From assembly GCA_965116025.1 (NCBI GenBank), contig OZ220480.1, forward strand, positions 1,280,001-1,344,000: a stretch of 64,000 bases of DNA, read 5' to 3'. Numbering within the stretch: position 1 is the stretch's first letter; every line of letters starts with the position of its first letter. The notes under the pieces were generated by a model. It was not told the origin of the DNA, ran no database searches, and saw nothing but the letters and a program-made list of their open reading frames with translations. Below, piece after piece: positions 1 to 64,000 of the stretch. A program made the position numbers and the translations under genes. The stretch comes from an uncultured candidatus Porisulfidus sp. (lineage in GTDB: Bacteria > Pseudomonadota > Gammaproteobacteria > Poriferisulfidales > Poriferisulfidaceae).

Positions 1-1025
1 CGGTCCAACTCGATGTCGGTGATCGCCTCGCCTCCCTTGAGGCCCATGTAGTCCAACGCCGCTCTCATGCCGCCCGCGCGGGTCTCGTCCGCCGCTTCCT
101 CCGGGCGGGGGACGAAGGCGTCGACCGGCGCCACCATGTCCGGAGACGTGCCCCAGGTCACCTGGGGCGCCACCGCGTCCGCTCGCAACGTCACGGCGCG
201 CTCGAACGCGGCGTCATCGTCCGAGCGCAACGCGCGCCACTGCCGCTCGGCCGCTTCCTGGTCGGCGCCCTCCGGGGCGTAGGTCCGCCCACGGACGTAG
301 TCAAGAGTCACATCGTCGACCGCGACCAGGCCGGAGCGCGCGCCCGCCTCGATCGCCATATTGCACAAGGTCATGCGGCCCTCCATGCTCATCTCCTCGA
401 CCGCCCGCCCAGCGAACTCGATCGCGCAGCCCGCGCCGCCCGCCGCGCCCACGTTTCCGATCAGCGCCAGCGCCAGATCCTTGGCGCCGACGCCGGGCGC
501 GGGGCGCCCCTCCAGGCGCGCTAGCATGCCGGAAGGCTTTCGCGCTGGCAGGCATTGGGTGGCCAGGACGTGCTCCACTTGCGAGGTGCCGACGCCGAAC
601 GCCAATGCCGCTAGCGCGCCGTGCGTGGACGTGTGCGAATCGCCGCACACCACGGTCATGCCCGGCAGGGTGACGCCCTGCTCCGGACCGATCACGTGCA
701 CGATGCCTTGGCGCGGGTCCCCCATCCGGAACTCCAGCAGGCCGTATTCCGCGCAGTTGGCGTCCAGCGTCTCTATCTGGCGACGCGAGATCGGGTCCGG
801 AACGCTCCCGAGCCCTGGCTCGGTCGGGACGTTATGATCGGCGACCGCGATGACGCTGTCGGGTCGCCACGGAGCGCGGCCAGCCAGCCGCAACCCCGCG
901 AAAGCCTGCGGAGAGGTGACTTCATGGACCAAATGGCAGTCGATGTACAGCAGGGTGACGCCATCCTCGTCGACGCGCACCGCGTGCTCTTCCCAAAGCT
1001 TGTCGTGCAGGGTCCGTCCGGACAT
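1..1025 (-). CDS. leuC: 3-isopropylmalate dehydratase large subunit (5' part; runs off window start)
   Basis: Manual translation from ATG at 1025: [75 protein letters not shown]. Absent from the ORF track because there is no stop in the window. Confidence 0.95.
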
Positions 1026-1105
1026 GATCGTTCGTTTTCGCTACGCGCCTGATGCGAAAGCGATTATAGAGGACGGGGAGGAGCGCGGGGCGCTCTCGAG
1101 AGCGG

Positions 1106-1783
1106 CTACCGGGCGCTTTCCGAGCTGAATTCTGCTCGGGCCCCGGCCAGGCGCGCGGCGGTGCCGATGTCCGCCCACCGCCCGCGATATCGCTCGCCGC
1201 TCACCCGGCCGTCACGGATGGCGGCCCGCAGCAAGGGCGCTAGCGGAAAGCGTCCCGGCGCCTGTTCCTCGAACAGGCGGGGACGGTAGAAGCCAATCCC
1301 GGCGTACGTCAGGCGCGTCCCGGACGCTTCCCGAACTCGATCACCGTCAAGGCGAAAGTCTCCCTCTGGATGGTGCGCGGGGTTGTCGACCAGAATCAGG
1401 CGCGCGTCGTCGCCACCGGCCAGCGCCGGGAGAGAAAACCGGTAGTCAGCGCGCACGTCCGCGTTGACCACCCAGAACGGTTCCGGTCCCAGCAACGGAA
1501 GCGCTCGAAGGATTCCACCCCCGGTCTCCAGCGGAGGGGATGGTTCGGGCGAATAGCGAATCCGCACTCCGAACTCCTCCCCGTTTCCCAAGGCTTCCCG
1601 GATCTTTTCGCCTAGATGCGAAAGGTTGACGACCACGTTCTCGATTCCGGCGCTCCGCAGGGCCTGGAGGTGGCGCGCGATCAGGGTCTCTCCAGCGACC
1701 TCCAGCAAGGCTTTCGGGGTGGAGTCCGTCAGTGGGCGCAGGCGTTCCCCGCGTCCGGCCGCTAGAATCATGGCCGAGGGCAT
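1106..1783 (-). CDS. murU: N-acetylmuramate alpha-1-phosphate uridylyltransferase (nucleotidyltransferase)
   Basis: [19 protein letters not shown]-transferase motif, LETGGGI, WADIGT; directly downstream of amgK; start taken at MPSAMIL. Confidence 0.85.
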
Positions 1784-1784
1784 G

Positions 1785-2765
1785 TCAGGGTTCCGGCAGT
1801 CGCGCCACCAGATCCGCAAGCGGGCGCAGCGAGGGGTGTTTGGCGCAGACGTCCTGGACGTAGCGCAGGACTCGCGGCACGTCCCGCAGAAAAGAAGGCT
1901 TGCCATCTCGGTGGCATAGGCGGGCGAAAATTCCGATCGCCTTCAGGTGGCGCTGGACCCCCATGCGGTCGAACCACTCCAGAAAGAGCGCGGAATCCAC
2001 GCTCGCGTCCAGAATTCCGCGCTGGCGCGCGCGCAGGCGGTATCGCTCCGCCCATCCGCGCGCCCGGACCTCGGGCCAGGCGATATAGCAGTCCCGTAGC
2101 AAGGAGACCAGATCGTAGGTGACGGGGCCCCACATCGCGTCCTGATGGTCCAGGATTCCCGGATTGGGGTCGGTGACCATCAGGTTCCGCGAATGGTAGT
2201 CGCGGTGCGTCACGACGCGCGGTTGCTCAAGCGCGTGGTCGATCAGCTCGCGCCACGTCTCCTCTAGCATGCTCCGGTCCTCCTCGCTGACGCTCCAGTC
2301 GAGGTGTCGGGCAAGATACCAGTCGGTGAATCGGTCGAGTTCCAGACGCAACTGCTTCTCGTCGTATAGCGGCAACGGACCGCGCGGCAACGCTTGGACG
2401 CGCAACAGGGCATCGATGGCGTCGCTATATAGAGAATCCGCGGATTCGTCGTTCAGGCGGGACAGGTACTGCTCGTCTCCAAGATCCTCGAGCAGAAGGA
2501 ATCCGTCCGTCTCGTTTTTCGCTCGGATCTCCGGGACGTGAACGTCCGCCTTTCGCAGGTGCGCGTTGACCGAAAGGAAAGCCTGTAGCGGCTCATTCTC
2601 GGGAGGGGCGTCCATCGCGATCCAGCTGCCTGCGCCAGCCGCGCCGCTCGTTCGGAAGTAACGCCGGAAGCTCGCGTCACCGGCCACCGGTCGTAACTCC
2701 AGCGCGGGGTCCTGCAGGATCTGGCGCGTCCAGTCCCGTAAACGCTCCCGCCTCGCATTTCCCAC
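1785..2765 (-). CDS. amgK: N-acetylmuramate/N-acetylglucosamine kinase (APH-like phosphotransferase)
   Basis: [45 protein letters not shown]; classic amgK-murU pair. Confidence 0.88.
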
Positions 2766-2906
2766 GGTTGATCCTTGTGTGGGTCCCGTTATAGTTTGCC
2801 CGGAGACATGGTCTTATCGTACTCGCTAATGATTTCGCTGGTGCGCCAGAATTCCTTAGGGTGTCGCTTGGTCTCGCCCAGCGTTAGATTTCACCGAGAG
2901 TCAGTC

Positions 2907-3662
2907 TTACTTTTCGGGAAACTCAGGGCGATTCAATCGCAGTATCTCGACCCAGTCTGACCCGAATTGCACCCACTTGAGAACACGTTTCACCTCAAGC
3001 ACATTCTTAGGTTTTCGGGTGATACGAAAGCACGTAGCACCTTCCGGTATTGGCTCGATAATGGTGAACTGCGAACCATGTGGTTGCCAAGTAAAGACAT
3101 GTCGAGCTCCATCGTATCCCTCTAGGTTTTGACGGTTATTCACTTTCCACTGATAGTTGTTGACTACTATTGGGGTAATCGGGCACTCAAAAATGGTGAA
3201 TTCTTGTGTTTCCATGTTTCTTGCCAAAGCCACAAGCCGCGTATCTTTATGATCCGATTTAGCCTTCTCAATCCGGTTGTTGTAAATGTCCAGCACAGAT
3301 TGTCCTGTAGCCTGAACGTTAGCGAAAGGATCATTGATGCCGGACGAGTATGACGGACTGTTGCGCCCGCTTATCAATCTGATAGTTTTCGCTTTGTGGG
3401 GATTGTTGTTCTTGACTGTTTTGACGGACCAGCAACAGCCGTTCCATGCAACATCAGCAATCCCAATAGGTCTCTCGAAAGATACCCCGGAAATGGAATC
3501 AGCGAATATTTGGCTCCATTCGTCGCCAGTCATATCGATCCTGCCCAAGGCTTTCAGGTGGACGATTCGCCCGCAAATTTCTTCAATAACCGAATCTGGA
3601 AATTCGTTTATGGGATAAGGCTCATGTTTCGTGACTCCGTCCCGCGTCTTGACTTGCCGCAC
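2907..3662 (-). CDS. putative type II restriction endonuclease
   Basis: 251 aa, low GC, overlaps the end of the m5C MTase; candidate PD-(D/E)xK-like segment IADVAWNGCCWSVKTVK. Confidence 0.65.
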   Translation of the reverse strand: MRQVKTRDGVTKHEPYPINEFPDSVIEEICGRIVHLKALGRIDMTGDEWSQIFADSISGVSFERPIGIADVAWNGCCWSVKTVKNNNPHKAKTIRLISGRNSPSYSSGINDPFANVQATGQSVLDIYNNRIEKAKSDHKDTRLVALARNMETQEFTIFECPITPIVVNNYQWKVNNRQNLEGYDGARHVFTWQPHGSQFTIIEPIPEGATCFRITRKPKNVLEVKRVLKWVQFGSDWVEILRLNRPEFPEK

Positions 3663-4605
3663 TCATCACCTCCCGAATTACTGCTCGCACCATCGGAACG
3701 GGTACGGCATTTCCTGTTTGCTTCCGTATTTGTGCATCATTGCAAACATTCTTGAAACTCTCTGGAAAGCCCTGCAGGCGCAATTGCTCGCGTGGCGTTA
3801 GCCTGCGCTCACCATTAACTAGCAGGTAATTGTAACTGGCGTTCGCGCGCAGGGCACAGGAATATGGGTGAGAGCTGATATTGCCGCCCTTGTTCTCGTG
3901 CCATACTGAAGGCGTGACTTTGGGCGTGTGGTCCGCCCATCGCTTGCTCTTGATTCTCGCGCTTACGTAGTAGCGTTTTTCTGGATTTTTCTCTAGTATT
4001 CGCGCTAGCGGCGCGCGCTTCGCGCTAATATCAGGCCATTGATAGCGGTCAATGGCATCGCTGTCCTGAAATCCGACCAGTATGATTCGCTCTCGCTTTT
4101 GCGGCAAGCCGAAATCCAGGGCGTTCAGGATGCGCCACTCGCAATCGTAGCCTAGCGAGGCGAGACCTCGCGAAATCTCTTTGAGCGGCTTGCCTTGGGC
4201 TATGGTGGCGAACTGGCGCACGTTCTCCAAAACTAAAGCTCTTGGCCGCTTGGTGTCGAGCACGCGCAAGATTTCATGGAACAGCGTTCCTCGCTTGTCG
4301 CGCAGGCCATTCATGTCGCCAATGATCGAGAAAGGCTGGCAGGGAAAGCCTGCGAAAAGAATGTCGTGATCCGGCACGTCCTCCGCATTGACCCGGGTGA
4401 TGTCGGCCGCTGGGTCGATGCCGAAGTTTTCCCGGTACTGCTCTCGGCACGAGTCGTCGATATCGCAAGCGAATACGCACCGTAGTCCCAAGTCGTGAGC
4501 GGCTAGGTGAAACCCGCCAATCCCGCAGAACAGGTCCGCGAACGTTTCTATGCTCGCGCTCACTGGTGCCTCGGAGATATCTGGCTGAATTTTCAACTCA
4601 GTCAT
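3622..4605 (-). CDS. DNA (cytosine-5)-methyltransferase
   Basis: Motifs DLFCGIGG, GFPCQPFS, LENV, PQKRERI, RRLTPRE..RLQGFP, KQTGNAV. Confidence 0.95.
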   Translation of the reverse strand: MTELKIQPDISEAPVSASIETFADLFCGIGGFHLAAHDLGLRCVFACDIDDSCREQYRENFGIDPAADITRVNAEDVPDHDILFAGFPCQPFSIIGDMNGLRDKRGTLFHEILRVLDTKRPRALVLENVRQFATIAQGKPLKEISRGLASLGYDCEWRILNALDFGLPQKRERIILVGFQDSDAIDRYQWPDISAKRAPLARILEKNPEKRYYVSARIKSKRWADHTPKVTPSVWHENKGGNISSHPYSCALRANASYNYLLVNGERRLTPREQLRLQGFPESFKNVCNDAQIRKQTGNAVPVPMVRAVIREVMSAASQDAGRSHET

Positions 4606-5568
4606 TCCTCCACTCCTCGTGCTGGGGACTCTACCAGCAGATTCGTGACGAGATGAATCATCGCATTCTTGCTCTTTGGCGCGCTCTCGGCGATCAACAG
4701 CGTGAGCGCGGTCAACGTCCGGGCATCAAGGCGGTGCTCCATGCCTTCCTGCGCCAAGTAGAGCAGGAATAGGAGAGCGCCGATCCGCTTGTTGCCATCG
4801 GTGAAAGGGTGGTCCTTGACGATGAAGTAAAGAAGGTGCGCTGCCTTCTCCTCACGGCTACGGTAGAGCGATTCGCCCAGCATGGTCTGCTCAATGCTCG
4901 CGAGGATGGACTCCAAGGCATTGTCTTGTTGCTTGCCGAAGAGCGACGATGCCTCGCCTCTCGTCGCGAGATCGCGTTTCAACGTCTCAATCGCGTGGAC
5001 CGCGCGGTCCGCGTCAAGTGCGCCAATCGCCGGTTGCGCGCTGGACGGTTTGTCCAGCCGGTTCTCGTCGTATTCTAGAAGAAGGCGCCATGTGCTAGCG
5101 TAGCCCGCGATAAGGTCGAGGGCGACCTTGTCGGTGGTGTTCATCAGCGGCTGGTTCCGTAGGGTTGGGGCCAGGCGACCAAGCGTTTCGCCAATCACCG
5201 CTCGTTCAGCGTATGGCCGCGGGCGAAATGCTCGCGTAGCAGATGGATCGCCCATTGTCGGAAGTGTGCGCCGCGTTCCGATTAACTCGGTCGCTGACGA
5301 AAATAAGAGCACTTAGGGTGTCGTGCCAGACGCAACGCTGGACCCTCCTCTCGCCTTCAGTTTGCCCTACCAAAAAACCCTCGGTTGTTGCTCCAGTAAA
5401 CCACCCGCTATCGCCGCAAATATTTTTCAGATGAAGCCCCACGTTATCGGCTGACGTATCAAACTCCTCCGCCATTTGACACCGCGTTAGCCAGATGCTC
5501 TCGCGTTCTAAGCGCGAACCCACTCGCGCGTCACCGCCTAGACTTGCGATCAGGATATCACCAGTCAT
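4602..5568 (-). pseudogene. RhuM-Fic/Doc fusion, frameshifted; C-terminal Fic/Doc domain intact
   Basis: RhuM-like N-terminus (IWLT..QMAE.F.T...NVGLHLKNI) in ORF 5206..5568; ERGAHFRQWA..LREHFARGHTLN in a second frame; Fic motif HPFTDGNKRIG in ORF 4602..5312. Confidence 0.8.
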
Positions 5569-5655
5569 GGGGGCTCGCTTTATCGCTCCAAAGCCCGACG
5601 GCCAGAGCGAGGATGAACGCCCCGACCATCGACACGATCACGATGTCCGCGTCCG

Positions 5656-6057
5656 TCATGGAGTAGGGCAGGCGATCTTCTGTTCATATCGGAGACATTC
5701 GAGTAGGATCGCCCCCGGCGGCTCCACACAGCCCGCGTCCACAATCTCCGGGGCGTTCCGCCAATTCGCCACGCCCTGTTCTCTACATAACTGTTTCATC
5801 TCCTTCTCGTAATACCTGGTGGAACCCAAGTAGTAACGAAATCCGGCTCCTGTTTCGTAGTGAGAACGCGTTGGCCAGATTTCCCTACGGATCATCACGG
5901 GACCGAATAGCCAATACCGCTTTCCGATTATCTTCGTATGGACGGACGGGGTATCGTCGTGAACATGTCTAGGCTCGATGTCGCTACCTTTCCGCCACGG
6001 ATGCGCTCCCGCGCTCCCCGCGACCGAGACGGCCAAAGCGAATAGCAACGCTCTCAT
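5656..6057 (-). CDS. hypothetical secreted protein
   Basis: 133 aa with signal peptide MRALLFALAVSVAGSAGA and 4 C-terminal Cys. Confidence 0.55.
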   Translation of the reverse strand: MRALLFALAVSVAGSAGAHPWRKGSDIEPRHVHDDTPSVHTKIIGKRYWLFGPVMIRREIWPTRSHYETGAGFRYYLGSTRYYEKEMKQLCREQGVANWRNAPEIVDAGCVEPPGAILLECLRYEQKIACPTP

Positions 6058-6243
6058 TTTGCGTCTTCCCGCGTTGCCAGTTTCGCGACTGCATCGAGGA
6101 GATATCGGATCAGTTGATCGTATGAGAGAGACGCGACGGGGTGGCCTTGCTCCCGCGCCGCGTCTCTGGCCTCCGATAGGCTTTTCATGTCTTGTCCGAG
6201 ACGCGGATCGTCTTGTACGTTCGTTTCTTCATGCAGTCTCCCG

Positions 6244-6627
6244 TCAATGTAGCATGCTTGGGCAGAAGGCAGGGGAGTCGGGATAATTCCGTTCGAGGAT
6301 GTCCTCCTCCTCCTCCCGTTCGATGGCCTTGCTCTCCTCGTCTGTCAGGTACAAAGCGCAGACGCGACCAAGCGCGCGCGACAGATGATATTCGAGATTA
6401 AAGTTCCGATCGGACGCGCGCTCCCACTCCAAGTCGTCCTCAATAGTGTCCGCGATCCCGCGAACAACGTAGTCCGTCACGTCCATGTCGTCGCGCATCT
6501 TCGCTTCCGCGTGCGCCTTTCCCCACGCCTCGAACGAGGCCTCGATGTCCGCCTTCAACTTCCGATTCCAAACGGGATCGTCTGGCTTGGCCGTCGCAAG
6601 TCGTTTCCAATCTCTATCTGTCATCAT
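6244..6627 (-). CDS. hypothetical acidic protein
   Basis: 127 aa, protein-like composition, GGAG RBS upstream; no recognised motif. Confidence 0.55.
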   Translation of the reverse strand: MMTDRDWKRLATAKPDDPVWNRKLKADIEASFEAWGKAHAEAKMRDDMDVTDYVVRGIADTIEDDLEWERASDRNFNLEYHLSRALGRVCALYLTDEESKAIEREEEEDILERNYPDSPAFCPSMLH

Positions 6628-6808
6628 GTCATCGTCTCCAAAATCGAGAGGGGGAACGGCTCAAACATTTCCCCTCCCAGTGTAGCGGCTAGTCCTTCGT
6701 CGAACGTCCATCCTCACGCGGCCATGCGTTCCGCACCGGTTCTCCGTCAACCTGTTTCCGCTCGTTTGGCATAGTTACCGCCATCATAATACAGCCTCGA
6801 ATTATTTA

Positions 6809-8275
6809 GTCGTTGCTGAAGTATCCGCCTCCGGTCATGCGGGACGGAGAGAAAATCGCCTCGAGAGGCCGAGCGTCCGGCCTCGGAGGAGAAATTCCCG
6901 GAATTTTCTCCAGGCGCGGGAAAACCCGGCCAGAAGCTTGGCGAAGTTGTACCCGGCCGCCGCCAGAACCGCGTTGGCGCGGTCGCCGGAGCGGCCTTTC
7001 AGCCGATTCCGATGCAGCCGGTGATCCGATTTCAGATGGCCGATGGTCGGCTCGATCGCCGCCCGCCGCTTCATCCACTTCCGCGCCGTTCGGGTCGCCG
7101 TCTTCGGGATCTTCCCCACCACATGCGCCCGCGTCTCTCCCGACACCCCGTGCCCCCGATACCCCTGGTCGCAGTAGACCCGCTTCGGCCGCTGGCCCGC
7201 CAGCCGCTCGATCCGCTCCAGCGCGGCGGCCAGCGTGTGCCCGTCATACGGGTTCCCCGCCAGACTCATCGCCGACACCAGCCAGTTCCCCTTCGAGGTC
7301 GTCGCGAACGAGACCTTGCACCCGAACTCGTAACGCCGATGCGGCTTGCCCTTGGCGACGCGCTCCACCTCCGGCGCATGCACGCTGTACAGCTTGCCCT
7401 TGTCCTCGCGCTTCTGTTTCAGCAGGCGCTCGGATCGCTCCAGCAGCGTCTCCAGCGCCGCGTCCGGGCTCGGAACCTTCCGCCGAATGTCCCGCACCAC
7501 CCGCCCGAGCATGGTCTTCAAGGCGCGCGTCTGGCGCGCCGCGCGCTTCATCTGGCGCGCGTACCCATAACGCCCGCACAGGATCAGCGCCTTCTTCCCG
7601 ACCCGCTGGTAGCTCTGCCGCAGAGCCACGCCGCGCTTCCGCGCCTCCCGAACCAGCGCCGCCCGCGCCTTGTGATACAGCCGCGCGTCGGTCGGGAACG
7701 CCACCGCCTTCTCCTGCACCGTCGTGTCCACGTTCACCCGCTCCAGCTCGCGCGCGCCCATGAGCCCTTCCCGCCGCGCCACCCGGATCGTCTGCGTCAG
7801 CAAGCAGTCCAGGCGCTCCCCCACTCGCTCGCGCCAGCGCGTCATGCTGCTCGAGTGCAGAGGCGCCTTCATCTGCATGCGCTCATAACCGCAGAACGCC
7901 TGCCAGTACGGGTTCTGCCGCCAGATCTCGACCACCCGCTCGTCGCTCATGTCATGCGCGTACTTCAGAAAGTGGAGACCCGCCATCAGCCGGGTCGGCA
8001 ACGGCGGCTGTCCTGGTCCAGGAGCGTGCAGGCCGCCGAGCTCCTCCTCCATCTCCTCCCAGTCGATCTTCTCGCCCAGAATCAGCAGGGGCTCCTTCGG
8101 GTCCAGCATCTGGGACAGGCGGGCGCGGAACAGGTCGGCGTGAGTATCGGGCTTCTTCGGTTTCATGTTTCGCAAGGAATCGGCGCTCAAGCGCGGGAAA
8201 ACTTGCGATGCAGCATACCCGAAAACTGATTCTATGTCAAGTGATTCAAACAGTTAGGAATACTTCAGCAACGAC
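6809..8275 (-). mobile_element. IS5-family insertion sequence, complete
   Basis: Perfect 16-bp TIRs GTCGTTGCTGAAGTAT (6809-6824) and ATACTTCAGCAACGAC (8260-8275); direct repeat TATTTA at 6803-6808 and 8276-8281. Confidence 0.92.
6835..8190 (-). CDS. IS5-family DDE transposase
   Basis: VNVDTTVQEKAVAFPTD, KLYSVHAPEV, YEFGCKVS, GNPYDGHTL, CDQGYRG, RRAAIEPTIGHLKSDHRL. Confidence 0.95.
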   Translation of the reverse strand: MSADSLRNMKPKKPDTHADLFRARLSQMLDPKEPLLILGEKIDWEEMEEELGGLHAPGPGQPPLPTRLMAGLHFLKYAHDMSDERVVEIWRQNPYWQAFCGYERMQMKAPLHSSSMTRWRERVGERLDCLLTQTIRVARREGLMGARELERVNVDTTVQEKAVAFPTDARLYHKARAALVREARKRGVALRQSYQRVGKKALILCGRYGYARQMKRAARQTRALKTMLGRVVRDIRRKVPSPDAALETLLERSERLLKQKREDKGKLYSVHAPEVERVAKGKPHRRYEFGCKVSFATTSKGNWLVSAMSLAGNPYDGHTLAAALERIERLAGQRPKRVYCDQGYRGHGVSGETRAHVVGKIPKTATRTARKWMKRRAAIEPTIGHLKSDHRLHRNRLKGRSGDRANAVLAAAGYNFAKLLAGFSRAWRKFREFLLRGRTLGLSRRFSLRPA

Positions 8276-8442
8276 TATTTATATTCTATTCGTATTCGCG
8301 AACGCGATTTGGGTGCGGCTTTTCACTCCAGTTTTTAAGATTCTGGCGCGAGGGAGTGTCGAAATCTCGAGCGGACAATGCCCCTATGATATTGGAGATT
8401 ACCCAAATAAGGCACTAAAATGCTCATTATGGGTATCTCGCT

Positions 8443-9081
8443 ATGAGTTCGGCTATTCGCGAAATGGTCACGGAAAGTCCAGGCGTTCCCATTGGCCTTG
8501 CCGACGCCTTGTTCGCCAAAACCCGGAAGAAAGTTTTGGCGCTCCTTTTTGGGCAACCGGAGCGAAGCTTCTATACCAAGGAGCTTATCGCGCTGGTTGG
8601 TTCCGGCTCTGGGGCGGTGCAGCGAGAGCTGCGACGCTTGACTTCCAGTGGATTGGCCAAGATGACTCCCATCGGAACGAGGAAGCACTACCGGGCGAAT
8701 CCCGATTGCCCCGTGTATGCCGAGCTCGTTGGTCTCATGCGGAAGACGGTCGCGGTGGCGGAACCGATCCGCCACGCGCTGAATCCGATCGCCAGTCGCG
8801 TCAGGCTCGCCATGATCTACGGTTCCGTCGCGCGGGGCGCGGATACGGCGGCCAGCGATATCGATCTGCTCGTCGTCGCTGACGACCTGACTCTGGAGGA
8901 GGTCTACGCCGCGCTCGCTCCAGTCGAGGCGCGCTTGGGCCGCAAGATCAGTCCCGCGCTGTATACGCGGCGGGAATTCGACGCTCGCCGGTCGTCCGGG
9001 AATTCTTTCCTGTCCAGAGTATTCGCGAGCGAGCGTTTGGTTATTGTTGGAGAGGAAGGTAGCGCGTCCGCGGCTGGATAA
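8443..9081 (+). CDS. wHTH + minimal nucleotidyltransferase (MNT antitoxin-like regulator)
   Basis: N-terminal HTH (SGAVQRELRRL); Pol-beta motif YGSVARG.DTAASDIDLLVV. Confidence 0.85.
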   Translation: MSSAIREMVTESPGVPIGLADALFAKTRKKVLALLFGQPERSFYTKELIALVGSGSGAVQRELRRLTSSGLAKMTPIGTRKHYRANPDCPVYAELVGLMRKTVAVAEPIRHALNPIASRVRLAMIYGSVARGADTAASDIDLLVVADDLTLEEVYAALAPVEARLGRKISPALYTRREFDARRSSGNSFLSRVFASERLVIVGEEGSASAAG

Positions 9082-9253
9082 TCTGGCGCGGGTAAGGAAA
9101 CTCGAAACTCAAGTGCGGAGCTACCCGTCGCGGGAGAAGTCTTCGCGCGAGCGAGGGATTGATCCGCCGCGGTAAGGGGCCACTTTGACAAATCAGTTAC
9201 AATACGCGCCTGGCGAGGCCCTGGGCGTCGCCGCGCTTATCGAGGAAATCCGA

Positions 9254-9460
9254 ATGGCTGTCCAGAAAAGCCGAAAGAGTCGCTCCAAGCGCGACATGCG
9301 TCGCTCGCACCATGCGCTGAAAAGCGCCACGGTGTCGGAGGATCCGCGCACGGGCACGCGCCACCGCCGGCACCACATCGCCGCCGACGGCTATTACCGG
9401 GGCCGAAAGATTCTCGAGGTCAAGCAACCGAAGAAAGACCCGGTCGAAACGGAAACCTGA
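9254..9460 (+). CDS. rpmF: 50S ribosomal protein L32
   Basis: [33 protein letters not shown]; GAGG RBS before ATG 9254. Confidence 0.95.
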
Positions 9461-9496
9461 CCGGGCTTCCGCCTCCGCCGCCGCGCGGATCCGCAC

Positions 9497-10534
9497 ATGA
9501 CCGACGACGTCACCATCGCGCTGGATGTGATGGGCGGCGACCATGGCGTGGACAGCGCGTTGCCGGCCGCGGTCTCCCGGCTCAAGGCCGATCCGGACCT
9601 GCGTCTGATCCTGGTTGGCGACGAGCCTCTGATCCGCGAGCGGCTTCGGACGCTGGATCCGGCGTCGGAGGACCGCTTGCTCGTGCATCACGCCTCGGAG
9701 CGGATCGAGATGGGCGAGCCTCCTCTGCAGGCGTTGCGCGGAAAGCCGGACTCGTCGATGCGGGTCGGTCTCAATCTGTTGCGCGACGGAGAGGCGCAGG
9801 CGTTCGTGAGCGCTGGCAACACTGGCGCCTTGGTGGCGCTGTCTCATTTCGTGGTGCGGATGCTTCCGGGAATCGATCGTCCCGCCATCCAGTCGACCGT
9901 TCCGTCTCTGGAGGGGAGCACGCACGTGCTGGACCTGGGCGGCAACGTGGACTCGCGCGCGGAGCATCTCCTGCAGTTCGCCGTGATGGGGTCCGTGCTT
10001 TCGCAAGTGCTCGACGACAAGGAGCGGCCCCGGGTCGGATTGCTTAACGTCGGCGAGGAGAACATCAAGGGCAACCGCCAAGTGCAGGAGGCGAACGCCC
10101 TGTTGCGCGAGAGCCGGCTGAACTATATCGGCTATGTCGAGGGCGACGACATTTACTGTGGAGACGTCGACGTCGTGGTGTGCGACGGTTTCGTCGGCAA
10201 CATTTCGCTGAAGACCACCGAGGGCGTGGCTCGGATGCTGATCACGTTCCTCAAGGAGGAGTTCCAGCGCAACCTTTACCGACGCGCGGCGATGGCCATG
10301 TCCGCGCCGATTCTCACGGGATTCCGCCGTCTTTTCGATCCGCGCCGCTATAATGGAGCCAGCCTGCTGGGCCTTCGTCACGTGGTTATCAAGAGTCACG
10401 GAAGCGCCGACGCGTTCGCGTTCGAGCAGGCCATCGTCCGCGCGCAGCAGGAGGCGCGCCGGGATCTGCCGATGCGGATAGACCGGAACATCGACACCTT
10501 GCTGGCCGGTCGCGCCGAAACGAACGAATCATGA
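9497..10534 (+). CDS. plsX: phosphate acyltransferase
   Basis: IALDVMGGDHG, SAGNTGA, GIDRPAI, VVVCDGFVGN, KSHGSAD. Confidence 0.96.
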   Translation: MTDDVTIALDVMGGDHGVDSALPAAVSRLKADPDLRLILVGDEPLIRERLRTLDPASEDRLLVHHASERIEMGEPPLQALRGKPDSSMRVGLNLLRDGEAQAFVSAGNTGALVALSHFVVRMLPGIDRPAIQSTVPSLEGSTHVLDLGGNVDSRAEHLLQFAVMGSVLSQVLDDKERPRVGLLNVGEENIKGNRQVQEANALLRESRLNYIGYVEGDDIYCGDVDVVVCDGFVGNISLKTTEGVARMLITFLKEEFQRNLYRRAAMAMSAPILTGFRRLFDPRRYNGASLLGLRHVVIKSHGSADAFAFEQAIVRAQQEARRDLPMRIDRNIDTLLAGRAETNES

Positions 10535-11472
10535 TTCACGCGGCGATCGCCGGGACCGGCTCTTGCCTTCCCGAGCGGGTGGTGACCAACCGGGAATTGG
10601 AGAAGACGGTCGACACCACGGACCAGTGGATTCGCGAGCGAACTGGCATCTTGCAGCGGCATATCGCGGGCGACGGCGAGACCACGGCCTCGATGGGCGC
10701 CCGGGCGGCCCGGGAGGCGCTGGCGGCGGCGGATTTAACGCCGGACGACATCGATATGATCGTGCTGGCGACGACCACCCCCGACCGAATCTTCCCGAGC
10801 ACGGCCTGCCATATTCAGCGAGATCTAGGGGCCCGGGACTGTCCGGCGTTCGACGTTCAGGCCGTATGCAGCGGCTTCATCTACGGATTGGACATCGCTC
10901 GGCGGTTCATCGTGACCGAAGGCGGCGGCGCGGCGCTGGTGATCGGCTCCGAAGTGCTTTCGCGCATCGTCGATTGGAGCGATCGCAGCACTTGCGTGCT
11001 GTTTGGCGATGGCGCGGGCGCCGTGGTCCTACAGGCGCGCGACGAGCCTGGCATCCTGTCGACTCACTTGCATGCGGACGGGCGCTACGATCACTTGCTG
11101 CAAGTTTCGCCGGAGGCCAACGGGGCCTTTATCGAGATGAAGGGCAACGAGGTCTTCCGAATGGCGGTGAACACCTTGGGGCGGATCGTGGACGAGACCC
11201 TTGAGGCTAACGAGATGGGTCGGCGCGAGGTGGACTGGCTGGTTCCGCATCAGGCCAATCACCGAATCATCGCGGCCACCGCGCGCAAGCTGGATCTGTC
11301 CATGGAACGGGTGGTCGTCACCGTCGACCAGCATGGCAACACCTCGGCCGCCTCGGTGCCCCTGGCGTTGAATCAAGCCGTGCGCGATGGCCGGATCCGG
11401 CCGGGCGACGTGCTTATGCTGGAAGCCTTCGGCGGCGGCTTCACCTGGGGCTCCGCGCTGATCCGATATTAG
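10531..11472 (+). CDS. fabH: beta-ketoacyl-ACP synthase III
   Basis: AVCSGF (catalytic Cys), LFGDGAGA, PHQAN, GNTSAAS, FGGGFTWG. Confidence 0.96.
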   Translation: MIHAAIAGTGSCLPERVVTNRELEKTVDTTDQWIRERTGILQRHIAGDGETTASMGARAAREALAAADLTPDDIDMIVLATTTPDRIFPSTACHIQRDLGARDCPAFDVQAVCSGFIYGLDIARRFIVTEGGGAALVIGSEVLSRIVDWSDRSTCVLFGDGAGAVVLQARDEPGILSTHLHADGRYDHLLQVSPEANGAFIEMKGNEVFRMAVNTLGRIVDETLEANEMGRREVDWLVPHQANHRIIAATARKLDLSMERVVVTVDQHGNTSAASVPLALNQAVRDGRIRPGDVLMLEAFGGGFTWGSALIRY

Positions 11473-11481
11473 GTCTTCCCG

Positions 11482-13320
11482 ATGGTCTCGCGCGCCGACC
11501 GGGCTTTCGACGCCGAGGGATTCGTGAAGACCCTCACCCACGCCCCGGGCGTGTACCGCATGCTGGATTCGTCTGGCGACATCCTGTACGTCGGCAAGGC
11601 GCGCGATCTGAAGAAGCGCGTGTCCAGCTACTTCCGAAAAAGCTCTCTAGGCCCGCGCGTTTGCCGGATGATCGCCCAGACCAAGCGAATGGAGGTGACG
11701 GTCACGTCCACCGAGGCGGAGGCCCTGCTGTTGGAGAACACCCTGATCAAGCGATACCATCCGCGCTACAACATTTTGCTACGTGACGACAAGAGCTACC
11801 CTTACATTTACGCCTCGTCCCATCAAACCTATCCGGGACTTTCGTTCTACCGCGGGCGCCGAAGACGCGCGGGCCGGACGTTCGGTCCCTACGCTAGCGT
11901 CGGGGCCGTGCGGGACACGTTGAATATCCTGCAGAAGCTGTTCCGGATCCGGCAGTGCCCGGACAGTTTCTTTCACAACCGCAGCCGTCCGTGCCTGCAG
12001 TATCAGATCAAGCGGTGCACCGCTCCGTGCGTGGGCTACATCACGCCAGAAGACTATCGCGAGGATGTCGATCTGACGTTGCGCTTTTTGGAAGGGCGGA
12101 ACGAGGAGGTGGTGCGCGACCTGACGGCGCGGATGGACCAAGCGGCGGAGCGTCAGGACTATGAGCGGGCGGCGGAGTGGCGGGATCGGATCCAGTCGCT
12201 CCAGGAGATATGCAGGCATTATCGGACCGGCGTGGCGGCCGGGCACTTCGACGTGGTCGCCGCCGTCCGCGAGAGCGGGCTGCACTGCGTGCAGGTATGC
12301 TCTTTCCGCGGAGGGGCCAGTCACGGAAATCGCAGCTATTTCCCGGTGGTGAACGACGTGGAGGTCGACGCTCCGGATTTGTTGCGAGGATTTCTGGGGC
12401 AGTACTATTTGGAGCGCGCGGCCCCGCCGGAGATCCTGCTGAACCATCCGGTCCCGGATCAGGACGCGCTGGAGGAGTGGCTGAGCGAAAAGTCTCCCGG
12501 CCGGGTCCGCTTGCGCGCGAGCGCGCGAGGGCGCCGCCGCGCTCAAGTGGAACTGATGGAGCTCAACGCCCGGCAGTCCATCGCCACTCGGGCTCAGTCC
12601 CGTGGCGGGATACGAGAGCGCCTGGACGCGCTGGCGGAAGTCTTGCTCCTGGACGCGATGCCGGCCCGGCTAGAATGCTTCGATGTCAGTCACACCCGTG
12701 GCGAGGCGACGGTGGCGTCGTGCGTGGTCTATACCACGGAAGGGCCGAGTCGCCAGGAGTTTCGACGTTTCAATATCTCCGGCATCACTCCGGGCGATGA
12801 CTACGCCGCGCTCCGGGAGGCGCTGACGCGCCGCTACGCGCGGGTTCGCGAGGGCGAGTATCCGGCTCCGGACGTGTTGCTCATTGATGGCGGCAAGGGA
12901 CAGTTGCGCGTCGCGCGCGAGACGCTGATGACTCTCGACGTGCACAAGGTCGTCGTGGCCAGCGTGGCCAAGGGGGAAGGACGCAAGCCCGGGACGGAGA
13001 CCGTCCACGCCGACACTTTGGAGGAGCCTTTGCGATTGCCTATGCGCTCCGTGGCGTTTCACCTGATCCAGCAGCTCCGCGACGAGGCGCACAGATTCGC
13101 CATCACGGGACATCGCCGCCGTCGCGCGAAGCGCCGGCTGGAATCTCCGCTGGAGGAGATTCCCGGCGTGGGGCCGCAACGTCGGCAAAACCTGTTACGC
13201 TACTTCGGGGGCTGGCAGGGCGTTCGCGACGCGCCTGCCGCCGATCTGGCCCGGGTGCCCGGCGTCGGGGCGGGCCTCGCGCGGGAAATTTACGACTATC
13301 TGCACGAAGAGAGCGCATGA
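11482..13320 (+). CDS. uvrC: excinuclease ABC subunit C
   Basis: PGVYRM..LYVGKA GIY-YIG domain, ECFDVSH, DDYAA, LIDGGKGQ, RDEAHRFAI, C-terminal HhH. Confidence 0.97.
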   Translation: MVSRADRAFDAEGFVKTLTHAPGVYRMLDSSGDILYVGKARDLKKRVSSYFRKSSLGPRVCRMIAQTKRMEVTVTSTEAEALLLENTLIKRYHPRYNILLRDDKSYPYIYASSHQTYPGLSFYRGRRRRAGRTFGPYASVGAVRDTLNILQKLFRIRQCPDSFFHNRSRPCLQYQIKRCTAPCVGYITPEDYREDVDLTLRFLEGRNEEVVRDLTARMDQAAERQDYERAAEWRDRIQSLQEICRHYRTGVAAGHFDVVAAVRESGLHCVQVCSFRGGASHGNRSYFPVVNDVEVDAPDLLRGFLGQYYLERAAPPEILLNHPVPDQDALEEWLSEKSPGRVRLRASARGRRRAQVELMELNARQSIATRAQSRGGIRERLDALAEVLLLDAMPARLECFDVSHTRGEATVASCVVYTTEGPSRQEFRRFNISGITPGDDYAALREALTRRYARVREGEYPAPDVLLIDGGKGQLRVARETLMTLDVHKVVVASVAKGEGRKPGTETVHADTLEEPLRLPMRSVAFHLIQQLRDEAHRFAITGHRRRRAKRRLESPLEEIPGVGPQRRQNLLRYFGGWQGVRDAPAADLARVPGVGAGLAREIYDYLHEESA

Positions 13321-13886
13321 TCGAACCAACCATTCCGAACGTCCTGACGGGGTTGCGAATCGCTTTGATTCCGGTATTCTCCGTGGCGTTCTTCATTCCC
13401 GGGTGGGGGCCCCAGGCTTCGGCCGTGTTGTTCGCGCTCGCCAGTCTGACGGACTGGGCGGATGGGTATCTGGCACGGAAACTCGGCCAGCATTCCGTGT
13501 TCGGCGCCTTCCTGGATCCGGTCGCGGACAAGCTGATCGTGTGCGTGGCCCTGGTGTTGCTGGTGTCGCGCGACGGCAGCTTATGGCTGGTCGCGCCAGC
13601 CTGCGTGATCATCGGGCGGGAGATCGCGATCTCCGCCTTGCGCGAATGGCTGTCCGGCACCCGGGCGCGGGCGCGGGTCTCGGTATCATGGCTTGGCAAG
13701 GTCAAAACCTTGCTGCAGCTGGCCTCGCTGGTCCTGCTTCTGTGGGCGGCGCCCGAATGGTCCGACCCGCTGTACCGGTATGGCCTGAGCTTGCTGGGGA
13801 TGGCGGCCGCGATGACGTTGGTGTCGATGGGGTACTACTTGCGGTTGGCGGCGCGGTCCGATTCGACTGGGGTCGCGCGAGACTGA
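13317..13886 (+). CDS. pgsA: CDP-diacylglycerol--glycerol-3-phosphate 3-phosphatidyltransferase
   Basis: IPNVLT..RI, TDWADGYLAR, GAFLDPVADKL, REIAISALRE, GKVKT. Confidence 0.95.
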   Translation: MIEPTIPNVLTGLRIALIPVFSVAFFIPGWGPQASAVLFALASLTDWADGYLARKLGQHSVFGAFLDPVADKLIVCVALVLLVSRDGSLWLVAPACVIIGREIAISALREWLSGTRARARVSVSWLGKVKTLLQLASLVLLLWAAPEWSDPLYRYGLSLLGMAAAMTLVSMGYYLRLAARSDSTGVARD

Positions 13887-14010
13887 GCTACTAGGGATTC
13901 CTGAAAGTTGGATGGCTTCAGGCACCTTGGGCTGATCCTTAGGGTTTTGTCTTGCCTGACTTCGATTGCTGCAGCTATTGGCTTTTTTTTTTCGCTGCAC
14001 ATTTCTGGCT

Positions 14011-14434
14011 GATGTCTAGCTTGGAATCGCTGGAGCGATTTTCTTGACGGGATGCGCGAGCATCATGGACGAGGAGACGCAGATCGTTAACGTGTGAGAC
14101 TCCGTTTTGCCCGGGTGCTCAATGCTTGCTCGAAAATTCGAACGGAAAATTCATCGTCAAAAATGCGCCGGAGACATTGACTATCCATAAATCCGCTGGC
14201 GATCTCATGGTGAAATGCACCAAAGACGAACACGTCCAGGTCGACGTGTTCGAGTCATCGGCTAACACGGCCATGTGGGGAAACCTCCTTTTTGGTGGAA
14301 TTATTGGGGCCGCGATTGATTGGCAGGATTCTGGCTTCGATTGTGAGAGCGTGATAGTGAATTCTTTGATGTGTGGAGACGAAGAAGCGGAAAAGGTCGC
14401 TGTGTTCGTAAAAGCCGAGAGTTCGAACCAGTGA
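14011..14434 (+). pseudogene. frameshifted small lipoprotein
   Basis: Lipobox FLTG-CASIMDEETQIVNV ends at TGA 14095-14097; the +1 frame continues ETPFCPGAQCLLENSNG..MWGNLLFGGIIGAAID (ORF 14126..14434). Start position uncertain. Confidence 0.6.
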
Positions 14435-14750
14435 AGCAGAAGCGACAAAGGGTGAAAGGCTGGATAGCTACGAACAATGTAGAGAAAAGATTAGCGGGAG
14501 GGTGCCGGACGAGTGGTGTGAAGGGTACAAATAGTCCTTACGGAAAGCCTCCATCCGGGAGGGTTTTCGCATGAATTTCCCGGCGCGATTGATCTGTATG
14601 CTGTCTGCAGGGGGAGGATCTCTTCACGATGAGGCTGAAAGAGGGAGTCTTCCGGTTCGAGGCCTTGTGCTACAATTCGCCCCCGCTTTGAAGGTGCCCG
14701 CGCGCGCCGTTTTCGCTCACCCCGCAACAGAGAGTTTTTTTCTCTAGATC

Positions 14751-15020
14751 ATGTCACTTACCGCGCAAGAAAAGTCCGAGATCATAGAAAAGCACCAGCG
14801 CGCGTCGAATGATGTCGGCTCGCCCGAGGTGCAGGTCGCGTTGCTGACCTCTCGGATCAACCAGATGATGGAGCACTTCGAGACCCATCCGAAGGACCGG
14901 CACTCGCGCCATGGCCTGATGAAGATGGTCCACGCGCGCCGGGGATTGCTCAAATACCTGCGGGGCCAGGACCATGAGCGCTACGCGGCTCTGATCCAGT
15001 CTTTGGGGCTTCGCCGCTGA
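14751..15020 (+). CDS. rpsO: 30S ribosomal protein S15
   Basis: [29 protein letters not shown]. Confidence 0.97.
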
Positions 15021-15110
15021 TCTCTTCTCGCGAGCTCCCGATTTTGAACCACTACCCCCGCCGGTCCTGATTGGGATCGGCCTCTCACATTTCACAGGAT
15101 TTCCCATTTT

Positions 15111-17207
15111 ATGAACCCGATTACCCAGACTTTCCAGTACGGCGACCATGAGGTCACCCTAGAGACGGGCGAGATCGCCCGGCAGGCTTCCGGCGCGGTG
15201 CTGGTGCGCATGGCCGAGACCGCGGTGCTGGTCACCGCCGTCGGCCGCAAGGGCGCCGATTCCGGCAAGGATTTCTTTCCTCTGACCGTCAATTACCAGG
15301 AAAAAACCTATTCGGCGGGGCGCATCCCCGGCGGGTTCTTCAAGCGGGAGGGGCGGCCCAGCGAGAAGGAGATCCTGACCTCGCGCCTGATTGATCGGCC
15401 GATCCGGCCCATGTTCCCGAAGGGTTACAACCAGGAAGTCCAGATTATCGCCAATGTGCTGTGTCTGAACAAGGATCTGGACCCGGACATTCCGGCTCTG
15501 CTCGGCGCCTCGGCGGCGCTGGCGGTCTCGGGGATGCCGTTCCAGGGTCCGATCGCGGCGGCCCGGGTGGGCTACCGGGATGGCGAATACCTGCTCAACC
15601 CCACCGCTCAGGAATTGCAGCAAAGCCGGCTGGACCTAGTGGTGGCGGGAACCCGCGGCGCGGTGTTGATGGTCGAGTCCCAGGCGGACTTGCTACCGGA
15701 GCAGACGATGCTGGACGCCGTGCTGTTCGGCCATGAGCGCATGCAGGTGGCGATCGATGCCATCGAGAAGCTACGCGACGCCGCCAATCCCCCGGACTGG
15801 GGATGGGCGCCTCCTCCTCCGGACGAGGACCTGTCCGCCCGCATGGAGTCCCTATGCCGGGAAAGCCTGACCTCCGCCTACCAGATCGCCGAGAAGGTGG
15901 AGCGTCTCGACCGGGTCGCGGAAATCCGGGAGCATGCGATGGGAGAGCTGGTTTCCGAGGATGAGGGCCGTGACGAGGGCGCGGTCAAGGACGCTTTCAA
16001 GAGTCTGGAGAAATCGATCGTTCGCCAGCGCGTGCTGTCTGGAGAGTCGCGCATCGACGGGCGCGAGCGCGCGGCCGTGCGACCGATCTCGGCGCGCACC
16101 GGATTGTTTCCGCGCACCCACGGGAGCGCCCTGTTCACGCGCGGCGAGACCCAGGCGATGGTGATGACCACGCTGGGCACGACCCGTGATGCGCAGATCA
16201 TCGACGCTCTGGAAGGAGAGTACCGGGACCCGTTCCTGCTGCACTACAACTTCCCACCGTTCTCAGTGGGCGAGGTGAGCATGATGCTGGCGCCGAAGCG
16301 GCGCGAGATCGGGCACGGAAAGCTGGCGAAGCGCGGCATGATGGCCGTGATGCCGGACCCGGAGGAGTTTCCTTACGTCATCCGCGTGGTGTCGGAGGTC
16401 ACCGAGTCGAACGGGTCCAGCTCGATGGCCACGGTCTGCGGCAGCAGTTTGTCGCTGATGGACGCGGGAGTGCCGATCAAGTCCGCGGTGGCGGGCATCG
16501 CCATGGGCCTGATCAAGGAAGGCGACGAGTTCGCGGTGCTCAGCGACATCCTGGGCGACGAGGACCACTTGGGTGACATGGACTTCAAGGTGGCGGGCAC
16601 CCGCGAGGGCGTCACCGCGTTGCAGATGGATATCAAGATCGACGGCATCACCCGGGAGATCATGGAGCGGGCCCTGTCCCAGGCGAGGGACGGGCGGTTG
16701 CATATCCTCGGAGAGATGGACAAGGCGCTGGCCTCCCCGCGGGAGACGATGTCGGATTACGCGCCGCGCTTCCTGACCCTGCGCATCAACCCGGAGAAGA
16801 TCCGAGACGTGATCGGCAAGGGTGGGGCGACCATCCGCGCTCTCACCGAGGAGACCGGCACCACGATCGATATCGATGACGATGGTCTGGTGCGGATCGC
16901 CTCGACCGAGAACGCGGCGGCGGAGAAGGCGCGCGAGCGCATCGAGCTGCTGACCAGCGAGGTGGAGATCGGCAAGATCTATACGGGCAAGGTGGTCCGG
17001 ATCATGGATTTCGGCGCGTTCGTCGGCATCCTGCCCGGCAAGGACGGCTTGGTGCATATCTCGCAGATCTCGGAGCATCGCGTGAAGAGCGTCGACTCGG
17101 AGCTGTCCGAGGGGCAGGTGGTCAACGTCAGGGTGCTGGATGTCGACAAGCTCGGTCGGGTCAAGCTGACCATGAAAGAAGTCCGGCAACCGCGGCCTGG
17201 CGAATGA
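15111..17207 (+). CDS. pnp: polyribonucleotide nucleotidyltransferase
   Basis: [53 protein letters not shown] and S1 domains. Confidence 0.98.
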
Positions 17208-17297
17208 TCGCTGTGCTAACATTAAGCGGAAGGGCGAGGGCCGATTTTCCGGCGCGAGCCCACCGACAACAAGAACCTCACTGGAAGGAGAACCAAA

Positions 17298-17477
17298 ATG
17301 CAAGTTACCTGGGATGAGAGCGTGTGCATTCACGCGGGCAAGTGCGTGGCAGGCGCGCCGGAAGTTTTCAAGGTCGAGGACGGACAATTCAAGATTGACG
17401 TGACCGCGGCGCCGGAAGAGAAGGTGCGAGACGTGGTCGCGCAATGCCCGTCCGGAGCCCTGAAGATCGAAGAATAA
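17298..17477 (+). CDS. small divergent 4Fe-4S/3Fe-4S ferredoxin (59 aa, below ORF-track cutoff)
   Basis: MQVTWDESVCIHAGKCVAGAPEVF..AQCPSGALKIEE; strong AAGGAG RBS; CIHxGxC..CPSGAL signature. Confidence 0.85.
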   Translation: MQVTWDESVCIHAGKCVAGAPEVFKVEDGQFKIDVTAAPEEKVRDVVAQCPSGALKIEE

Positions 17478-17506
17478 CACCCGAGAATACCTGAAAGGAG
17501 GCAATT

Positions 17507-18160
17507 ATGATTGGCGACAAACTCGCGAATGCCATGAGCCTCTTCGGCCACCCGAGCTGCGTCAACACCGCGAAGTGTTTGCAGACGGCGGGCGAGAAGG
17601 GTGTCGATGTCGAGGCGCACGTGATCCAAGGGCCCGAGGACGTCACGTCCATGTCTCCGCTGGGGAGCGCCCCGGTGCTGAGGGACCTAGACAACGTCGT
17701 GTACGGGACGATCGCGATCATGTCCTATCTGGACGACAAGGGGTTCGGTCCCTCGCTGGTTCCTCGCAACGGAGTGTTGCGGGCGCAGATGTATCAATGG
17801 GCGCATATCGTGATCGATTATGTCCAGCCGGCCGCGGGTGATGGCGGTTCGGACCGAGATCAGTTGACCAAGCTGTACGATTTGCTGGAGCAACGGCTCC
17901 AGTCCCCGCCTAAGCAAGGCGGGTTCATCTGCGGGGAGTTTTCCTTGGCGGACATTCACTGGAGCGCCTGCACCAACATGCTGGTGAACTCGGGGGCGTC
18001 CGATCTGGTGGATTCGCGCGGCGCGGTCAAGAACTGGTGGGACGCGGTCAAGTCGCATCCCAGCACCAGCAAGGAGAAGTTGACTCCGTTCGACGTGCTG
18101 CCGACTAAGGCGGACATGGATTCCGGCACGTTGCGTAACGTCGCGATCAACGTCCTCTGA
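17507..18160 (+). CDS. glutathione S-transferase family protein
   Basis: SPLGSAPVL (cis-Pro loop), AIMSYLDD, FICGEFSLADI; AAGGAGG RBS. Confidence 0.8.
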   Translation: MIGDKLANAMSLFGHPSCVNTAKCLQTAGEKGVDVEAHVIQGPEDVTSMSPLGSAPVLRDLDNVVYGTIAIMSYLDDKGFGPSLVPRNGVLRAQMYQWAHIVIDYVQPAAGDGGSDRDQLTKLYDLLEQRLQSPPKQGGFICGEFSLADIHWSACTNMLVNSGASDLVDSRGAVKNWWDAVKSHPSTSKEKLTPFDVLPTKADMDSGTLRNVAINVL

Positions 18161-18220
18161 CAAGGCGGCACGGCTCCCCCGCGCCTGGGCCTGAAGAAGT
18201 CTGCGGAGACGGACAGGCCG

Positions 18221-19312
18221 ATGCTGTGGGGGTTGTTTGGCGGGAAGCGGGATCATCAGGCCCGAATCAATGATGATCCATCCCCGCTCACCGTGCGGGC
18301 GGGACAGGATCTTCTTTCCGCCGCGCTGGAAGCGGGTCTCGCGTGGCCTCACGATTGCCGGCAGGGAACCTGCAGCACCTGCCGGTGCCAGATTATTTCC
18401 GGCAAGATCAAGGCTCGGACCGATTTCGAGACCGTTCTAACTCCCGCTGAGTTGAAAGAAGGCTGGGTCCTCGCTTGTCAAAGCGAGTTGCGCCGCGATA
18501 TCGAGGTGCGAGTCGAGCTGAGTTCCCAGCAACCCCAAGCCGCCGTCGCCCATTATTCGGGAGCCATACTCAAGCTGACTTCGTTGACCCACGACATCGT
18601 GGACCTGACCGTGCGCGTGCCGGGCCTTCAGCGCGCTGGCGTGGCTGGACAATACGCGGAATTAGAGTATTCTGGCTTGAGCGTGCCGCGTTCCTATTCG
18701 TTCGCCAAGGCGCCGAGCAACGAGCGCGGCGACGAGCTCACGTTCTATATCCGAAAAGTCCCAGGCGGGGAATTCACTGAATGGCTGTTCGCCGAGGATC
18801 GAACTGGAGCGGAGTTAAAGATTTCGCTGCCGTACGGAGGATTTCGCTACCACCCGGACCCGGGCCCCATGATCTGCATCGCCGGAGGGTCTGGCATGAG
18901 CGCGATCAAGGCGGTACTGGAGCAGGCCGTAATCGAGCGGGCTCCGCGCGACGCGCTGTTCTTGTTTGGCGCGCGGACGCAGGAGGATCTGTACGGAAAG
19001 GACGCGATGGAGGCGATTCGAGACCAGTGGCATCCCGACCACTCATTCGAATACGTCGAGGTCCTGAATATGGAGCCAGAGGATAGTGGGTGGAGCGGTC
19101 CACGCGGGCTGGTGACCGATCACCTCAAGGAAGCCTATGTTGCGCCGAAGACATTCGATATGGCCGCCTGCCAAGGCTATCTGTGCGGCCCTCCACCAAT
19201 GATCGATGCCGCCGTCGAGGCGCTCAAGGCTGAAGGCATGAGCGGCGATCAGATCTTCTTCGACAAGTTCCTGGACGCTAGTTCCATGCCGGGAGGGCGT
19301 CCCGGGACATGA
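18221..19312 (+). CDS. 2Fe-2S/FAD/NAD(P)H oxidoreductase (oxygenase-reductase type)
   Basis: CRQGTCSTC..LACQ, RSYSFA, GGEFT, IAGGSG, YLCGPPPM. Confidence 0.9.
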   Translation: MLWGLFGGKRDHQARINDDPSPLTVRAGQDLLSAALEAGLAWPHDCRQGTCSTCRCQIISGKIKARTDFETVLTPAELKEGWVLACQSELRRDIEVRVELSSQQPQAAVAHYSGAILKLTSLTHDIVDLTVRVPGLQRAGVAGQYAELEYSGLSVPRSYSFAKAPSNERGDELTFYIRKVPGGEFTEWLFAEDRTGAELKISLPYGGFRYHPDPGPMICIAGGSGMSAIKAVLEQAVIERAPRDALFLFGARTQEDLYGKDAMEAIRDQWHPDHSFEYVEVLNMEPEDSGWSGPRGLVTDHLKEAYVAPKTFDMAACQGYLCGPPPMIDAAVEALKAEGMSGDQIFFDKFLDASSMPGGRPGT

Positions 19313-19353
19313 TGTAAAATGCCTCCCGGCTGACAGACCTGAAGGAGAATACG

Positions 19354-19578
19354 ATGCGGCTCAAGGAAATATTCGGCTTAGTTTGCATGGCTGCGTGGAT
19401 CGCCGCCGGGGTTTGGGCGATGAACTGGTTCGGCTTTCAAGACCACCTCCACGAACCGTTGTGGAGCCTAGGCGCGGCGATCGCGTTGTTAACCATCATC
19501 GTGATCGGGGTCGCGATATTCTTCGCCGTCGCGAAGGAAAGCCCATGGGTTTGGTTCGGCGAGTCGGATTCGAGCTGA
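19354..19578 (+). CDS. small two-TM membrane protein
   Basis: 74 aa, two hydrophobic helices, AAGGAG RBS. Confidence 0.7.
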   Translation: MRLKEIFGLVCMAAWIAAGVWAMNWFGFQDHLHEPLWSLGAAIALLTIIVIGVAIFFAVAKESPWVWFGESDSS

Positions 19579-19638
19579 TCCCGTTTCCCCGCGATTTTTT
19601 GGTAAGCCCGTCGCCTTGAGCGGCAGGTCGCCACGCTG

Positions 19639-20415
19639 ATGCCGGCAGAGGCTATTCCGGCGTTCCAAGACAATTATCTGTGGTTGTTGTCCAGCCACGG
19701 GAGAGGCGTGATCGTGGATCCGGGAGATGCCGGACCCGTCATGGACGCCTTGGGATCTCGGCAACTGGATCTGTCCGCCATCTTGATTACCCACCACCAT
19801 GCGGACCACATTGGAGGGGTCGCCGAACTTCGCTCAGCTTGGTCGAGCGCTACGGTATATGGGCCGGAGGATTCTAGGATCCCGGCCGATATTCGCGTTT
19901 CCGAAGGAGATGACGTAGACTTGAGGGCGATGGGCCTTGGCACGTTCAAGGTCCTCGACGTGCCAGGGCATACCCGTAGCCATATCGCCTACCACGGAGG
20001 AGGCGACCTCTACTGCGGCGACACGGTGTTCGTCTGCGGATGCGGGCGCCTGTTCGAGGGAACTCCGAAACAGATGCACTCTTCCCTATCCAAGCTTCGT
20101 TCTCTGCCGGACGAGACCCGGGTGTATTGCGCGCATGAATACACGCTGGACAACGTGGAATTCGCTCTTTGGGTGGAGCCGGATAACGAGGACCTGAGAT
20201 CCTACCGGGAAGAGGCAAAGAAGTTGCGCGAGAAAAACGAGCCGACCGTTCCCTCCACGCTTGGCTTGGAGAAACGGCGTAATCCGTTTTTACGCTTCGA
20301 CGCGCCCGCGGTGGTGGAGGCGGCGCGCCAGCGCGCGGGGCGGAAAGATTTGGCCGCTTGGGAAGTGTTCGGGGAAATCCGTCGTTGGAAGGATAGCGAA
20401 TTCGATAAAGTATAA
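19639..20415 (+). CDS. gloB: hydroxyacylglutathione hydrolase (glyoxalase II)
   Basis: DNYLW, VDPGDA, THHHADHIGG, PGHT, GCGRLFEG, CAHEYT, NPFLR. Confidence 0.93.
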   Translation: MPAEAIPAFQDNYLWLLSSHGRGVIVDPGDAGPVMDALGSRQLDLSAILITHHHADHIGGVAELRSAWSSATVYGPEDSRIPADIRVSEGDDVDLRAMGLGTFKVLDVPGHTRSHIAYHGGGDLYCGDTVFVCGCGRLFEGTPKQMHSSLSKLRSLPDETRVYCAHEYTLDNVEFALWVEPDNEDLRSYREEAKKLREKNEPTVPSTLGLEKRRNPFLRFDAPAVVEAARQRAGRKDLAAWEVFGEIRRWKDSEFDKV

Positions 20416-20472
20416 TACCGCCCGCTTGATGATTACCATCCGACAACTTCTTCTTGAATAGGTAGCAAAACA

Positions 20473-23400
20473 ATGACCAAGAGCCTTTCCGTTTTCGAGA
20501 TTCGCGCCGCGCTTCGCGGGGCCTCGTCGTCTTCCTGCATAGGGGGGGGGGGGGGGGGGGGGGGGGCATAGCCTCCGTTTCCTGACCGTTCTGGCCGGAT
20601 TCACGGCCTTTCTCGCGGTTCCGCACACCGCCGTCGCGGTAGATGAGTGCGGTGCTACCAGCGCGGTCACCTGCGGCGACGCGAGTTACACGTCCACCAG
20701 CGACTCCCCGATCAAGTATCAGGATAAGACCGGGGGTCTGACCTTGACCGTGAAGCCTACCGGGGCGGGCACGGTCACCATCACCGCCTCGGCGCTTCCC
20801 ACGAGCGCGAGCGCGGCGTTCCCGGGGATCCACCTGAACGGACACGGAACCCTGAAAGTCGTTCTGGATGGCGCCGTGAAAGTCGTGAACGGGGCGACCC
20901 GTACGACGGTGGAGGCCACGTTTGGGGACGGGAAGGAGACGTTCATCGACCCGGCTTACAAGCGCGGCTCGCAAAACGACGGGGTGTACGTGGCGTACGA
21001 CAAGGACGACGAGACGGCGACGGGCATGGTGGAGGTGATGGTGGGGAAGGACGCGATGATCGGGAGCGCGACGGCGCCGGCGGGACGGTACGGGGTTCAC
21101 GCCGCGTTCGTGGACGCGGACGGCGGCGGTACCAATTATCCGGCCGGGAAGATCAAGGTGACGAACGCGGGGGAGGTTTACGGACATTACGCGGGGATTT
21201 ACGCGAAGCACGAAGGAAAGGGCGATATCGAGATCGAGACGTTGGAGGGGAGCGTGACGTCGATGGGGATCCGGGCGATCTCGAACACGGATGATCGGAA
21301 CGGTCGGGGCGGGAATATCACCATTCGTCATCATGGCACGATCATGGTCAAGAATCCGGTTCGGTACGCGAAGCTGATCACGGCGGGCGTGGCCACGCCG
21401 CTGGATGAAGACTTGGCGACCAGCAGTAGCCGGAACAGAGGCGGGATATTCGTTTGGCATCGAGACAAGACGAGGAACACCGTCGCGAAGGAGGTCAGCA
21501 GCTCGATCCTGATCGAGTCGAGCGGCGACATCGATGTCGTCGCCGATCCGGTGCATAGCATTGACGTGAACGGGATCATGGTGGTGACGTATGGGAACGA
21601 AAATCCCAACGAAAATTCCGTGGTTCCGGTGACGGTCGACGTGACGGGAGGGACGATCACGGCGGGCGACCAGGGAGGAACCAAGCCGGGGTCTGGAGTT
21701 TACGTTTATTCCTATGGTCACGCCGGCGGGCTCATCAAGGTGGACTTCGCGGGCGAGATCGCCCGGACGGGCGGTGCGGGAGACGGGATCCGCATTTACC
21801 ATGAAAGCGATATCGCCGATGTCAATGGGGATGTCGAGGTGACGCTGAAGTCCGGGGCGCGGATCGGGATGGAGGGGGACGAGCCGACCGTGGGCCGGCA
21901 TGGCGTGTCGGTTGATCAGAGAGTTGATGGCGGGGCGACCAAGGTGACGGTTTCCGAAGGGGCGCGGATCGGAACCGAGGGGACTCCGGTCGGCGGGCAC
22001 GGCGTGTACGCCATATCCGACTCCCCTGACGATGAGGGCGCCATCACGATCACCAACGAGGGCTTCATCCACGCGAAGGGCTCGGGAGTGGCCACCTTGC
22101 ATCTGGGCTGGGACGATATGGTCGTGATGCACCTGAAAGGGGAGATCGTCGCGGGCGACGGGCCCGATATCCTTGATCCGTTCAAGGGGGATGACAAGAC
22201 GAAGCTGGCGGACCTGAAAGGCAGGACCGCCGGCATCCTCGCCGTTCATTTGAGCTCGCAGCCCAAGCCGCTTCCCGGCAAGAGTATCAGCAATACCGAT
22301 CCCTCCACCTACGAGTCCGACATTGGGGAGATCAAGATCACGTCGAAGGCGGACATCACGTCGAAGGGCGACGGGATTCTCGCCTACGTGAAAGACTTTG
22401 ACGATGTGGGGGCCAGGAGCCCCAAGATGAGAGTCCCGATCACGATCGACGTTGCGGGCGGGACGATCACGGCGGACGGGCATGGCGTCTACGCGGAGAC
22501 GGCCACCATCTACCAGGGCACCTACGCGGGGACGGAGACCACCTACGACGACGCGACGAAAGCCGGGAGGATCGAGGTCACGGTAGGCGAGATGGCGACG
22601 ATCCGGGCCAAGAAGGACGGGGTGCATGTCAAGGGGATGCGGACGTTCGCGTCCGACCACGCCAGGAAGGGGCAATACGACCAGACGGTCACCATCAACG
22701 GCAAGGTGATGGGCGGCGCTGGCGAGCATGCTGGCGTTCGGATGGTGAATGGCGGGACGCTGGTGATCGGGCCGAAGGCGGAGATCGGCGCGATGTCGGG
22801 GATCGCGGTGAGCGCGGACAAGGCGCTGCAGGTCACTCTGAAGGAGAACGAGCATGGGCAGATCGCGTTCGTCATGGGGAAATTCCTGAACAGTGGAGAG
22901 GACGCGCCGAACGTCTTCCAGCGCGAGTCGACGGCCGGCATGGCGAAGACGATAGCCGTGGGGGACGCGGTGAAGGCGACGTCGGGGAAGACGGGGACGC
23001 ATGGGGTGTATGACGCGGTGTTCGAGCGGATGGTCACGCTGAAGTCGATCACGGGGGGGCACCAGTTCGAGGCGGGCGCGGAGAAGGAGATCAGCCGGAC
23101 GTACCATGCCCGGGCTCGGGTGTACGAGGCGTTGCCGTCGGTGCTGCTGGAGATGAGCGCGCCGGGTGGTCGTCAGGCGCGTTTGTCGGCGACGCGAGAC
23201 GGCGGGGGCGCGTGGGCTCGGGTCTTGGCGAGCGACGGCGAGCGGGAGGCGGATATGTCCACGACGGAGATGGACGATGCGGGTCGCGCGCTGTCTTGGG
23301 ACTTCGAGCGCTGGGGCGTGGAGACGGGCTTCGTCGTTCCCACGGACGCGCCGGGGCTGATGCTGGGCGTGAGCGCGCATTACCGCGACGGCGAGGCGGA

Positions 23401-24007
23401 CGTCGCGCGTGGCGGGAAGATCGAGGTCTCGGGCGTGGGCGTCGGGGCATCGGCGACCTGGCGGGGGGAGGACGGCTGGTACGCGGACGGGGAGCTCTCG
23501 TACACGCGTTTCGAGGATGTCGATTTGAGCTCGGAGACTCGGGGGATGGTGGCGTCCGGTCTGGACGGAGAGGGTCACGCGATCGGCGTGGAGATCGGCA
23601 GGCGCATGGAGATGGACGGCCTGGCGGTGATCCCGCGCGGGGGGCTGACCTGGTCGTCGGTGGACATGGACGATTTCGCCGACGTGTCGGGCGTGGCCGG
23701 AAGCGGTCGAGTGGAGTTCAGCTCGGAGGACAGCCTCAGGGCGCGGATCGGGGCGTTATTGGAGAACGGCCAGACGTACGCGTCTTTGGACGTGGAGCAT
23801 GAATTGTCGGAGGATCGCGCCGTGATGGCGTCGGGGACGCGGCTGGTATCGGAGGCGGAGTCGACGTGGGCGCGAGTTGGCGTTGGGGGCGTGATGACGC
23901 TGGACGCGCAAGGGGAGTCGACGCTATCGGGGGAGGCGCATTACGCGGCGTCGGATGGCGATAATCACGATTACGGCGCGAGCGTTCTGCTGAAGGTTCG
24001 CTTCTGA
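20473..24007 (+). CDS. autotransporter/adhesin; 5' end out of frame at a poly-G tract in this sequence
   Basis: Gly/Thr/Val-rich beta-helix-like passenger; C-terminal beta-barrel ending ASVLLKVRF; the signal peptide is split by G25 at 20542-20566 and the downstream frame is open from 20567 to 24007. Confidence 0.85.
20542..20566 (+). repeat. G25 homopolymer (simple-sequence contingency tract)
   Basis: 25 consecutive G read directly. Confidence 0.9.
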
Positions 24008-24020
24008 CCGACTTGTGATC

Positions 24021-24060
24021 GCGGCCCCGGCGTTCAAGCCGGGGCCGCGCGCCTTTTCTT
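24021..24060 (+). terminator. intrinsic terminator after autotransporter
   Basis: Stem GCGGCCCCGGC / GCCGGGGCCGC with GTTCAA loop, followed by a T-rich stretch. Confidence 0.7.
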
Positions 24061-24162
24061 ATTTCGCTAGTAACCGATTGGATCTTTCTGTGGGTTCAAC
24101 AGAGATGGCGAGATTCCCAACTCTCTCCCGCGAGCGTTCGCGGTTCGTTTCCCGTTGATGCA

Positions 24163-25836
24163 TCAAGTCCGTCTTCGGATTTTCTCCCAAGCGTCCCGCA
24201 GGTTCACCGTGCGATTGAAAATTAGATGATCCGGGGCGGATTCCGTGTCTTGGCAAAAATAGCCCTGTCTCTCGAACTGGACCCGCGCGCGCGTTGGCAG
24301 GCGACGAATCTCCGGCTCGATTCGACACCCGAGCATATCGATTCGGGAGTGTTCATTAAGCGCGGCCGTCAGGTCGGCTTCGGCCGCCGGGTCGGGAACT
24401 TTGAACAAGCGGTCGTATAACCGAATCTCGGAGGGCACGGCATGCTCGACCGCAACCCAATGTAGCGTTCCGCGAACCTTGCGTCCATCCGGCGAATCTC
24501 CCCCGCGCGTTTCCGGGTCGTAGACGCAGCGCAGGGCGACGATATCGCCATTGGCGTTCCGCTCGACTTCTTGGCAGGTGATGAAATAGGCGTATCGCAG
24601 GCGGACCTCCCGGCCCGGCGCGAGGCGGAAGAATTTCTTCGGCGGATTCTCCAGAAAATCGGATCGCTCGATGTAAATCTCGCGCCCGAACGGAATCTTG
24701 CGTACGCCCATGGCGGGATCGTTCGGGTGGTTGGGCGCCGTCAGCATTTCGGTCTCGCCCTCTGGGTAGTTGGTCAGAACGACTCGAATCGGGTCAAGAA
24801 CCGCCATCAGGCGCCGCGCTCGTGCGTTCAAGGCATGCCGTATGCTGTCTTCCAGCACGTTCATGGCGATCCGGCTGTCTTTCTTGGTCACGCCGATCGC
24901 CTCGCAGAAGTTCCGGATCGATTCCGGCGTGTAACCGCGGCGGCGAAGGCCACGCAGAGTTGGCAAGCGCGGGTCGTCCCAGCCATCCACATGTCCGTCT
25001 TGGACCAGTCGCTGCAACAGGCGCTTGCTGACCACGGTGTACTCCAGAGACAGGCGAGAAAACTCGATCTGCTGGGGGTGGCAAGGAACGTCCAGATGGT
25101 CGAGGATCCAGTCGTATAGCAGGCGGTGATCCTCGAACTCAAGCGTGCACAGGGAATGGGTTATGCCCTCCAGAGAATCGGATAGACAGTGGGTGAAGTC
25201 GTACATAGGATAGATCGACCAGGCGTTCCCTGTTCGATGATGCCGTTGCCGGCGGATTCGGTACAGAACAGGATCACGCATATTGATGTTGTCGGAGTCC
25301 ATGCTGATGCGCGCCCGTAGCACATGCGCTCCCTCAGGAAACTCGCCCGCTCGCATGCGCGCGAACAGATCCAGATTTTCCTTGACGCCGCGACCGCGAT
25401 AAGGGCTTTCAATCCCCGGCTCCGTCAACGTGCCACGGGTTTTCCGGATGGTCTCGCCGTCTTGGCTGTCGATATAGGCGTGCCCGTTGCGGATCAGGTC
25501 CACCGCGTATTCGTGCAGCTGGTCGAAATAGTCCGAGGCGTGGAGCAGATTCCGCCATTCGTAGCCCAGCCAGCGCACGTCCTCCTCAATCGCGTAGGCG
25601 TATTCGGCTTCTTCTTTTTCGGGATTGGTGTCGTCGAAACGCAAGTTGCAGTGTCCGTCGAAAGACTCCGCCATGTCGAAGTTCAGGCAGATGGACTTGG
25701 CGTGTCCAATATGCAGGTATCCGTTCGGCTCCGGTGGGAACCGGGTGACGACTCGCGCGCATTCGCCCGAGTCCAAGTCTTCTTTGATAAGCCGCCGGAT
25801 GAAGTGGGTTTTCGACGGGGATTCCGATTCTGGCAT
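24163..25836 (-). CDS. glnS: glutamine--tRNA ligase
   Basis: TRFPPEPNGYLHIGHAKSI, RFDDTNP, IYPMYDF, VVSKR, QFERQGYF; start taken at MPESES. Confidence 0.97.
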   Translation of the reverse strand: MPESESPSKTHFIRRLIKEDLDSGECARVVTRFPPEPNGYLHIGHAKSICLNFDMAESFDGHCNLRFDDTNPEKEEAEYAYAIEEDVRWLGYEWRNLLHASDYFDQLHEYAVDLIRNGHAYIDSQDGETIRKTRGTLTEPGIESPYRGRGVKENLDLFARMRAGEFPEGAHVLRARISMDSDNINMRDPVLYRIRRQRHHRTGNAWSIYPMYDFTHCLSDSLEGITHSLCTLEFEDHRLLYDWILDHLDVPCHPQQIEFSRLSLEYTVVSKRLLQRLVQDGHVDGWDDPRLPTLRGLRRRGYTPESIRNFCEAIGVTKKDSRIAMNVLEDSIRHALNARARRLMAVLDPIRVVLTNYPEGETEMLTAPNHPNDPAMGVRKIPFGREIYIERSDFLENPPKKFFRLAPGREVRLRYAYFITCQEVERNANGDIVALRCVYDPETRGGDSPDGRKVRGTLHWVAVEHAVPSEIRLYDRLFKVPDPAAEADLTAALNEHSRIDMLGCRIEPEIRRLPTRARVQFERQGYFCQDTESAPDHLIFNRTVNLRDAWEKIRRRT

Positions 25837-25883
25837 GGAAAGCAAGGGCTGGGGTTTGGCTATTTTAGCGGCAGGGCGCGCGA

Positions 25884-27239
25884 TCACTTCGTCGCGTCCG
25901 TCGGTTTGGCATCGGTCACTTTCGCCGAGATCGAGCCGTCGGCAACGCGCAGATCAAAAGCGTCGCCGACGCGGGCTTGCCCGGCCTCGCGAATTATCTT
26001 AGGGCCGTTTGGAGTCTTCAGGGTGGCGATCGCGTAGCCGCGCTCAAGCGTCCGTAATGGACTGACGGCTTCCAGCGTTCCGCTGGCCTGATCCAGTCTC
26101 GCCCGCAAGGCCTGACGCAGATTTCTCGATGCCGCGTCGAGTCGCCATTGGTATTGCTGGGCAGCGCGCTCCAATTCGTCGAGACGAGTCTTTGGCGAGC
26201 AGGAGAGCAAGCGGCGATGAGACAGGGTCAATCGATGTGATCGTCGTTCCACATGTCGCCGCGGCGCCTGGACCAGGCGTTCGAAGATTTCATCCAGTCG
26301 TTGCTGGTGTCCTTGAATTTTGGCCGCCGGGTGGGCTAGGTCAAGCCGGTGGGATAGATGGTCCAAGGCTTGTTGGGCCTGCTTTAATCGCGCACTGAGA
26401 AGGCTGTGGATCCGTGCCAGAAATCGCTCGCTTCGCTGTTTCAGCGCAGCGACGTCTGGGCTCGCCAGTTCGGCCGCGGCGGTCGGGGTGGCGGCCCGGA
26501 CATCGGCCGCGAGATCTGCCAGCGAAGTGTCGGTCTCGTGGCCGACTCCGGTAATCAGTGGAATCTCGCAGGCGGCCACCGCTCGTACGACCATCTCGTC
26601 GCTGAACGCCAGCAAATCCTCAAGACTGCCGCCGCCGCGAGCCAGAATCAGCACATCGCAACGATTGTCCCGACAAGCGAGATTCAAGGCCCGGACCAGA
26701 GTGGCGGGAGCTCCTTCTCCTTGGACTCTCGACGGGTACACAAGGAGCCGGGCGACCGGCCAGCGACGCCGCAAGGCTCGCGCCACATCCCGCAAGGCCG
26801 CGCCATCGCTGGAAGTGACCACACCAATCGTCATGGGGTAGGGGGGAAGAGGGAGTTTTCGATCCGAATCGAACAGCCCCTCATCCCTAAGCCTGATCCT
26901 CATCTCTTCCAGGCGCCGTAGCAACTCTCCCCGTCCCTCCGGCTTCATGTCCTCAATGACGAGCTGGTAGGTGCCTCGCTGCACATACAGATCGACCCGA
27001 GCCATCACCTGGACGGCATCCCCATCCTTAGGGTCGAACGCAACCCGCTGATTCTGGGTCTGGAACATGGCGCAACGGATCTCCGAGGCCGAGTCCTTAA
27101 GGGTGAAATACCAGTGGCCGGACGCGTATCGCCTTAGGCCGCTGATTTCCCCGCGCACGACGACCTCCGAGAAGTTTTCCAGCAATAACGCGCGAACCCG
27201 CTGGTTTATTTCTGCGACGGTATAGACGGAATCGGACAT
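25884..27239 (-). CDS. xseA: exodeoxyribonuclease VII large subunit
   Basis: SGHWYFTLKD, RGGGSLEDL, GVGHETD, TPTAAAE, LERGYA. Confidence 0.96.
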   Translation of the reverse strand: MSDSVYTVAEINQRVRALLLENFSEVVVRGEISGLRRYASGHWYFTLKDSASEIRCAMFQTQNQRVAFDPKDGDAVQVMARVDLYVQRGTYQLVIEDMKPEGRGELLRRLEEMRIRLRDEGLFDSDRKLPLPPYPMTIGVVTSSDGAALRDVARALRRRWPVARLLVYPSRVQGEGAPATLVRALNLACRDNRCDVLILARGGGSLEDLLAFSDEMVVRAVAACEIPLITGVGHETDTSLADLAADVRAATPTAAAELASPDVAALKQRSERFLARIHSLLSARLKQAQQALDHLSHRLDLAHPAAKIQGHQQRLDEIFERLVQAPRRHVERRSHRLTLSHRRLLSCSPKTRLDELERAAQQYQWRLDAASRNLRQALRARLDQASGTLEAVSPLRTLERGYAIATLKTPNGPKIIREAGQARVGDAFDLRVADGSISAKVTDAKPTDATK

Positions 27240-27301
27240 GGAAGGAGGGCTTTTCTTTCAGGGAATTGTAGGCCATATGCTAAAATTCTCACCCGAAATG
27301 A

Positions 27302-27378
<77 letters not shown>

Positions 27379-27552
27379 CCGAGGCTAGCCTTTGACGATG
27401 GGGCACCGATTTCCCCGCTCCCGGTTCATAGCGGAGAGGGACGGTCGCTGACACATTGCCCAGTTGGCGACGACGGCATGGGAAACGCCCCTGATGGCTA
27501 TGATTGCCGTGATATGCTTCGTGCGGCGTAGCGCAAAGATGGACATACCATC

Positions 27553-28899
27553 ATGGATCTGATCAGTCTCAAGAACTTTCGTTGCTTTCACGACGAACAG
27601 GAAGCTCGCCTCGCGCCGCTGACCTTGCTCGTCGGCGACAACAGCACGGGAAAAACGTCCTTGATGGCCATGATTCGGGTGCTTTGCGAAGTGGCCTACT
27701 CGGACAGGATTCCCAATTTCAAGGAAGAACCCTACGATCTTGGAGGTTTTGACGATATCGTCCACTACCGTGGACCGCGAGGCGGACGAACTGATTCGTT
27801 CAAAGCGGGGTTTGAGACGAAACCCAATCATTCCCGTGGCAGTTCGTTCCGCTTCTCTGTCGTCTTTAAGCGCGGTGAGGGAGGTCCTATTCCTGTTCGG
27901 CGGCATCTGTTACGGAACGGTATTTGGTTCGAGGAGAACCAGGAAAAGAAAGAATTTTTGGAGTTTCGAATCGGAACCTCCAGGGGCTCATGGAAATTCG
28001 CGCTCCCGGCAAGGTATGCTTCCTCGTCTTCGAACCTTTCCGTAATGTGGCCGTTTGGTTTCGCGTTACGGTATTACAGATATCGGGATGATAATGGCCT
28101 GCGATGTACGCCTTTGAAAGGCTCTCCCGAATTCACTGAACAGGATTTGAATGAAGCCAGAAAAGTAGTCGCTGGATCCGTTAGTAGCGTGTATCGCCCT
28201 CACTTTCTCAGGGTGCCTTACGCGAGCGCGCCGGTCCGTTCTAAACCGCGTCGCACGTATGATCCGGCGCAGGTCGTATCTGATCCCCAAGGCGATTATG
28301 TCCCGATGTATCTCGCGAACATGTACATTCGGGACAAGGATCGGTGGCTGTCTCTGAAGAATGCGCTGGAGGGCTTTGGACGCGCCTCTGGCTTGTTCGA
28401 CGAAATTGATATCAAGCAATTAGGGAAGAGAGAGAACGAGCCTTTTCAGTTGCAGATCAGAAAATTCAGCGGGAGATTGAAAGGTCCTCCGCGCAATATG
28501 ATTGATGTTGGCTATGGCATAAGCCAAGTGTTGCCAGTGATTACCGAATTGTTGCGTCCTGACGCGCCATCAATGTTTCTTCTGCAACAACCTGAGGTTC
28601 ACCTCCACCCAAGCGCTCAAGCTGCCCTCGGGAGCTTTTTCTGCGAGATCGCTCAACCAAACCGTCAAATTTTCGTCGAGACCCATAGCGATCATCTGCT
28701 GGATCGCGTGCGTACGGACGTGCGCGATGGAAAGGGAAAGCTGAAGCCTGACGATGTGTCGATTCTCTACTTCGAGCGCAATAAGCTGGATGTTCGTATC
28801 CATTCGCTGATGCTGGATCAAGAAGGAAACGTTCTGAACGCGCCGCAAGGCTATCGCAGGTTTTTCTTGGAAGAAACGAAACGGTCGTTGGGCCTCTGA
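27553..28899 (+). CDS. ABC/AAA_21-type ATPase (DUF3696-like C-terminus)
   Basis: LKNFRCF, Walker A GDNSTGKT, signature VGYGISQVLP, QQPEVHLHP, VETHSDH. Confidence 0.88.
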   Translation: MDLISLKNFRCFHDEQEARLAPLTLLVGDNSTGKTSLMAMIRVLCEVAYSDRIPNFKEEPYDLGGFDDIVHYRGPRGGRTDSFKAGFETKPNHSRGSSFRFSVVFKRGEGGPIPVRRHLLRNGIWFEENQEKKEFLEFRIGTSRGSWKFALPARYASSSSNLSVMWPFGFALRYYRYRDDNGLRCTPLKGSPEFTEQDLNEARKVVAGSVSSVYRPHFLRVPYASAPVRSKPRRTYDPAQVVSDPQGDYVPMYLANMYIRDKDRWLSLKNALEGFGRASGLFDEIDIKQLGKRENEPFQLQIRKFSGRLKGPPRNMIDVGYGISQVLPVITELLRPDAPSMFLLQQPEVHLHPSAQAALGSFFCEIAQPNRQIFVETHSDHLLDRVRTDVRDGKGKLKPDDVSILYFERNKLDVRIHSLMLDQEGNVLNAPQGYRRFFLEETKRSLGL

Positions 28900-28901
28900 T
28901 C

Positions 28902-29375
28902 GTGTGCGCCATCGTCGACGCGAATGTGGTCGGGGAGATGTTTGGGCATGATAAATCAGAGGCGGGCAGGAAATTTTTCGAGTGGCTTGACAGTGGCAAG
29001 GGGATTTTGGTTGCTGGTGGCAAAGTATCCGAGGAACTCGGTCAATCAGAACAGTTTCGGGAATGGGCGCGAAGCGCGCTTCTTGCAGGACAGGGACAAT
29101 TGCGGATTATGGATAAGGAGGCTGTGGTAAGGCGGACAGAAGAGATCAAGAAAGAGGGCACGTGCCGGTCTGATGGCCCGCACGTTCTCGCCTTGGCGCA
29201 AATCAGCGGGGCTCGTTTGCTGTACTCGAACGACCGGGACCTGCACCAAGACTTCAGGGACAAGGCTTTGGTAGACAATCCGCGCGGAAAAATTTATTCG
29301 ACGCTGAATAGTGGAGCACTGACGAAATCCCATAGGGAGTTGCTCGCGAAAAAAGATCTTTGCCGCTCCAAATGA
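28902..29375 (+). CDS. PIN-domain protein
   Basis: IVDANV..SDGPHVLALA..LLYSNDRDL; starts 2 bp after the ATPase stop. Confidence 0.75.
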   Translation: MCAIVDANVVGEMFGHDKSEAGRKFFEWLDSGKGILVAGGKVSEELGQSEQFREWARSALLAGQGQLRIMDKEAVVRRTEEIKKEGTCRSDGPHVLALAQISGARLLYSNDRDLHQDFRDKALVDNPRGKIYSTLNSGALTKSHRELLAKKDLCRSK

Positions 29376-29468
29376 TGTGTGGGTCCTCGCTATTGGAAAA
29401 GGCGAAGCCCGTCGACCAAGCGGATGCGGAATTCAAGCGTGATCATTGAGCGAGAAGCAGGCGCTCGG

Positions 29469-30704
29469 GTGAGCGCATATGCAGTGGAATCCTCCTTTGG
29501 CTGGCTGGATCTAGACGAGAATGCCAGCGAACGAGTGAGCGAGTTGCTCCGCTCGCTCGAAGAGCCGACGACTCTCGACGTTCTTGGCTTGGGCGTTATT
29601 CGCGACGTTTTCTCGACGAAGCTGAGTCCGGGCACGTCGACGATCCAGACCCGGCTCCGTTATTTTATTTTTCTGCCGTGGATCTTCCGACGGATCGAGA
29701 TCGAGCGCGTCGCTCCGGGCGATTTCACCGACAGGCTCCACCGCGATGAGGCAAGGCTCATAGATCGTCTCCGGCATCTCGGCCAAAATCAAGGGGTGAT
29801 TGGTTACAGCGCGGGAAGGAGCCTCAAGCGAATGCCGAGCGCGGTCTATTGGGGCGGACTGGGCTCTTGGGGCGTTCGAAGGCTTGACCTCAGTCTCACC
29901 GAGTATGGCAAGCGAGCGTTCGCTGTCGGGCGAATCCGGGACGAGCGCGATGACGATGGAGACGTAACGAAGCGACCCGTGTCAATGTGGTCGGCCAGCC
30001 CTCCATTACCTGAGGATTTTCTGTGGGAGGACCTCACCTTTGATCTTGAGCGCGAAGAGGCTTGGTTCTTGGCTGACCATATCCGGCGGCACCATCCTGA
30101 TTCCTTGCTAGCGGCCTTGTGCGGCATATCGAGCCGAGAATGCGACGTTCCCTATCCGTGGGATTTGTCGACGCGCGTGCTGTCCGCGCTACCCAATTCT
30201 CTCACGGAGACACTGCGCCACGCCCGTTGTTTTTCGGAATTAACCCTTGGACCTCAACTCGTCTACAACATGCTTCTCGCGCGAAAGGCGAGAAACGAGC
30301 TCGGATGGGACACGGATGCCTTGGAAGTGGACCAGCGTGACGGTCTCCACGAATGGGGACTGTTGATTCGCGACCGACATGAAGCGCTACGCTCTTGGGT
30401 TGACGACCTCCCAGAGTTTTGGCGTATCTTGGCTGGGTGCCGCGTCGGGGCCGCTACCAGGGATTTCGTGGGGGAAATGGTCCGACGCGCTGTGGACGAT
30501 CCAGATGGATTTCCTGAAGACCGTCGGGTCCATGTGCTGATCCGCCATCGTGAGCTTTTGCTCAAGGGGAAGCGAGCCCGGCTGACCCAACGGACGGCAT
30601 TGGAAAAATGGAACCAAAAGCCTATGGGGCTTCAGCTTGACTACCGATGGCCCATCACCAAAAGCTATCTCGCGGATCTCGCCGCGGCTGGATTGGAAGC
30701 TTGA
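29469..30704 (+). CDS. DUF6361-like protein
   Basis: FGWLD, DVLGLGVIRDVFS..LSPGTSTIQTRLRYFIFLPW, GVIG, PSAVYWGGL, LDYRW; start GTG 29469 is estimated. Confidence 0.75.
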   Translation: MSAYAVESSFGWLDLDENASERVSELLRSLEEPTTLDVLGLGVIRDVFSTKLSPGTSTIQTRLRYFIFLPWIFRRIEIERVAPGDFTDRLHRDEARLIDRLRHLGQNQGVIGYSAGRSLKRMPSAVYWGGLGSWGVRRLDLSLTEYGKRAFAVGRIRDERDDDGDVTKRPVSMWSASPPLPEDFLWEDLTFDLEREEAWFLADHIRRHHPDSLLAALCGISSRECDVPYPWDLSTRVLSALPNSLTETLRHARCFSELTLGPQLVYNMLLARKARNELGWDTDALEVDQRDGLHEWGLLIRDRHEALRSWVDDLPEFWRILAGCRVGAATRDFVGEMVRRAVDDPDGFPEDRRVHVLIRHRELLLKGKRARLTQRTALEKWNQKPMGLQLDYRWPITKSYLADLAAAGLEA

Positions 30705-32509
30705 TGCTTCATCCTGCGAACCGGCTCGTCCTCACCGACGTGATACGGCCGCCGGAGGCTTTCCGTCTTGAGTCGGCCATGGCCGTGACGTTCACGCTGG
30801 ATCTCCGGGCGCTTTTGTTCGCGCCTGCCGCGATGGCGTTCTCCGAATCCTCTGATATCGCTTCCGACGGTAGTTCGAGCGAGTCGGTCGAATTGCTTCA
30901 TGCCTTGCGTTCCCACGTGAGCAAAATCACCGTGTTCAGCCAGGTGGGCGAGATCGCGTTGCCTCCTTCGCGTCGAGTCTTCGCCTTCCTGGAGCGGACC
31001 GTCGTTCCGGTTGACGCGCCGCGTGGCGGGATCGTTCATCCCAAGGCGTGGGTGTTGCGGTACGAGTCTGTCGATGAGTCGGTGGATCGCTCGCGACCGG
31101 AACGGCGACTCCGCGTGCTCATCGCGAGCCGGAATCTCACGTTCGATACGAGTTGGGATACGGTGGTCCGCCTTGACGAGGTGGTGGACGGGCCCGGAGC
31201 CTCGCTGGAGTCTGTTGGAGAGCTGTTCAGGGGGCTTCTCGATACCGCGGTCGATAAGGTCTCGGCTGATCATAGTGATCGCGTGCGCTCGTTGTCGGAC
31301 GCGCTTGGGGTCGCTCGTTTCGCGTTGCCTGCGGGAGTGGACGATTTGCGGATTCACGTTTTGGGCTTGGACGACGAGCCCTCTCCACTTCCAGACACGG
31401 CTGATCGGTCGCTGATCATCTCTCCCTTCGTGAGTGATGATTTTTTCACGACGAGAGCATGTCCGCCGCCGGTGAACGAGCTCGCCAGCCGATCCGGGTC
31501 GCTTGACCAACTCAAGCCGGAAACGTTGACCAAAATAGAGAGAGGCTATGTCTTCGGTGATGAAAGCGTTCCCAATGTTGACGCGAAGAACGACGCGTCC
31601 TCCATGGATGATCCTGGTCGGCCTCTTATTGGGTTGCATGCCAAGGTCTTCGCGTTCGAGGAAAATGGCCGGGCACGCTTGTTTCTTGGTTCAGCCAACG
31701 CGACTGGCGCCGCTTTCCATCGCAACGTGGAAATCCTCGTGGAACTCAAGGGGTCCGCGACGGTATTGGGCATTGATCGGTTTTGGAGTGGAACGGAGGA
31801 TCCGGGTCTCCGCAGCTTGTTTTACGAATACGACGGATCCGACGCGCTTGATGACATTGACGAGGGCCCGTCCCTGGATCGAGCGAGACGCGAGATCGCC
31901 CGGCTACCGCTCAGGGGCTTTGTCGAGGAGAGTGGCTCCGAGTGGGCGACCACCTACCGATCAAGTCAGCCGGTGCCCAGCATCGATGGCATCAAAGAGA
32001 TGAATTGCTGGCCGCTCGCGCTGGAGGGACATCGGAAACGCGTCGTCACGGGCGAGCTTCTCCAAGCGCGTTTCGAGACTAGCCTGGAGACCATAAGTGG
32101 GTTTCTCGCCTTTGAGCTCATTGGCTCGGAAGGCGCGTTGACTCGCTTCGTTGTTCCTGTTCCGCTCATTGGCGCGCCAAGTCACCGGGAACGATTTCTT
32201 TTGCGCGCTCTCGTCGGGAACGCGGAGCGTTTTCTACGATACCTTTTGATCTTGCTGGATGAAGACCAAGCCGAACTGCGTTTCTCGATCAAGAGCCTCG
32301 GTGCTGACGGCACTTCGGATGGGAGCGTTCCCCTGAGCTTGCCGGTTTTGGAGAAAATGCTGAGGACGATGCGCCGGGACCCCGGAAAGCTTGCCGCACT
32401 GCACCCGCTCGTGTCGGATTTGGCTGATGCCAATGCGCTCCCGCCCGGTTTCGCGGAACTCTGGGAGAACGTGCATGACGTAGCGCTCGCGGAAGGAATG
32501 GGTCGATGA
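30704..32509 (+). CDS. phospholipase D-family protein (two HxK motifs), probable nuclease
   Basis: VHPKAW..IASRNL and LHAKVF..LGSANAT..RNVE; TGATG overlap with upstream gene. Confidence 0.85.
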   Translation: MLHPANRLVLTDVIRPPEAFRLESAMAVTFTLDLRALLFAPAAMAFSESSDIASDGSSSESVELLHALRSHVSKITVFSQVGEIALPPSRRVFAFLERTVVPVDAPRGGIVHPKAWVLRYESVDESVDRSRPERRLRVLIASRNLTFDTSWDTVVRLDEVVDGPGASLESVGELFRGLLDTAVDKVSADHSDRVRSLSDALGVARFALPAGVDDLRIHVLGLDDEPSPLPDTADRSLIISPFVSDDFFTTRACPPPVNELASRSGSLDQLKPETLTKIERGYVFGDESVPNVDAKNDASSMDDPGRPLIGLHAKVFAFEENGRARLFLGSANATGAAFHRNVEILVELKGSATVLGIDRFWSGTEDPGLRSLFYEYDGSDALDDIDEGPSLDRARREIARLPLRGFVEESGSEWATTYRSSQPVPSIDGIKEMNCWPLALEGHRKRVVTGELLQARFETSLETISGFLAFELIGSEGALTRFVVPVPLIGAPSHRERFLLRALVGNAERFLRYLLILLDEDQAELRFSIKSLGADGTSDGSVPLSLPVLEKMLRTMRRDPGKLAALHPLVSDLADANALPPGFAELWENVHDVALAEGMGR

Positions 32510-35500
32510 CCGCTCCAGTCGACGTTGGGAAAACGCTGTCAGATCTAAAAGTCTTTCAACGACGAACCGCGCGCTGGGCGTTCAAGCGGATGTTCGCTGA
32601 TCGGAATCCCTCTGTTCGATTCTTGATCGCCGACGAGGTTGGGCTTGGCAAGACTCACGTCGCTAAGGGCGTGATCGCGCAAGTGATCGAGCATCTCCGA
32701 CAGGCTGGCGATGAACGCCATGACATAGTCTACGTTTGCTCCAACGCGGCGATCGCGCGGCAGAATATTCGAAAGCTCGCTCCTGATGGAATTGAGCCGC
32801 TCGATAGCGTGGACCGGCTGACCATGCTCTCCGTGACAGAGTTGCGTGACAGCGATTCGAATCAGGCGGCTATCAACCTGTTGACGATTACGCCCGGGAC
32901 ATCCTTGGACTTTGGCCGTAGCACGGGAAAATTTCGAGAGCGCTGCCTGGCGTACGCTTTCTTGAGTGCCCATTGGGGGAGAGGCGTGATGACCGGGCCG
33001 GCTCGATGGATTTTCTGGCATGGCCTTAGATCCGGAGATCCCGATGAACGGTTGCGGCAGGAGGAGCGACAGTTTCGGCCGTTGATCAAGAGGTCGCTTG
33101 AGGATTTCGCCAAGCGGCTTGAGGAAACAGAGCGAGCCCGACGCGCTCAGCGTGAGTCCACCCTGCGCGCCATGTTCGAGCGGCTGGTCGATGAATTGGC
33201 TTGGAAGCGGAAGTTTCCGCATTATCTCCAGGAAGATCGGAAGGAATTGATTGGGGAGATTCGCCGCGTCATGGCGATTATTGGGATTGACGCGCTACGC
33301 CCGGATTTCGTGGTGCTGGATGAGTTTCAGAGATTCAAGGACCTGTTGCGGCCTGAGCCGGAAAACTTCGCCGCTGAGCTGGCCAGCCGGTTATTCAACT
33401 ACAAGGATCCGGCGACTGGACGTTCCACACGGACGCTGTTGCTTTCCGCGACCCCGTATCGGATGTATACCACAGACGATCAGGAAGACGGCGATCATTA
33501 TGAGGACTTCTTCGAAACCTGCTCGTTCTTGCTCCAGGATCCGACGGAAGTTGATCATCTGAAAAGCCGCTTCCATGATTTGCGCTCGGTGCTTCTCGCT
33601 CGTGGATCGATCAGCGACACCAGAAAGATTTGCGCTGATATCGGGGCGCGGTTGCGTGGCGTGATGGCGCGGACGGAGCGGCTGGCCGCTACGCCGGATC
33701 GTTCTGGAATGTTGCGCGAGCTGGGTGCTGAAGTTGCGATCAGGCCAGATGATCTTCGCGCCTATCTGAGATTTGGCGATCTGGCCCAGATGGTGAAACA
33801 TGGCGAGCCTGTTGAATATTGGAAGTCAGGGCCGTATCTCCTCAACTTCATGGAACGGTACAAACTGAAAGAGTCCGTTGTGAAATTGGCCGATGAGGGT
33901 CGATTCGATGGAGGTGATGGATTCGAGCCGGGTCCAGGAATGCTGGACTGGAACGAGATCGAGGAGTATCAGCGCGTCGATCCTCAGAACGGACGGCTCC
34001 GTTGGCTCCTTGACGATCTGGATCGTCATCGTGCGTTCGAATTGCTCTGGATTCCTCCGTCCATCCGGTATTACGATGCCGGGTCGGTGTACGAGTCGGA
34101 GGAAGCGGCCCGTTTCACGAAGCGATTGATCTTTTCTGGGTGGGCGGTTGTCCCGAAGGTAATCTCCTCGCTGGTTAGTTTCGAGGCCGAGCGTCGCGTT
34201 TTCGCCGCGCGCGAGCACGAGTATACGGCGGATTACCGACAGCGGGGTGGCCAGCGTCTCACTTTTCGGACCAGTGAGCGTGCGGCGGACGAAATCAGCC
34301 CAGGAGAGATAGCCGCGGGCCGCCGGGCGGCGGCGATGACTTCGTTTCTTCTCATTTGGCCGAGTCCAAGCCTCGCGGAACTCGGCAATCCTAGACCTCT
34401 GGTCTGGCAGGAGCGGCGCTTGGCTTCTGATGTACTCAAGAGCGTCGAGGATACAGTGAGAGAAGCTATCGAACCATTGATTCGGCTAGCGCCAAGCGTT
34501 GGAAAGGCGGACCAACGATGGTATTGGGCCGCGCCCTTGCTTCTGGATCACCGGCATCACCGGTCCGCGCTTGATTTCCTGCTTCATTCAGATATCGAAA
34601 TTCTTTGGGACGAGCAAGCGGGAAGCGGGTTTCGTGCGCACCTTGCCGAGGCGAAGGATAGGGCGCGGCGCGGTTCGGAAGGTCTCGGCCGGCCCCCCGA
34701 CGATCTCGCGAAAGTTCTCGCCGAGCTCGCGGTCGGTGGGCCAGCGCAATGCGCGTTGCGGACGCTCAGCTCGGTATCTGGGTTGTCCATTTCCGACGAT
34801 TGCGTAGTGAAGGGCGCGACATGGGTTAGTGCCGCGTTTCGGAGTTTTTTCAACGCTCCAGAGGTCACGGCTGTGATCGTTGGGGCGGAGGAAGGGGAGT
34901 CACGTTCCAGCGAACGAGTGGGCAGCTACTGGCGCGACGTTCTCCGACATTCGATCAGCGGAAACCTCCAAGCCGTTCTTGATGAGCATGCGCATGTGCT
35001 TCGCGATTGGTTAGGCTACTTGAATTTCATCGACAAAAAACACCGCGAGAAAGCAGTTGAAAACATCGCCGGGTATGTTTGGGATGCGTTGGAAATGCGG
35101 ACTTCCTCGTTTCAGGTGGATATCCCGGTTCGACGAAAGAATGACGATGGCGTGGGTTTTCGGGAGCGACGGATGCGCACCAGATTCGCGGTCGCTTTCG
35201 GCGATCAGTCTCTTGACGATGGTGGTGAAGCTCGGGTCGAGGCCGTCTCCACGGCGTTCAATTCCCCGTTTTGGCCCTTCGTGCTCATATCCACCTCAAT
35301 CGGACAAGAGGGATTGGACTTTCACCTTTGGTGCCACGCCGTCGTGCATTGGAACTTGCCCTCCAATCCGGTCGACTTGGAGCAACGCGAGGGGCGAGTC
35401 CACAGGTACAAGGGACACGCCGTTCGGCGGAATATCGCCGCGACGTTTGGGTCGGAGCTACGCGCCTGCTCGAATGGCAGGGATCCGTGGAGCGAGTTGT

Positions 35501-35769
35501 TCGCCATGGCCGCGTCCCAAGCATCCTCGACCGACGGCGAGATGGTTCCGTATTGGGTGTTCCATCAGGGGCCAGCGAGGATTGAGCGGCATGTGCCGGT
35601 GATGCCTTTCAGCAGAGAGGCGGTGACTCTGCCGCGCCTCCGCAAGGCGCTCGCGGCCTATCGCCTCGCGTTCGGGCAACCCCGCCAGGAAGAACTGGTC
35701 GAGTTTCTCGGAGCGGACCGTTCGGGCGAGGATTTGCTGGGGCTTCGTATCGATTTGTCTCCGCCGTAG
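32506..35769 (+). CDS. SF2 (SNF2-like) helicase
   Basis: IADEVGLGKT, LDEFQRF, LLSATP, STSIGQEGLDFH, LEQREGRVHRY; ATGA overlap with the PLD gene. Confidence 0.9.
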   Translation: MTAPVDVGKTLSDLKVFQRRTARWAFKRMFADRNPSVRFLIADEVGLGKTHVAKGVIAQVIEHLRQAGDERHDIVYVCSNAAIARQNIRKLAPDGIEPLDSVDRLTMLSVTELRDSDSNQAAINLLTITPGTSLDFGRSTGKFRERCLAYAFLSAHWGRGVMTGPARWIFWHGLRSGDPDERLRQEERQFRPLIKRSLEDFAKRLEETERARRAQRESTLRAMFERLVDELAWKRKFPHYLQEDRKELIGEIRRVMAIIGIDALRPDFVVLDEFQRFKDLLRPEPENFAAELASRLFNYKDPATGRSTRTLLLSATPYRMYTTDDQEDGDHYEDFFETCSFLLQDPTEVDHLKSRFHDLRSVLLARGSISDTRKICADIGARLRGVMARTERLAATPDRSGMLRELGAEVAIRPDDLRAYLRFGDLAQMVKHGEPVEYWKSGPYLLNFMERYKLKESVVKLADEGRFDGGDGFEPGPGMLDWNEIEEYQRVDPQNGRLRWLLDDLDRHRAFELLWIPPSIRYYDAGSVYESEEAARFTKRLIFSGWAVVPKVISSLVSFEAERRVFAAREHEYTADYRQRGGQRLTFRTSERAADEISPGEIAAGRRAAAMTSFLLIWPSPSLAELGNPRPLVWQERRLASDVLKSVEDTVREAIEPLIRLAPSVGKADQRWYWAAPLLLDHRHHRSALDFLLHSDIEILWDEQAGSGFRAHLAEAKDRARRGSEGLGRPPDDLAKVLAELAVGGPAQCALRTLSSVSGLSISDDCVVKGATWVSAAFRSFFNAPEVTAVIVGAEEGESRSSERVGSYWRDVLRHSISGNLQAVLDEHAHVLRDWLGYLNFIDKKHREKAVENIAGYVWDALEMRTSSFQVDIPVRRKNDDGVGFRERRMRTRFAVAFGDQSLDDGGEARVEAVSTAFNSPFWPFVLISTSIGQEGLDFHLWCHAVVHWNLPSNPVDLEQREGRVHRYKGHAVRRNIAATFGSELRACSNGRDPWSELFAMAASQASSTDGEMVPYWVFHQGPARIERHVPVMPFSREAVTLPRLRKALAAYRLAFGQPRQEELVEFLGADRSGEDLLGLRIDLSPP

Positions 35770-35849
35770 CCGCGAGCGTGGTCTCGTGGGCGCAGGTGTC
35801 CCGTGACCCGGATTCCATCGGATGGATATCGTCCCGCCCACGCCACTCT

Positions 35850-38800
35850 TCAACTTCTCGTCCGTCTCGATGATGTCGAGTTTCGGTCTGGCTCGAAAAC
35901 GAGTTCGGGCAGAACCGTTTCCCAAGCATCACACTTTATGTTGTTGTGGTATTTCGGGTCCGATGCCTCGCGGCTCCGGGTCACCACAGCGAAGACACGC
36001 GCCGATTCGCACCTCGTCCTGGGGGGAGGCGTGAATGACTTGGCGAGGCGCCCCACGGTTTGGCCGGCTTGATTCCGCAACATCCAGCTTCCGTTTTGCC
36101 CGACCCGCACGTTCAGAGGGACATCGACTGACAACGCGGCGATCACGTCATGCACTGGATCGTTAGCGCTTCGCCGTCCGGCGAATCCTAGGTCGACATC
36201 CTGAAGATCTAGTCGAACGTGACGGCGCTCAATGGCTTTGGAGCATGGCGGAAGTTTGGTGGCGTTTCGTCGAATTGTCGCGGCATGGCTGGCCAGCTCG
36301 GCCGGAAAGCTTCGGGAATCTTTGAGGTGCGCCAGCGTGAGCGTCTTCCGCGCTCGCGTCATCGCCACATAGTACAGCCGGCGTGGCGCGTCGGGGTCCT
36401 CGTCACGATTCGAGTGGTCCCAGCTACCGTCCAGCACGACCACATGATCGAATTCCAGCCCCTTGGCCCGATGCGCAGTGAGCAGTAGCAAGCCTTGTTG
36501 GCGACGGCGCATATCTTGACCCCATTCGGCCAGCCATTCGATGAAATGACTTACGGGAGTCTCTCCGTCACCGATTTCCAACGCATGCTCTTCCACGGCT
36601 TGGCGCAACAGATCATGCCAGGGGTTGGACTTCCGTCCGTTCACCCACTTCCGCAAGGACGCACCGTCGACGATTCGCGGTTCTCGTTCGCGTAGCCATT
36701 GGAGGAGCACTTGGGTTTCCCGCAGGCTCCAGAATCCCGGAATTCCTTCGTTCGCCATCTGCGCCGGGATGCTGTGCGCCTCACAGAACGCGCGCACCGG
36801 AACCAGATACTTCCACGTGCGCGCGATCACCGCGCACCGCGACCAGTCCCAATCCCGCGTCAGTTTGGAGAGACGAAGAAGCTCGGCCATGATGGCCCGC
36901 GCTTGGTAGATCGGATCTTCGCCGGCTGGCAGAATCTGAACCTTTCCGCACGAGATTGGGTCCAGCGTCGTCCATTCTCCTCCTGGCGGCTCTTTCTTTC
37001 TCGCGCGGTCGATGTGGATTGGATGCTCCGCCTTCATTCGGTTCCGCGCGGGCTTGATCATCGCGTTGGCCGCGGTCACGATGTTATCCGTTGAACGGTA
37101 GTTGGCGGTCAGATAGACAGGCTTCGGTCCGTAATCGGCCTCGAAACGTCGGATGAATTCCACCGACGCGCCACTGAAAGCGTAGATGTTTTGGTCGTCG
37201 TCGCCGACGGCGAATAGAGTGAGTTTGCCTGACTCGTCTTCCAGCGTCCGGCCCGCGAGAGCCGATATCAGTTCGTACTGCTCTGGGCCAACATCTTGGT
37301 ATTCGTCCACGAGTATCCATCGAAATCCCGCGAGCAGGCGTCCGCGACGCTCGTCCGCTTCTTCTGGTGACAATTTCTCTCCGCGGAGTAACGCGACCGC
37401 GCGGCGCATCACGTTCCGGAACGCCTCCTCATCCGGTCGCTCCGACTGGCCAGCGAAACTCGCGCCCGCCAAGCGCATGGCGAGCGCGTGGCAGGTGAGC
37501 ACCGTCACGCCGCGCGCATCGCTGCCGATCAAATCTCCAAGTCGGCGGCGGATATCGACGGCGGCATGGCGATTGTAAGCGAGGGCGAGAATGCCGCGAG
37601 CGTTTTCTCTCCTGGCTCGGATTAGCCAAGCGATGCGGTGCACCAGCACGCGCGTTTTTCCAGAGCCGGGGCCCGCGAGCACCAGCACGTTGATTCGTTC
37701 TCGCTCATCGGCCACGATGCGTTGCTGAATCGGATTCCGCAGATTCTCGACGATATCCCGCCAGGACGCGGGCGTTGTCTGCCGACCGATTTCCCGATCC
37801 CGACCTGGCAACCAGCGAGCGAGAAACTCGTCTTCCTTGAGAGCGAAATAGTCCATCGCCAGACGTAGCGCGTCGCTCATGGCGGCGAGGCCGCGCTCGG
37901 CGAACTCCACCATGACGTGGATCTGTAGCACTTGGCCCTTGTAGTGAAGGGCGAGGGGTTTGAAGTCCGCATTGGAATAACCACGCTTGTCCCGGCGCTC
38001 CAGCCTAATCGTCATCGCCGGACGGAATACCGCGAGGCCTTTGTTGAGGCGGATGACCTCTTGCTCGTGGAGCCACAGCAGGGCGCGATCAAGCAATTTC
38101 TCTGGGTATCGGACCATGCTTTTGAGGGTCAGGTCAGCTGTGATCGTTCGCAGGAGGTTCCCGATCGTGGTTTCGGCCAGCAAATCGGTTCCACGGCTTT
38201 TTGGCGGCAGACAATCCAGCAGATGGTCCAGCAAACGACTGGCCGCGTCGCGGCGCAGGCTAGCGATCTTGTCCAGCGCGCTCCATTCGCGATTCAGCGT
38301 GACCCACGCGGTCTCCGCGTCCCGCTTGCGGACCGTCAGGCTACCCGCTGTTCCATCCTCTCCGCGTCCGTCATAAGCGATGCTCCGGATAATGCGAAGC
38401 AGCCGTTCTGGAAGGGGGTCGACCAAACCTTGGTCCCGTAGAGTTTGAGCGGCGATTCGTAGATGAATGGATGACCCGTTCCCCTTGTCTAAGTCGGGAG
38501 CGGCCTCCCGCATATGGGCGATAAGGGCGGTCTCCAGTTCGCTCGCCTCCGCGAGACGCTTTCGCGATGAGCGTTCCACTCCGTCATGGACGAACGCGGT
38601 CAACGCCGTATCGTTGCTTGCGATGCTGAGACGTTCCAGATCGTACAGGGCGGCGCGCACGGCTTCGGGGCTTAATCCCGATACCTCCATCAGCTCGTCC
38701 GTGCTCACGCCTTCGTCAGCTTTCGCGTTGATCAGAGCGTCCGCGATGCGCAATAACTTCCCGCGGGAAGAATCCGTGAGCTTGGCTTTGGCGAGCCGTC

Positions 38801-41036
38801 GCTCGGCCTCATCTATAGAGCTCACCAGCAATGAGGACGGAAACACCTGCACGACATTCTCCTCTCTGGAGAGAAGCTGGGAATCTTCCAGCCACGAGAC
38901 GGCGGTGCGCACCCGTGTGTCATCCGTCGCGGAATCGCGCTCGAAGGCTTTTTCCTCGTCCTCACCGAGGATTTCCCCCGCGGTCGCCACCACCTCGCCC
39001 CCGAAACGTTTTTTGCGGTCGAGGTTGCGCAAGGCTCTCAAGATTCCATGAATCTCCTGGCGGGTGAGGCGTGATCGCGCAGACATGCCGAACTGGCGCT
39101 CGACATCGTCCCTCTCATAGAGAAGAACGCAATGCGCCAAGTCGCGATCACGTCCGGCGCGCCCGGCTTCCTGCAAATAATTTTCCAGAGAGCCGGGTAT
39201 GTCGGCGTGGATTACCAGCCGTACGTCCGGCTTGTCGATTCCCATGCCGAAGGCGTTGGTGGCCGCGATGACGCGCAGATCGCCATCAATGAAACTCCTT
39301 TGCACGTCTTTCTTGGTCTCAGGAGTAAGGCCCGCGTGGTATCGATCCGCGGCAACCTTCCTCATCTGGAGATATTCCGCTATTTCCTCGCTTCCCTGTC
39401 GCGTCGCGCAGTAGATAATCACGCCGCCAGACTTGTCAGATGGCAGATGGGAGGTCAGGACCTGCAAGATATCCGAGAATTTTTCCGCGCCCGTAGTCGG
39501 GATCACCTCGAAAACGAGATTCGCGCGCTCGGTTCCGCCGTTGAACACGGTCATCTCAATGCCGAGACTATCCCGAAAATGCCGGACGACATCTTCGATG
39601 ACATCGGGCTTCGCGGTCGCGGTCAGGCACAAGATCGGGGGCATGGGACCGTCTCCCGTCCTCTCGCGGATAAAGCGCCCGATATAGCGATAGTCAGGCC
39701 GAAAATCGTGCCCCCAGCGCGACAGGCAATGCGCCTCGTCCAACACCCAGGTTCCGATTTCGCGCTGGCTCAGCGCCCGCTTCAGAGAGCGGGAGCGCAA
39801 TTGCTCCGGAGAGATCAGCAGGATGCCAGCGTCTCCCATCCGGACTCGGTCCAAGGCGTTCGAGCGCTCCGGCATGGATAGCAACCCGTTGACCGTTACG
39901 CAACAGTTGACGCCGCGTCGCTCCAGTCCCGCCACTTGGTCCGCCATCAGCGCGACCAGTGGCGATATCACGACCGTCAGCGCTCCGGTTTTATCGTAGC
40001 GTGAAAGCGCGGGAATCTGGTAGCAAAGCGATTTTCCGGTGCCGGTGGGAAGAATCCCGAACGCGTGGCGTCCCGCCATCGTCTCCTCAACGATGGCCTG
40101 CTGCATGGATTTGCCACCCTCGCATGCTGGCTCGGGGCGAAAGCTGTCATAACCGAACCAGCGTTTCAGCTCTTTGCCCGCGTCATGCCGCTTTCGGCAC
40201 CAGCCGCATGCCGGGTCGCAGCAAGCGATGTCCCTGAGGCGACGTACCAGATTCCCGGCCTCTGGAAACTGATGGCGAACCCAAGGCGGCATGACGGAAT
40301 TTCCGCCCGCTACCGATAGCCACGCCAGCGCATAAGCCAGCGCCCAGTTGAATTTCGCCGCGTCCTCCACGATGTCGCGCGTCTGGGGCGCGCAGGCTGA
40401 TCGCTCAAGTATCCTTCTGATCGTCGCGATGGCTTCCGCTTCCGACGGTCGATCAGCTTGCCGAATCTCTCGGAAGAACTCGTCCAGAGCGAGGTCGATG
40501 CCCATGCGCTCTGGAGTGCACAACCAATGCCACGCGGCGAGCAAGTCCGACGGAGCTCTCGCCAAAGCTTCTCGTTCATCATTGAAGAGTTTCAGAGCTA
40601 TGCCGGAATCGAGTTCAGGGTCATTCACCTGGCTACGCTTGAGTCCTCCGTCTTGGTAATGCTTGACGAGACTGTGATAGGGATTGCGAGGAAAGGCAAG
40701 CGGGCTTAGACGAAGCGTATCCACCACTGGCAGTTTCAGCAACCGGAGGTCTGGATTCGCGGCCACCAAGTGGGGCAGGTCGAACTTGATCAGGTTGTGT
40801 CCCAGCAAGAAGGCCGCGCCTTTGGCAAAGTCGTCAAGGCGTGCCAAGGCGGAGGATAATCCGCTACCGGAATGCGTCAGACTACGGTCAGTGTCTGGAC
40901 GTACCGCCCCGAAGGCATGAATGCGTTTGTTCTTGCCGACTTCAAGGTCGAGAGAAACGCAATACGGCTGGAAGGAGAGCCCAGCCCATGGGCTGGCTGT
41001 TCCGTTTTTCATGCCACGTCCGGATTTGGCTTTCAA
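35850..41036 (-). CDS. exonuclease-like + RecQ helicase + UvrD helicase fusion
   Basis: SLDLEV..GHNLIKFD..VDTL (DEDD-like); PTGTGKS, DEAHCLSRWGHDFRPDY, QEAGRAGRD (RecQ); AGPGSGKT, VDEYQD, VGDDDQNIY, AKGLEFD, YVAMTRAR (UvrD). Start may be ATG 41012. Confidence 0.9.
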   Translation of the reverse strand: MKAKSGRGMKNGTASPWAGLSFQPYCVSLDLEVGKNKRIHAFGAVRPDTDRSLTHSGSGLSSALARLDDFAKGAAFLLGHNLIKFDLPHLVAANPDLRLLKLPVVDTLRLSPLAFPRNPYHSLVKHYQDGGLKRSQVNDPELDSGIALKLFNDEREALARAPSDLLAAWHWLCTPERMGIDLALDEFFREIRQADRPSEAEAIATIRRILERSACAPQTRDIVEDAAKFNWALAYALAWLSVAGGNSVMPPWVRHQFPEAGNLVRRLRDIACCDPACGWCRKRHDAGKELKRWFGYDSFRPEPACEGGKSMQQAIVEETMAGRHAFGILPTGTGKSLCYQIPALSRYDKTGALTVVISPLVALMADQVAGLERRGVNCCVTVNGLLSMPERSNALDRVRMGDAGILLISPEQLRSRSLKRALSQREIGTWVLDEAHCLSRWGHDFRPDYRYIGRFIRERTGDGPMPPILCLTATAKPDVIEDVVRHFRDSLGIEMTVFNGGTERANLVFEVIPTTGAEKFSDILQVLTSHLPSDKSGGVIIYCATRQGSEEIAEYLQMRKVAADRYHAGLTPETKKDVQRSFIDGDLRVIAATNAFGMGIDKPDVRLVIHADIPGSLENYLQEAGRAGRDRDLAHCVLLYERDDVERQFGMSARSRLTRQEIHGILRALRNLDRKKRFGGEVVATAGEILGEDEEKAFERDSATDDTRVRTAVSWLEDSQLLSREENVVQVFPSSLLVSSIDEAERRLAKAKLTDSSRGKLLRIADALINAKADEGVSTDELMEVSGLSPEAVRAALYDLERLSIASNDTALTAFVHDGVERSSRKRLAEASELETALIAHMREAAPDLDKGNGSSIHLRIAAQTLRDQGLVDPLPERLLRIIRSIAYDGRGEDGTAGSLTVRKRDAETAWVTLNREWSALDKIASLRRDAASRLLDHLLDCLPPKSRGTDLLAETTIGNLLRTITADLTLKSMVRYPEKLLDRALLWLHEQEVIRLNKGLAVFRPAMTIRLERRDKRGYSNADFKPLALHYKGQVLQIHVMVEFAERGLAAMSDALRLAMDYFALKEDEFLARWLPGRDREIGRQTTPASWRDIVENLRNPIQQRIVADERERINVLVLAGPGSGKTRVLVHRIAWLIRARRENARGILALAYNRHAAVDIRRRLGDLIGSDARGVTVLTCHALAMRLAGASFAGQSERPDEEAFRNVMRRAVALLRGEKLSPEEADERRGRLLAGFRWILVDEYQDVGPEQYELISALAGRTLEDESGKLTLFAVGDDDQNIYAFSGASVEFIRRFEADYGPKPVYLTANYRSTDNIVTAANAMIKPARNRMKAEHPIHIDRARKKEPPGGEWTTLDPISCGKVQILPAGEDPIYQARAIMAELLRLSKLTRDWDWSRCAVIARTWKYLVPVRAFCEAHSIPAQMANEGIPGFWSLRETQVLLQWLREREPRIVDGASLRKWVNGRKSNPWHDLLRQAVEEHALEIGDGETPVSHFIEWLAEWGQDMRRRQQGLLLLTAHRAKGLEFDHVVVLDGSWDHSNRDEDPDAPRRLYYVAMTRARKTLTLAHLKDSRSFPAELASHAATIRRNATKLPPCSKAIERRHVRLDLQDVDLGFAGRRSANDPVHDVIAALSVDVPLNVRVGQNGSWMLRNQAGQTVGRLAKSFTPPPRTRCESARVFAVVTRSREASDPKYHNNIKCDAWETVLPELVFEPDRNSTSSRRTRS

Positions 41037-41306
41037 TGTTTCAATGTTGAATTCGCGCAGAGTCCATTTCTATTATCCTCAATCACCGATTAGCTTTCCA
41101 TGGCAGTGCTGGGTCGCATTCATGGTCACTATTTTCCGGGAAATAATTTTGCAGGTTAATCCTTCGCTGGCATCATGCTTCCTTGAATGCAGATGGGCAC
41201 AGAATTCGGAATGAGCGAGGGAATTTGTGCAGAGAGAATGTTGTTCGTTGCTATTGCTGGTAGTGATGCAACTGTTGGTTAACATTTTGGCAGTCCAGAG
41301 CAGCAG

Positions 41307-42629
41307 CCCAGTTTCAACTTTCAAGTGCAACACTCCGAAGAATGGCGGTGGAGGCGATGAGTCGCGGTAAGGTCTCGTTGTCATCAACCGCCCCCGAGAG
41401 AGGCGCTTATGAGAAGTTACACGCAACTCACCGAGACCCAACGTTACCAGATCGAGGCGCTGCGGGGCCTCGACATGAGCCAAGCGGAGGTGGCGCGAAG
41501 GGTCGGCGTCGACCGCGGCGCGGCGTGCCGCGAACTGAAGCGGAACGCCGACGCTCGGAGCGGACGATACCGGGCTGAGCTGGCGTGCCGAAAGGCGAAA
41601 GAGCGCCGCCAGAAGCGGGCTCGGCGGCGGGTCTCGCCGGCGGTGTGGAGGCGGGTCAAGAAGCTGCTGAAGCAGGGCTGGAGCCCGCAGCGGATCAGCG
41701 CGTGGCTGGACAAGGAGGGCTTGGGGAAGGTGAGCCACGAGCTCATCTACCGCTGGGTATGGGCGGATCGGCGGCGGGGCGGCGACCTGTATCTGCGCTT
41801 GCGGCAAGGCCACCGCCGACGCCGGCGGTATGGGCGCGGGAAGGGCCGGTCGCGCATTCCGGGGCGGGTGCCGATCCAGGAGCGTCCGGAGGTGGTGGAG
41901 ACGCGCTCGCGGCTGGGAGACTGGGAAGCGGACACGGTGATCGGACGGCGTGGCGGCGGGGTTCTGGCGTCGCTGCTCGAGCGCAAGTCGCGGCTGGCGC
42001 GTTTCAAGCGGTTGCCCCGGCGCACGGCGCGCGCGGTGGCGGACGCGATCATCGGCATGCTGGCGCCGTTGAGGGACCGGGTTCTGACCGTGACCTCGGA
42101 CAATGGAACCGAGTTCATGGATCACCGGCGGGTGGCGCGCCGCTTGGGAGCGAGGTTTTACTTCGCGGATCCGTATTCCTCTTGGCAGCGCGGGAGCGAC
42201 GAGAACGCGAACGGGCTGATCCGGCAGTATTTCCCGAAATCGCGGCGGTTCGACACGATCTCGGAGGAGGAGGCACGGGCGGTGGAGGACCGCCTGAACG
42301 ACCGGCCTCGGCTCTGCTTGGGATGGCGCACGCCGAACGAGGCGTTTTTCGGAGCGGATTCGGAGGTGGTTCGGGCCTGGCGAGAGGAGATGTCCCGGCT
42401 TTTGTAAATCCGAGGGGGCAGGTCGGCGCGGCGCTGATTCGTCCGGGGAAGGCCGGCCTTCCCCGGACGGAACGCGGCCGACTGTCGCCAGCTTCCCCCG
42501 ACCCTCTTCACCATCCTGCCGTTCTTCCCGTCCGGCGACCGACCCTCGCCGCCTTCCCTCGATCTTTTTCGTCATCCTGCCGCTCTCCACCGGGTTACAA
42601 TGCTGTTGCACTTGAAAGTTGAAACTGGG
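41307..42629 (+). mobile_element. IS30-family insertion sequence, complete
   Basis: Perfect 26-bp TIRs CCCAGTTTCAACTTTCAAGTGCAACA (41307-41332) and 42604-42629; CAG direct repeat at 41304-41306 and 42630-42632. Confidence 0.92.
41409..42407 (+). CDS. IS30-family transposase
   Basis: YTQLT..RYQI HTH, WSPQRI, GDWEADTV, DNGTEF, PYSSWQRGSDENANGLIRQYFPK. Confidence 0.95.
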   Translation: MRSYTQLTETQRYQIEALRGLDMSQAEVARRVGVDRGAACRELKRNADARSGRYRAELACRKAKERRQKRARRRVSPAVWRRVKKLLKQGWSPQRISAWLDKEGLGKVSHELIYRWVWADRRRGGDLYLRLRQGHRRRRRYGRGKGRSRIPGRVPIQERPEVVETRSRLGDWEADTVIGRRGGGVLASLLERKSRLARFKRLPRRTARAVADAIIGMLAPLRDRVLTVTSDNGTEFMDHRRVARRLGARFYFADPYSSWQRGSDENANGLIRQYFPKSRRFDTISEEEARAVEDRLNDRPRLCLGWRTPNEAFFGADSEVVRAWREEMSRLL

Positions 42630-42640
42630 CAGTCTATAAT
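42612..42640 (+). promoter_or_regulatory. hybrid sigma70 promoter (IS30-derived -35, host -10)
   Basis: TTGAAA (42612-42617, inside right TIR), 17-bp spacer, TATAAT (42635-42640), 30 bp upstream of gmrSD ATG. Confidence 0.75.
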
Positions 42641-42670
42641 CCCGCCAAATTTTTGAGCGGGAGGACCTAC

Positions 42671-44428
42671 ATGTACCAGCATGGTACTATCAAGAAAGCG
42701 TTGGAAAAAATCGCATCGAACGAATATGTGCTTCCTGCGATCCAACGTGAATTTGTATGGAATCCAGATCAGATATGTAGGCTGTTCGACAGCGTTATGC
42801 AGGGTTACCCCTTTGGTGACTTTCTTTTTTGGTGTATAGAGCCAGAACGGTCCGCGGATTACCGCTATTATGGATTCGTAAGAGAGTATCACCAGCGTGA
42901 CGACCCGCACTGCCCGGATCTCGGGCCATTTTGTGATCGACGAATCATCGCTGTACTTGATGGACAACAACGGCTTACCGCCTTCAATATTGGGTTACGA
43001 GGATCTATGGCCGTAAAGCGTCCTTATAAATGGTGGAGCAGTCCTGACGCTTTCCCTCGCAAGGTGCTCGCATTGGATGTGCTCGCCGAAGTCAAGCGGG
43101 ACGAGGAAGGTAATCGCTATTCTTTTAAATTTGTTGAAGAAGGAAAAACCGGTCGGCAGGATGGACATCTATGGTTCAAGGTCTCGGATATCATGAAGAT
43201 GATGGATGCCTCGGACATACTAGACTGGCTCTCGGATCACGAGCTTGAGAAACAAGAGCAGAAAAATGCATCCCGCATTCTTGGTCGCCTCCAAAAATTT
43301 ATCCATGTAGAGCGAACGATCGCGTACTACAAGGAAACGAATCAGGATATTGAGCATGTTCTCAGTATTTTCATCCGCCGCAACAGTGGGGGAATTACTT
43401 TATCTTATTCGGACTTGTTGCTCAGCATTGCGACTTCTCAGTGGAGAGAGCTTGACGCGCGCAAGGAAGTTCATCAACTGGTTGACGATTTGAACCGCAT
43501 TGGTTCAGGTTCAGGATTGGCACTTACCAAGGATTTCGTTCTGAAGGCTGGGCTAATGCTGACCGACATTGCAAGCGTTGGCTTTCAGGTTCGAAATTTC
43601 ACTCAGAGCAATATGGCGGTGCTTGAAAAAAACTGGCAACGTATCCGCGAATCATTGATCTCGACTGTTCAACTCGTAACAGGATTCGGGTTTGATGCTA
43701 ACAGCATCCGCGCCACCAGTGCGTTATTGCCAATTGCCTATCATCTATACCAGATCGGTACCCCTAGAGATTTCGATACCGCCAAGAAATATGAGGATGA
43801 TCGTAAGGCAATCCGTGGATGGTTAACTCGAACGATTTTGAAAGCATCGGGAATTTGGGGTAGTGGCTTAGATGCTTTGCTCACAGCCCTCCGCGAGGCT
43901 CTTCGCGAAGCGGGAGGGCATGGTTATCCTGTTGCAGAACTTCGGCATGCAATGGCGCAACGAGGGAAGAGTTTGGAGTTCAATAACGAAGAGATTGAAG
44001 ATCTGGCTGACATGGAATTGAATGATCGGCGCATATTTGCTTTGTTGGCGTTATTGTTTCCTTTTGTCGATTGTCGGCATCATAAATTCCATATCGATCA
44101 TGTCTTCCCAAAGAGCCGGTTTACACGTAAGCGTTTACAGAGTGCGGGCATTGATGATAGTCAGTTTGATTTCAATGATTTGGCTGATCGAGCCAATCGA
44201 ATTGGTAATCTTCAATTGTTGGAAGGTGCAACGAATAACCAAAAGTGTGAGACCTTGCCAGCGGAATGGCTTCAAAAACAATATCCTGATCCGGCTGAGC
44301 GGCAACATTATTGCGATTTGTACGTCCTCGTAGATATTCCTGCAGACATGTCTGGATTTCTCGATTTTTACACTACTCGCCGAGATCTATTGTGGCAACG
44401 CATTGTTGAGTTGGTGAATTCGGTATAA
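42671..44428 (+). CDS. GmrSD-family modification-dependent (type IV) restriction endonuclease (DUF262 + DUF1524)
   Basis: LPAIQREFVW, LDGQQRLT, FIRRNSGG; HIDHVFPK..IGNLQLL..NN; GGAGG RBS; low GC. Confidence 0.88.
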   Translation: MYQHGTIKKALEKIASNEYVLPAIQREFVWNPDQICRLFDSVMQGYPFGDFLFWCIEPERSADYRYYGFVREYHQRDDPHCPDLGPFCDRRIIAVLDGQQRLTAFNIGLRGSMAVKRPYKWWSSPDAFPRKVLALDVLAEVKRDEEGNRYSFKFVEEGKTGRQDGHLWFKVSDIMKMMDASDILDWLSDHELEKQEQKNASRILGRLQKFIHVERTIAYYKETNQDIEHVLSIFIRRNSGGITLSYSDLLLSIATSQWRELDARKEVHQLVDDLNRIGSGSGLALTKDFVLKAGLMLTDIASVGFQVRNFTQSNMAVLEKNWQRIRESLISTVQLVTGFGFDANSIRATSALLPIAYHLYQIGTPRDFDTAKKYEDDRKAIRGWLTRTILKASGIWGSGLDALLTALREALREAGGHGYPVAELRHAMAQRGKSLEFNNEEIEDLADMELNDRRIFALLALLFPFVDCRHHKFHIDHVFPKSRFTRKRLQSAGIDDSQFDFNDLADRANRIGNLQLLEGATNNQKCETLPAEWLQKQYPDPAERQHYCDLYVLVDIPADMSGFLDFYTTRRDLLWQRIVELVNSV

Positions 44429-44512
44429 CTCCAGATAGTCGCGTGATCGCTTGATTGCTCGGTAAGGTCAAAGAGCGCGTTAATGCGTTGATTCGCCCGG
44501 CTTGCGGTGGGG

Positions 44513-45613
44513 CTACTTTGTTCCCTGTATCTGCTCCAGTATCTTTTTGCTCACCTGCTCAGCCTCCTTGATCTGTTCCGGGGTGATCAGTTTTCGTAAT
44601 TTGTCCTGCATCTCTCCGGCTTTCTCGCTTCCCTGAGCGGAGGCGACGATGAACCACGCGAGCGCTTGAACCTGGTCCTGCGGCACGCCCTTGCCCACGG
44701 AATATAGGCTACCGATATTGTATTGCGAGGCGGGAAAACCCTGCGAGGCCGCTCTGAGATACCACCGGATGGCTTCCTCGTCATCCTGCGCCACGCCCTG
44801 ACCTTGGGTGTACATGACGCCGAGGTTGTGCTGCGCCCAGACGTGTCCCTGCTCGGCGGCCTTGCGATACCACCGCACGGCCTGCATGTCGTCCTTCTTC
44901 ACGCCCCGGCCATCGTCGTACATGGAGCCGAGGTTGTGCTGCGCCCAGGCGAGTCCTTGCTCGGCGGCCTTTCGATACCATTTCACGGCCTCCTCCTCGT
45001 CCTGAGCCACGCCTTGGCCTCTTTCGTACATCGCCCCGAGGTTATGTTGCGCCCAAGAGAGTCCTTGCTCGGCGGCCTTTCGATACCACAGGACGGCTTC
45101 CTTGTCGTCTTGCTCCACTCCTCGACCCGTGTCGTACATCGCCCCGAGGTTGTGTTGCGCCCAAGGGAGTCCTTGCTCGGCGGCCTTTCGATACCATTTC
45201 GCGGCTTCTTTGGCGTCTTTTTTCCCGCCCCGCCCCTCGTCGCGCATGGCCGCGAGATTGTGCTGCGCCCAGGAAACCCCCTGCTCGGCAGCTTTGCGAT
45301 ACCACTTGATGGCTTCCTTGTCGTTTTGCTTCACTCCTCGGCCCGCGTCGTGCATGACGGCGAGGTTGTGTTGCGCCCAGGCGTTGCCTTGCTCGGCGGC
45401 CTTTCGATACCATTTCGCGGCCTCCTCGGGATTCCGCTCCACGCCCTGGCCCGTGTCGTACAGGGTTCCGAGTTTGACTTGCGCGCCGGCTTCTCCTTGT
45501 TTGGCGAGCTCGCGCACCTGCTCGATATCCATGGACTCGCTCGTTTCCTGTCCGGTGGCAGGCGAAAGATACAGGGCCAGCGCAAGCGCTGGAAGAAGGT
45601 GTCGAATCGTCAT
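44513..45613 (-). CDS. secreted Sel1-like repeat protein (8 repeats)
   Basis: Signal peptide MTIRHLLPALALALYLSPATG; 36-aa repeats AQHNLGxMYxxGxGVxQDxxEAxxWYRKAAEQG. Confidence 0.93.
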   Translation of the reverse strand: MTIRHLLPALALALYLSPATGQETSESMDIEQVRELAKQGEAGAQVKLGTLYDTGQGVERNPEEAAKWYRKAAEQGNAWAQHNLAVMHDAGRGVKQNDKEAIKWYRKAAEQGVSWAQHNLAAMRDEGRGGKKDAKEAAKWYRKAAEQGLPWAQHNLGAMYDTGRGVEQDDKEAVLWYRKAAEQGLSWAQHNLGAMYERGQGVAQDEEEAVKWYRKAAEQGLAWAQHNLGSMYDDGRGVKKDDMQAVRWYRKAAEQGHVWAQHNLGVMYTQGQGVAQDDEEAIRWYLRAASQGFPASQYNIGSLYSVGKGVPQDQVQALAWFIVASAQGSEKAGEMQDKLRKLITPEQIKEAEQVSKKILEQIQGTK

Positions 45614-45793
45614 GTTTTGTCTCGTCGTCAATCGTGAGTTGCCCCGATCCCTCTGGCCGAAAACATGGCTCGCGGGAGCGGAATATGGCGGGCATTTTAA
45701 ATCACTATCGATATTTCGCTCGCTACCGAAACCGAATCGCTCACCCAAGCCGTCAGATCGCCGCCGCGAGCATCCGTCGGTTACCGTGATTTT

Positions 45794-46237
45794 TCATGTG
45801 GCGCTTCCGCATATCGCTTCAACCCTTCGGCCACGTCTCGAAAGCCTCAGCGCATGTAGTTTCCGTTGAGCCCCCAAACGACCGGGGCGAGCAAGCCGGT
45901 CAGCCGATCCGAGTTGCGGCAGGAGCAACTCGTCATCGTTCATGGGGTTCAGAACCTGCTGGCGCGTCGCGACCAGAAGCCAACGCGCTCCGAACGTTTT
46001 GGTCCAGGCGATCAGCCGAGGCTTCTCGAACGCGCATACGGTCTCGGTTATTTTGATATGGATCGGTCCCATCCTGACCCGTAGCCGCGCGGGTGATCCG
46101 ATCTTTAAGTCGGTGCGCAGTTCGGGAGTGAACGGATTCCATTTTCCGCAACTTTCGGTTTCAGCAAGAACGTTCCAGACGAGATCGATTGGCACGTCGA
46201 CCCGAGCGCGCTCAGCGCGTACCTCAAACTCTCTCAT
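45794..46237 (-). pseudogene. SRPBCC/START-fold ligand-binding protein, disrupted near 3' end
   Basis: VDVPIDLVWNVL..KWNPF..IAW; a plausible C-terminus SDRLTGLLAPVV..YMR*GFRDVAEGLKRYAE lies in another frame after ~45930 and contains an in-frame TGA. Confidence 0.7.
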
Positions 46238-47235
46238 GTTTCTCCCCCATCGAATTCTTCGAGCGTTCTCACCCACGCTTCGGATCGCCCCCAGAGCCGT
46301 CTAGCCACGTCCTCGTCCGCGCATTCGTCGCTGGGTTCCTCGACCCTGCAGCGCGCATAATATCCTCCGCCCCGTAATGGAGAATCGCTGGCGCACATCA
46401 CGATGGTTTGCGCACCGTGCGTCGGGTGCAGCAGGAGCCGGGGCGCCAGCGCGGAAACCACGCGGTTCCAGACCGTCCCGATCCGGCCTTCCGGGACTTT
46501 CACCCGCGTCATGTTGGTGTTCACGGAACCTGGATGCGCGGCCGTCGAATGCAGGTTGTGCTCCCGCGCGAACCGCCGCTCGATCTCGCGCGAGAAGTGG
46601 ATCAGCGCTAGCTTTGACCTGCCGTATCCAATCAAGGGGTAATAGGCTTTCTCGTCGTCGAGCAGGTCCTCGTTCTTGCCTTGGTCATGCAGGTGGGAGG
46701 TCACGTTGACGACGCGCGCGTCTCCGCTTCGCTGGCCGCCTCGCTTCAGAAGAGGCAACAACAGGCTGGTCAGGTGGAACGCGCCGAGATAGTTGACGCG
46801 CCAGTGAACGTCGAAGCCATCTTCGGTTCGGGGGAGTCTCGTCCACGGCGTGAGGACGCTCTGCAGGATGGCCGCGTTGTTGATCAGCACATGCAGCGTC
46901 TCGCCTTTGTGCTTTCGGTACCACGAAACGAAATCGCGGACGCTCGCGGCCTCACGCAGGTCGAGAGGGCGTACCGTGACGGCGCTCTCGTCGACGCCAG
47001 TGTCGTTCATCGCTTCCTTCAGGGATCGTTTCGTCGCCGCGACATGGCTTTTGCTGGTGGCGACGACCGACGCGCCCCAGTTCGCGAGAATGCGGGCGGT
47101 TTCGTGGCCGATAGATCCCGGCGAGGCCCCGGTCACGATGACGTGGCGACCGGACATATCGATTTTTCTCGCCATCGGTTTGGGGGTGAGAAGTCCCCAC
47201 GCGTGTCTGGCGGTCTTAGAGAGGGCGCGCGGCAT
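46234..47235 (-). CDS. short-chain dehydrogenase/reductase (retinol-dehydrogenase-like)
   Basis: VTGASPGSIG, LINNAA, VNYLGAFHLT, YGRSK, HPGSVNT. Confidence 0.9.
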   Translation of the reverse strand: MPRALSKTARHAWGLLTPKPMARKIDMSGRHVIVTGASPGSIGHETARILANWGASVVATSKSHVAATKRSLKEAMNDTGVDESAVTVRPLDLREAASVRDFVSWYRKHKGETLHVLINNAAILQSVLTPWTRLPRTEDGFDVHWRVNYLGAFHLTSLLLPLLKRGGQRSGDARVVNVTSHLHDQGKNEDLLDDEKAYYPLIGYGRSKLALIHFSREIERRFAREHNLHSTAAHPGSVNTNMTRVKVPEGRIGTVWNRVVSALAPRLLLHPTHGAQTIVMCASDSPLRGGGYYARCRVEEPSDECADEDVARRLWGRSEAWVRTLEEFDGGET

Positions 47236-47372
47236 GTCGTGGCGGGAGGATCAGGAGGATGCCCAGGGCGCGGCCATTCGAAATCCGTCCGCACCACGCT
47301 GGACGAGAAGGCGAATCCGCTGGGACGGGCCGCGATGGGTAGGCGCTCGCGTTCGCGCGATGCGTTTCGGGG

Positions 47373-48056
47373 TCAATGGCCCAAGATGCCATAGTGGCCG
47401 TCCACGATCAGGTGGAAGGACGCGTACAGCCCTAAAATCGGGAGGAGAATCCAGAAGACGTTGGGCGAGAGGATGTAAACGCACAGCTCGCGCTTGCTGA
47501 GTTGACGCTGCCGTCCGGCGACGAGAAAGCTGACCCAGTAGAGCGACGTGACGTAGGTCCACTGCCAGAACAGGGCGATCCCGAGGATGCCGGCGTAGGT
47601 GGCGGGCATGAGCTCGACCGTGAAGGCCAAGTACAGGAACGCCGTCGGGATCAGCGTCAGGAAGCCGTTTCCGATGTCGGCGTTGAAGCCGAACGTTCGA
47701 CGGTCCGCGTAGGAGCCATCGTAGAGAGAGTAGACGGCCCAGATATCCGCCCAGAACGTTGGGGAGAGCGCGTTTCTCAGTGGGACTTTTGACATCAGGA
47801 ACGCGACCGCGGGCGAGCGGTCGGTCTCTTCGCGCCAGTGGAGCCAATGCGCGCGCCGGCACTCGATATGGTCTCGACGTGAGAACAGGCAGATCTCCCA
47901 GGCCGAGATCAGCAGGTTGGTCGAGAGGAACAGGGCCAGCAGGCAATAAATCGAATTCAGGCTTTCATGCTCAAGATAATGAGCGCCGATTCCGAGCAGC
48001 GCGAGTTTCGCGACCACCAGCGCCGAGAACAGTATGACGGGCATCTCTGCATCCAC
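47373..48056 (-). CDS. integral membrane protein, EBP/EXPERA (sterol isomerase)-like
   Basis: About 5 TM helices; WE in TM2; WAVYSLYDGSY resembles the EBP WxEYxxxDxRY motif; C-terminal NVFWILLP. Confidence 0.55.
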   Translation of the reverse strand: MDAEMPVILFSALVVAKLALLGIGAHYLEHESLNSIYCLLALFLSTNLLISAWEICLFSRRDHIECRRAHWLHWREETDRSPAVAFLMSKVPLRNALSPTFWADIWAVYSLYDGSYADRRTFGFNADIGNGFLTLIPTAFLYLAFTVELMPATYAGILGIALFWQWTYVTSLYWVSFLVAGRQRQLSKRELCVYILSPNVFWILLPILGLYASFHLIVDGHYGILGH

Positions 48057-48155
48057 CTCGCGTGAGGGCGACTCGCCGACGATCCGTTCCGGCCAGCTCC
48101 GTGAATTGTACGGCAGGTCGCCCGCTTCCGACGTTTTCGGCGTCTATCCCGTACA

Positions 48156-50771
48156 ATGCGGGCACGAGGTGATTTCTGGAGAGTTCCCGTGATACTGAAT
48201 CGACGTGTCGCCCATCCGGCCATTTTCTTCTTGTCACTGCCGCTCGTCGCGGTCTTGCCATCCATCGCGCCAGCCGAGGAGGGAGTCGAGGAGCTGGTCG
48301 TGATCGGAACGCGCGCCCAACCGCGGTCGGTCATGGATTCCTCGGTGCCCATCGACGTGATCGACAGCGAAAGCCTGCAGGACCAAGGCTTCAACGACAT
48401 GAACTTCATGCTTCGTTCCTTGGTGCCGTCGTTCCACGTGAACATGCAGCCGGCACGGGACGCGGCGGCCGTGCAGAATCCGATCAACCTGAGAGGCTTG
48501 GCTCCAGATCATACGCTGGTGCTAGTCAACGGAAAGCGCCGGCATCGCGGCGCGACCATCACGTGGATCTCGGATGGACGCTCGAACGGCGCCCAAGGCC
48601 CGGACATCTCGGTGATACCCGCCATCGCTCTGAAGCAGGTCGAGGTGTTGCGCGACGGAGCCGCGGCCCAATACGGCTCGGACGCGATCGCCGGAGTGAT
48701 GAATTTCGCGCTGAAGGACGACGCGGAGGGCGCGACTTTGGAGGCGCGCTATGGCTGGTACGACGAGGATAGCGATGAGGACAAAACGCTGGTGTCCGGA
48801 AACATAGGCTTGCCCCTCACCGACCATGGTTTTCTGAATCTAAGTCTCGAATACAGCGAGAACTCTCCGACTGAGCGTAGCGAGCTGCGCGCTGACGTGG
48901 ACAGGATGATCCAGGGGGGCAACGCGCATATCGCCGACCCTGCCCACGTTTGGGGAAGCCCGGACATAGACGGCAACGTCAAGACGTTCTTCAACTTGGG
49001 CATCGATCTGGACGCGGACCGGAGCGTCTACGCGTTCGGCAATTACGCGCGCAGGGAGGTCACGACGCGGTTTTTCTATCGCGAGCCCGAGGACGAGGCT
49101 GGGTTGTTCGCGCGACAGGTCGGGCCAGAAGGCGGAAAATACTACATTCCCCAGCTGTACGACCGAACGATGCCGGACAAGGATTACGCCAAGGACGGAA
49201 TGACTGGCGCGTGCGCCAAGTACGCCGTGAAGCTCACGGCGGCCGGACTGCCGCAGCATTTCGATGATCTGCTGGCGGATGACGACTGCTTTTCCTACCA
49301 CGAATGGTTCCCGGGAGGCTTTCAGCCCCGTTTTGGGGGAGACGTCACGGATTACTCCTTCGTGGCCGGCACGAAGGGAACCGTCCATTCCGTTGGCGAT
49401 GGCCTCTCGTACGATTTCAGCGTCAGCTATGGCGAGAACGAGGCCGATTATTTCCTCCACATGTCGGTGAATCCCTCTTGGGGCCCCGACAGTCCCACCA
49501 AGTTCGACGTGGGCGATTACATTCAGCGGGAGACCAATGTCAATCTGGATCTCAGTTACATGGCGGATGTCGGACTGGCTACGGACCTGAGCGTCGCCGG
49601 GGGGGTCGAGTGGCGCGAGGAGGAATTCGAGATCTCCCAAGGTGACCGCGCGTCTTGGGACAAGGGAATCTATGTCAAGACCGGCTCCAAGAATGGCTCC
49701 AACGGTTTTGGCGGATTCAGCGAGACGACGGTGGGGAAGTGGGACCGCGAGAACATCGCGGCCTATCTGGACCTTGAGGCGGACGTTTTGCCGGACTGGA
49801 CTTTGGGCGGGGCCGTTCGCTGGGAGGACTTCGATGATTTCGGGACCGAGACGACGGCCAAAGTGTCCACCCGGTTCCAGGCGTCGGAAGCGTTCGCGCT
49901 GCGTGGCTCTTTGGGCACCGGCTTCCGGGCGCCAACGCCAGGGCAGCAGAACGCGCGCAACATCAGCACGATTTTCCATGCCACGACCCTGGAGCCAGTG
50001 GAGTCCGGGACCGTGCCTTCGGACAGCGTCTTGGCCGCGAAATTCGGGGGCAAGCGGCTCGAGCCAGAGGAATCCGACAACTTCACGCTTGGGGCCGTGT
50101 TCGAGATGGGTGGCCTGAACGTCACGGTGGACTACTTCCGAATCGACGTGGAGGACCGGATATTTCTATCCGAGCAGATCAAGATCGTGGACGCGGATGG
50201 AGATGGCATGGTCGACGGCTACGACGTGGCCATTGACGACGAGGCGTTGTCGGGCTTCGACTCGATCCGATTTTTCGAGAATGATTTCGACACCAAGACC
50301 GATGGATTCGATGTCGTCATGACGTACTCGTTGGAGAGCGACGTGGGGGACACGGAGTTTCTGCTGTCGTACAACCGCACCGAGACCGAGGTCACCAAGT
50401 CCAGCAATCTGAGCCGGCGCGGGAAGAAGTGGATTGAGGAGGGCGCGCCCGAGACCCGCTACAGCGCGACCGTCAACCACGCGATGGAAGACTGGCGCTT
50501 CTTGTTGCGCTACTATCGCTTCGGGGGCTGGTATTCCGACTACGATTCCACGGACGACGCGGCGATCCATTACGACGGCTATGGGTTGACGGACATCAGC
50601 GTGACCCGCCAATTCAACGGCCTGAGCCTGACCCTGGGAGCGGACAACGTCTTCGACCAGACTCCGGACCGTTCCATTCGGAGCGCGAGTCGGGGCAATC
50701 GCTATCCCCGCTTCGCGCCGGGCGGGATCGATGGCCGATTTCTGTACGGCCGCGTCAGGATGGAGTTTTAG
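48156..50771 (+). CDS. TonB-dependent receptor
   Basis: TonB box EELVVIGTR, plug NLRGL..TLVLVNGKR, EVLRDGAAAQYGSDAIAGVMN, GFRAP, terminal F; start uncertain. Confidence 0.93.
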   Translation: MRARGDFWRVPVILNRRVAHPAIFFLSLPLVAVLPSIAPAEEGVEELVVIGTRAQPRSVMDSSVPIDVIDSESLQDQGFNDMNFMLRSLVPSFHVNMQPARDAAAVQNPINLRGLAPDHTLVLVNGKRRHRGATITWISDGRSNGAQGPDISVIPAIALKQVEVLRDGAAAQYGSDAIAGVMNFALKDDAEGATLEARYGWYDEDSDEDKTLVSGNIGLPLTDHGFLNLSLEYSENSPTERSELRADVDRMIQGGNAHIADPAHVWGSPDIDGNVKTFFNLGIDLDADRSVYAFGNYARREVTTRFFYREPEDEAGLFARQVGPEGGKYYIPQLYDRTMPDKDYAKDGMTGACAKYAVKLTAAGLPQHFDDLLADDDCFSYHEWFPGGFQPRFGGDVTDYSFVAGTKGTVHSVGDGLSYDFSVSYGENEADYFLHMSVNPSWGPDSPTKFDVGDYIQRETNVNLDLSYMADVGLATDLSVAGGVEWREEEFEISQGDRASWDKGIYVKTGSKNGSNGFGGFSETTVGKWDRENIAAYLDLEADVLPDWTLGGAVRWEDFDDFGTETTAKVSTRFQASEAFALRGSLGTGFRAPTPGQQNARNISTIFHATTLEPVESGTVPSDSVLAAKFGGKRLEPEESDNFTLGAVFEMGGLNVTVDYFRIDVEDRIFLSEQIKIVDADGDGMVDGYDVAIDDEALSGFDSIRFFENDFDTKTDGFDVVMTYSLESDVGDTEFLLSYNRTETEVTKSSNLSRRGKKWIEEGAPETRYSATVNHAMEDWRFLLRYYRFGGWYSDYDSTDDAAIHYDGYGLTDISVTRQFNGLSLTLGADNVFDQTPDRSIRSASRGNRYPRFAPGGIDGRFLYGRVRMEF

Positions 50772-51409
50772 CGCGTCGCCGCGGGAAGGCGCTTTTCCAC
50801 GAGCGCGCGGTAACGCGCGCCCGAGGGTAGAAGCTCGGATGCGAGCAGGGCGAAACGGCTCGCCGTCCACCGAATGTCGAGAGCCGGGTTTTCTGGAAGC
50901 TTCTCCTGAAGGCTGGCTTTGCGAACGAGGGTGACGTGCGGGCGGTAGACCGCTTCCTTGACGCGCAGGCCGATCTCTTGGACTTGTCGGCGCAACGACC
51001 GGTGAAGGGCGTCAAGGGCGGGCGGCGTCTCGGCGGGGCCGATCCAGAGGACGCGGGTCTCATCTTGCCGGAATCCCCCCAGCGTATCAAGCGGGATCTC
51101 GCAACGGATTCCCTCGGCTTCAGCCGCGACGTCGCGGACCGCCTCGATTCGCTCCGCCGCGATCTCGCCCAAGAAAAGCAGAGTCAGATGCAGGCTCTCC
51201 GCCGGCACGGGTCGTCCGCCCGCCGGTTCCAGGATCTTCCGCAGTCGGAGCAATCGCTCGCGCGTCGCGTCGTCGGGCAACAGCGCGAAAAACAGCCGCG
51301 CGGGCGATCCGGCGTCAATGCGCCTTATGGAATTTTCCGTAGGAGGCTTCGGCGCTCGCGGCTCGTTGCGGCCAGAAAGTTTTCTCCGGCTCGGTGGCGC
51401 GCAACTCAT
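50768..51409 (-). CDS. thpR: RNA 2',3'-cyclic phosphodiesterase (2H phosphoesterase)
   Basis: RLFFAL, HLTLLFLG, PHVTL; true start uncertain (conserved part begins near 51300). Confidence 0.85.
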   Translation of the reverse strand: MSCAPPSRRKLSGRNEPRAPKPPTENSIRRIDAGSPARLFFALLPDDATRERLLRLRKILEPAGGRPVPAESLHLTLLFLGEIAAERIEAVRDVAAEAEGIRCEIPLDTLGGFRQDETRVLWIGPAETPPALDALHRSLRRQVQEIGLRVKEAVYRPHVTLVRKASLQEKLPENPALDIRWTASRFALLASELLPSGARYRALVEKRLPAATR

Positions 51410-51539
51410 CGCACTTCGCGACTGCCTCGCCGTAGCTCATCGCGCCGTCCAGCGTCCCGGTCTCGAATCGGTATTTGTACTTCCAGGCGATAATGTAGCC
51501 TTCCTCATCGGCGGGCTTGATCAGGGTTTCTTCGCTCAT
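51315..51539 (-). CDS. small hypothetical protein
   Basis: 74 aa, protein-like composition, occupies the gap between thpR and pdxH. Confidence 0.55.
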   Translation of the reverse strand: MSEETLIKPADEEGYIIAWKYKYRFETGTLDGAMSYGEAVAKCDELRATEPEKTFWPQRAASAEASYGKFHKAH

Positions 51540-51593
51540 TGGTCAAGGGTTTCGTTCCAGACTGGTTAATAATATAACGGATAAGGCGCACTG

Positions 51594-52199
51594 ATGGATA
51601 GACTCACGAGCGTTTCCGCCGGAGCGGACCCTCTCGACTTGTTTCGTCGATGGCTCGAGGACGCGCGGCAGGGCGGTCTCGCGTTGCCGAACGCGATGAA
51701 TCTGGCGACGGTGGATGCCGAGGGGCGGCCCCGGGCGCGCATGGTGCTGTTCAAGGGATTGGAGGACGGAGGTTTCGCCTTCTACACCAACTACCGCAGC
51801 GACAAGGCCCGGGAGCTGACGGAACGGCCGGAGGCCGCGCTCACTTTCTGGTGGGAGCCCCCTGGGCGGCAGGTTCGGGTGGAAGGCGCGGTCCGTCGCC
51901 TCGACGCGGAGACCAGCGATGCCTATTTCCAGTCTCGGCCCCGTGGTAGCCAGATTGGAGCGCACGCCTCCCGGCAAAGCGAGAAAGTGGCGGATCGCCA
52001 CCAATTGGAACGCGCTTACCGAGAGATCGAGCGCCGGTTCGAGGGTCAGAATATCCCGCGACCAGAGTTCTGGGGTGGTTACGCGTTGATCCCGAGCCTG
52101 TTGGAGTTCTGGCAAAACGCCCCCGGACGGATGCATGACCGCATCAGGTATCGGCGAGTCTCCGGGGAGGGCTGGACGCAGGACCGCTTGTCCCCCTGA
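51594..52199 (+). CDS. pdxH: pyridoxamine 5'-phosphate oxidase
   Basis: PNAMNLAT, RMVLFK, FYTNYRSDK, SRPRGSQIGA, EFWQ..RMHDR, RLSP. Confidence 0.96.
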   Translation: MDRLTSVSAGADPLDLFRRWLEDARQGGLALPNAMNLATVDAEGRPRARMVLFKGLEDGGFAFYTNYRSDKARELTERPEAALTFWWEPPGRQVRVEGAVRRLDAETSDAYFQSRPRGSQIGAHASRQSEKVADRHQLERAYREIERRFEGQNIPRPEFWGGYALIPSLLEFWQNAPGRMHDRIRYRRVSGEGWTQDRLSP

Positions 52200-52216
52200 A
52201 GGTCGTTGCGTTTCGC

Positions 52217-52960
52217 ATGGGCGCCGCCGATCTCTACGAGCAGCTGGGGCACTGGTACGCGAGCCGGGCTGGACAGGAGTCCCTCACCCTGATCCACGAG
52301 CATCTTAGCCACCTTCAGGAGAACTTGTACGGCCAGCGCGCGCTGTACTGCGGCCCGGGCGCTCTGTTTGACGAGGCCTCAATGTCGAGGGGTGAATTCG
52401 ATCATCGTTTTTTCATGCATCCCGGGCGTTCGAGCAGCCAATTTCGCGGACGGCCAGAAGCTCTGCCGCTCGTCTCGAACTGCTTGGACTTGCTCGCCCT
52501 GGCCCATCCCCTGGAATTGAGTGACCAGCCGCATGGAATTTTGCGCGAGGCGGACCGGACGCTGGTTGGAAACGGTTACTTGCTGTTGGTCGGGTTTAAT
52601 CCGTGGAGTTGGTACGGGCTGTGCCGGCTGCTCGCGGTCGGGCGCTTTCCGTGGGATCGGCATTTCTATGGTTCCGGGCGAGTCAAGGATTTGCTTTCGG
52701 TGTTGAATTTCCAGATCCGAGACTGCCGCTACGCCGCTTTCCGCCCGCCGATCCAAAGCCGATTCCTGCAGCGGCGTTCCAGGGCCTTGGAGATCCAGGC
52801 GCGCTGGCGGCTGGATCATTTGGGTGGCGTATACTGCATGCTCGCGCGTAAGTCGCGCGTTCCGGTCACCCCGACTCGAGAGCGATGGTATCGTTCGGCG
52901 GTTCTCATTCCCGAGAGGTTGGCCGAGGTGGAGCCGACTTCCAGAGGAATTAACGCATGA
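52217..52960 (+). CDS. SAM-dependent methyltransferase (YafS-like)
   Basis: LP..DLLALAHPLE..PHGILREADRTL..GFNPWS; immediately upstream of rnhA. Confidence 0.8.
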   Translation: MGAADLYEQLGHWYASRAGQESLTLIHEHLSHLQENLYGQRALYCGPGALFDEASMSRGEFDHRFFMHPGRSSSQFRGRPEALPLVSNCLDLLALAHPLELSDQPHGILREADRTLVGNGYLLLVGFNPWSWYGLCRLLAVGRFPWDRHFYGSGRVKDLLSVLNFQIRDCRYAAFRPPIQSRFLQRRSRALEIQARWRLDHLGGVYCMLARKSRVPVTPTRERWYRSAVLIPERLAEVEPTSRGINA

Positions 52961-53397
52961 AAAAGATTCGAGCCTATACTGATGGGGCCTGTCACGGAAA
53001 TCCTGGTCCAGGCGGTTGGGGCGTCGTGCTGGAATCGGACGGACATACGCGCGAGTTGCTGGGCGCGCAGGAACGAACGACCAACAACCGAATGGAGCTG
53101 CAGGCGGCGATCGAGGCCTTGGTCGGCCTGGAGGAGGCTTGCGAGATCGAGATCGTGACGGATTCGACGTATCTGAAAAACGGAATGCAATCATGGCTGG
53201 CTGGCTGGAAGCGCAAGGGGTGGAAGACTTCCGATGGCAAGCCGGTCAAGAACCAGGATCTTTGGCAGAAGCTGGACGCGCTGGCTGAGACGCGAAAGGT
53301 GCGCTGGAGTTGGGTGCGGGGGCATAGCGGGGTGGAAGGCAACGAGCGGGCTGACGCCCTGGCCAATGAGGCCATCGCCCGGATGGCGGAGTCATGA
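52957..53397 (+). CDS. rnhA: ribonuclease HI
   Basis: YTDGACHGNPGPGG, TTNNRMEL, TDSTY, WVRGH, NERAD. Confidence 0.97.
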   Translation: MKKIRAYTDGACHGNPGPGGWGVVLESDGHTRELLGAQERTTNNRMELQAAIEALVGLEEACEIEIVTDSTYLKNGMQSWLAGWKRKGWKTSDGKPVKNQDLWQKLDALAETRKVRWSWVRGHSGVEGNERADALANEAIARMAES

Positions 53398-54128
53398 GCG
53401 GTCCGGCGTCCCGCCAGATCGCGCTGGACCTTGAGACCACGGGCCTGACGGCGGGCAATCGGGTCATCGAGATCGGTTGCGTGGAAATCGTCGGGCGAGA
53501 TCTGACCGGGCGGCAATACCAGTCGTACATCAACCCGGAGCACGAGATCGAGGAAGGCGCGCGGCGCGTGCACGGGATCTCTTCCGAGCAATTGGTCGAC
53601 AAGCCGAAGTTTCCAGAAATTCTGGACGATGTGCTGGAGTTCGTGAGGGACGCGGAGGTGTTGATCCATAACGCCGAGTTCGATTTGAGCTTTCTGAACC
53701 ACGAGATGAAATTGGCAGGGCGTTCGGACGCGTTCGAGCGTTGTTGCCGGAAGGTCACGGACACGCTGGCGCTGGCGCGCGAGGTATCGACGGGCGGCAG
53801 CAGTCTGGATCAGCTATGCGACTTCTACCAAGTGGATCGCAAGCACAGGGAAAAGCATGGAGCCTTGCTGGACGCCAGGCTTCTGGCGCACGTCTATCTC
53901 AGGATGACGGGAGGGCAGATGGGGCTTTCGCTGGGGGTGCGGACGCGCCGCAGGCGCGCCAAGGTCGAGGCGACGGATATCCCCGTTTTGCGAGCCAGCG
54001 GCGAGGAGCGCCAAATGCACGAAGAATTCTTGGACGTGATCCAGGAGCGCTGCGAGGTCGAGGATGGGTGCGTTTGGAAGAGATCGGGCGGAGGCGAGGA
54101 CACCGAGAGGTTGGCGCCCGCCGTCTAA
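53394..54128 (+). CDS. dnaQ: DNA polymerase III epsilon subunit
   Basis: LDLETTG, IHNAEFD, DTL, HGALLDA, MTGGQ. Confidence 0.95.
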   Translation: MSGPASRQIALDLETTGLTAGNRVIEIGCVEIVGRDLTGRQYQSYINPEHEIEEGARRVHGISSEQLVDKPKFPEILDDVLEFVRDAEVLIHNAEFDLSFLNHEMKLAGRSDAFERCCRKVTDTLALAREVSTGGSSLDQLCDFYQVDRKHREKHGALLDARLLAHVYLRMTGGQMGLSLGVRTRRRRAKVEATDIPVLRASGEERQMHEEFLDVIQERCEVEDGCVWKRSGGGEDTERLAPAV

Positions 54129-54205
54129 ATCTGCTAATCTAGGCGCGAACGAAAAGCCTCCGAAGCCATTTCGCGGGGGCGAGAAACCAATTGGAGGACG
54201 TTTTT

Positions 54206-54487
54206 GTGGACAAACTGATTACCGGAATCATCATCGTGGTCGTGGTGGGCTTTTTCTACTGGCTGTACACGACGGGAGGCGATACGGGGATGTCGATGGA
54301 ACCCGATAGCATGGAAGAGGCCGCGGTCGAGACGCCGGCCGCCTCTATGGGTCCGTGGGTCGCGGTCGTCGGCATGGGCGAGGCCGCTCATGTCGCGGGC
54401 CACTACGGCAGCTATTCGGAATGCTACCAGGATGTGGGGAGCAAGGTTGACATCAACGTGACTCCATACTCCTGCACCAATCAGTAA
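54206..54487 (+). CDS. small membrane-anchored protein
   Basis: GGAGG RBS then GTG; N-terminal TM helix, acidic tail with 2 Cys. Confidence 0.6.
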   Translation: MDKLITGIIIVVVVGFFYWLYTTGGDTGMSMEPDSMEEAAVETPAASMGPWVAVVGMGEAAHVAGHYGSYSECYQDVGSKVDINVTPYSCTNQ

Positions 54488-54518
54488 TCGGCGAAAACCG
54501 GACAGGAAGCCGTGGTCC

Positions 54519-54540
54519 GCGCCGGGAATCCGGCGCTTTA
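54519..54540 (+). terminator. hairpin between convergent genes
   Basis: GCGCCGG-GAAT-CCGGCGC followed by TTTA. Confidence 0.4.
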
Positions 54541-55035
54541 TGGCTTTCCGCCGTCCCGGCCGGAGCGGCGTAACAGGCGTTGGCGGTCGCGCTCCCAGTC
54601 CCGTTCCTTCAGGCTCTGCCGCCGGTCGCGTTGACTCTTTCCTCGCGCCAGTGCCATCTGCAGTTTCGCGCGGCCCCGCTTCCAGCGCAACGACAACGGA
54701 ACCAAGGTGTAGCCCTTCCGTTCCACCGCTCCCTGCAGACGCGCGATTTCCTTTTCGCGCAACAGCAGCTTCCGCACTCGGGTTGGGTCCGTGGGCAAGT
54801 GGGCGGCGTTGGGCAGGGGGGTGATGTGGCAGCCCAGCAGCCAGCATTCCCCCTCGCGGATGGAGATGTAGCCCTCGTTGATTTGGGCCCGGCCCGCGCG
54901 CAAGCTTTTGACTTCCCATCCCGCCAGGACCAAGCCAGCCTCGAAAGTTTCCTCGATGGCGTAGTCGTGCTTGGCCCGGCGGTTGCTGGCGATTACGGGA
55001 TTGGCCAGGGCTCGGGCCTGTGCTTGTCGGCTCAT
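54538..55035 (-). CDS. smpB: SsrA-binding protein
   Basis: [33 protein letters not shown]. Confidence 0.96.
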
Positions 55036-55162
55036 CGTATGCGAGTGAGAGGAAGTCGTTCGCGCGCGGCATCGGAAGGCTGGCGCCAAGTCCTCAATTA
55101 TAGGCTCCAGTTCCCCGTCACCTTTCTCGTGGGACCGCTCGAGAACTAAGGGAAGGTGTCTC

Positions 55163-56455
55163 ATGAGCCTGTTTTCCTTACCGGAGCTGGTGGCCATTCT
55201 GGCGTTGCTTTTTCTCTTGTCAGCGTTTTTTTCCGGTTCGGAAACCGCGTTGATGGCGGTCAATCGCTACCGGCTTCGCCATCTGGCGCGACAAGGCAAG
55301 TACAGTGCCCGGTGCGCCCAAGCGTTGCTGGAAAAGCCGGATCGGCTGATCGGCCTGATTCTGCTTGGCAACAACTTGGTCAATATCCTGATCACGCAGC
55401 TGGCCACCTATCTGGGGTACGTTTATTTTCAAGAAGTTGGCGTAGCCGTGGCCACGGGCCTACTAACCGTGGCCATTCTGGTGTTCGCGGAGCTGGCGCC
55501 GAAGACCTTGGCGGCGTTGCATGCCGAGCGGGTCGCTTATCCGGCGGCGGTCGTGTACCGGCCGCTACTGGTCGCCGCCTACCCGCTAGTGTGGCTGATC
55601 AACCAGTTCGCCAATGGGTTGCTTCGGGCGCTGGGGATGCCGCGAGAGGAGGCGCGCGACGCGCTGACCCAGGAAGAATTCCGTAGCGTCGTGCATGAAT
55701 CCAGCGGCTTGATTTCCCGAGAGCGCCGGAAGATGCTGTTGGGAATCCTTGATCTGGAAAAGATTATGGTCGAGGACGTCATGGTGCCGCGTGGAGAGAT
55801 CGTCGGGATCGACTTGGACAACTGGAGCGAGGCGCTGGACCAGTTGCGCAACCCGACCTATACCCGGGTGCTGGTGTACGAGGGGGGGCTCGACAATGTT
55901 CGCGGGGTGTTGCACTGGCGCAAGCTACTGCCGCACATCCTGAACGAGGATCTGTTGCCAGAACATATCCGGGAGACCATGCGGGAACCGTATTTCATTC
56001 CCAAGGGAACCAGTCTTCACCAGCAGTTGTGCAACTTCCAGAAGCGGCGGCATCGTGTCGGGTTGGTGATCGACGAGTACGGAGACATCCAGGGGTTAGT
56101 GACCCTGGAGCATATTTTGGAGGAGATCGTGGGGGCCTTCACCGTGGATTCCGCGACGCAGGACCCGGGGACATACCAGAACATGCCCGATGGTAGCGTG
56201 ATCGTGGACGCGAGCGTTCATGTTCGCGAGCTCAATGAGATGTTGGACGATGGTCATTTCCACGTGGACGGTCCAAGGACGCTGAATGGCCTGATACTGG
56301 AGCATTTGGAGGATATCCCGGCCCCGGGGACCAGCATGCTGATCGACGACTATCCGGTGGAGGTGGTGAAGACCGACGAGACCTCGGTCCGCACGGTCCG
56401 GATCTATGCTCGCCGCCAAGACGCCGCGGAGGATACGGATGGCGAAGACGCCTGA
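55163..56455 (+). CDS. HlyC/CorC (CNNM) family transporter, YfjD-like
   Basis: [26 protein letters not shown] pair ([15 protein letters not shown]), CorC domain. Confidence 0.9.
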
Positions 56456-57293
56456 GCTGGAGCTCAGCGATCAGGGCCTGAGCCCGACGCACGAGGCTAC
56501 CGCGCGGGACCAGTATGGCGACTCGCGGGTGGTCCGCATCGCCGGGGAGCGTCCGTTGACGCTGATGGTGGATGGCCGGGAAGTGGTGACGTTGATGACG
56601 CTCGGCATGTGCCCAGAGGAGCTGGCGCTGGGTTATCTGCGGAATCAGCGCTTGGTGGAGCGGTTGGAGGATGTCGCGGCCGTGCGGGTGGAGTGGGAGC
56701 GCGAGGTGGTTTTCGTGGATATGCGCGAGGGCCGCGGAATCAAGGACTGGGAAGAGAAGCTGTCCCGGCGCACGGTGACGACTGGTTGCGGCCAAGGCAC
56801 CGTTTTCAGTTGCACCTTGGACAAATTGTACGATCAGCGTCTGCCCAAGGTCACGGTCCGTCAATCCTTGATCTATCGCCTCTTGGAGAATATAGCGAGA
56901 TGGAATCAGATATACAAGCAGTCTGGAGCCGTGCACGGTTGCGCGCTGTGCGCGGGTGACGAGATCTTGATGTTCGTGGAGGATGTCGGTCGGCACAACG
57001 CGGCGGACGCTATAGCCGGACGTATGTGGTTGCGTGGCGTGGATGGGGCCGACAAAATTTTCTATACGACCGGGCGATTGACCTCCGAGATCGTGATGAA
57101 GACCGCGGGCATGGGGGTTCCTGTGTTGCTGTCGCGTTCTGGAGTCACGCGAATGGGCGTGGAACTGGCCGAGGATCTGGGAGTCGTGATGATCGCGCGG
57201 GCCAAGGGCCGCGCCTTTTTAGTCTACAACTTGGCGGACCGCGTGGAGTACGATGCCCCGCCAAAACGCCCACCCAGCCCAAAAGGCGGATGA
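56439..57293 (+). CDS. fdhD: formate dehydrogenase accessory sulfurtransferase
   Basis: ERPLTL, TTGCGQG, GAVHGCAL, EDVGRHNA, TTGRLTSEIV. Confidence 0.92.
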   Translation: MAKTPELELSDQGLSPTHEATARDQYGDSRVVRIAGERPLTLMVDGREVVTLMTLGMCPEELALGYLRNQRLVERLEDVAAVRVEWEREVVFVDMREGRGIKDWEEKLSRRTVTTGCGQGTVFSCTLDKLYDQRLPKVTVRQSLIYRLLENIARWNQIYKQSGAVHGCALCAGDEILMFVEDVGRHNAADAIAGRMWLRGVDGADKIFYTTGRLTSEIVMKTAGMGVPVLLSRSGVTRMGVELAEDLGVVMIARAKGRAFLVYNLADRVEYDAPPKRPPSPKGG

Positions 57294-57320
57294 TCGCCAG
57301 CCCGGGTTCTGGGTCTTAAA

Positions 57321-57358
57321 AGAAAAGGGGCGTTTCTCTCGAAACGCCCCTTCGTTTT
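57321..57358. terminator. bidirectional intrinsic terminator between fdhD and katG
   Basis: AAGGGGCGTTTC-TCTC-GAAACGCCCCTT flanked by A and T runs. Confidence 0.85.
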
Positions 57359-57368
57359 CCAGTTGAGA

Positions 57369-61468
<4,100 letters not shown>

Positions 61469-61531
61469 TGACTAGTTGGAGATGCTTCGCTAATAATTGT
61501 AATTGGCAACCGCGGCGGGCATCAATGAAGT

Positions 61532-62749
61532 TTAGTCGATCTTGATGACGAATCGTGTCGAATCTGACTTGTCCCGGTAGAGTGACATGGTTCGACCAAC
61601 GAGGTCGCTACGAGAAACAAACTCCTTCGCTTGCCCCCAGCTCAGTCGCGTCATCGCGTTGTGTTGCAGGTATGCCTTGCTTTTCGTGCTGATGGTATGC
61701 CCAACGCGCATGTTGAACGCACCTTGATCGACACCCTTTACGATAAGCCGAAATCTTGCCCGCGTTTCTTCAACCGTTGATCGATTGCTTGGCTTCCAGC
61801 TCAACGTGTCAAAGACTTTTTCCCGGAAGTAGTGACGATGATCGATAGACTTGTCCAGCAGGCCTTTATCGAGATTGATAGAACCCGTTGCATGAGTATT
61901 CTCACCCGATGGAATTCCTAAGTCACGTTCAGTCAATGCCTTGCTTTTCCAGAGCAGCTTCAAGGGAAAGGTGTCGGATGGGTTGGTGCTATCAACCTCA
62001 GGCACCGTGTCAGAAGGTGCCAGCTTTTGTGCTACCTTCGGTTGCTCCACGCGATTCCGCAACGGTGAAACTTTCAGCCTGATCGTCGGTAGATCATTGG
62101 CTTTGCTAGTGCTAACAGTTCCTTGAGAAAACGATGAGGATGCTTCATCAATAAGCCGCCCTTGTGCCTGTAACGCCTCAAGGTCAGCGATGCGCTCTAT
62201 TCGTACGACGTGCCGCGGATAGGTCGATGCCAACCCGTCGAATTCAGCAAAGATGGATTCCACAAAGTGCAAATCTCCATCTTCGGTCAAATCCAAATTG
62301 AGCACTATGCTTGACTCGATGTTGTCGTTCAACCCTCCTACTGTAAGGTTTGCACTTCCTATAATCACACTAGCTTTTTTCATTCGACGGCAAACGTAGA
62401 CTTTTGGGTGAAACAGCTGATCCGTCGTTCCCGTATCCACGTAGTACACGTTAGCCCCGGTCTCCATCAGTGCGGTTAGCCCTTCGCGAGTACTGATGCC
62501 ATTACGGATTCCCACGAAAGCGTCGAATTGGCTCCCTACTGATGCCAACTCGGATGCGATTAGATCGATGCCACCCTTGGTCACGAATGCGACGCTAATC
62601 AGCACCCGCTTTAGGTCATTATGTGCAAGCAGCCGCTTCAACTCTTCCACGTGGGTGTGCGCAGTGAGTCCTTGCAGAAGAAATGCTTTGCGAGGCATTT
62701 TGTTGTAGATCTTCTCCGCTATGAAGAAATAGTTTTGTCGATCATACAT
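61532..62749 (-). CDS. PLD-family restriction endonuclease-like protein
   Basis: SVAF, FHPKVY, IGSANLTVGGL..NIE (single HxK PLD domain) plus C-terminal domain; convergent with the MTase. Confidence 0.75.
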   Translation of the reverse strand: MYDRQNYFFIAEKIYNKMPRKAFLLQGLTAHTHVEELKRLLAHNDLKRVLISVAFVTKGGIDLIASELASVGSQFDAFVGIRNGISTREGLTALMETGANVYYVDTGTTDQLFHPKVYVCRRMKKASVIIGSANLTVGGLNDNIESSIVLNLDLTEDGDLHFVESIFAEFDGLASTYPRHVVRIERIADLEALQAQGRLIDEASSSFSQGTVSTSKANDLPTIRLKVSPLRNRVEQPKVAQKLAPSDTVPEVDSTNPSDTFPLKLLWKSKALTERDLGIPSGENTHATGSINLDKGLLDKSIDHRHYFREKVFDTLSWKPSNRSTVEETRARFRLIVKGVDQGAFNMRVGHTISTKSKAYLQHNAMTRLSWGQAKEFVSRSDLVGRTMSLYRDKSDSTRFVIKID

Positions 62750-62909
62750 CCCGTATGGCGGAAAGGCATTTCGTCAAGCACTGAGTCTGTGGCCTGGAAG
62801 CATATAATCATACGAGAGCGTGGTGTGCCCAAATTCCCGGAACATGTTCATGTACTTGCCCATTCACGCTGACAGCGTGGAAAAGCGATTCCTCTGATCC
62901 GCGCAGTCA

Positions 62910-64000
62910 ATGTCACGCCAATATCCTAGACAGTCGCCGTCCATTAGCAATCGCCCCATCGCGTGGTATGACTCCCATGCCGTCGAGACCGCGGAGCGCT
63001 ATGAGCGTCTCTCCAGCGACCGGCTGCACGAATGGTTGGTCAAGTTTCTTCCCGAGGGGCGGGCCGCCGCGCTAGATGTGGGGGCCGGCAGTGGCCGGGA
63101 CGCGGCGTGGCTGGCCCGGCGCGGATACGAGGTCGTGGCGGCGGAACCCTCGTTCGCCATGCGGGCCCAAGCCCGGCGGTTGCATGCCGATCTGGGCATT
63201 CAGTGGGAAACGGATCGTTTGCCGGAACTCGCGACCTTGTCGCGTTCCCGCCTGACCTTCGACCTCATCCTGCTCAGCGCGGTGTGGATGCATGTCCCGC
63301 CCGCGTGCCGCTCGCGCGCGTTTCGCAAGCTGGTCAACCTGCTTCGGCCCGGTGGAGTTCTGGCCATGACCTTGCGCCATGGATCGGCCGAGCCCGGGCG
63401 CGGCATGCATGACGTTTCGCGCGAGGAGATCGAGCGACTCGCCCGCGAGCACGGCGCGTACATTGAACATGCTGGCGAGAGCGAGGACCATGCGGGGCAG
63501 CGGGAGGTGCGCTGGACCCAGTTGATCGTTCGTTTGCCCACGGACAGCGCTGGGGCTTTGCCGCTGTTGCGGCATCTGGTGCTGAACGACTCGCGCAGCG
63601 GCACGCACAAACTGGGGCTGTTGCGCGGCTTGTGCCAAATCGCGGATAACGCCGGAGGGATGGCGCGCGAGGATGGGGATTTCATGGCGGTGCCGCTGGG
63701 CTTGGTCGCCTTGATTTGGCTACGTCTGTACATGCCGCTTCTGAAGCATGAGTTTCCGCAGACTCCAAATAACGTCGGTTGCCTTGGCCTGGGCTTCGCG
63801 AAAGAATCGTTCCAAAATCTCATGCGCGAGGTGTCGAGCCTAGACCTGCGCGTCGGAATGCGCTTCCAAGGCGAGCCAGCGCGTTGGTTGCATGGCGCGG
63901 TCCGGGACGCGGTCGAGAACATCGACCGCATGCCAGCCACATACCTGACCTACCCGAGCGATGGCTCCCGAATTTTTCAAGTCAGGCGGAGGAAAAGTAT
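62910..64000 (+). CDS. class I SAM-dependent methyltransferase fused to a further domain (truncated by window end)
   Basis: Manual translation: IAWYD..ALDVGAGSGRDAAWLA..AEPS..SAVWMH..LRHG..GALPLLRHLVLNDSRSGTHKLGLLR; open to 64000, so absent from the ORF track. Confidence 0.85.
   Translation, partial: MSRQYPRQSPSISNRPIAWYDSHAVETAERYERLSSDRLHEWLVKFLPEGRAAALDVGAGSGRDAAWLARRGYEVVAAEPSFAMRAQARRLHADLGIQWETDRLPELATLSRSRLTFDLILLSAVWMHVPPACRSRAFRKLVNLLRPGGVLAMTLRHGSAEPGRGMHDVSREEIERLAREHGAYIEHAGESEDHAGQREVRWTQLIVRLPTDSAGALPLLRHLVLNDSRSGTHKLGLLRGLCQIADNAGGMAREDGDFMAVPLGLVALIWLRLYMPLLKHEFPQTPNNVGCLGLGFAKESFQNLMREVSSLDLRVGMRFQGEPARWLHGAVRDAVENIDRMPATYLTYPSDGSRIFQVRRRKS

Follow-up and report, generated by a model that had tools for sequence, protein, structure and literature searches.

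A tRNA-adjacent defence island carries two modules of known kinds, an Azaca system and an ABC ATPase–PIN cassette

Azaca is said to have received its name from Millman et al. 2022, and Menshen (NsnABC) reportedly goes back to Millman 2022 as well. One Azaca homologue is biochemically studied: according to the available part of the preprint (Ragucci et al. 2025, 10.1101/2025.07.10.664194), its preferred substrate is hypermodified T4 DNA, its cleavage activity requires the PLD site and the Walker A motif of ZacC, and T4 DNA is cut by ZacABC of BmAzaca alone. HEC-03 (Hma-embedded candidate 03) is a validated defence system consisting of an ABC ATPase and a PIN protein; defence is reported to require both genes, and expression in E. 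coli is toxic, as stated in the accessible text of the preprint (Payne et al. 2024, 10.1101/2024.01.29.577857). Modules of the OLD-ABC + PIN type are described as backup effectors within BREX-type loci (PMC12839542, in its available portion). The DUF3696 tails of NsnB are predicted to hold the PIN-like domain of NsnC like a clamp (PMC12065111, in the accessible part). The HEC-03 labels differ between sources: A is the PIN and B the ATPase in PADLOC, and the available text of the preprint (10.1101/2024.01.29.577857) has them reversed.

Here we show how a five-gene locus compares with these systems. In the window, which is the whole stretch of 64,000 nucleotides that was analysed, five ORFs on the + strand lie between 27553 and 35769, downstream of a tRNA gene (Table 1). 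ARAGORN finds a single tRNA-Met(CAT) there, and direct reading of its sequence gives a C1/A72 mismatch and three G-C pairs beside the anticodon loop. Such features mark bacterial initiator tRNAs, and from them we take the gene to be one. The ATPase gene starts 174 nt past the tRNA and is followed, after a gap of 2 nt, by the PIN gene. The longest ORF of ZacA starts at GTG 29379. However, both the ZacA and the DUF6361 profile matches start only at residues 37-39 of this ORF, so that the start is probably GTG 29469 or GTG 29484, with a gap of 93-108 nt behind the PIN stop. Sequence reading places the ZacB start at ATG 30704 within a TGATG overlap and the ZacC start within an ATGA overlap. A promoter and terminator scan of 27200-36200 gave sites no more numerous than in shuffled sequence, and no promoter-like or terminator-like site was found in the spacer between PIN and ZacA. 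The spacer is free of terminator-like sites, therefore co-transcription by read-through across PIN and ZacA is possible.

The island around these genes extends from about 27379 to 45790 (18.4 kb), that is, from the tRNA-fMet to a conserved SRPBCC/SDR gene pair. Five congeners have the order xseA-tRNA-[1.3-8.8 kb]-SRPBCC-SDR, and their intervening genes include none of these five. A search for direct repeats of the tRNA 3′ end gave nothing, and no integrase appeared when the larger ORFs from 27.4 to 45.8 kb were scanned with Pfam. The original prediction is borne out in this part. The five co-oriented genes with tight junctions are confirmed by the ORF list and the sequence reading, the tRNA-fMet by ARAGORN and the initiator features, and the tRNA-adjacent island by the other genes that the congeners hold there. 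Its domain calls (ABC-ATPase, PIN, DUF6361, PLD and SF2 helicase) all stand by Pfam, motifs and predicted fold, with profile matches of a strength well above chance.

Table 1. Coordinates of the features of the island in the window
Feature	Position	Strand	Evidence or remark
tRNA-Met(CAT), initiator features	27302..27378	+	ARAGORN; left edge of the variable island; kept beside xseA in congeners
ABC (OLD-ABC type) ATPase, 448 aa	27553..28899	+	AAA_15/AAA_21 core and C-terminal DUF3696 helix
Stand-alone VapC-like PIN, 157 aa	28902..29375	+	PF01850 of homologues, predicted fold
Intermodule spacer, 93 nt	29376..29468	.	Sole non-overlapping junction within the five-gene row by the feature list (ATPase/PIN gap, 2 nt)
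ZacA (DUF6361)	29469..30704 (start GTG 29469 or GTG 29484)	+	PDLC03828, PF19888
ZacB, PLD-family nuclease	30704..32509	+	PDLC03829, two HxK half-sites, GSANAT
ZacC, SF2/SNF2-like helicase-ATPase	32506..35769	+	PDLC03830, helicase motifs
Remainder of the island, outside both modules	35850..45748	.	Pfam, PADLOC, synteny with five congeners
1728-aa DEAD+UvrD fusion helicase	within 35850..45748	-	
510-aa unknown protein	within 35850..45748	-	ESM Atlas best score 0.82, no lead
GmrSD/HEC-05-type enzyme	within 35850..45748	+	HEC-05 9.9e-212; 13 kb from the ATPase–PIN pair
Sel1-repeat protein	within 35850..45748	-	
SRPBCC gene, conserved right border	45794-46276		

The last three genes match the PADLOC models of Azaca over nearly the whole profiles: ZacA over positions 2-392 of 396 (1.4e-102), ZacB over 1-581 of 586 (1.2e-138) and ZacC over 5-1016 of 1019 (E=0, 1018 bits). 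In Pfam, ZacA is matched by DUF6361 (2.3e-51) and ZacC by Helicase_C (2.6e-7), and ZacB has only a weak PLD match (PLDc_2, 6e-4). ZacB carries the two HxK half-sites, H131/K133 and H331/K333, together with the GSxN motif. ZacC carries the Walker A motif GLGKT (46-50), DEFQ (272-275) and QREGR (960-964). Of the columns with at least 90% conservation in a set of 82 ZacA sequences, ZacA matches 64/64; the conserved columns are matched at 55 of 56 positions in ZacB and at 209 of 213 in ZacC. The order zacA-zacB-zacC is the same in all five genomic loci of the phylum sample, in the congener G407 and in 52 complete metagenomic loci. As in other Azaca loci, all three proteins are full length, the genes overlap, and the PLD HxK pair, the ZacC Walker A and the ZacA DUF6361 are intact. 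No structural difference from Azaca was found; the identity of the three proteins to other Azaca proteins is 27-63%. Judged by their sequences, genes three to five are thus a complete, intact and canonical Azaca system, and the Azaca-like triad of the original prediction is confirmed by the full-length PADLOC matches and the conserved columns. From homology, ZacA would join the PLD nuclease ZacB and the SF2 ATPase ZacC in a complex degrading phage DNA, and phage protection with cleavage of phage DNA is predicted for this copy from its homologues.

The ATPase of the other module has an ABC core and a C-terminal tail (AAA_21, 2.8e-22; AAA_15, 6.1e-21; DUF3696, 4.4e-5, 24.1 bits where the cut-off is 22). 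Its motifs are Walker A GDNSTGKTS, Walker B LLQQPEVHLHP and the H-loop THSD. The best PADLOC match is NsnB (PDLC03878, 7.6e-50, profile positions 4-331 of 345), followed by PDC-M55A (1.1e-31) and HEC-03B (PDLC04148, 1.1e-28, positions 5-433 of 458), with weak matches to AriA (2.9e-23), GajA and PtuA. In an alignment of the window protein with 78 sequences it deviates at one column of at least 95% conservation only (I323 in place of V). No tblastn match of the ATPase was found in the plasmid collection (E <=1e-30) or in the phage collection (E <=1e-20).

The PIN protein has no Pfam match of its own. PF01850 is precomputed as a match for many of its 435 homologues; a direct test of three members of the family (L002, L009 and L122) gave PF01850 below threshold only. 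Its AF2 model has a pLDDT of 73.7, and the top Foldseek matches of the predicted fold are almost all VapC/PIN (best E 3e-3). Among solved structures, sequence comparison gives only VapC 7by2 (E 0.058) and two DUF4411 chains (E ~1). The protein matches none of the PADLOC-DB v2.0.0 models at E <=1, including the NsnC model PDLC03879, and a search of the genome with the HEC-03A PIN model PDLC04147 is empty at E <=10. With the PINs of HEC-03, phmmer gives nothing at E <=10 and hhalign a probability of 4%. Because of this 4% and the missing model match, the kinship with the HEC-03 effector is at the level of the fold only. The PIN family is large, with 487 confirmed matches in species-representative genomes labelled as many different phyla, and identity across genomes so labelled is 49-65%. 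The 435 homologues are nearly equal in length, against only two longer proteins. The family keeps D6, E45, D92 and D111, and a profile alignment pairs D92 with the third Asp of the 7by2 VapC. The window protein has D6, E45 and D111, and its third catalytic Asp is replaced by G92 (codon GGC, 29175-29177). Of the 194 family sequences with the motif, 192 have D92, and both exceptions are the window's own entries. D91 adjoins G92 in the window protein and might stand in for D92.

Of 80 loci from other genomes, 79 have the PIN gene immediately behind the ATPase gene, and the remaining one is cut by a contig end. No third gene recurs beside the pair in more than 14 of the 80 loci. Among 100 neighbours scanned, the flanks are housekeeping genes in the majority, and many copies of the pair lie between such genes and have no defence neighbour. 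HmaB is found a few kb or less upstream in eight of the 80 loci, with HmaC within a few kb downstream in six of these eight; other loci adjoin restriction-modification methylases, PDC-S01, ApeA-like or TIR genes. Damaged copies also occur: L006 has a split PIN, and L071 combines a split ATPase with a truncated PIN. The ATPase–PIN pair is a self-contained cassette, and the copies located in Hma loci point to a defence role of the family.

Of the described systems HEC-03 has the same composition, with two genes, an ABC ATPase of ~450-500 aa with a DUF3696 tail and then a PIN of ~160-180 aa. In all nine HEC-03 loci (9/9) a homologous ATPase (E 3e-23 to 2e-32) lies directly upstream of a PIN of 160-183 aa, and the seven HEC-03 ATPases tested (7/7) share the AAA_15/21 + DUF3696 architecture of the window ATPase. 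The window ATPase matches the HEC-03 ATPase model, and some copies of the pair lie inside Hma loci. However, the window PIN belongs to a different sequence family with no HEC-03A match, and the ATPase scores better against NsnB than against HEC-03. With Menshen the pair shares the NsnB-type ATPase (ABC core and DUF3696 tail) and a PIN-fold partner directly downstream. Unlike Menshen, it has no NsnA/DUF262 partner, the tRNA lying upstream instead, and DUF262/GmrSD_N matches are absent from the 100 neighbours of pair loci scanned. The window partner is a stand-alone PIN whose acidic residues are kept family-wide, whereas Menshen NsnC is an inactive PIN fused to a C-terminal toxin/effector domain. 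PARIS (AriAB), Septu (PtuAB) and Gabija (GajAB) likewise combine an OLD-type ABC ATPase with a nuclease effector, but theirs is TOPRIM or HNH in place of PIN, and the ATPase matches to them are partial only. The PIN fold and its acidic residues resemble VapC of VapBC. However, there is no VapB-type antitoxin, and the conserved partner is the ATPase encoded upstream.

We also considered a split Menshen with the GmrSD gene of the island as NsnA. This was rejected: the gene encodes a full-length HEC-05/BrxU-type enzyme far from the pair, and the scanned neighbours of pair loci hold no DUF262.

Hence, by its sequence features the pair is an ABC-ATPase + PIN cassette of the HEC-03 / OLD-ABC+PIN kind, an architecture that is already described. 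The original prediction counted it as part of something undescribed, but HEC-03 (10.1101/2024.01.29.577857) and OLD-ABC + PIN (PMC12839542) had been reported before, as the available parts of both sources state. Gene content, family assignments, the independence of the two modules and the island borders are shown by the present data, and for the modules we infer complex formation, trigger, RNA target and defence activity. PARIS, Septu and the predicted Menshen NsnB-NsnC complex serve as the analogy for the mechanism of the pair. Through its C-terminal DUF3696 helices, the ATPase oligomer would keep the PIN RNase inactive until the ATPase senses a phage cue; the PIN would then be released or activated and may cut RNA so that translation stops. 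A complex prediction with one copy each of ATPase and PIN gave 0.12 against a mark of 0.32; the published NsnB-NsnC model is a 4:2 assembly.

A further reading, which we regard as tentative and rather unlikely, makes the pair a distinct, uncatalogued and widespread sister family of HEC-03, ‘uncatalogued’ referring to PADLOC-DB v2.0.0 and the literature found by searching. An NsnB-like ATPase with the family-wide Walker B QQPE would control a catalytically competent stand-alone PIN via its DUF3696 tail. The pair would then be the active-effector counterpart, and possibly the ancestral state, of Menshen NsnB with its inactive PIN, and in this lineage it may persist beside Azaca as a second, RNA-targeting layer.

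The remaining question is whether the two modules belong together. The original prediction joined the five genes in an undescribed composite system, in which the ATPase–PIN pair would be an obligate part of an extended Azaca with both RNA and DNA effectors. The layout is compatible with this: all five genes point the same way, either separated by 2 nt and 93 nt or overlapping, the stretch between PIN and ZacA has no terminator-like site, and contigs of run X2 (a related strain, ~92-97% alike, from the same study) together cover the five genes in unchanged order, which makes their adjacency an inherited trait of this lineage. Outside this lineage the modules do not travel together. Neither ZacA nor ZacB lies within 10 kb of the pair in any of 80 loci from other genomes (0/80), and the pair is absent from 80 metagenomic Azaca loci (0/80; in 42 of them the upstream sequence exceeds 2 kb) and from six genomic Azaca loci (0/6; five of the phylum sample and that of G407). 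It is also absent from all five Azaca genomes of the phylum sample (0/5), in a search that had a positive control. The congener G407 carries both modules on separate contigs, and its PIN gene is followed at 69 nt by surE. A contig of run X3 joins 29025 to 35846 via 4,926 unlike letters where Azaca would be and retains the ATPase/PIN start and the downstream helicase, that is, the Azaca stretch is swapped and its flanks remain. Runs X2 and X3 leave some stretches without contigs, among them 43100-44427 in X2. ZacABC of BmAzaca is reported to cleave T4 DNA by itself (10.1101/2025.07.10.664194, in the part available), and the sole non-overlapping junction of the row sits exactly at the module boundary. 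We thus find the composite hardly credible. When neighbourhood of the pair and the triad is counted across genomes, it recurs only in the closely related X2 strain. The prediction had named as evidence against itself matches of both modules to known models together with no co-occurrence elsewhere; this is mostly what we find, the exception being the PIN, which matches no PADLOC model. Its antiviral character, now identified as Azaca and an ATPase–PIN pair, its tRNA island and its Azaca stand, and the composite system does not.

The two modules could also have separate mechanisms and still be selected as cooperating layers, with the pair as an abortive ‘backup’ RNase for the DNA-targeting system, as proposed for OLD-ABC in BREX/Hma loci. 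The HmaB and HmaC neighbours of some copies agree with this, as do the OLD-ABC + PIN backup effectors inside BREX-type loci (PMC12839542, in its available part) and the presence of both modules in G407. In the phylum sample, HEC-03 occurs in 2/5 other Azaca genomes vs 7/395 genomes without Azaca (one-sided Fisher p=0.004), a comparison of small numbers in which the genomes are related and all large. However, these co-occurrences come from two genomes of 5.7 Mb each, so that they are explained equally well if large genomes are generally richer in defence genes. Moreover, adjacency to Azaca is confined to this lineage, G407, G241 and G062 have the two on different contigs, and the majority of pair copies are without any defence neighbour. 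This makes selection for cooperation highly unlikely. We also consider it rather unlikely that the pair is no active defence here, being either a selfish, toxin-antitoxin-like addiction cassette or a decaying copy that lost catalysis by D92G. G92 at the position of the third catalytic Asp means that the pair may be weakened or inactive in this genome. The VapC-like fold, the damaged copies elsewhere, the many copies alone among housekeeping genes and the toxicity of HEC-03 in E. coli (10.1101/2024.01.29.577857, accessible text) also fit such a reading. On the other hand, the ATPase is fully conserved relative to its family, the PIN frame is unbroken with all other conserved residues retained, D91 might serve as a substitute, and the copies inside Hma loci favour a defence role. 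A Logan contig of run X1 is also identical, with 0 differences, and possibly derives from the same data as the assembly. We suggest that the locus very probably holds two autonomous anti-phage modules, brought together in a variable island by the clustering that is usual for defence genes. The locus is thus a defence island with two modules of known kinds.

Last but not least, a false lead is removed, as these five genes do not make up a new system. The locus contributes an intact example of Azaca, judged as above, from a genome that is small (2.0 Mb). With the natural D92G variant, a test of the need for PIN catalysis is ready to hand. Since PADLOC-DB v2.0.0 does not recognise the PIN family via its effector, automated defence annotation would under-call the ATPase–PIN pair. 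This large and well-conserved family links the validated HEC-03 with the NsnB-NsnC interaction of Menshen, and the pair is a handy minimal system for the control of PIN-fold partners by DUF3696-tailed ABC ATPases.

The five genes that follow tRNA-Met fall into two modules, an ATPase-PIN pair and the three-gene Azaca system. ORF reading and profile matches bear out the coordinates, junctions and domain labels of the original prediction throughout. The longest ZacA ORF takes GTG 29379 as its start, and the ZacA and DUF6361 profile matches begin only at residues 37-39 of this ORF, thus GTG 29469 or GTG 29484 is the most likely start. The tRNA, read directly, carries a C1/A72 mismatch and three G-C pairs adjoining the anticodon loop, and by these textbook criteria we take it to be the bacterial initiator tRNA.

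Features of the tRNA-Met hotspot (window positions)
Feature	Position	Strand	Remarks
tRNA-Met(CAT)	27302-27378	+	sole tRNA in window
ATPase	27553-28899	+	448 aa; 174 nt past tRNA
PIN	28902-29375	+	157 aa; 2-nt gap to ATPase
ZacA	29469 (or 29484)-30704	+	411 or 406 aa; 93-108 nt gap after PIN
ZacB	30704-32509	+	601 aa; TGATG junction with ZacA
ZacC	32506-35769	+	1087 aa; ATGA junction with ZacB
DEAD+UvrD fusion helicase	within 35850-42611	-	1728 aa; DEAD/ResIII ~310-630, UvrD ~1100-1570
510-aa protein	within 35850-42611	-	42 nt upstream of fusion helicase; island gene
GmrSD-type enzyme	42653-44428	+	PADLOC HEC-05 (BrxU-like) 9.9e-212
Sel1-repeat protein	44513-45748	-	right edge of island

The predicted island beside the tRNA is indeed present. 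Five genomes of the same genus share the order xseA, tRNA-Met, 1.3-8.8 kb of other genes, then SRPBCC, SDR and TonB-receptor genes; in the window these last three occupy 45.8-50.8 kb. Hence, the variable stretch spans ~27379-45790. In these congeners the tRNA-to-SRPBCC interval holds a SulP/STAS permease in four of the five, and one genome (G401) additionally has ThiF-like, DUF6527 and LRR genes. The larger island ORFs scanned include no integrase, and a search for a repeated tRNA end gave none.

By every sequence feature tested, genes 3-5 are a member of Azaca, as the original prediction had suggested for the last three genes. Matches to the defence models of PADLOC-DB v2.0.0 are full-length for ZacA (1.4e-102), ZacB (1.2e-138) and ZacC (E=0, 1018 bits), and Pfam assigns DUF6361 to ZacA (2.3e-51). 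ZacB has two PLD half-sites, VHPK (130-133) and LHAK (330-333), the second followed by GSANAT; ZacC has GLGKT (46-50), DEFQ (272-275) and QREGR (960-964). In an alignment of the window proteins with those of six genomes and 80 metagenomic loci, the columns conserved in at least 90% are matched in 64/64 cases for ZacA, 55/56 for ZacB and 209/213 for ZacC. The system thus looks intact at the sequence level. Azaca operons are reported to give more than million-fold protection against T4, and purified BmZacABC to cleave T4 DNA only with all three proteins present, and this cleavage to depend on the PLD site as well as on Walker A of ZacC (10.1101/2025.07.10.664194).

The rest of the island carries further genes. 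Around the fusion helicase PADLOC gives only partial matches (DpdF, PsyrT, GajB), and the 510-aa protein has no lead in Pfam, PADLOC or Atlas; the two may form an unassigned candidate two-gene defence system. The GmrSD gene lies in the stretch of lowest GC of the island (0.48). A contig of the public run X3 joins 41078 to 44513 through 1,835 other letters, which replace 3,434, indicating that the 510-aa and GmrSD genes are swapped out in that strain. The Sel1-repeat gene contains seven tandem 108-nt units (44604-45551), 64-74% alike. At the same hotspot in G401, locus L112 (16090-18044) has a ThiF/E1-like gene with weak PADLOC E1-E2 matches, DUF6527 and two small ORFs, and also encodes an LRR/Calx-beta protein. 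This gene set may encode a defence module based on ubiquitin-like conjugation.

The ATPase-PIN pair travels as a cassette of its own. With each species represented by one genome, 487 stretches encode a PIN relative; in 79 of the best 80 a close ATPase homologue lies directly upstream, and the remaining locus is cut by a contig end. By their record titles the hosts are MAGs labelled Chloroflexota/Dehalococcoidia, Latescibacterota, Binatia, Acidobacteria, Alphaproteobacteria, Gemmatimonadetes, Nitrospirales and others. PIN identity of 49-65% over so many labelled phyla suggests horizontal spread. There is no recurring third gene among the 80 loci, the largest neighbour cluster being a short-chain dehydrogenase at 14. 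Of the pair's 156 immediate neighbours 103 have at least 200 aa, and 100 of these were scanned (three were left out, as were the smaller ones); they are mostly housekeeping genes (recA, alaS, valS, thrS, dnaK, topA, typA), with a minority of defence genes. An HmaB methylase lies within a few kb upstream of the pair in eight of the 80 loci (L026, L029, L034, L037, L041, L049, L062, L079) and HmaC downstream in six of the eight, which places the pair inside an Hma system in those six. In L041, L079 and L029 the pair is separated from the Hma genes by HEC-01-like ATPase genes, so that several ABC-ATPase modules are stacked in one Hma locus. Other pairs adjoin type IIG/ISP or other methylases, PDC-S01, and ApeA-like or TIR proteins. 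Locus L049 (10001-10975) has one ATPase followed by two tandem PIN paralogues, and in L006 the PIN is broken into two ORFs near 10000. Near 10000 in L071 the ATPase is split and the PIN truncated, which looks like a decaying copy.

The original prediction proposed that this pair and the Azaca triad may form one new composite system, and this reading is not supported. Within 10 kb of the pair, phmmer at E up to 1e-5 finds ZacA or ZacB in 0/80 loci; a lone weak ZacC match (L026) is HmaA. Conversely, of 400 other genomes in the phylum sample five carry ZacA, all in zacABC order, and the 16-20 kb examined around each locus give no ATPase or PIN match. The PIN family is absent from all five genomes, the same profile recovering the positive control G000 at 1.3e-73. 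A set of 80 metagenomic Azaca loci, searched with family profile HMMs of both the ATPase and the PIN, gave no match at E up to 1e-3; 76 of these loci contain ZacA and ZacB, 52 contain all three genes, and 42 extend more than 2 kb upstream. Among 15 other genomes of the genus two have the PIN family (G407, G406) and one has ZacA (G407). In G407 the two modules are on different contigs: surE lies 69 nt past the pair, and neither ATPase nor PIN is present within 10 kb upstream of ZacA. These homologues share 53-57% (pair) and 32-38% (ZacABC) identity with the window's proteins. The core genes compared with congeners are for the most part closer, at 42-88%, with 63-88% for the seven that are largest or best conserved. 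The lower identities of the modules point to separate acquisitions. Three public runs of one study tell more about the row itself. X1 contigs match the window exactly, so that this run may be the sample from which the window came, and X2 contigs tile the five-gene order at ~92-97% likeness, no single contig spanning both modules. In a 6,603-nt X3 contig, 4,926 unlike letters separate a match to 28044-29025 from a match to 35846-36456; the Azaca stretch is thus replaced there, with the ATPase/PIN start and the flank at the helicase retained.

Pfam places gene 1 among the OLD-type ABC ATPases (AAA_21 2.8e-22, AAA_15 6.1e-21) and recognizes DUF3696 in its C-terminal helix at 24.1 bits (cut-off 22). 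Of the PADLOC models the Menshen protein NsnB scores best (7.6e-50), followed by PDC-M55A (1.1e-31), the HEC-03 ATPase model (1.1e-28, over the full length) and AriA (2.9e-23). Against its own family there is one mismatch, a conservative one, among the columns conserved in at least 95%. Residues 342-353 in the Walker B region (window 28576-28611), FLLQQPEVHLHP, are invariant in 31 members of the family alignment A3. The family-wide Walker B is LLQQPE, with Gln-Gln where ABC ATPases usually have an acidic pair, which hints that ATP binding may matter more than fast hydrolysis.

The validated HEC-03 system consists of two genes, one for an ABC ATPase and one for a VapC-like PIN; both are reported to be needed and their expression to be toxic (10.1101/2024.01.29.577857). 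PADLOC-DB v2.0.0 labels a 159-position PIN model HEC-03A (PDLC04147) and a 458-position ATPase model HEC-03B (PDLC04148), and the preprint text reverses these labels (10.1101/2024.01.29.577857); from its 159 positions, PADLOC HEC-03A is the PIN component. This model matches 9/400 genomes. In all nine loci the gene immediately preceding the PIN encodes a homologue of the window's ATPase (E 3e-23 to 2e-32), and AAA_15/21 with DUF3696 are present in 7/7 ATPases tested. In architecture the window pair thus agrees with HEC-03, and its ATPase is related; by analogy the pair may work in the same way. However, its PIN fails the HEC-03 PIN model, and no sequence kinship with the HEC-03 PIN or NsnC is detected. 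Menshen membership also fails, since the pair has neither NsnA nor an NsnC-type effector. At the genome level, HEC-03 occurs in two of the five other Azaca genomes (G241 and G062, both large, with the systems on different contigs) versus 7 of 395 without Azaca (phylum sample; Fisher p=0.004, with tiny numbers and no control for defence richness), which we keep as a residual lead.

For gene 2, neither Pfam nor PADLOC gives a match, even at permissive thresholds. Many of its 435 homologues of similar length have PF01850, and Foldseek with its AlphaFold2 model (30 sequences; pLDDT 73.7) gives as best matches almost exclusively VapC/PIN structures (best E 3e-3, TM ~0.45-0.55). The family conserves D6, E45, D92 and D111, and a PDB profile search aligns D92 weakly (E 0.058) with the third catalytic Asp of VapC 7by2. 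The window has SDGPH versus the family S(D/N)DPH. The motif occurs in 194 of 199 sequences examined, among which some proteins are represented twice. Position 92 is Asp in 192 of the 194, the only exceptions being the window's two entries. The codon is GGC (29175-29177), a single transition from GAC. The window's PIN effector may thus be attenuated or dead, unless the neighbouring D91 substitutes.

OLD-ABC ATPases paired with PIN endoRNases are described in BREX-type loci (PMC12839542). In Menshen, pairs of DUF3696 tails of the NsnB tetramer are predicted to clamp the PIN-like N-domain of NsnC, and NsnB-NsnC is likened to Septu and PARIS, systems in which a nuclease is bound to the ATPase and controlled by it (PMC12065111). 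We class the ATPase-PIN pair as a sister family in a kind already known, "OLD-ABC ATPase plus PIN". By analogy with these systems, we suggest that an ATPase oligomer would hold the PIN through its DUF3696 tails, that a phage cue would release or activate the PIN, and that the PIN, once freed or activated, would cut RNA.
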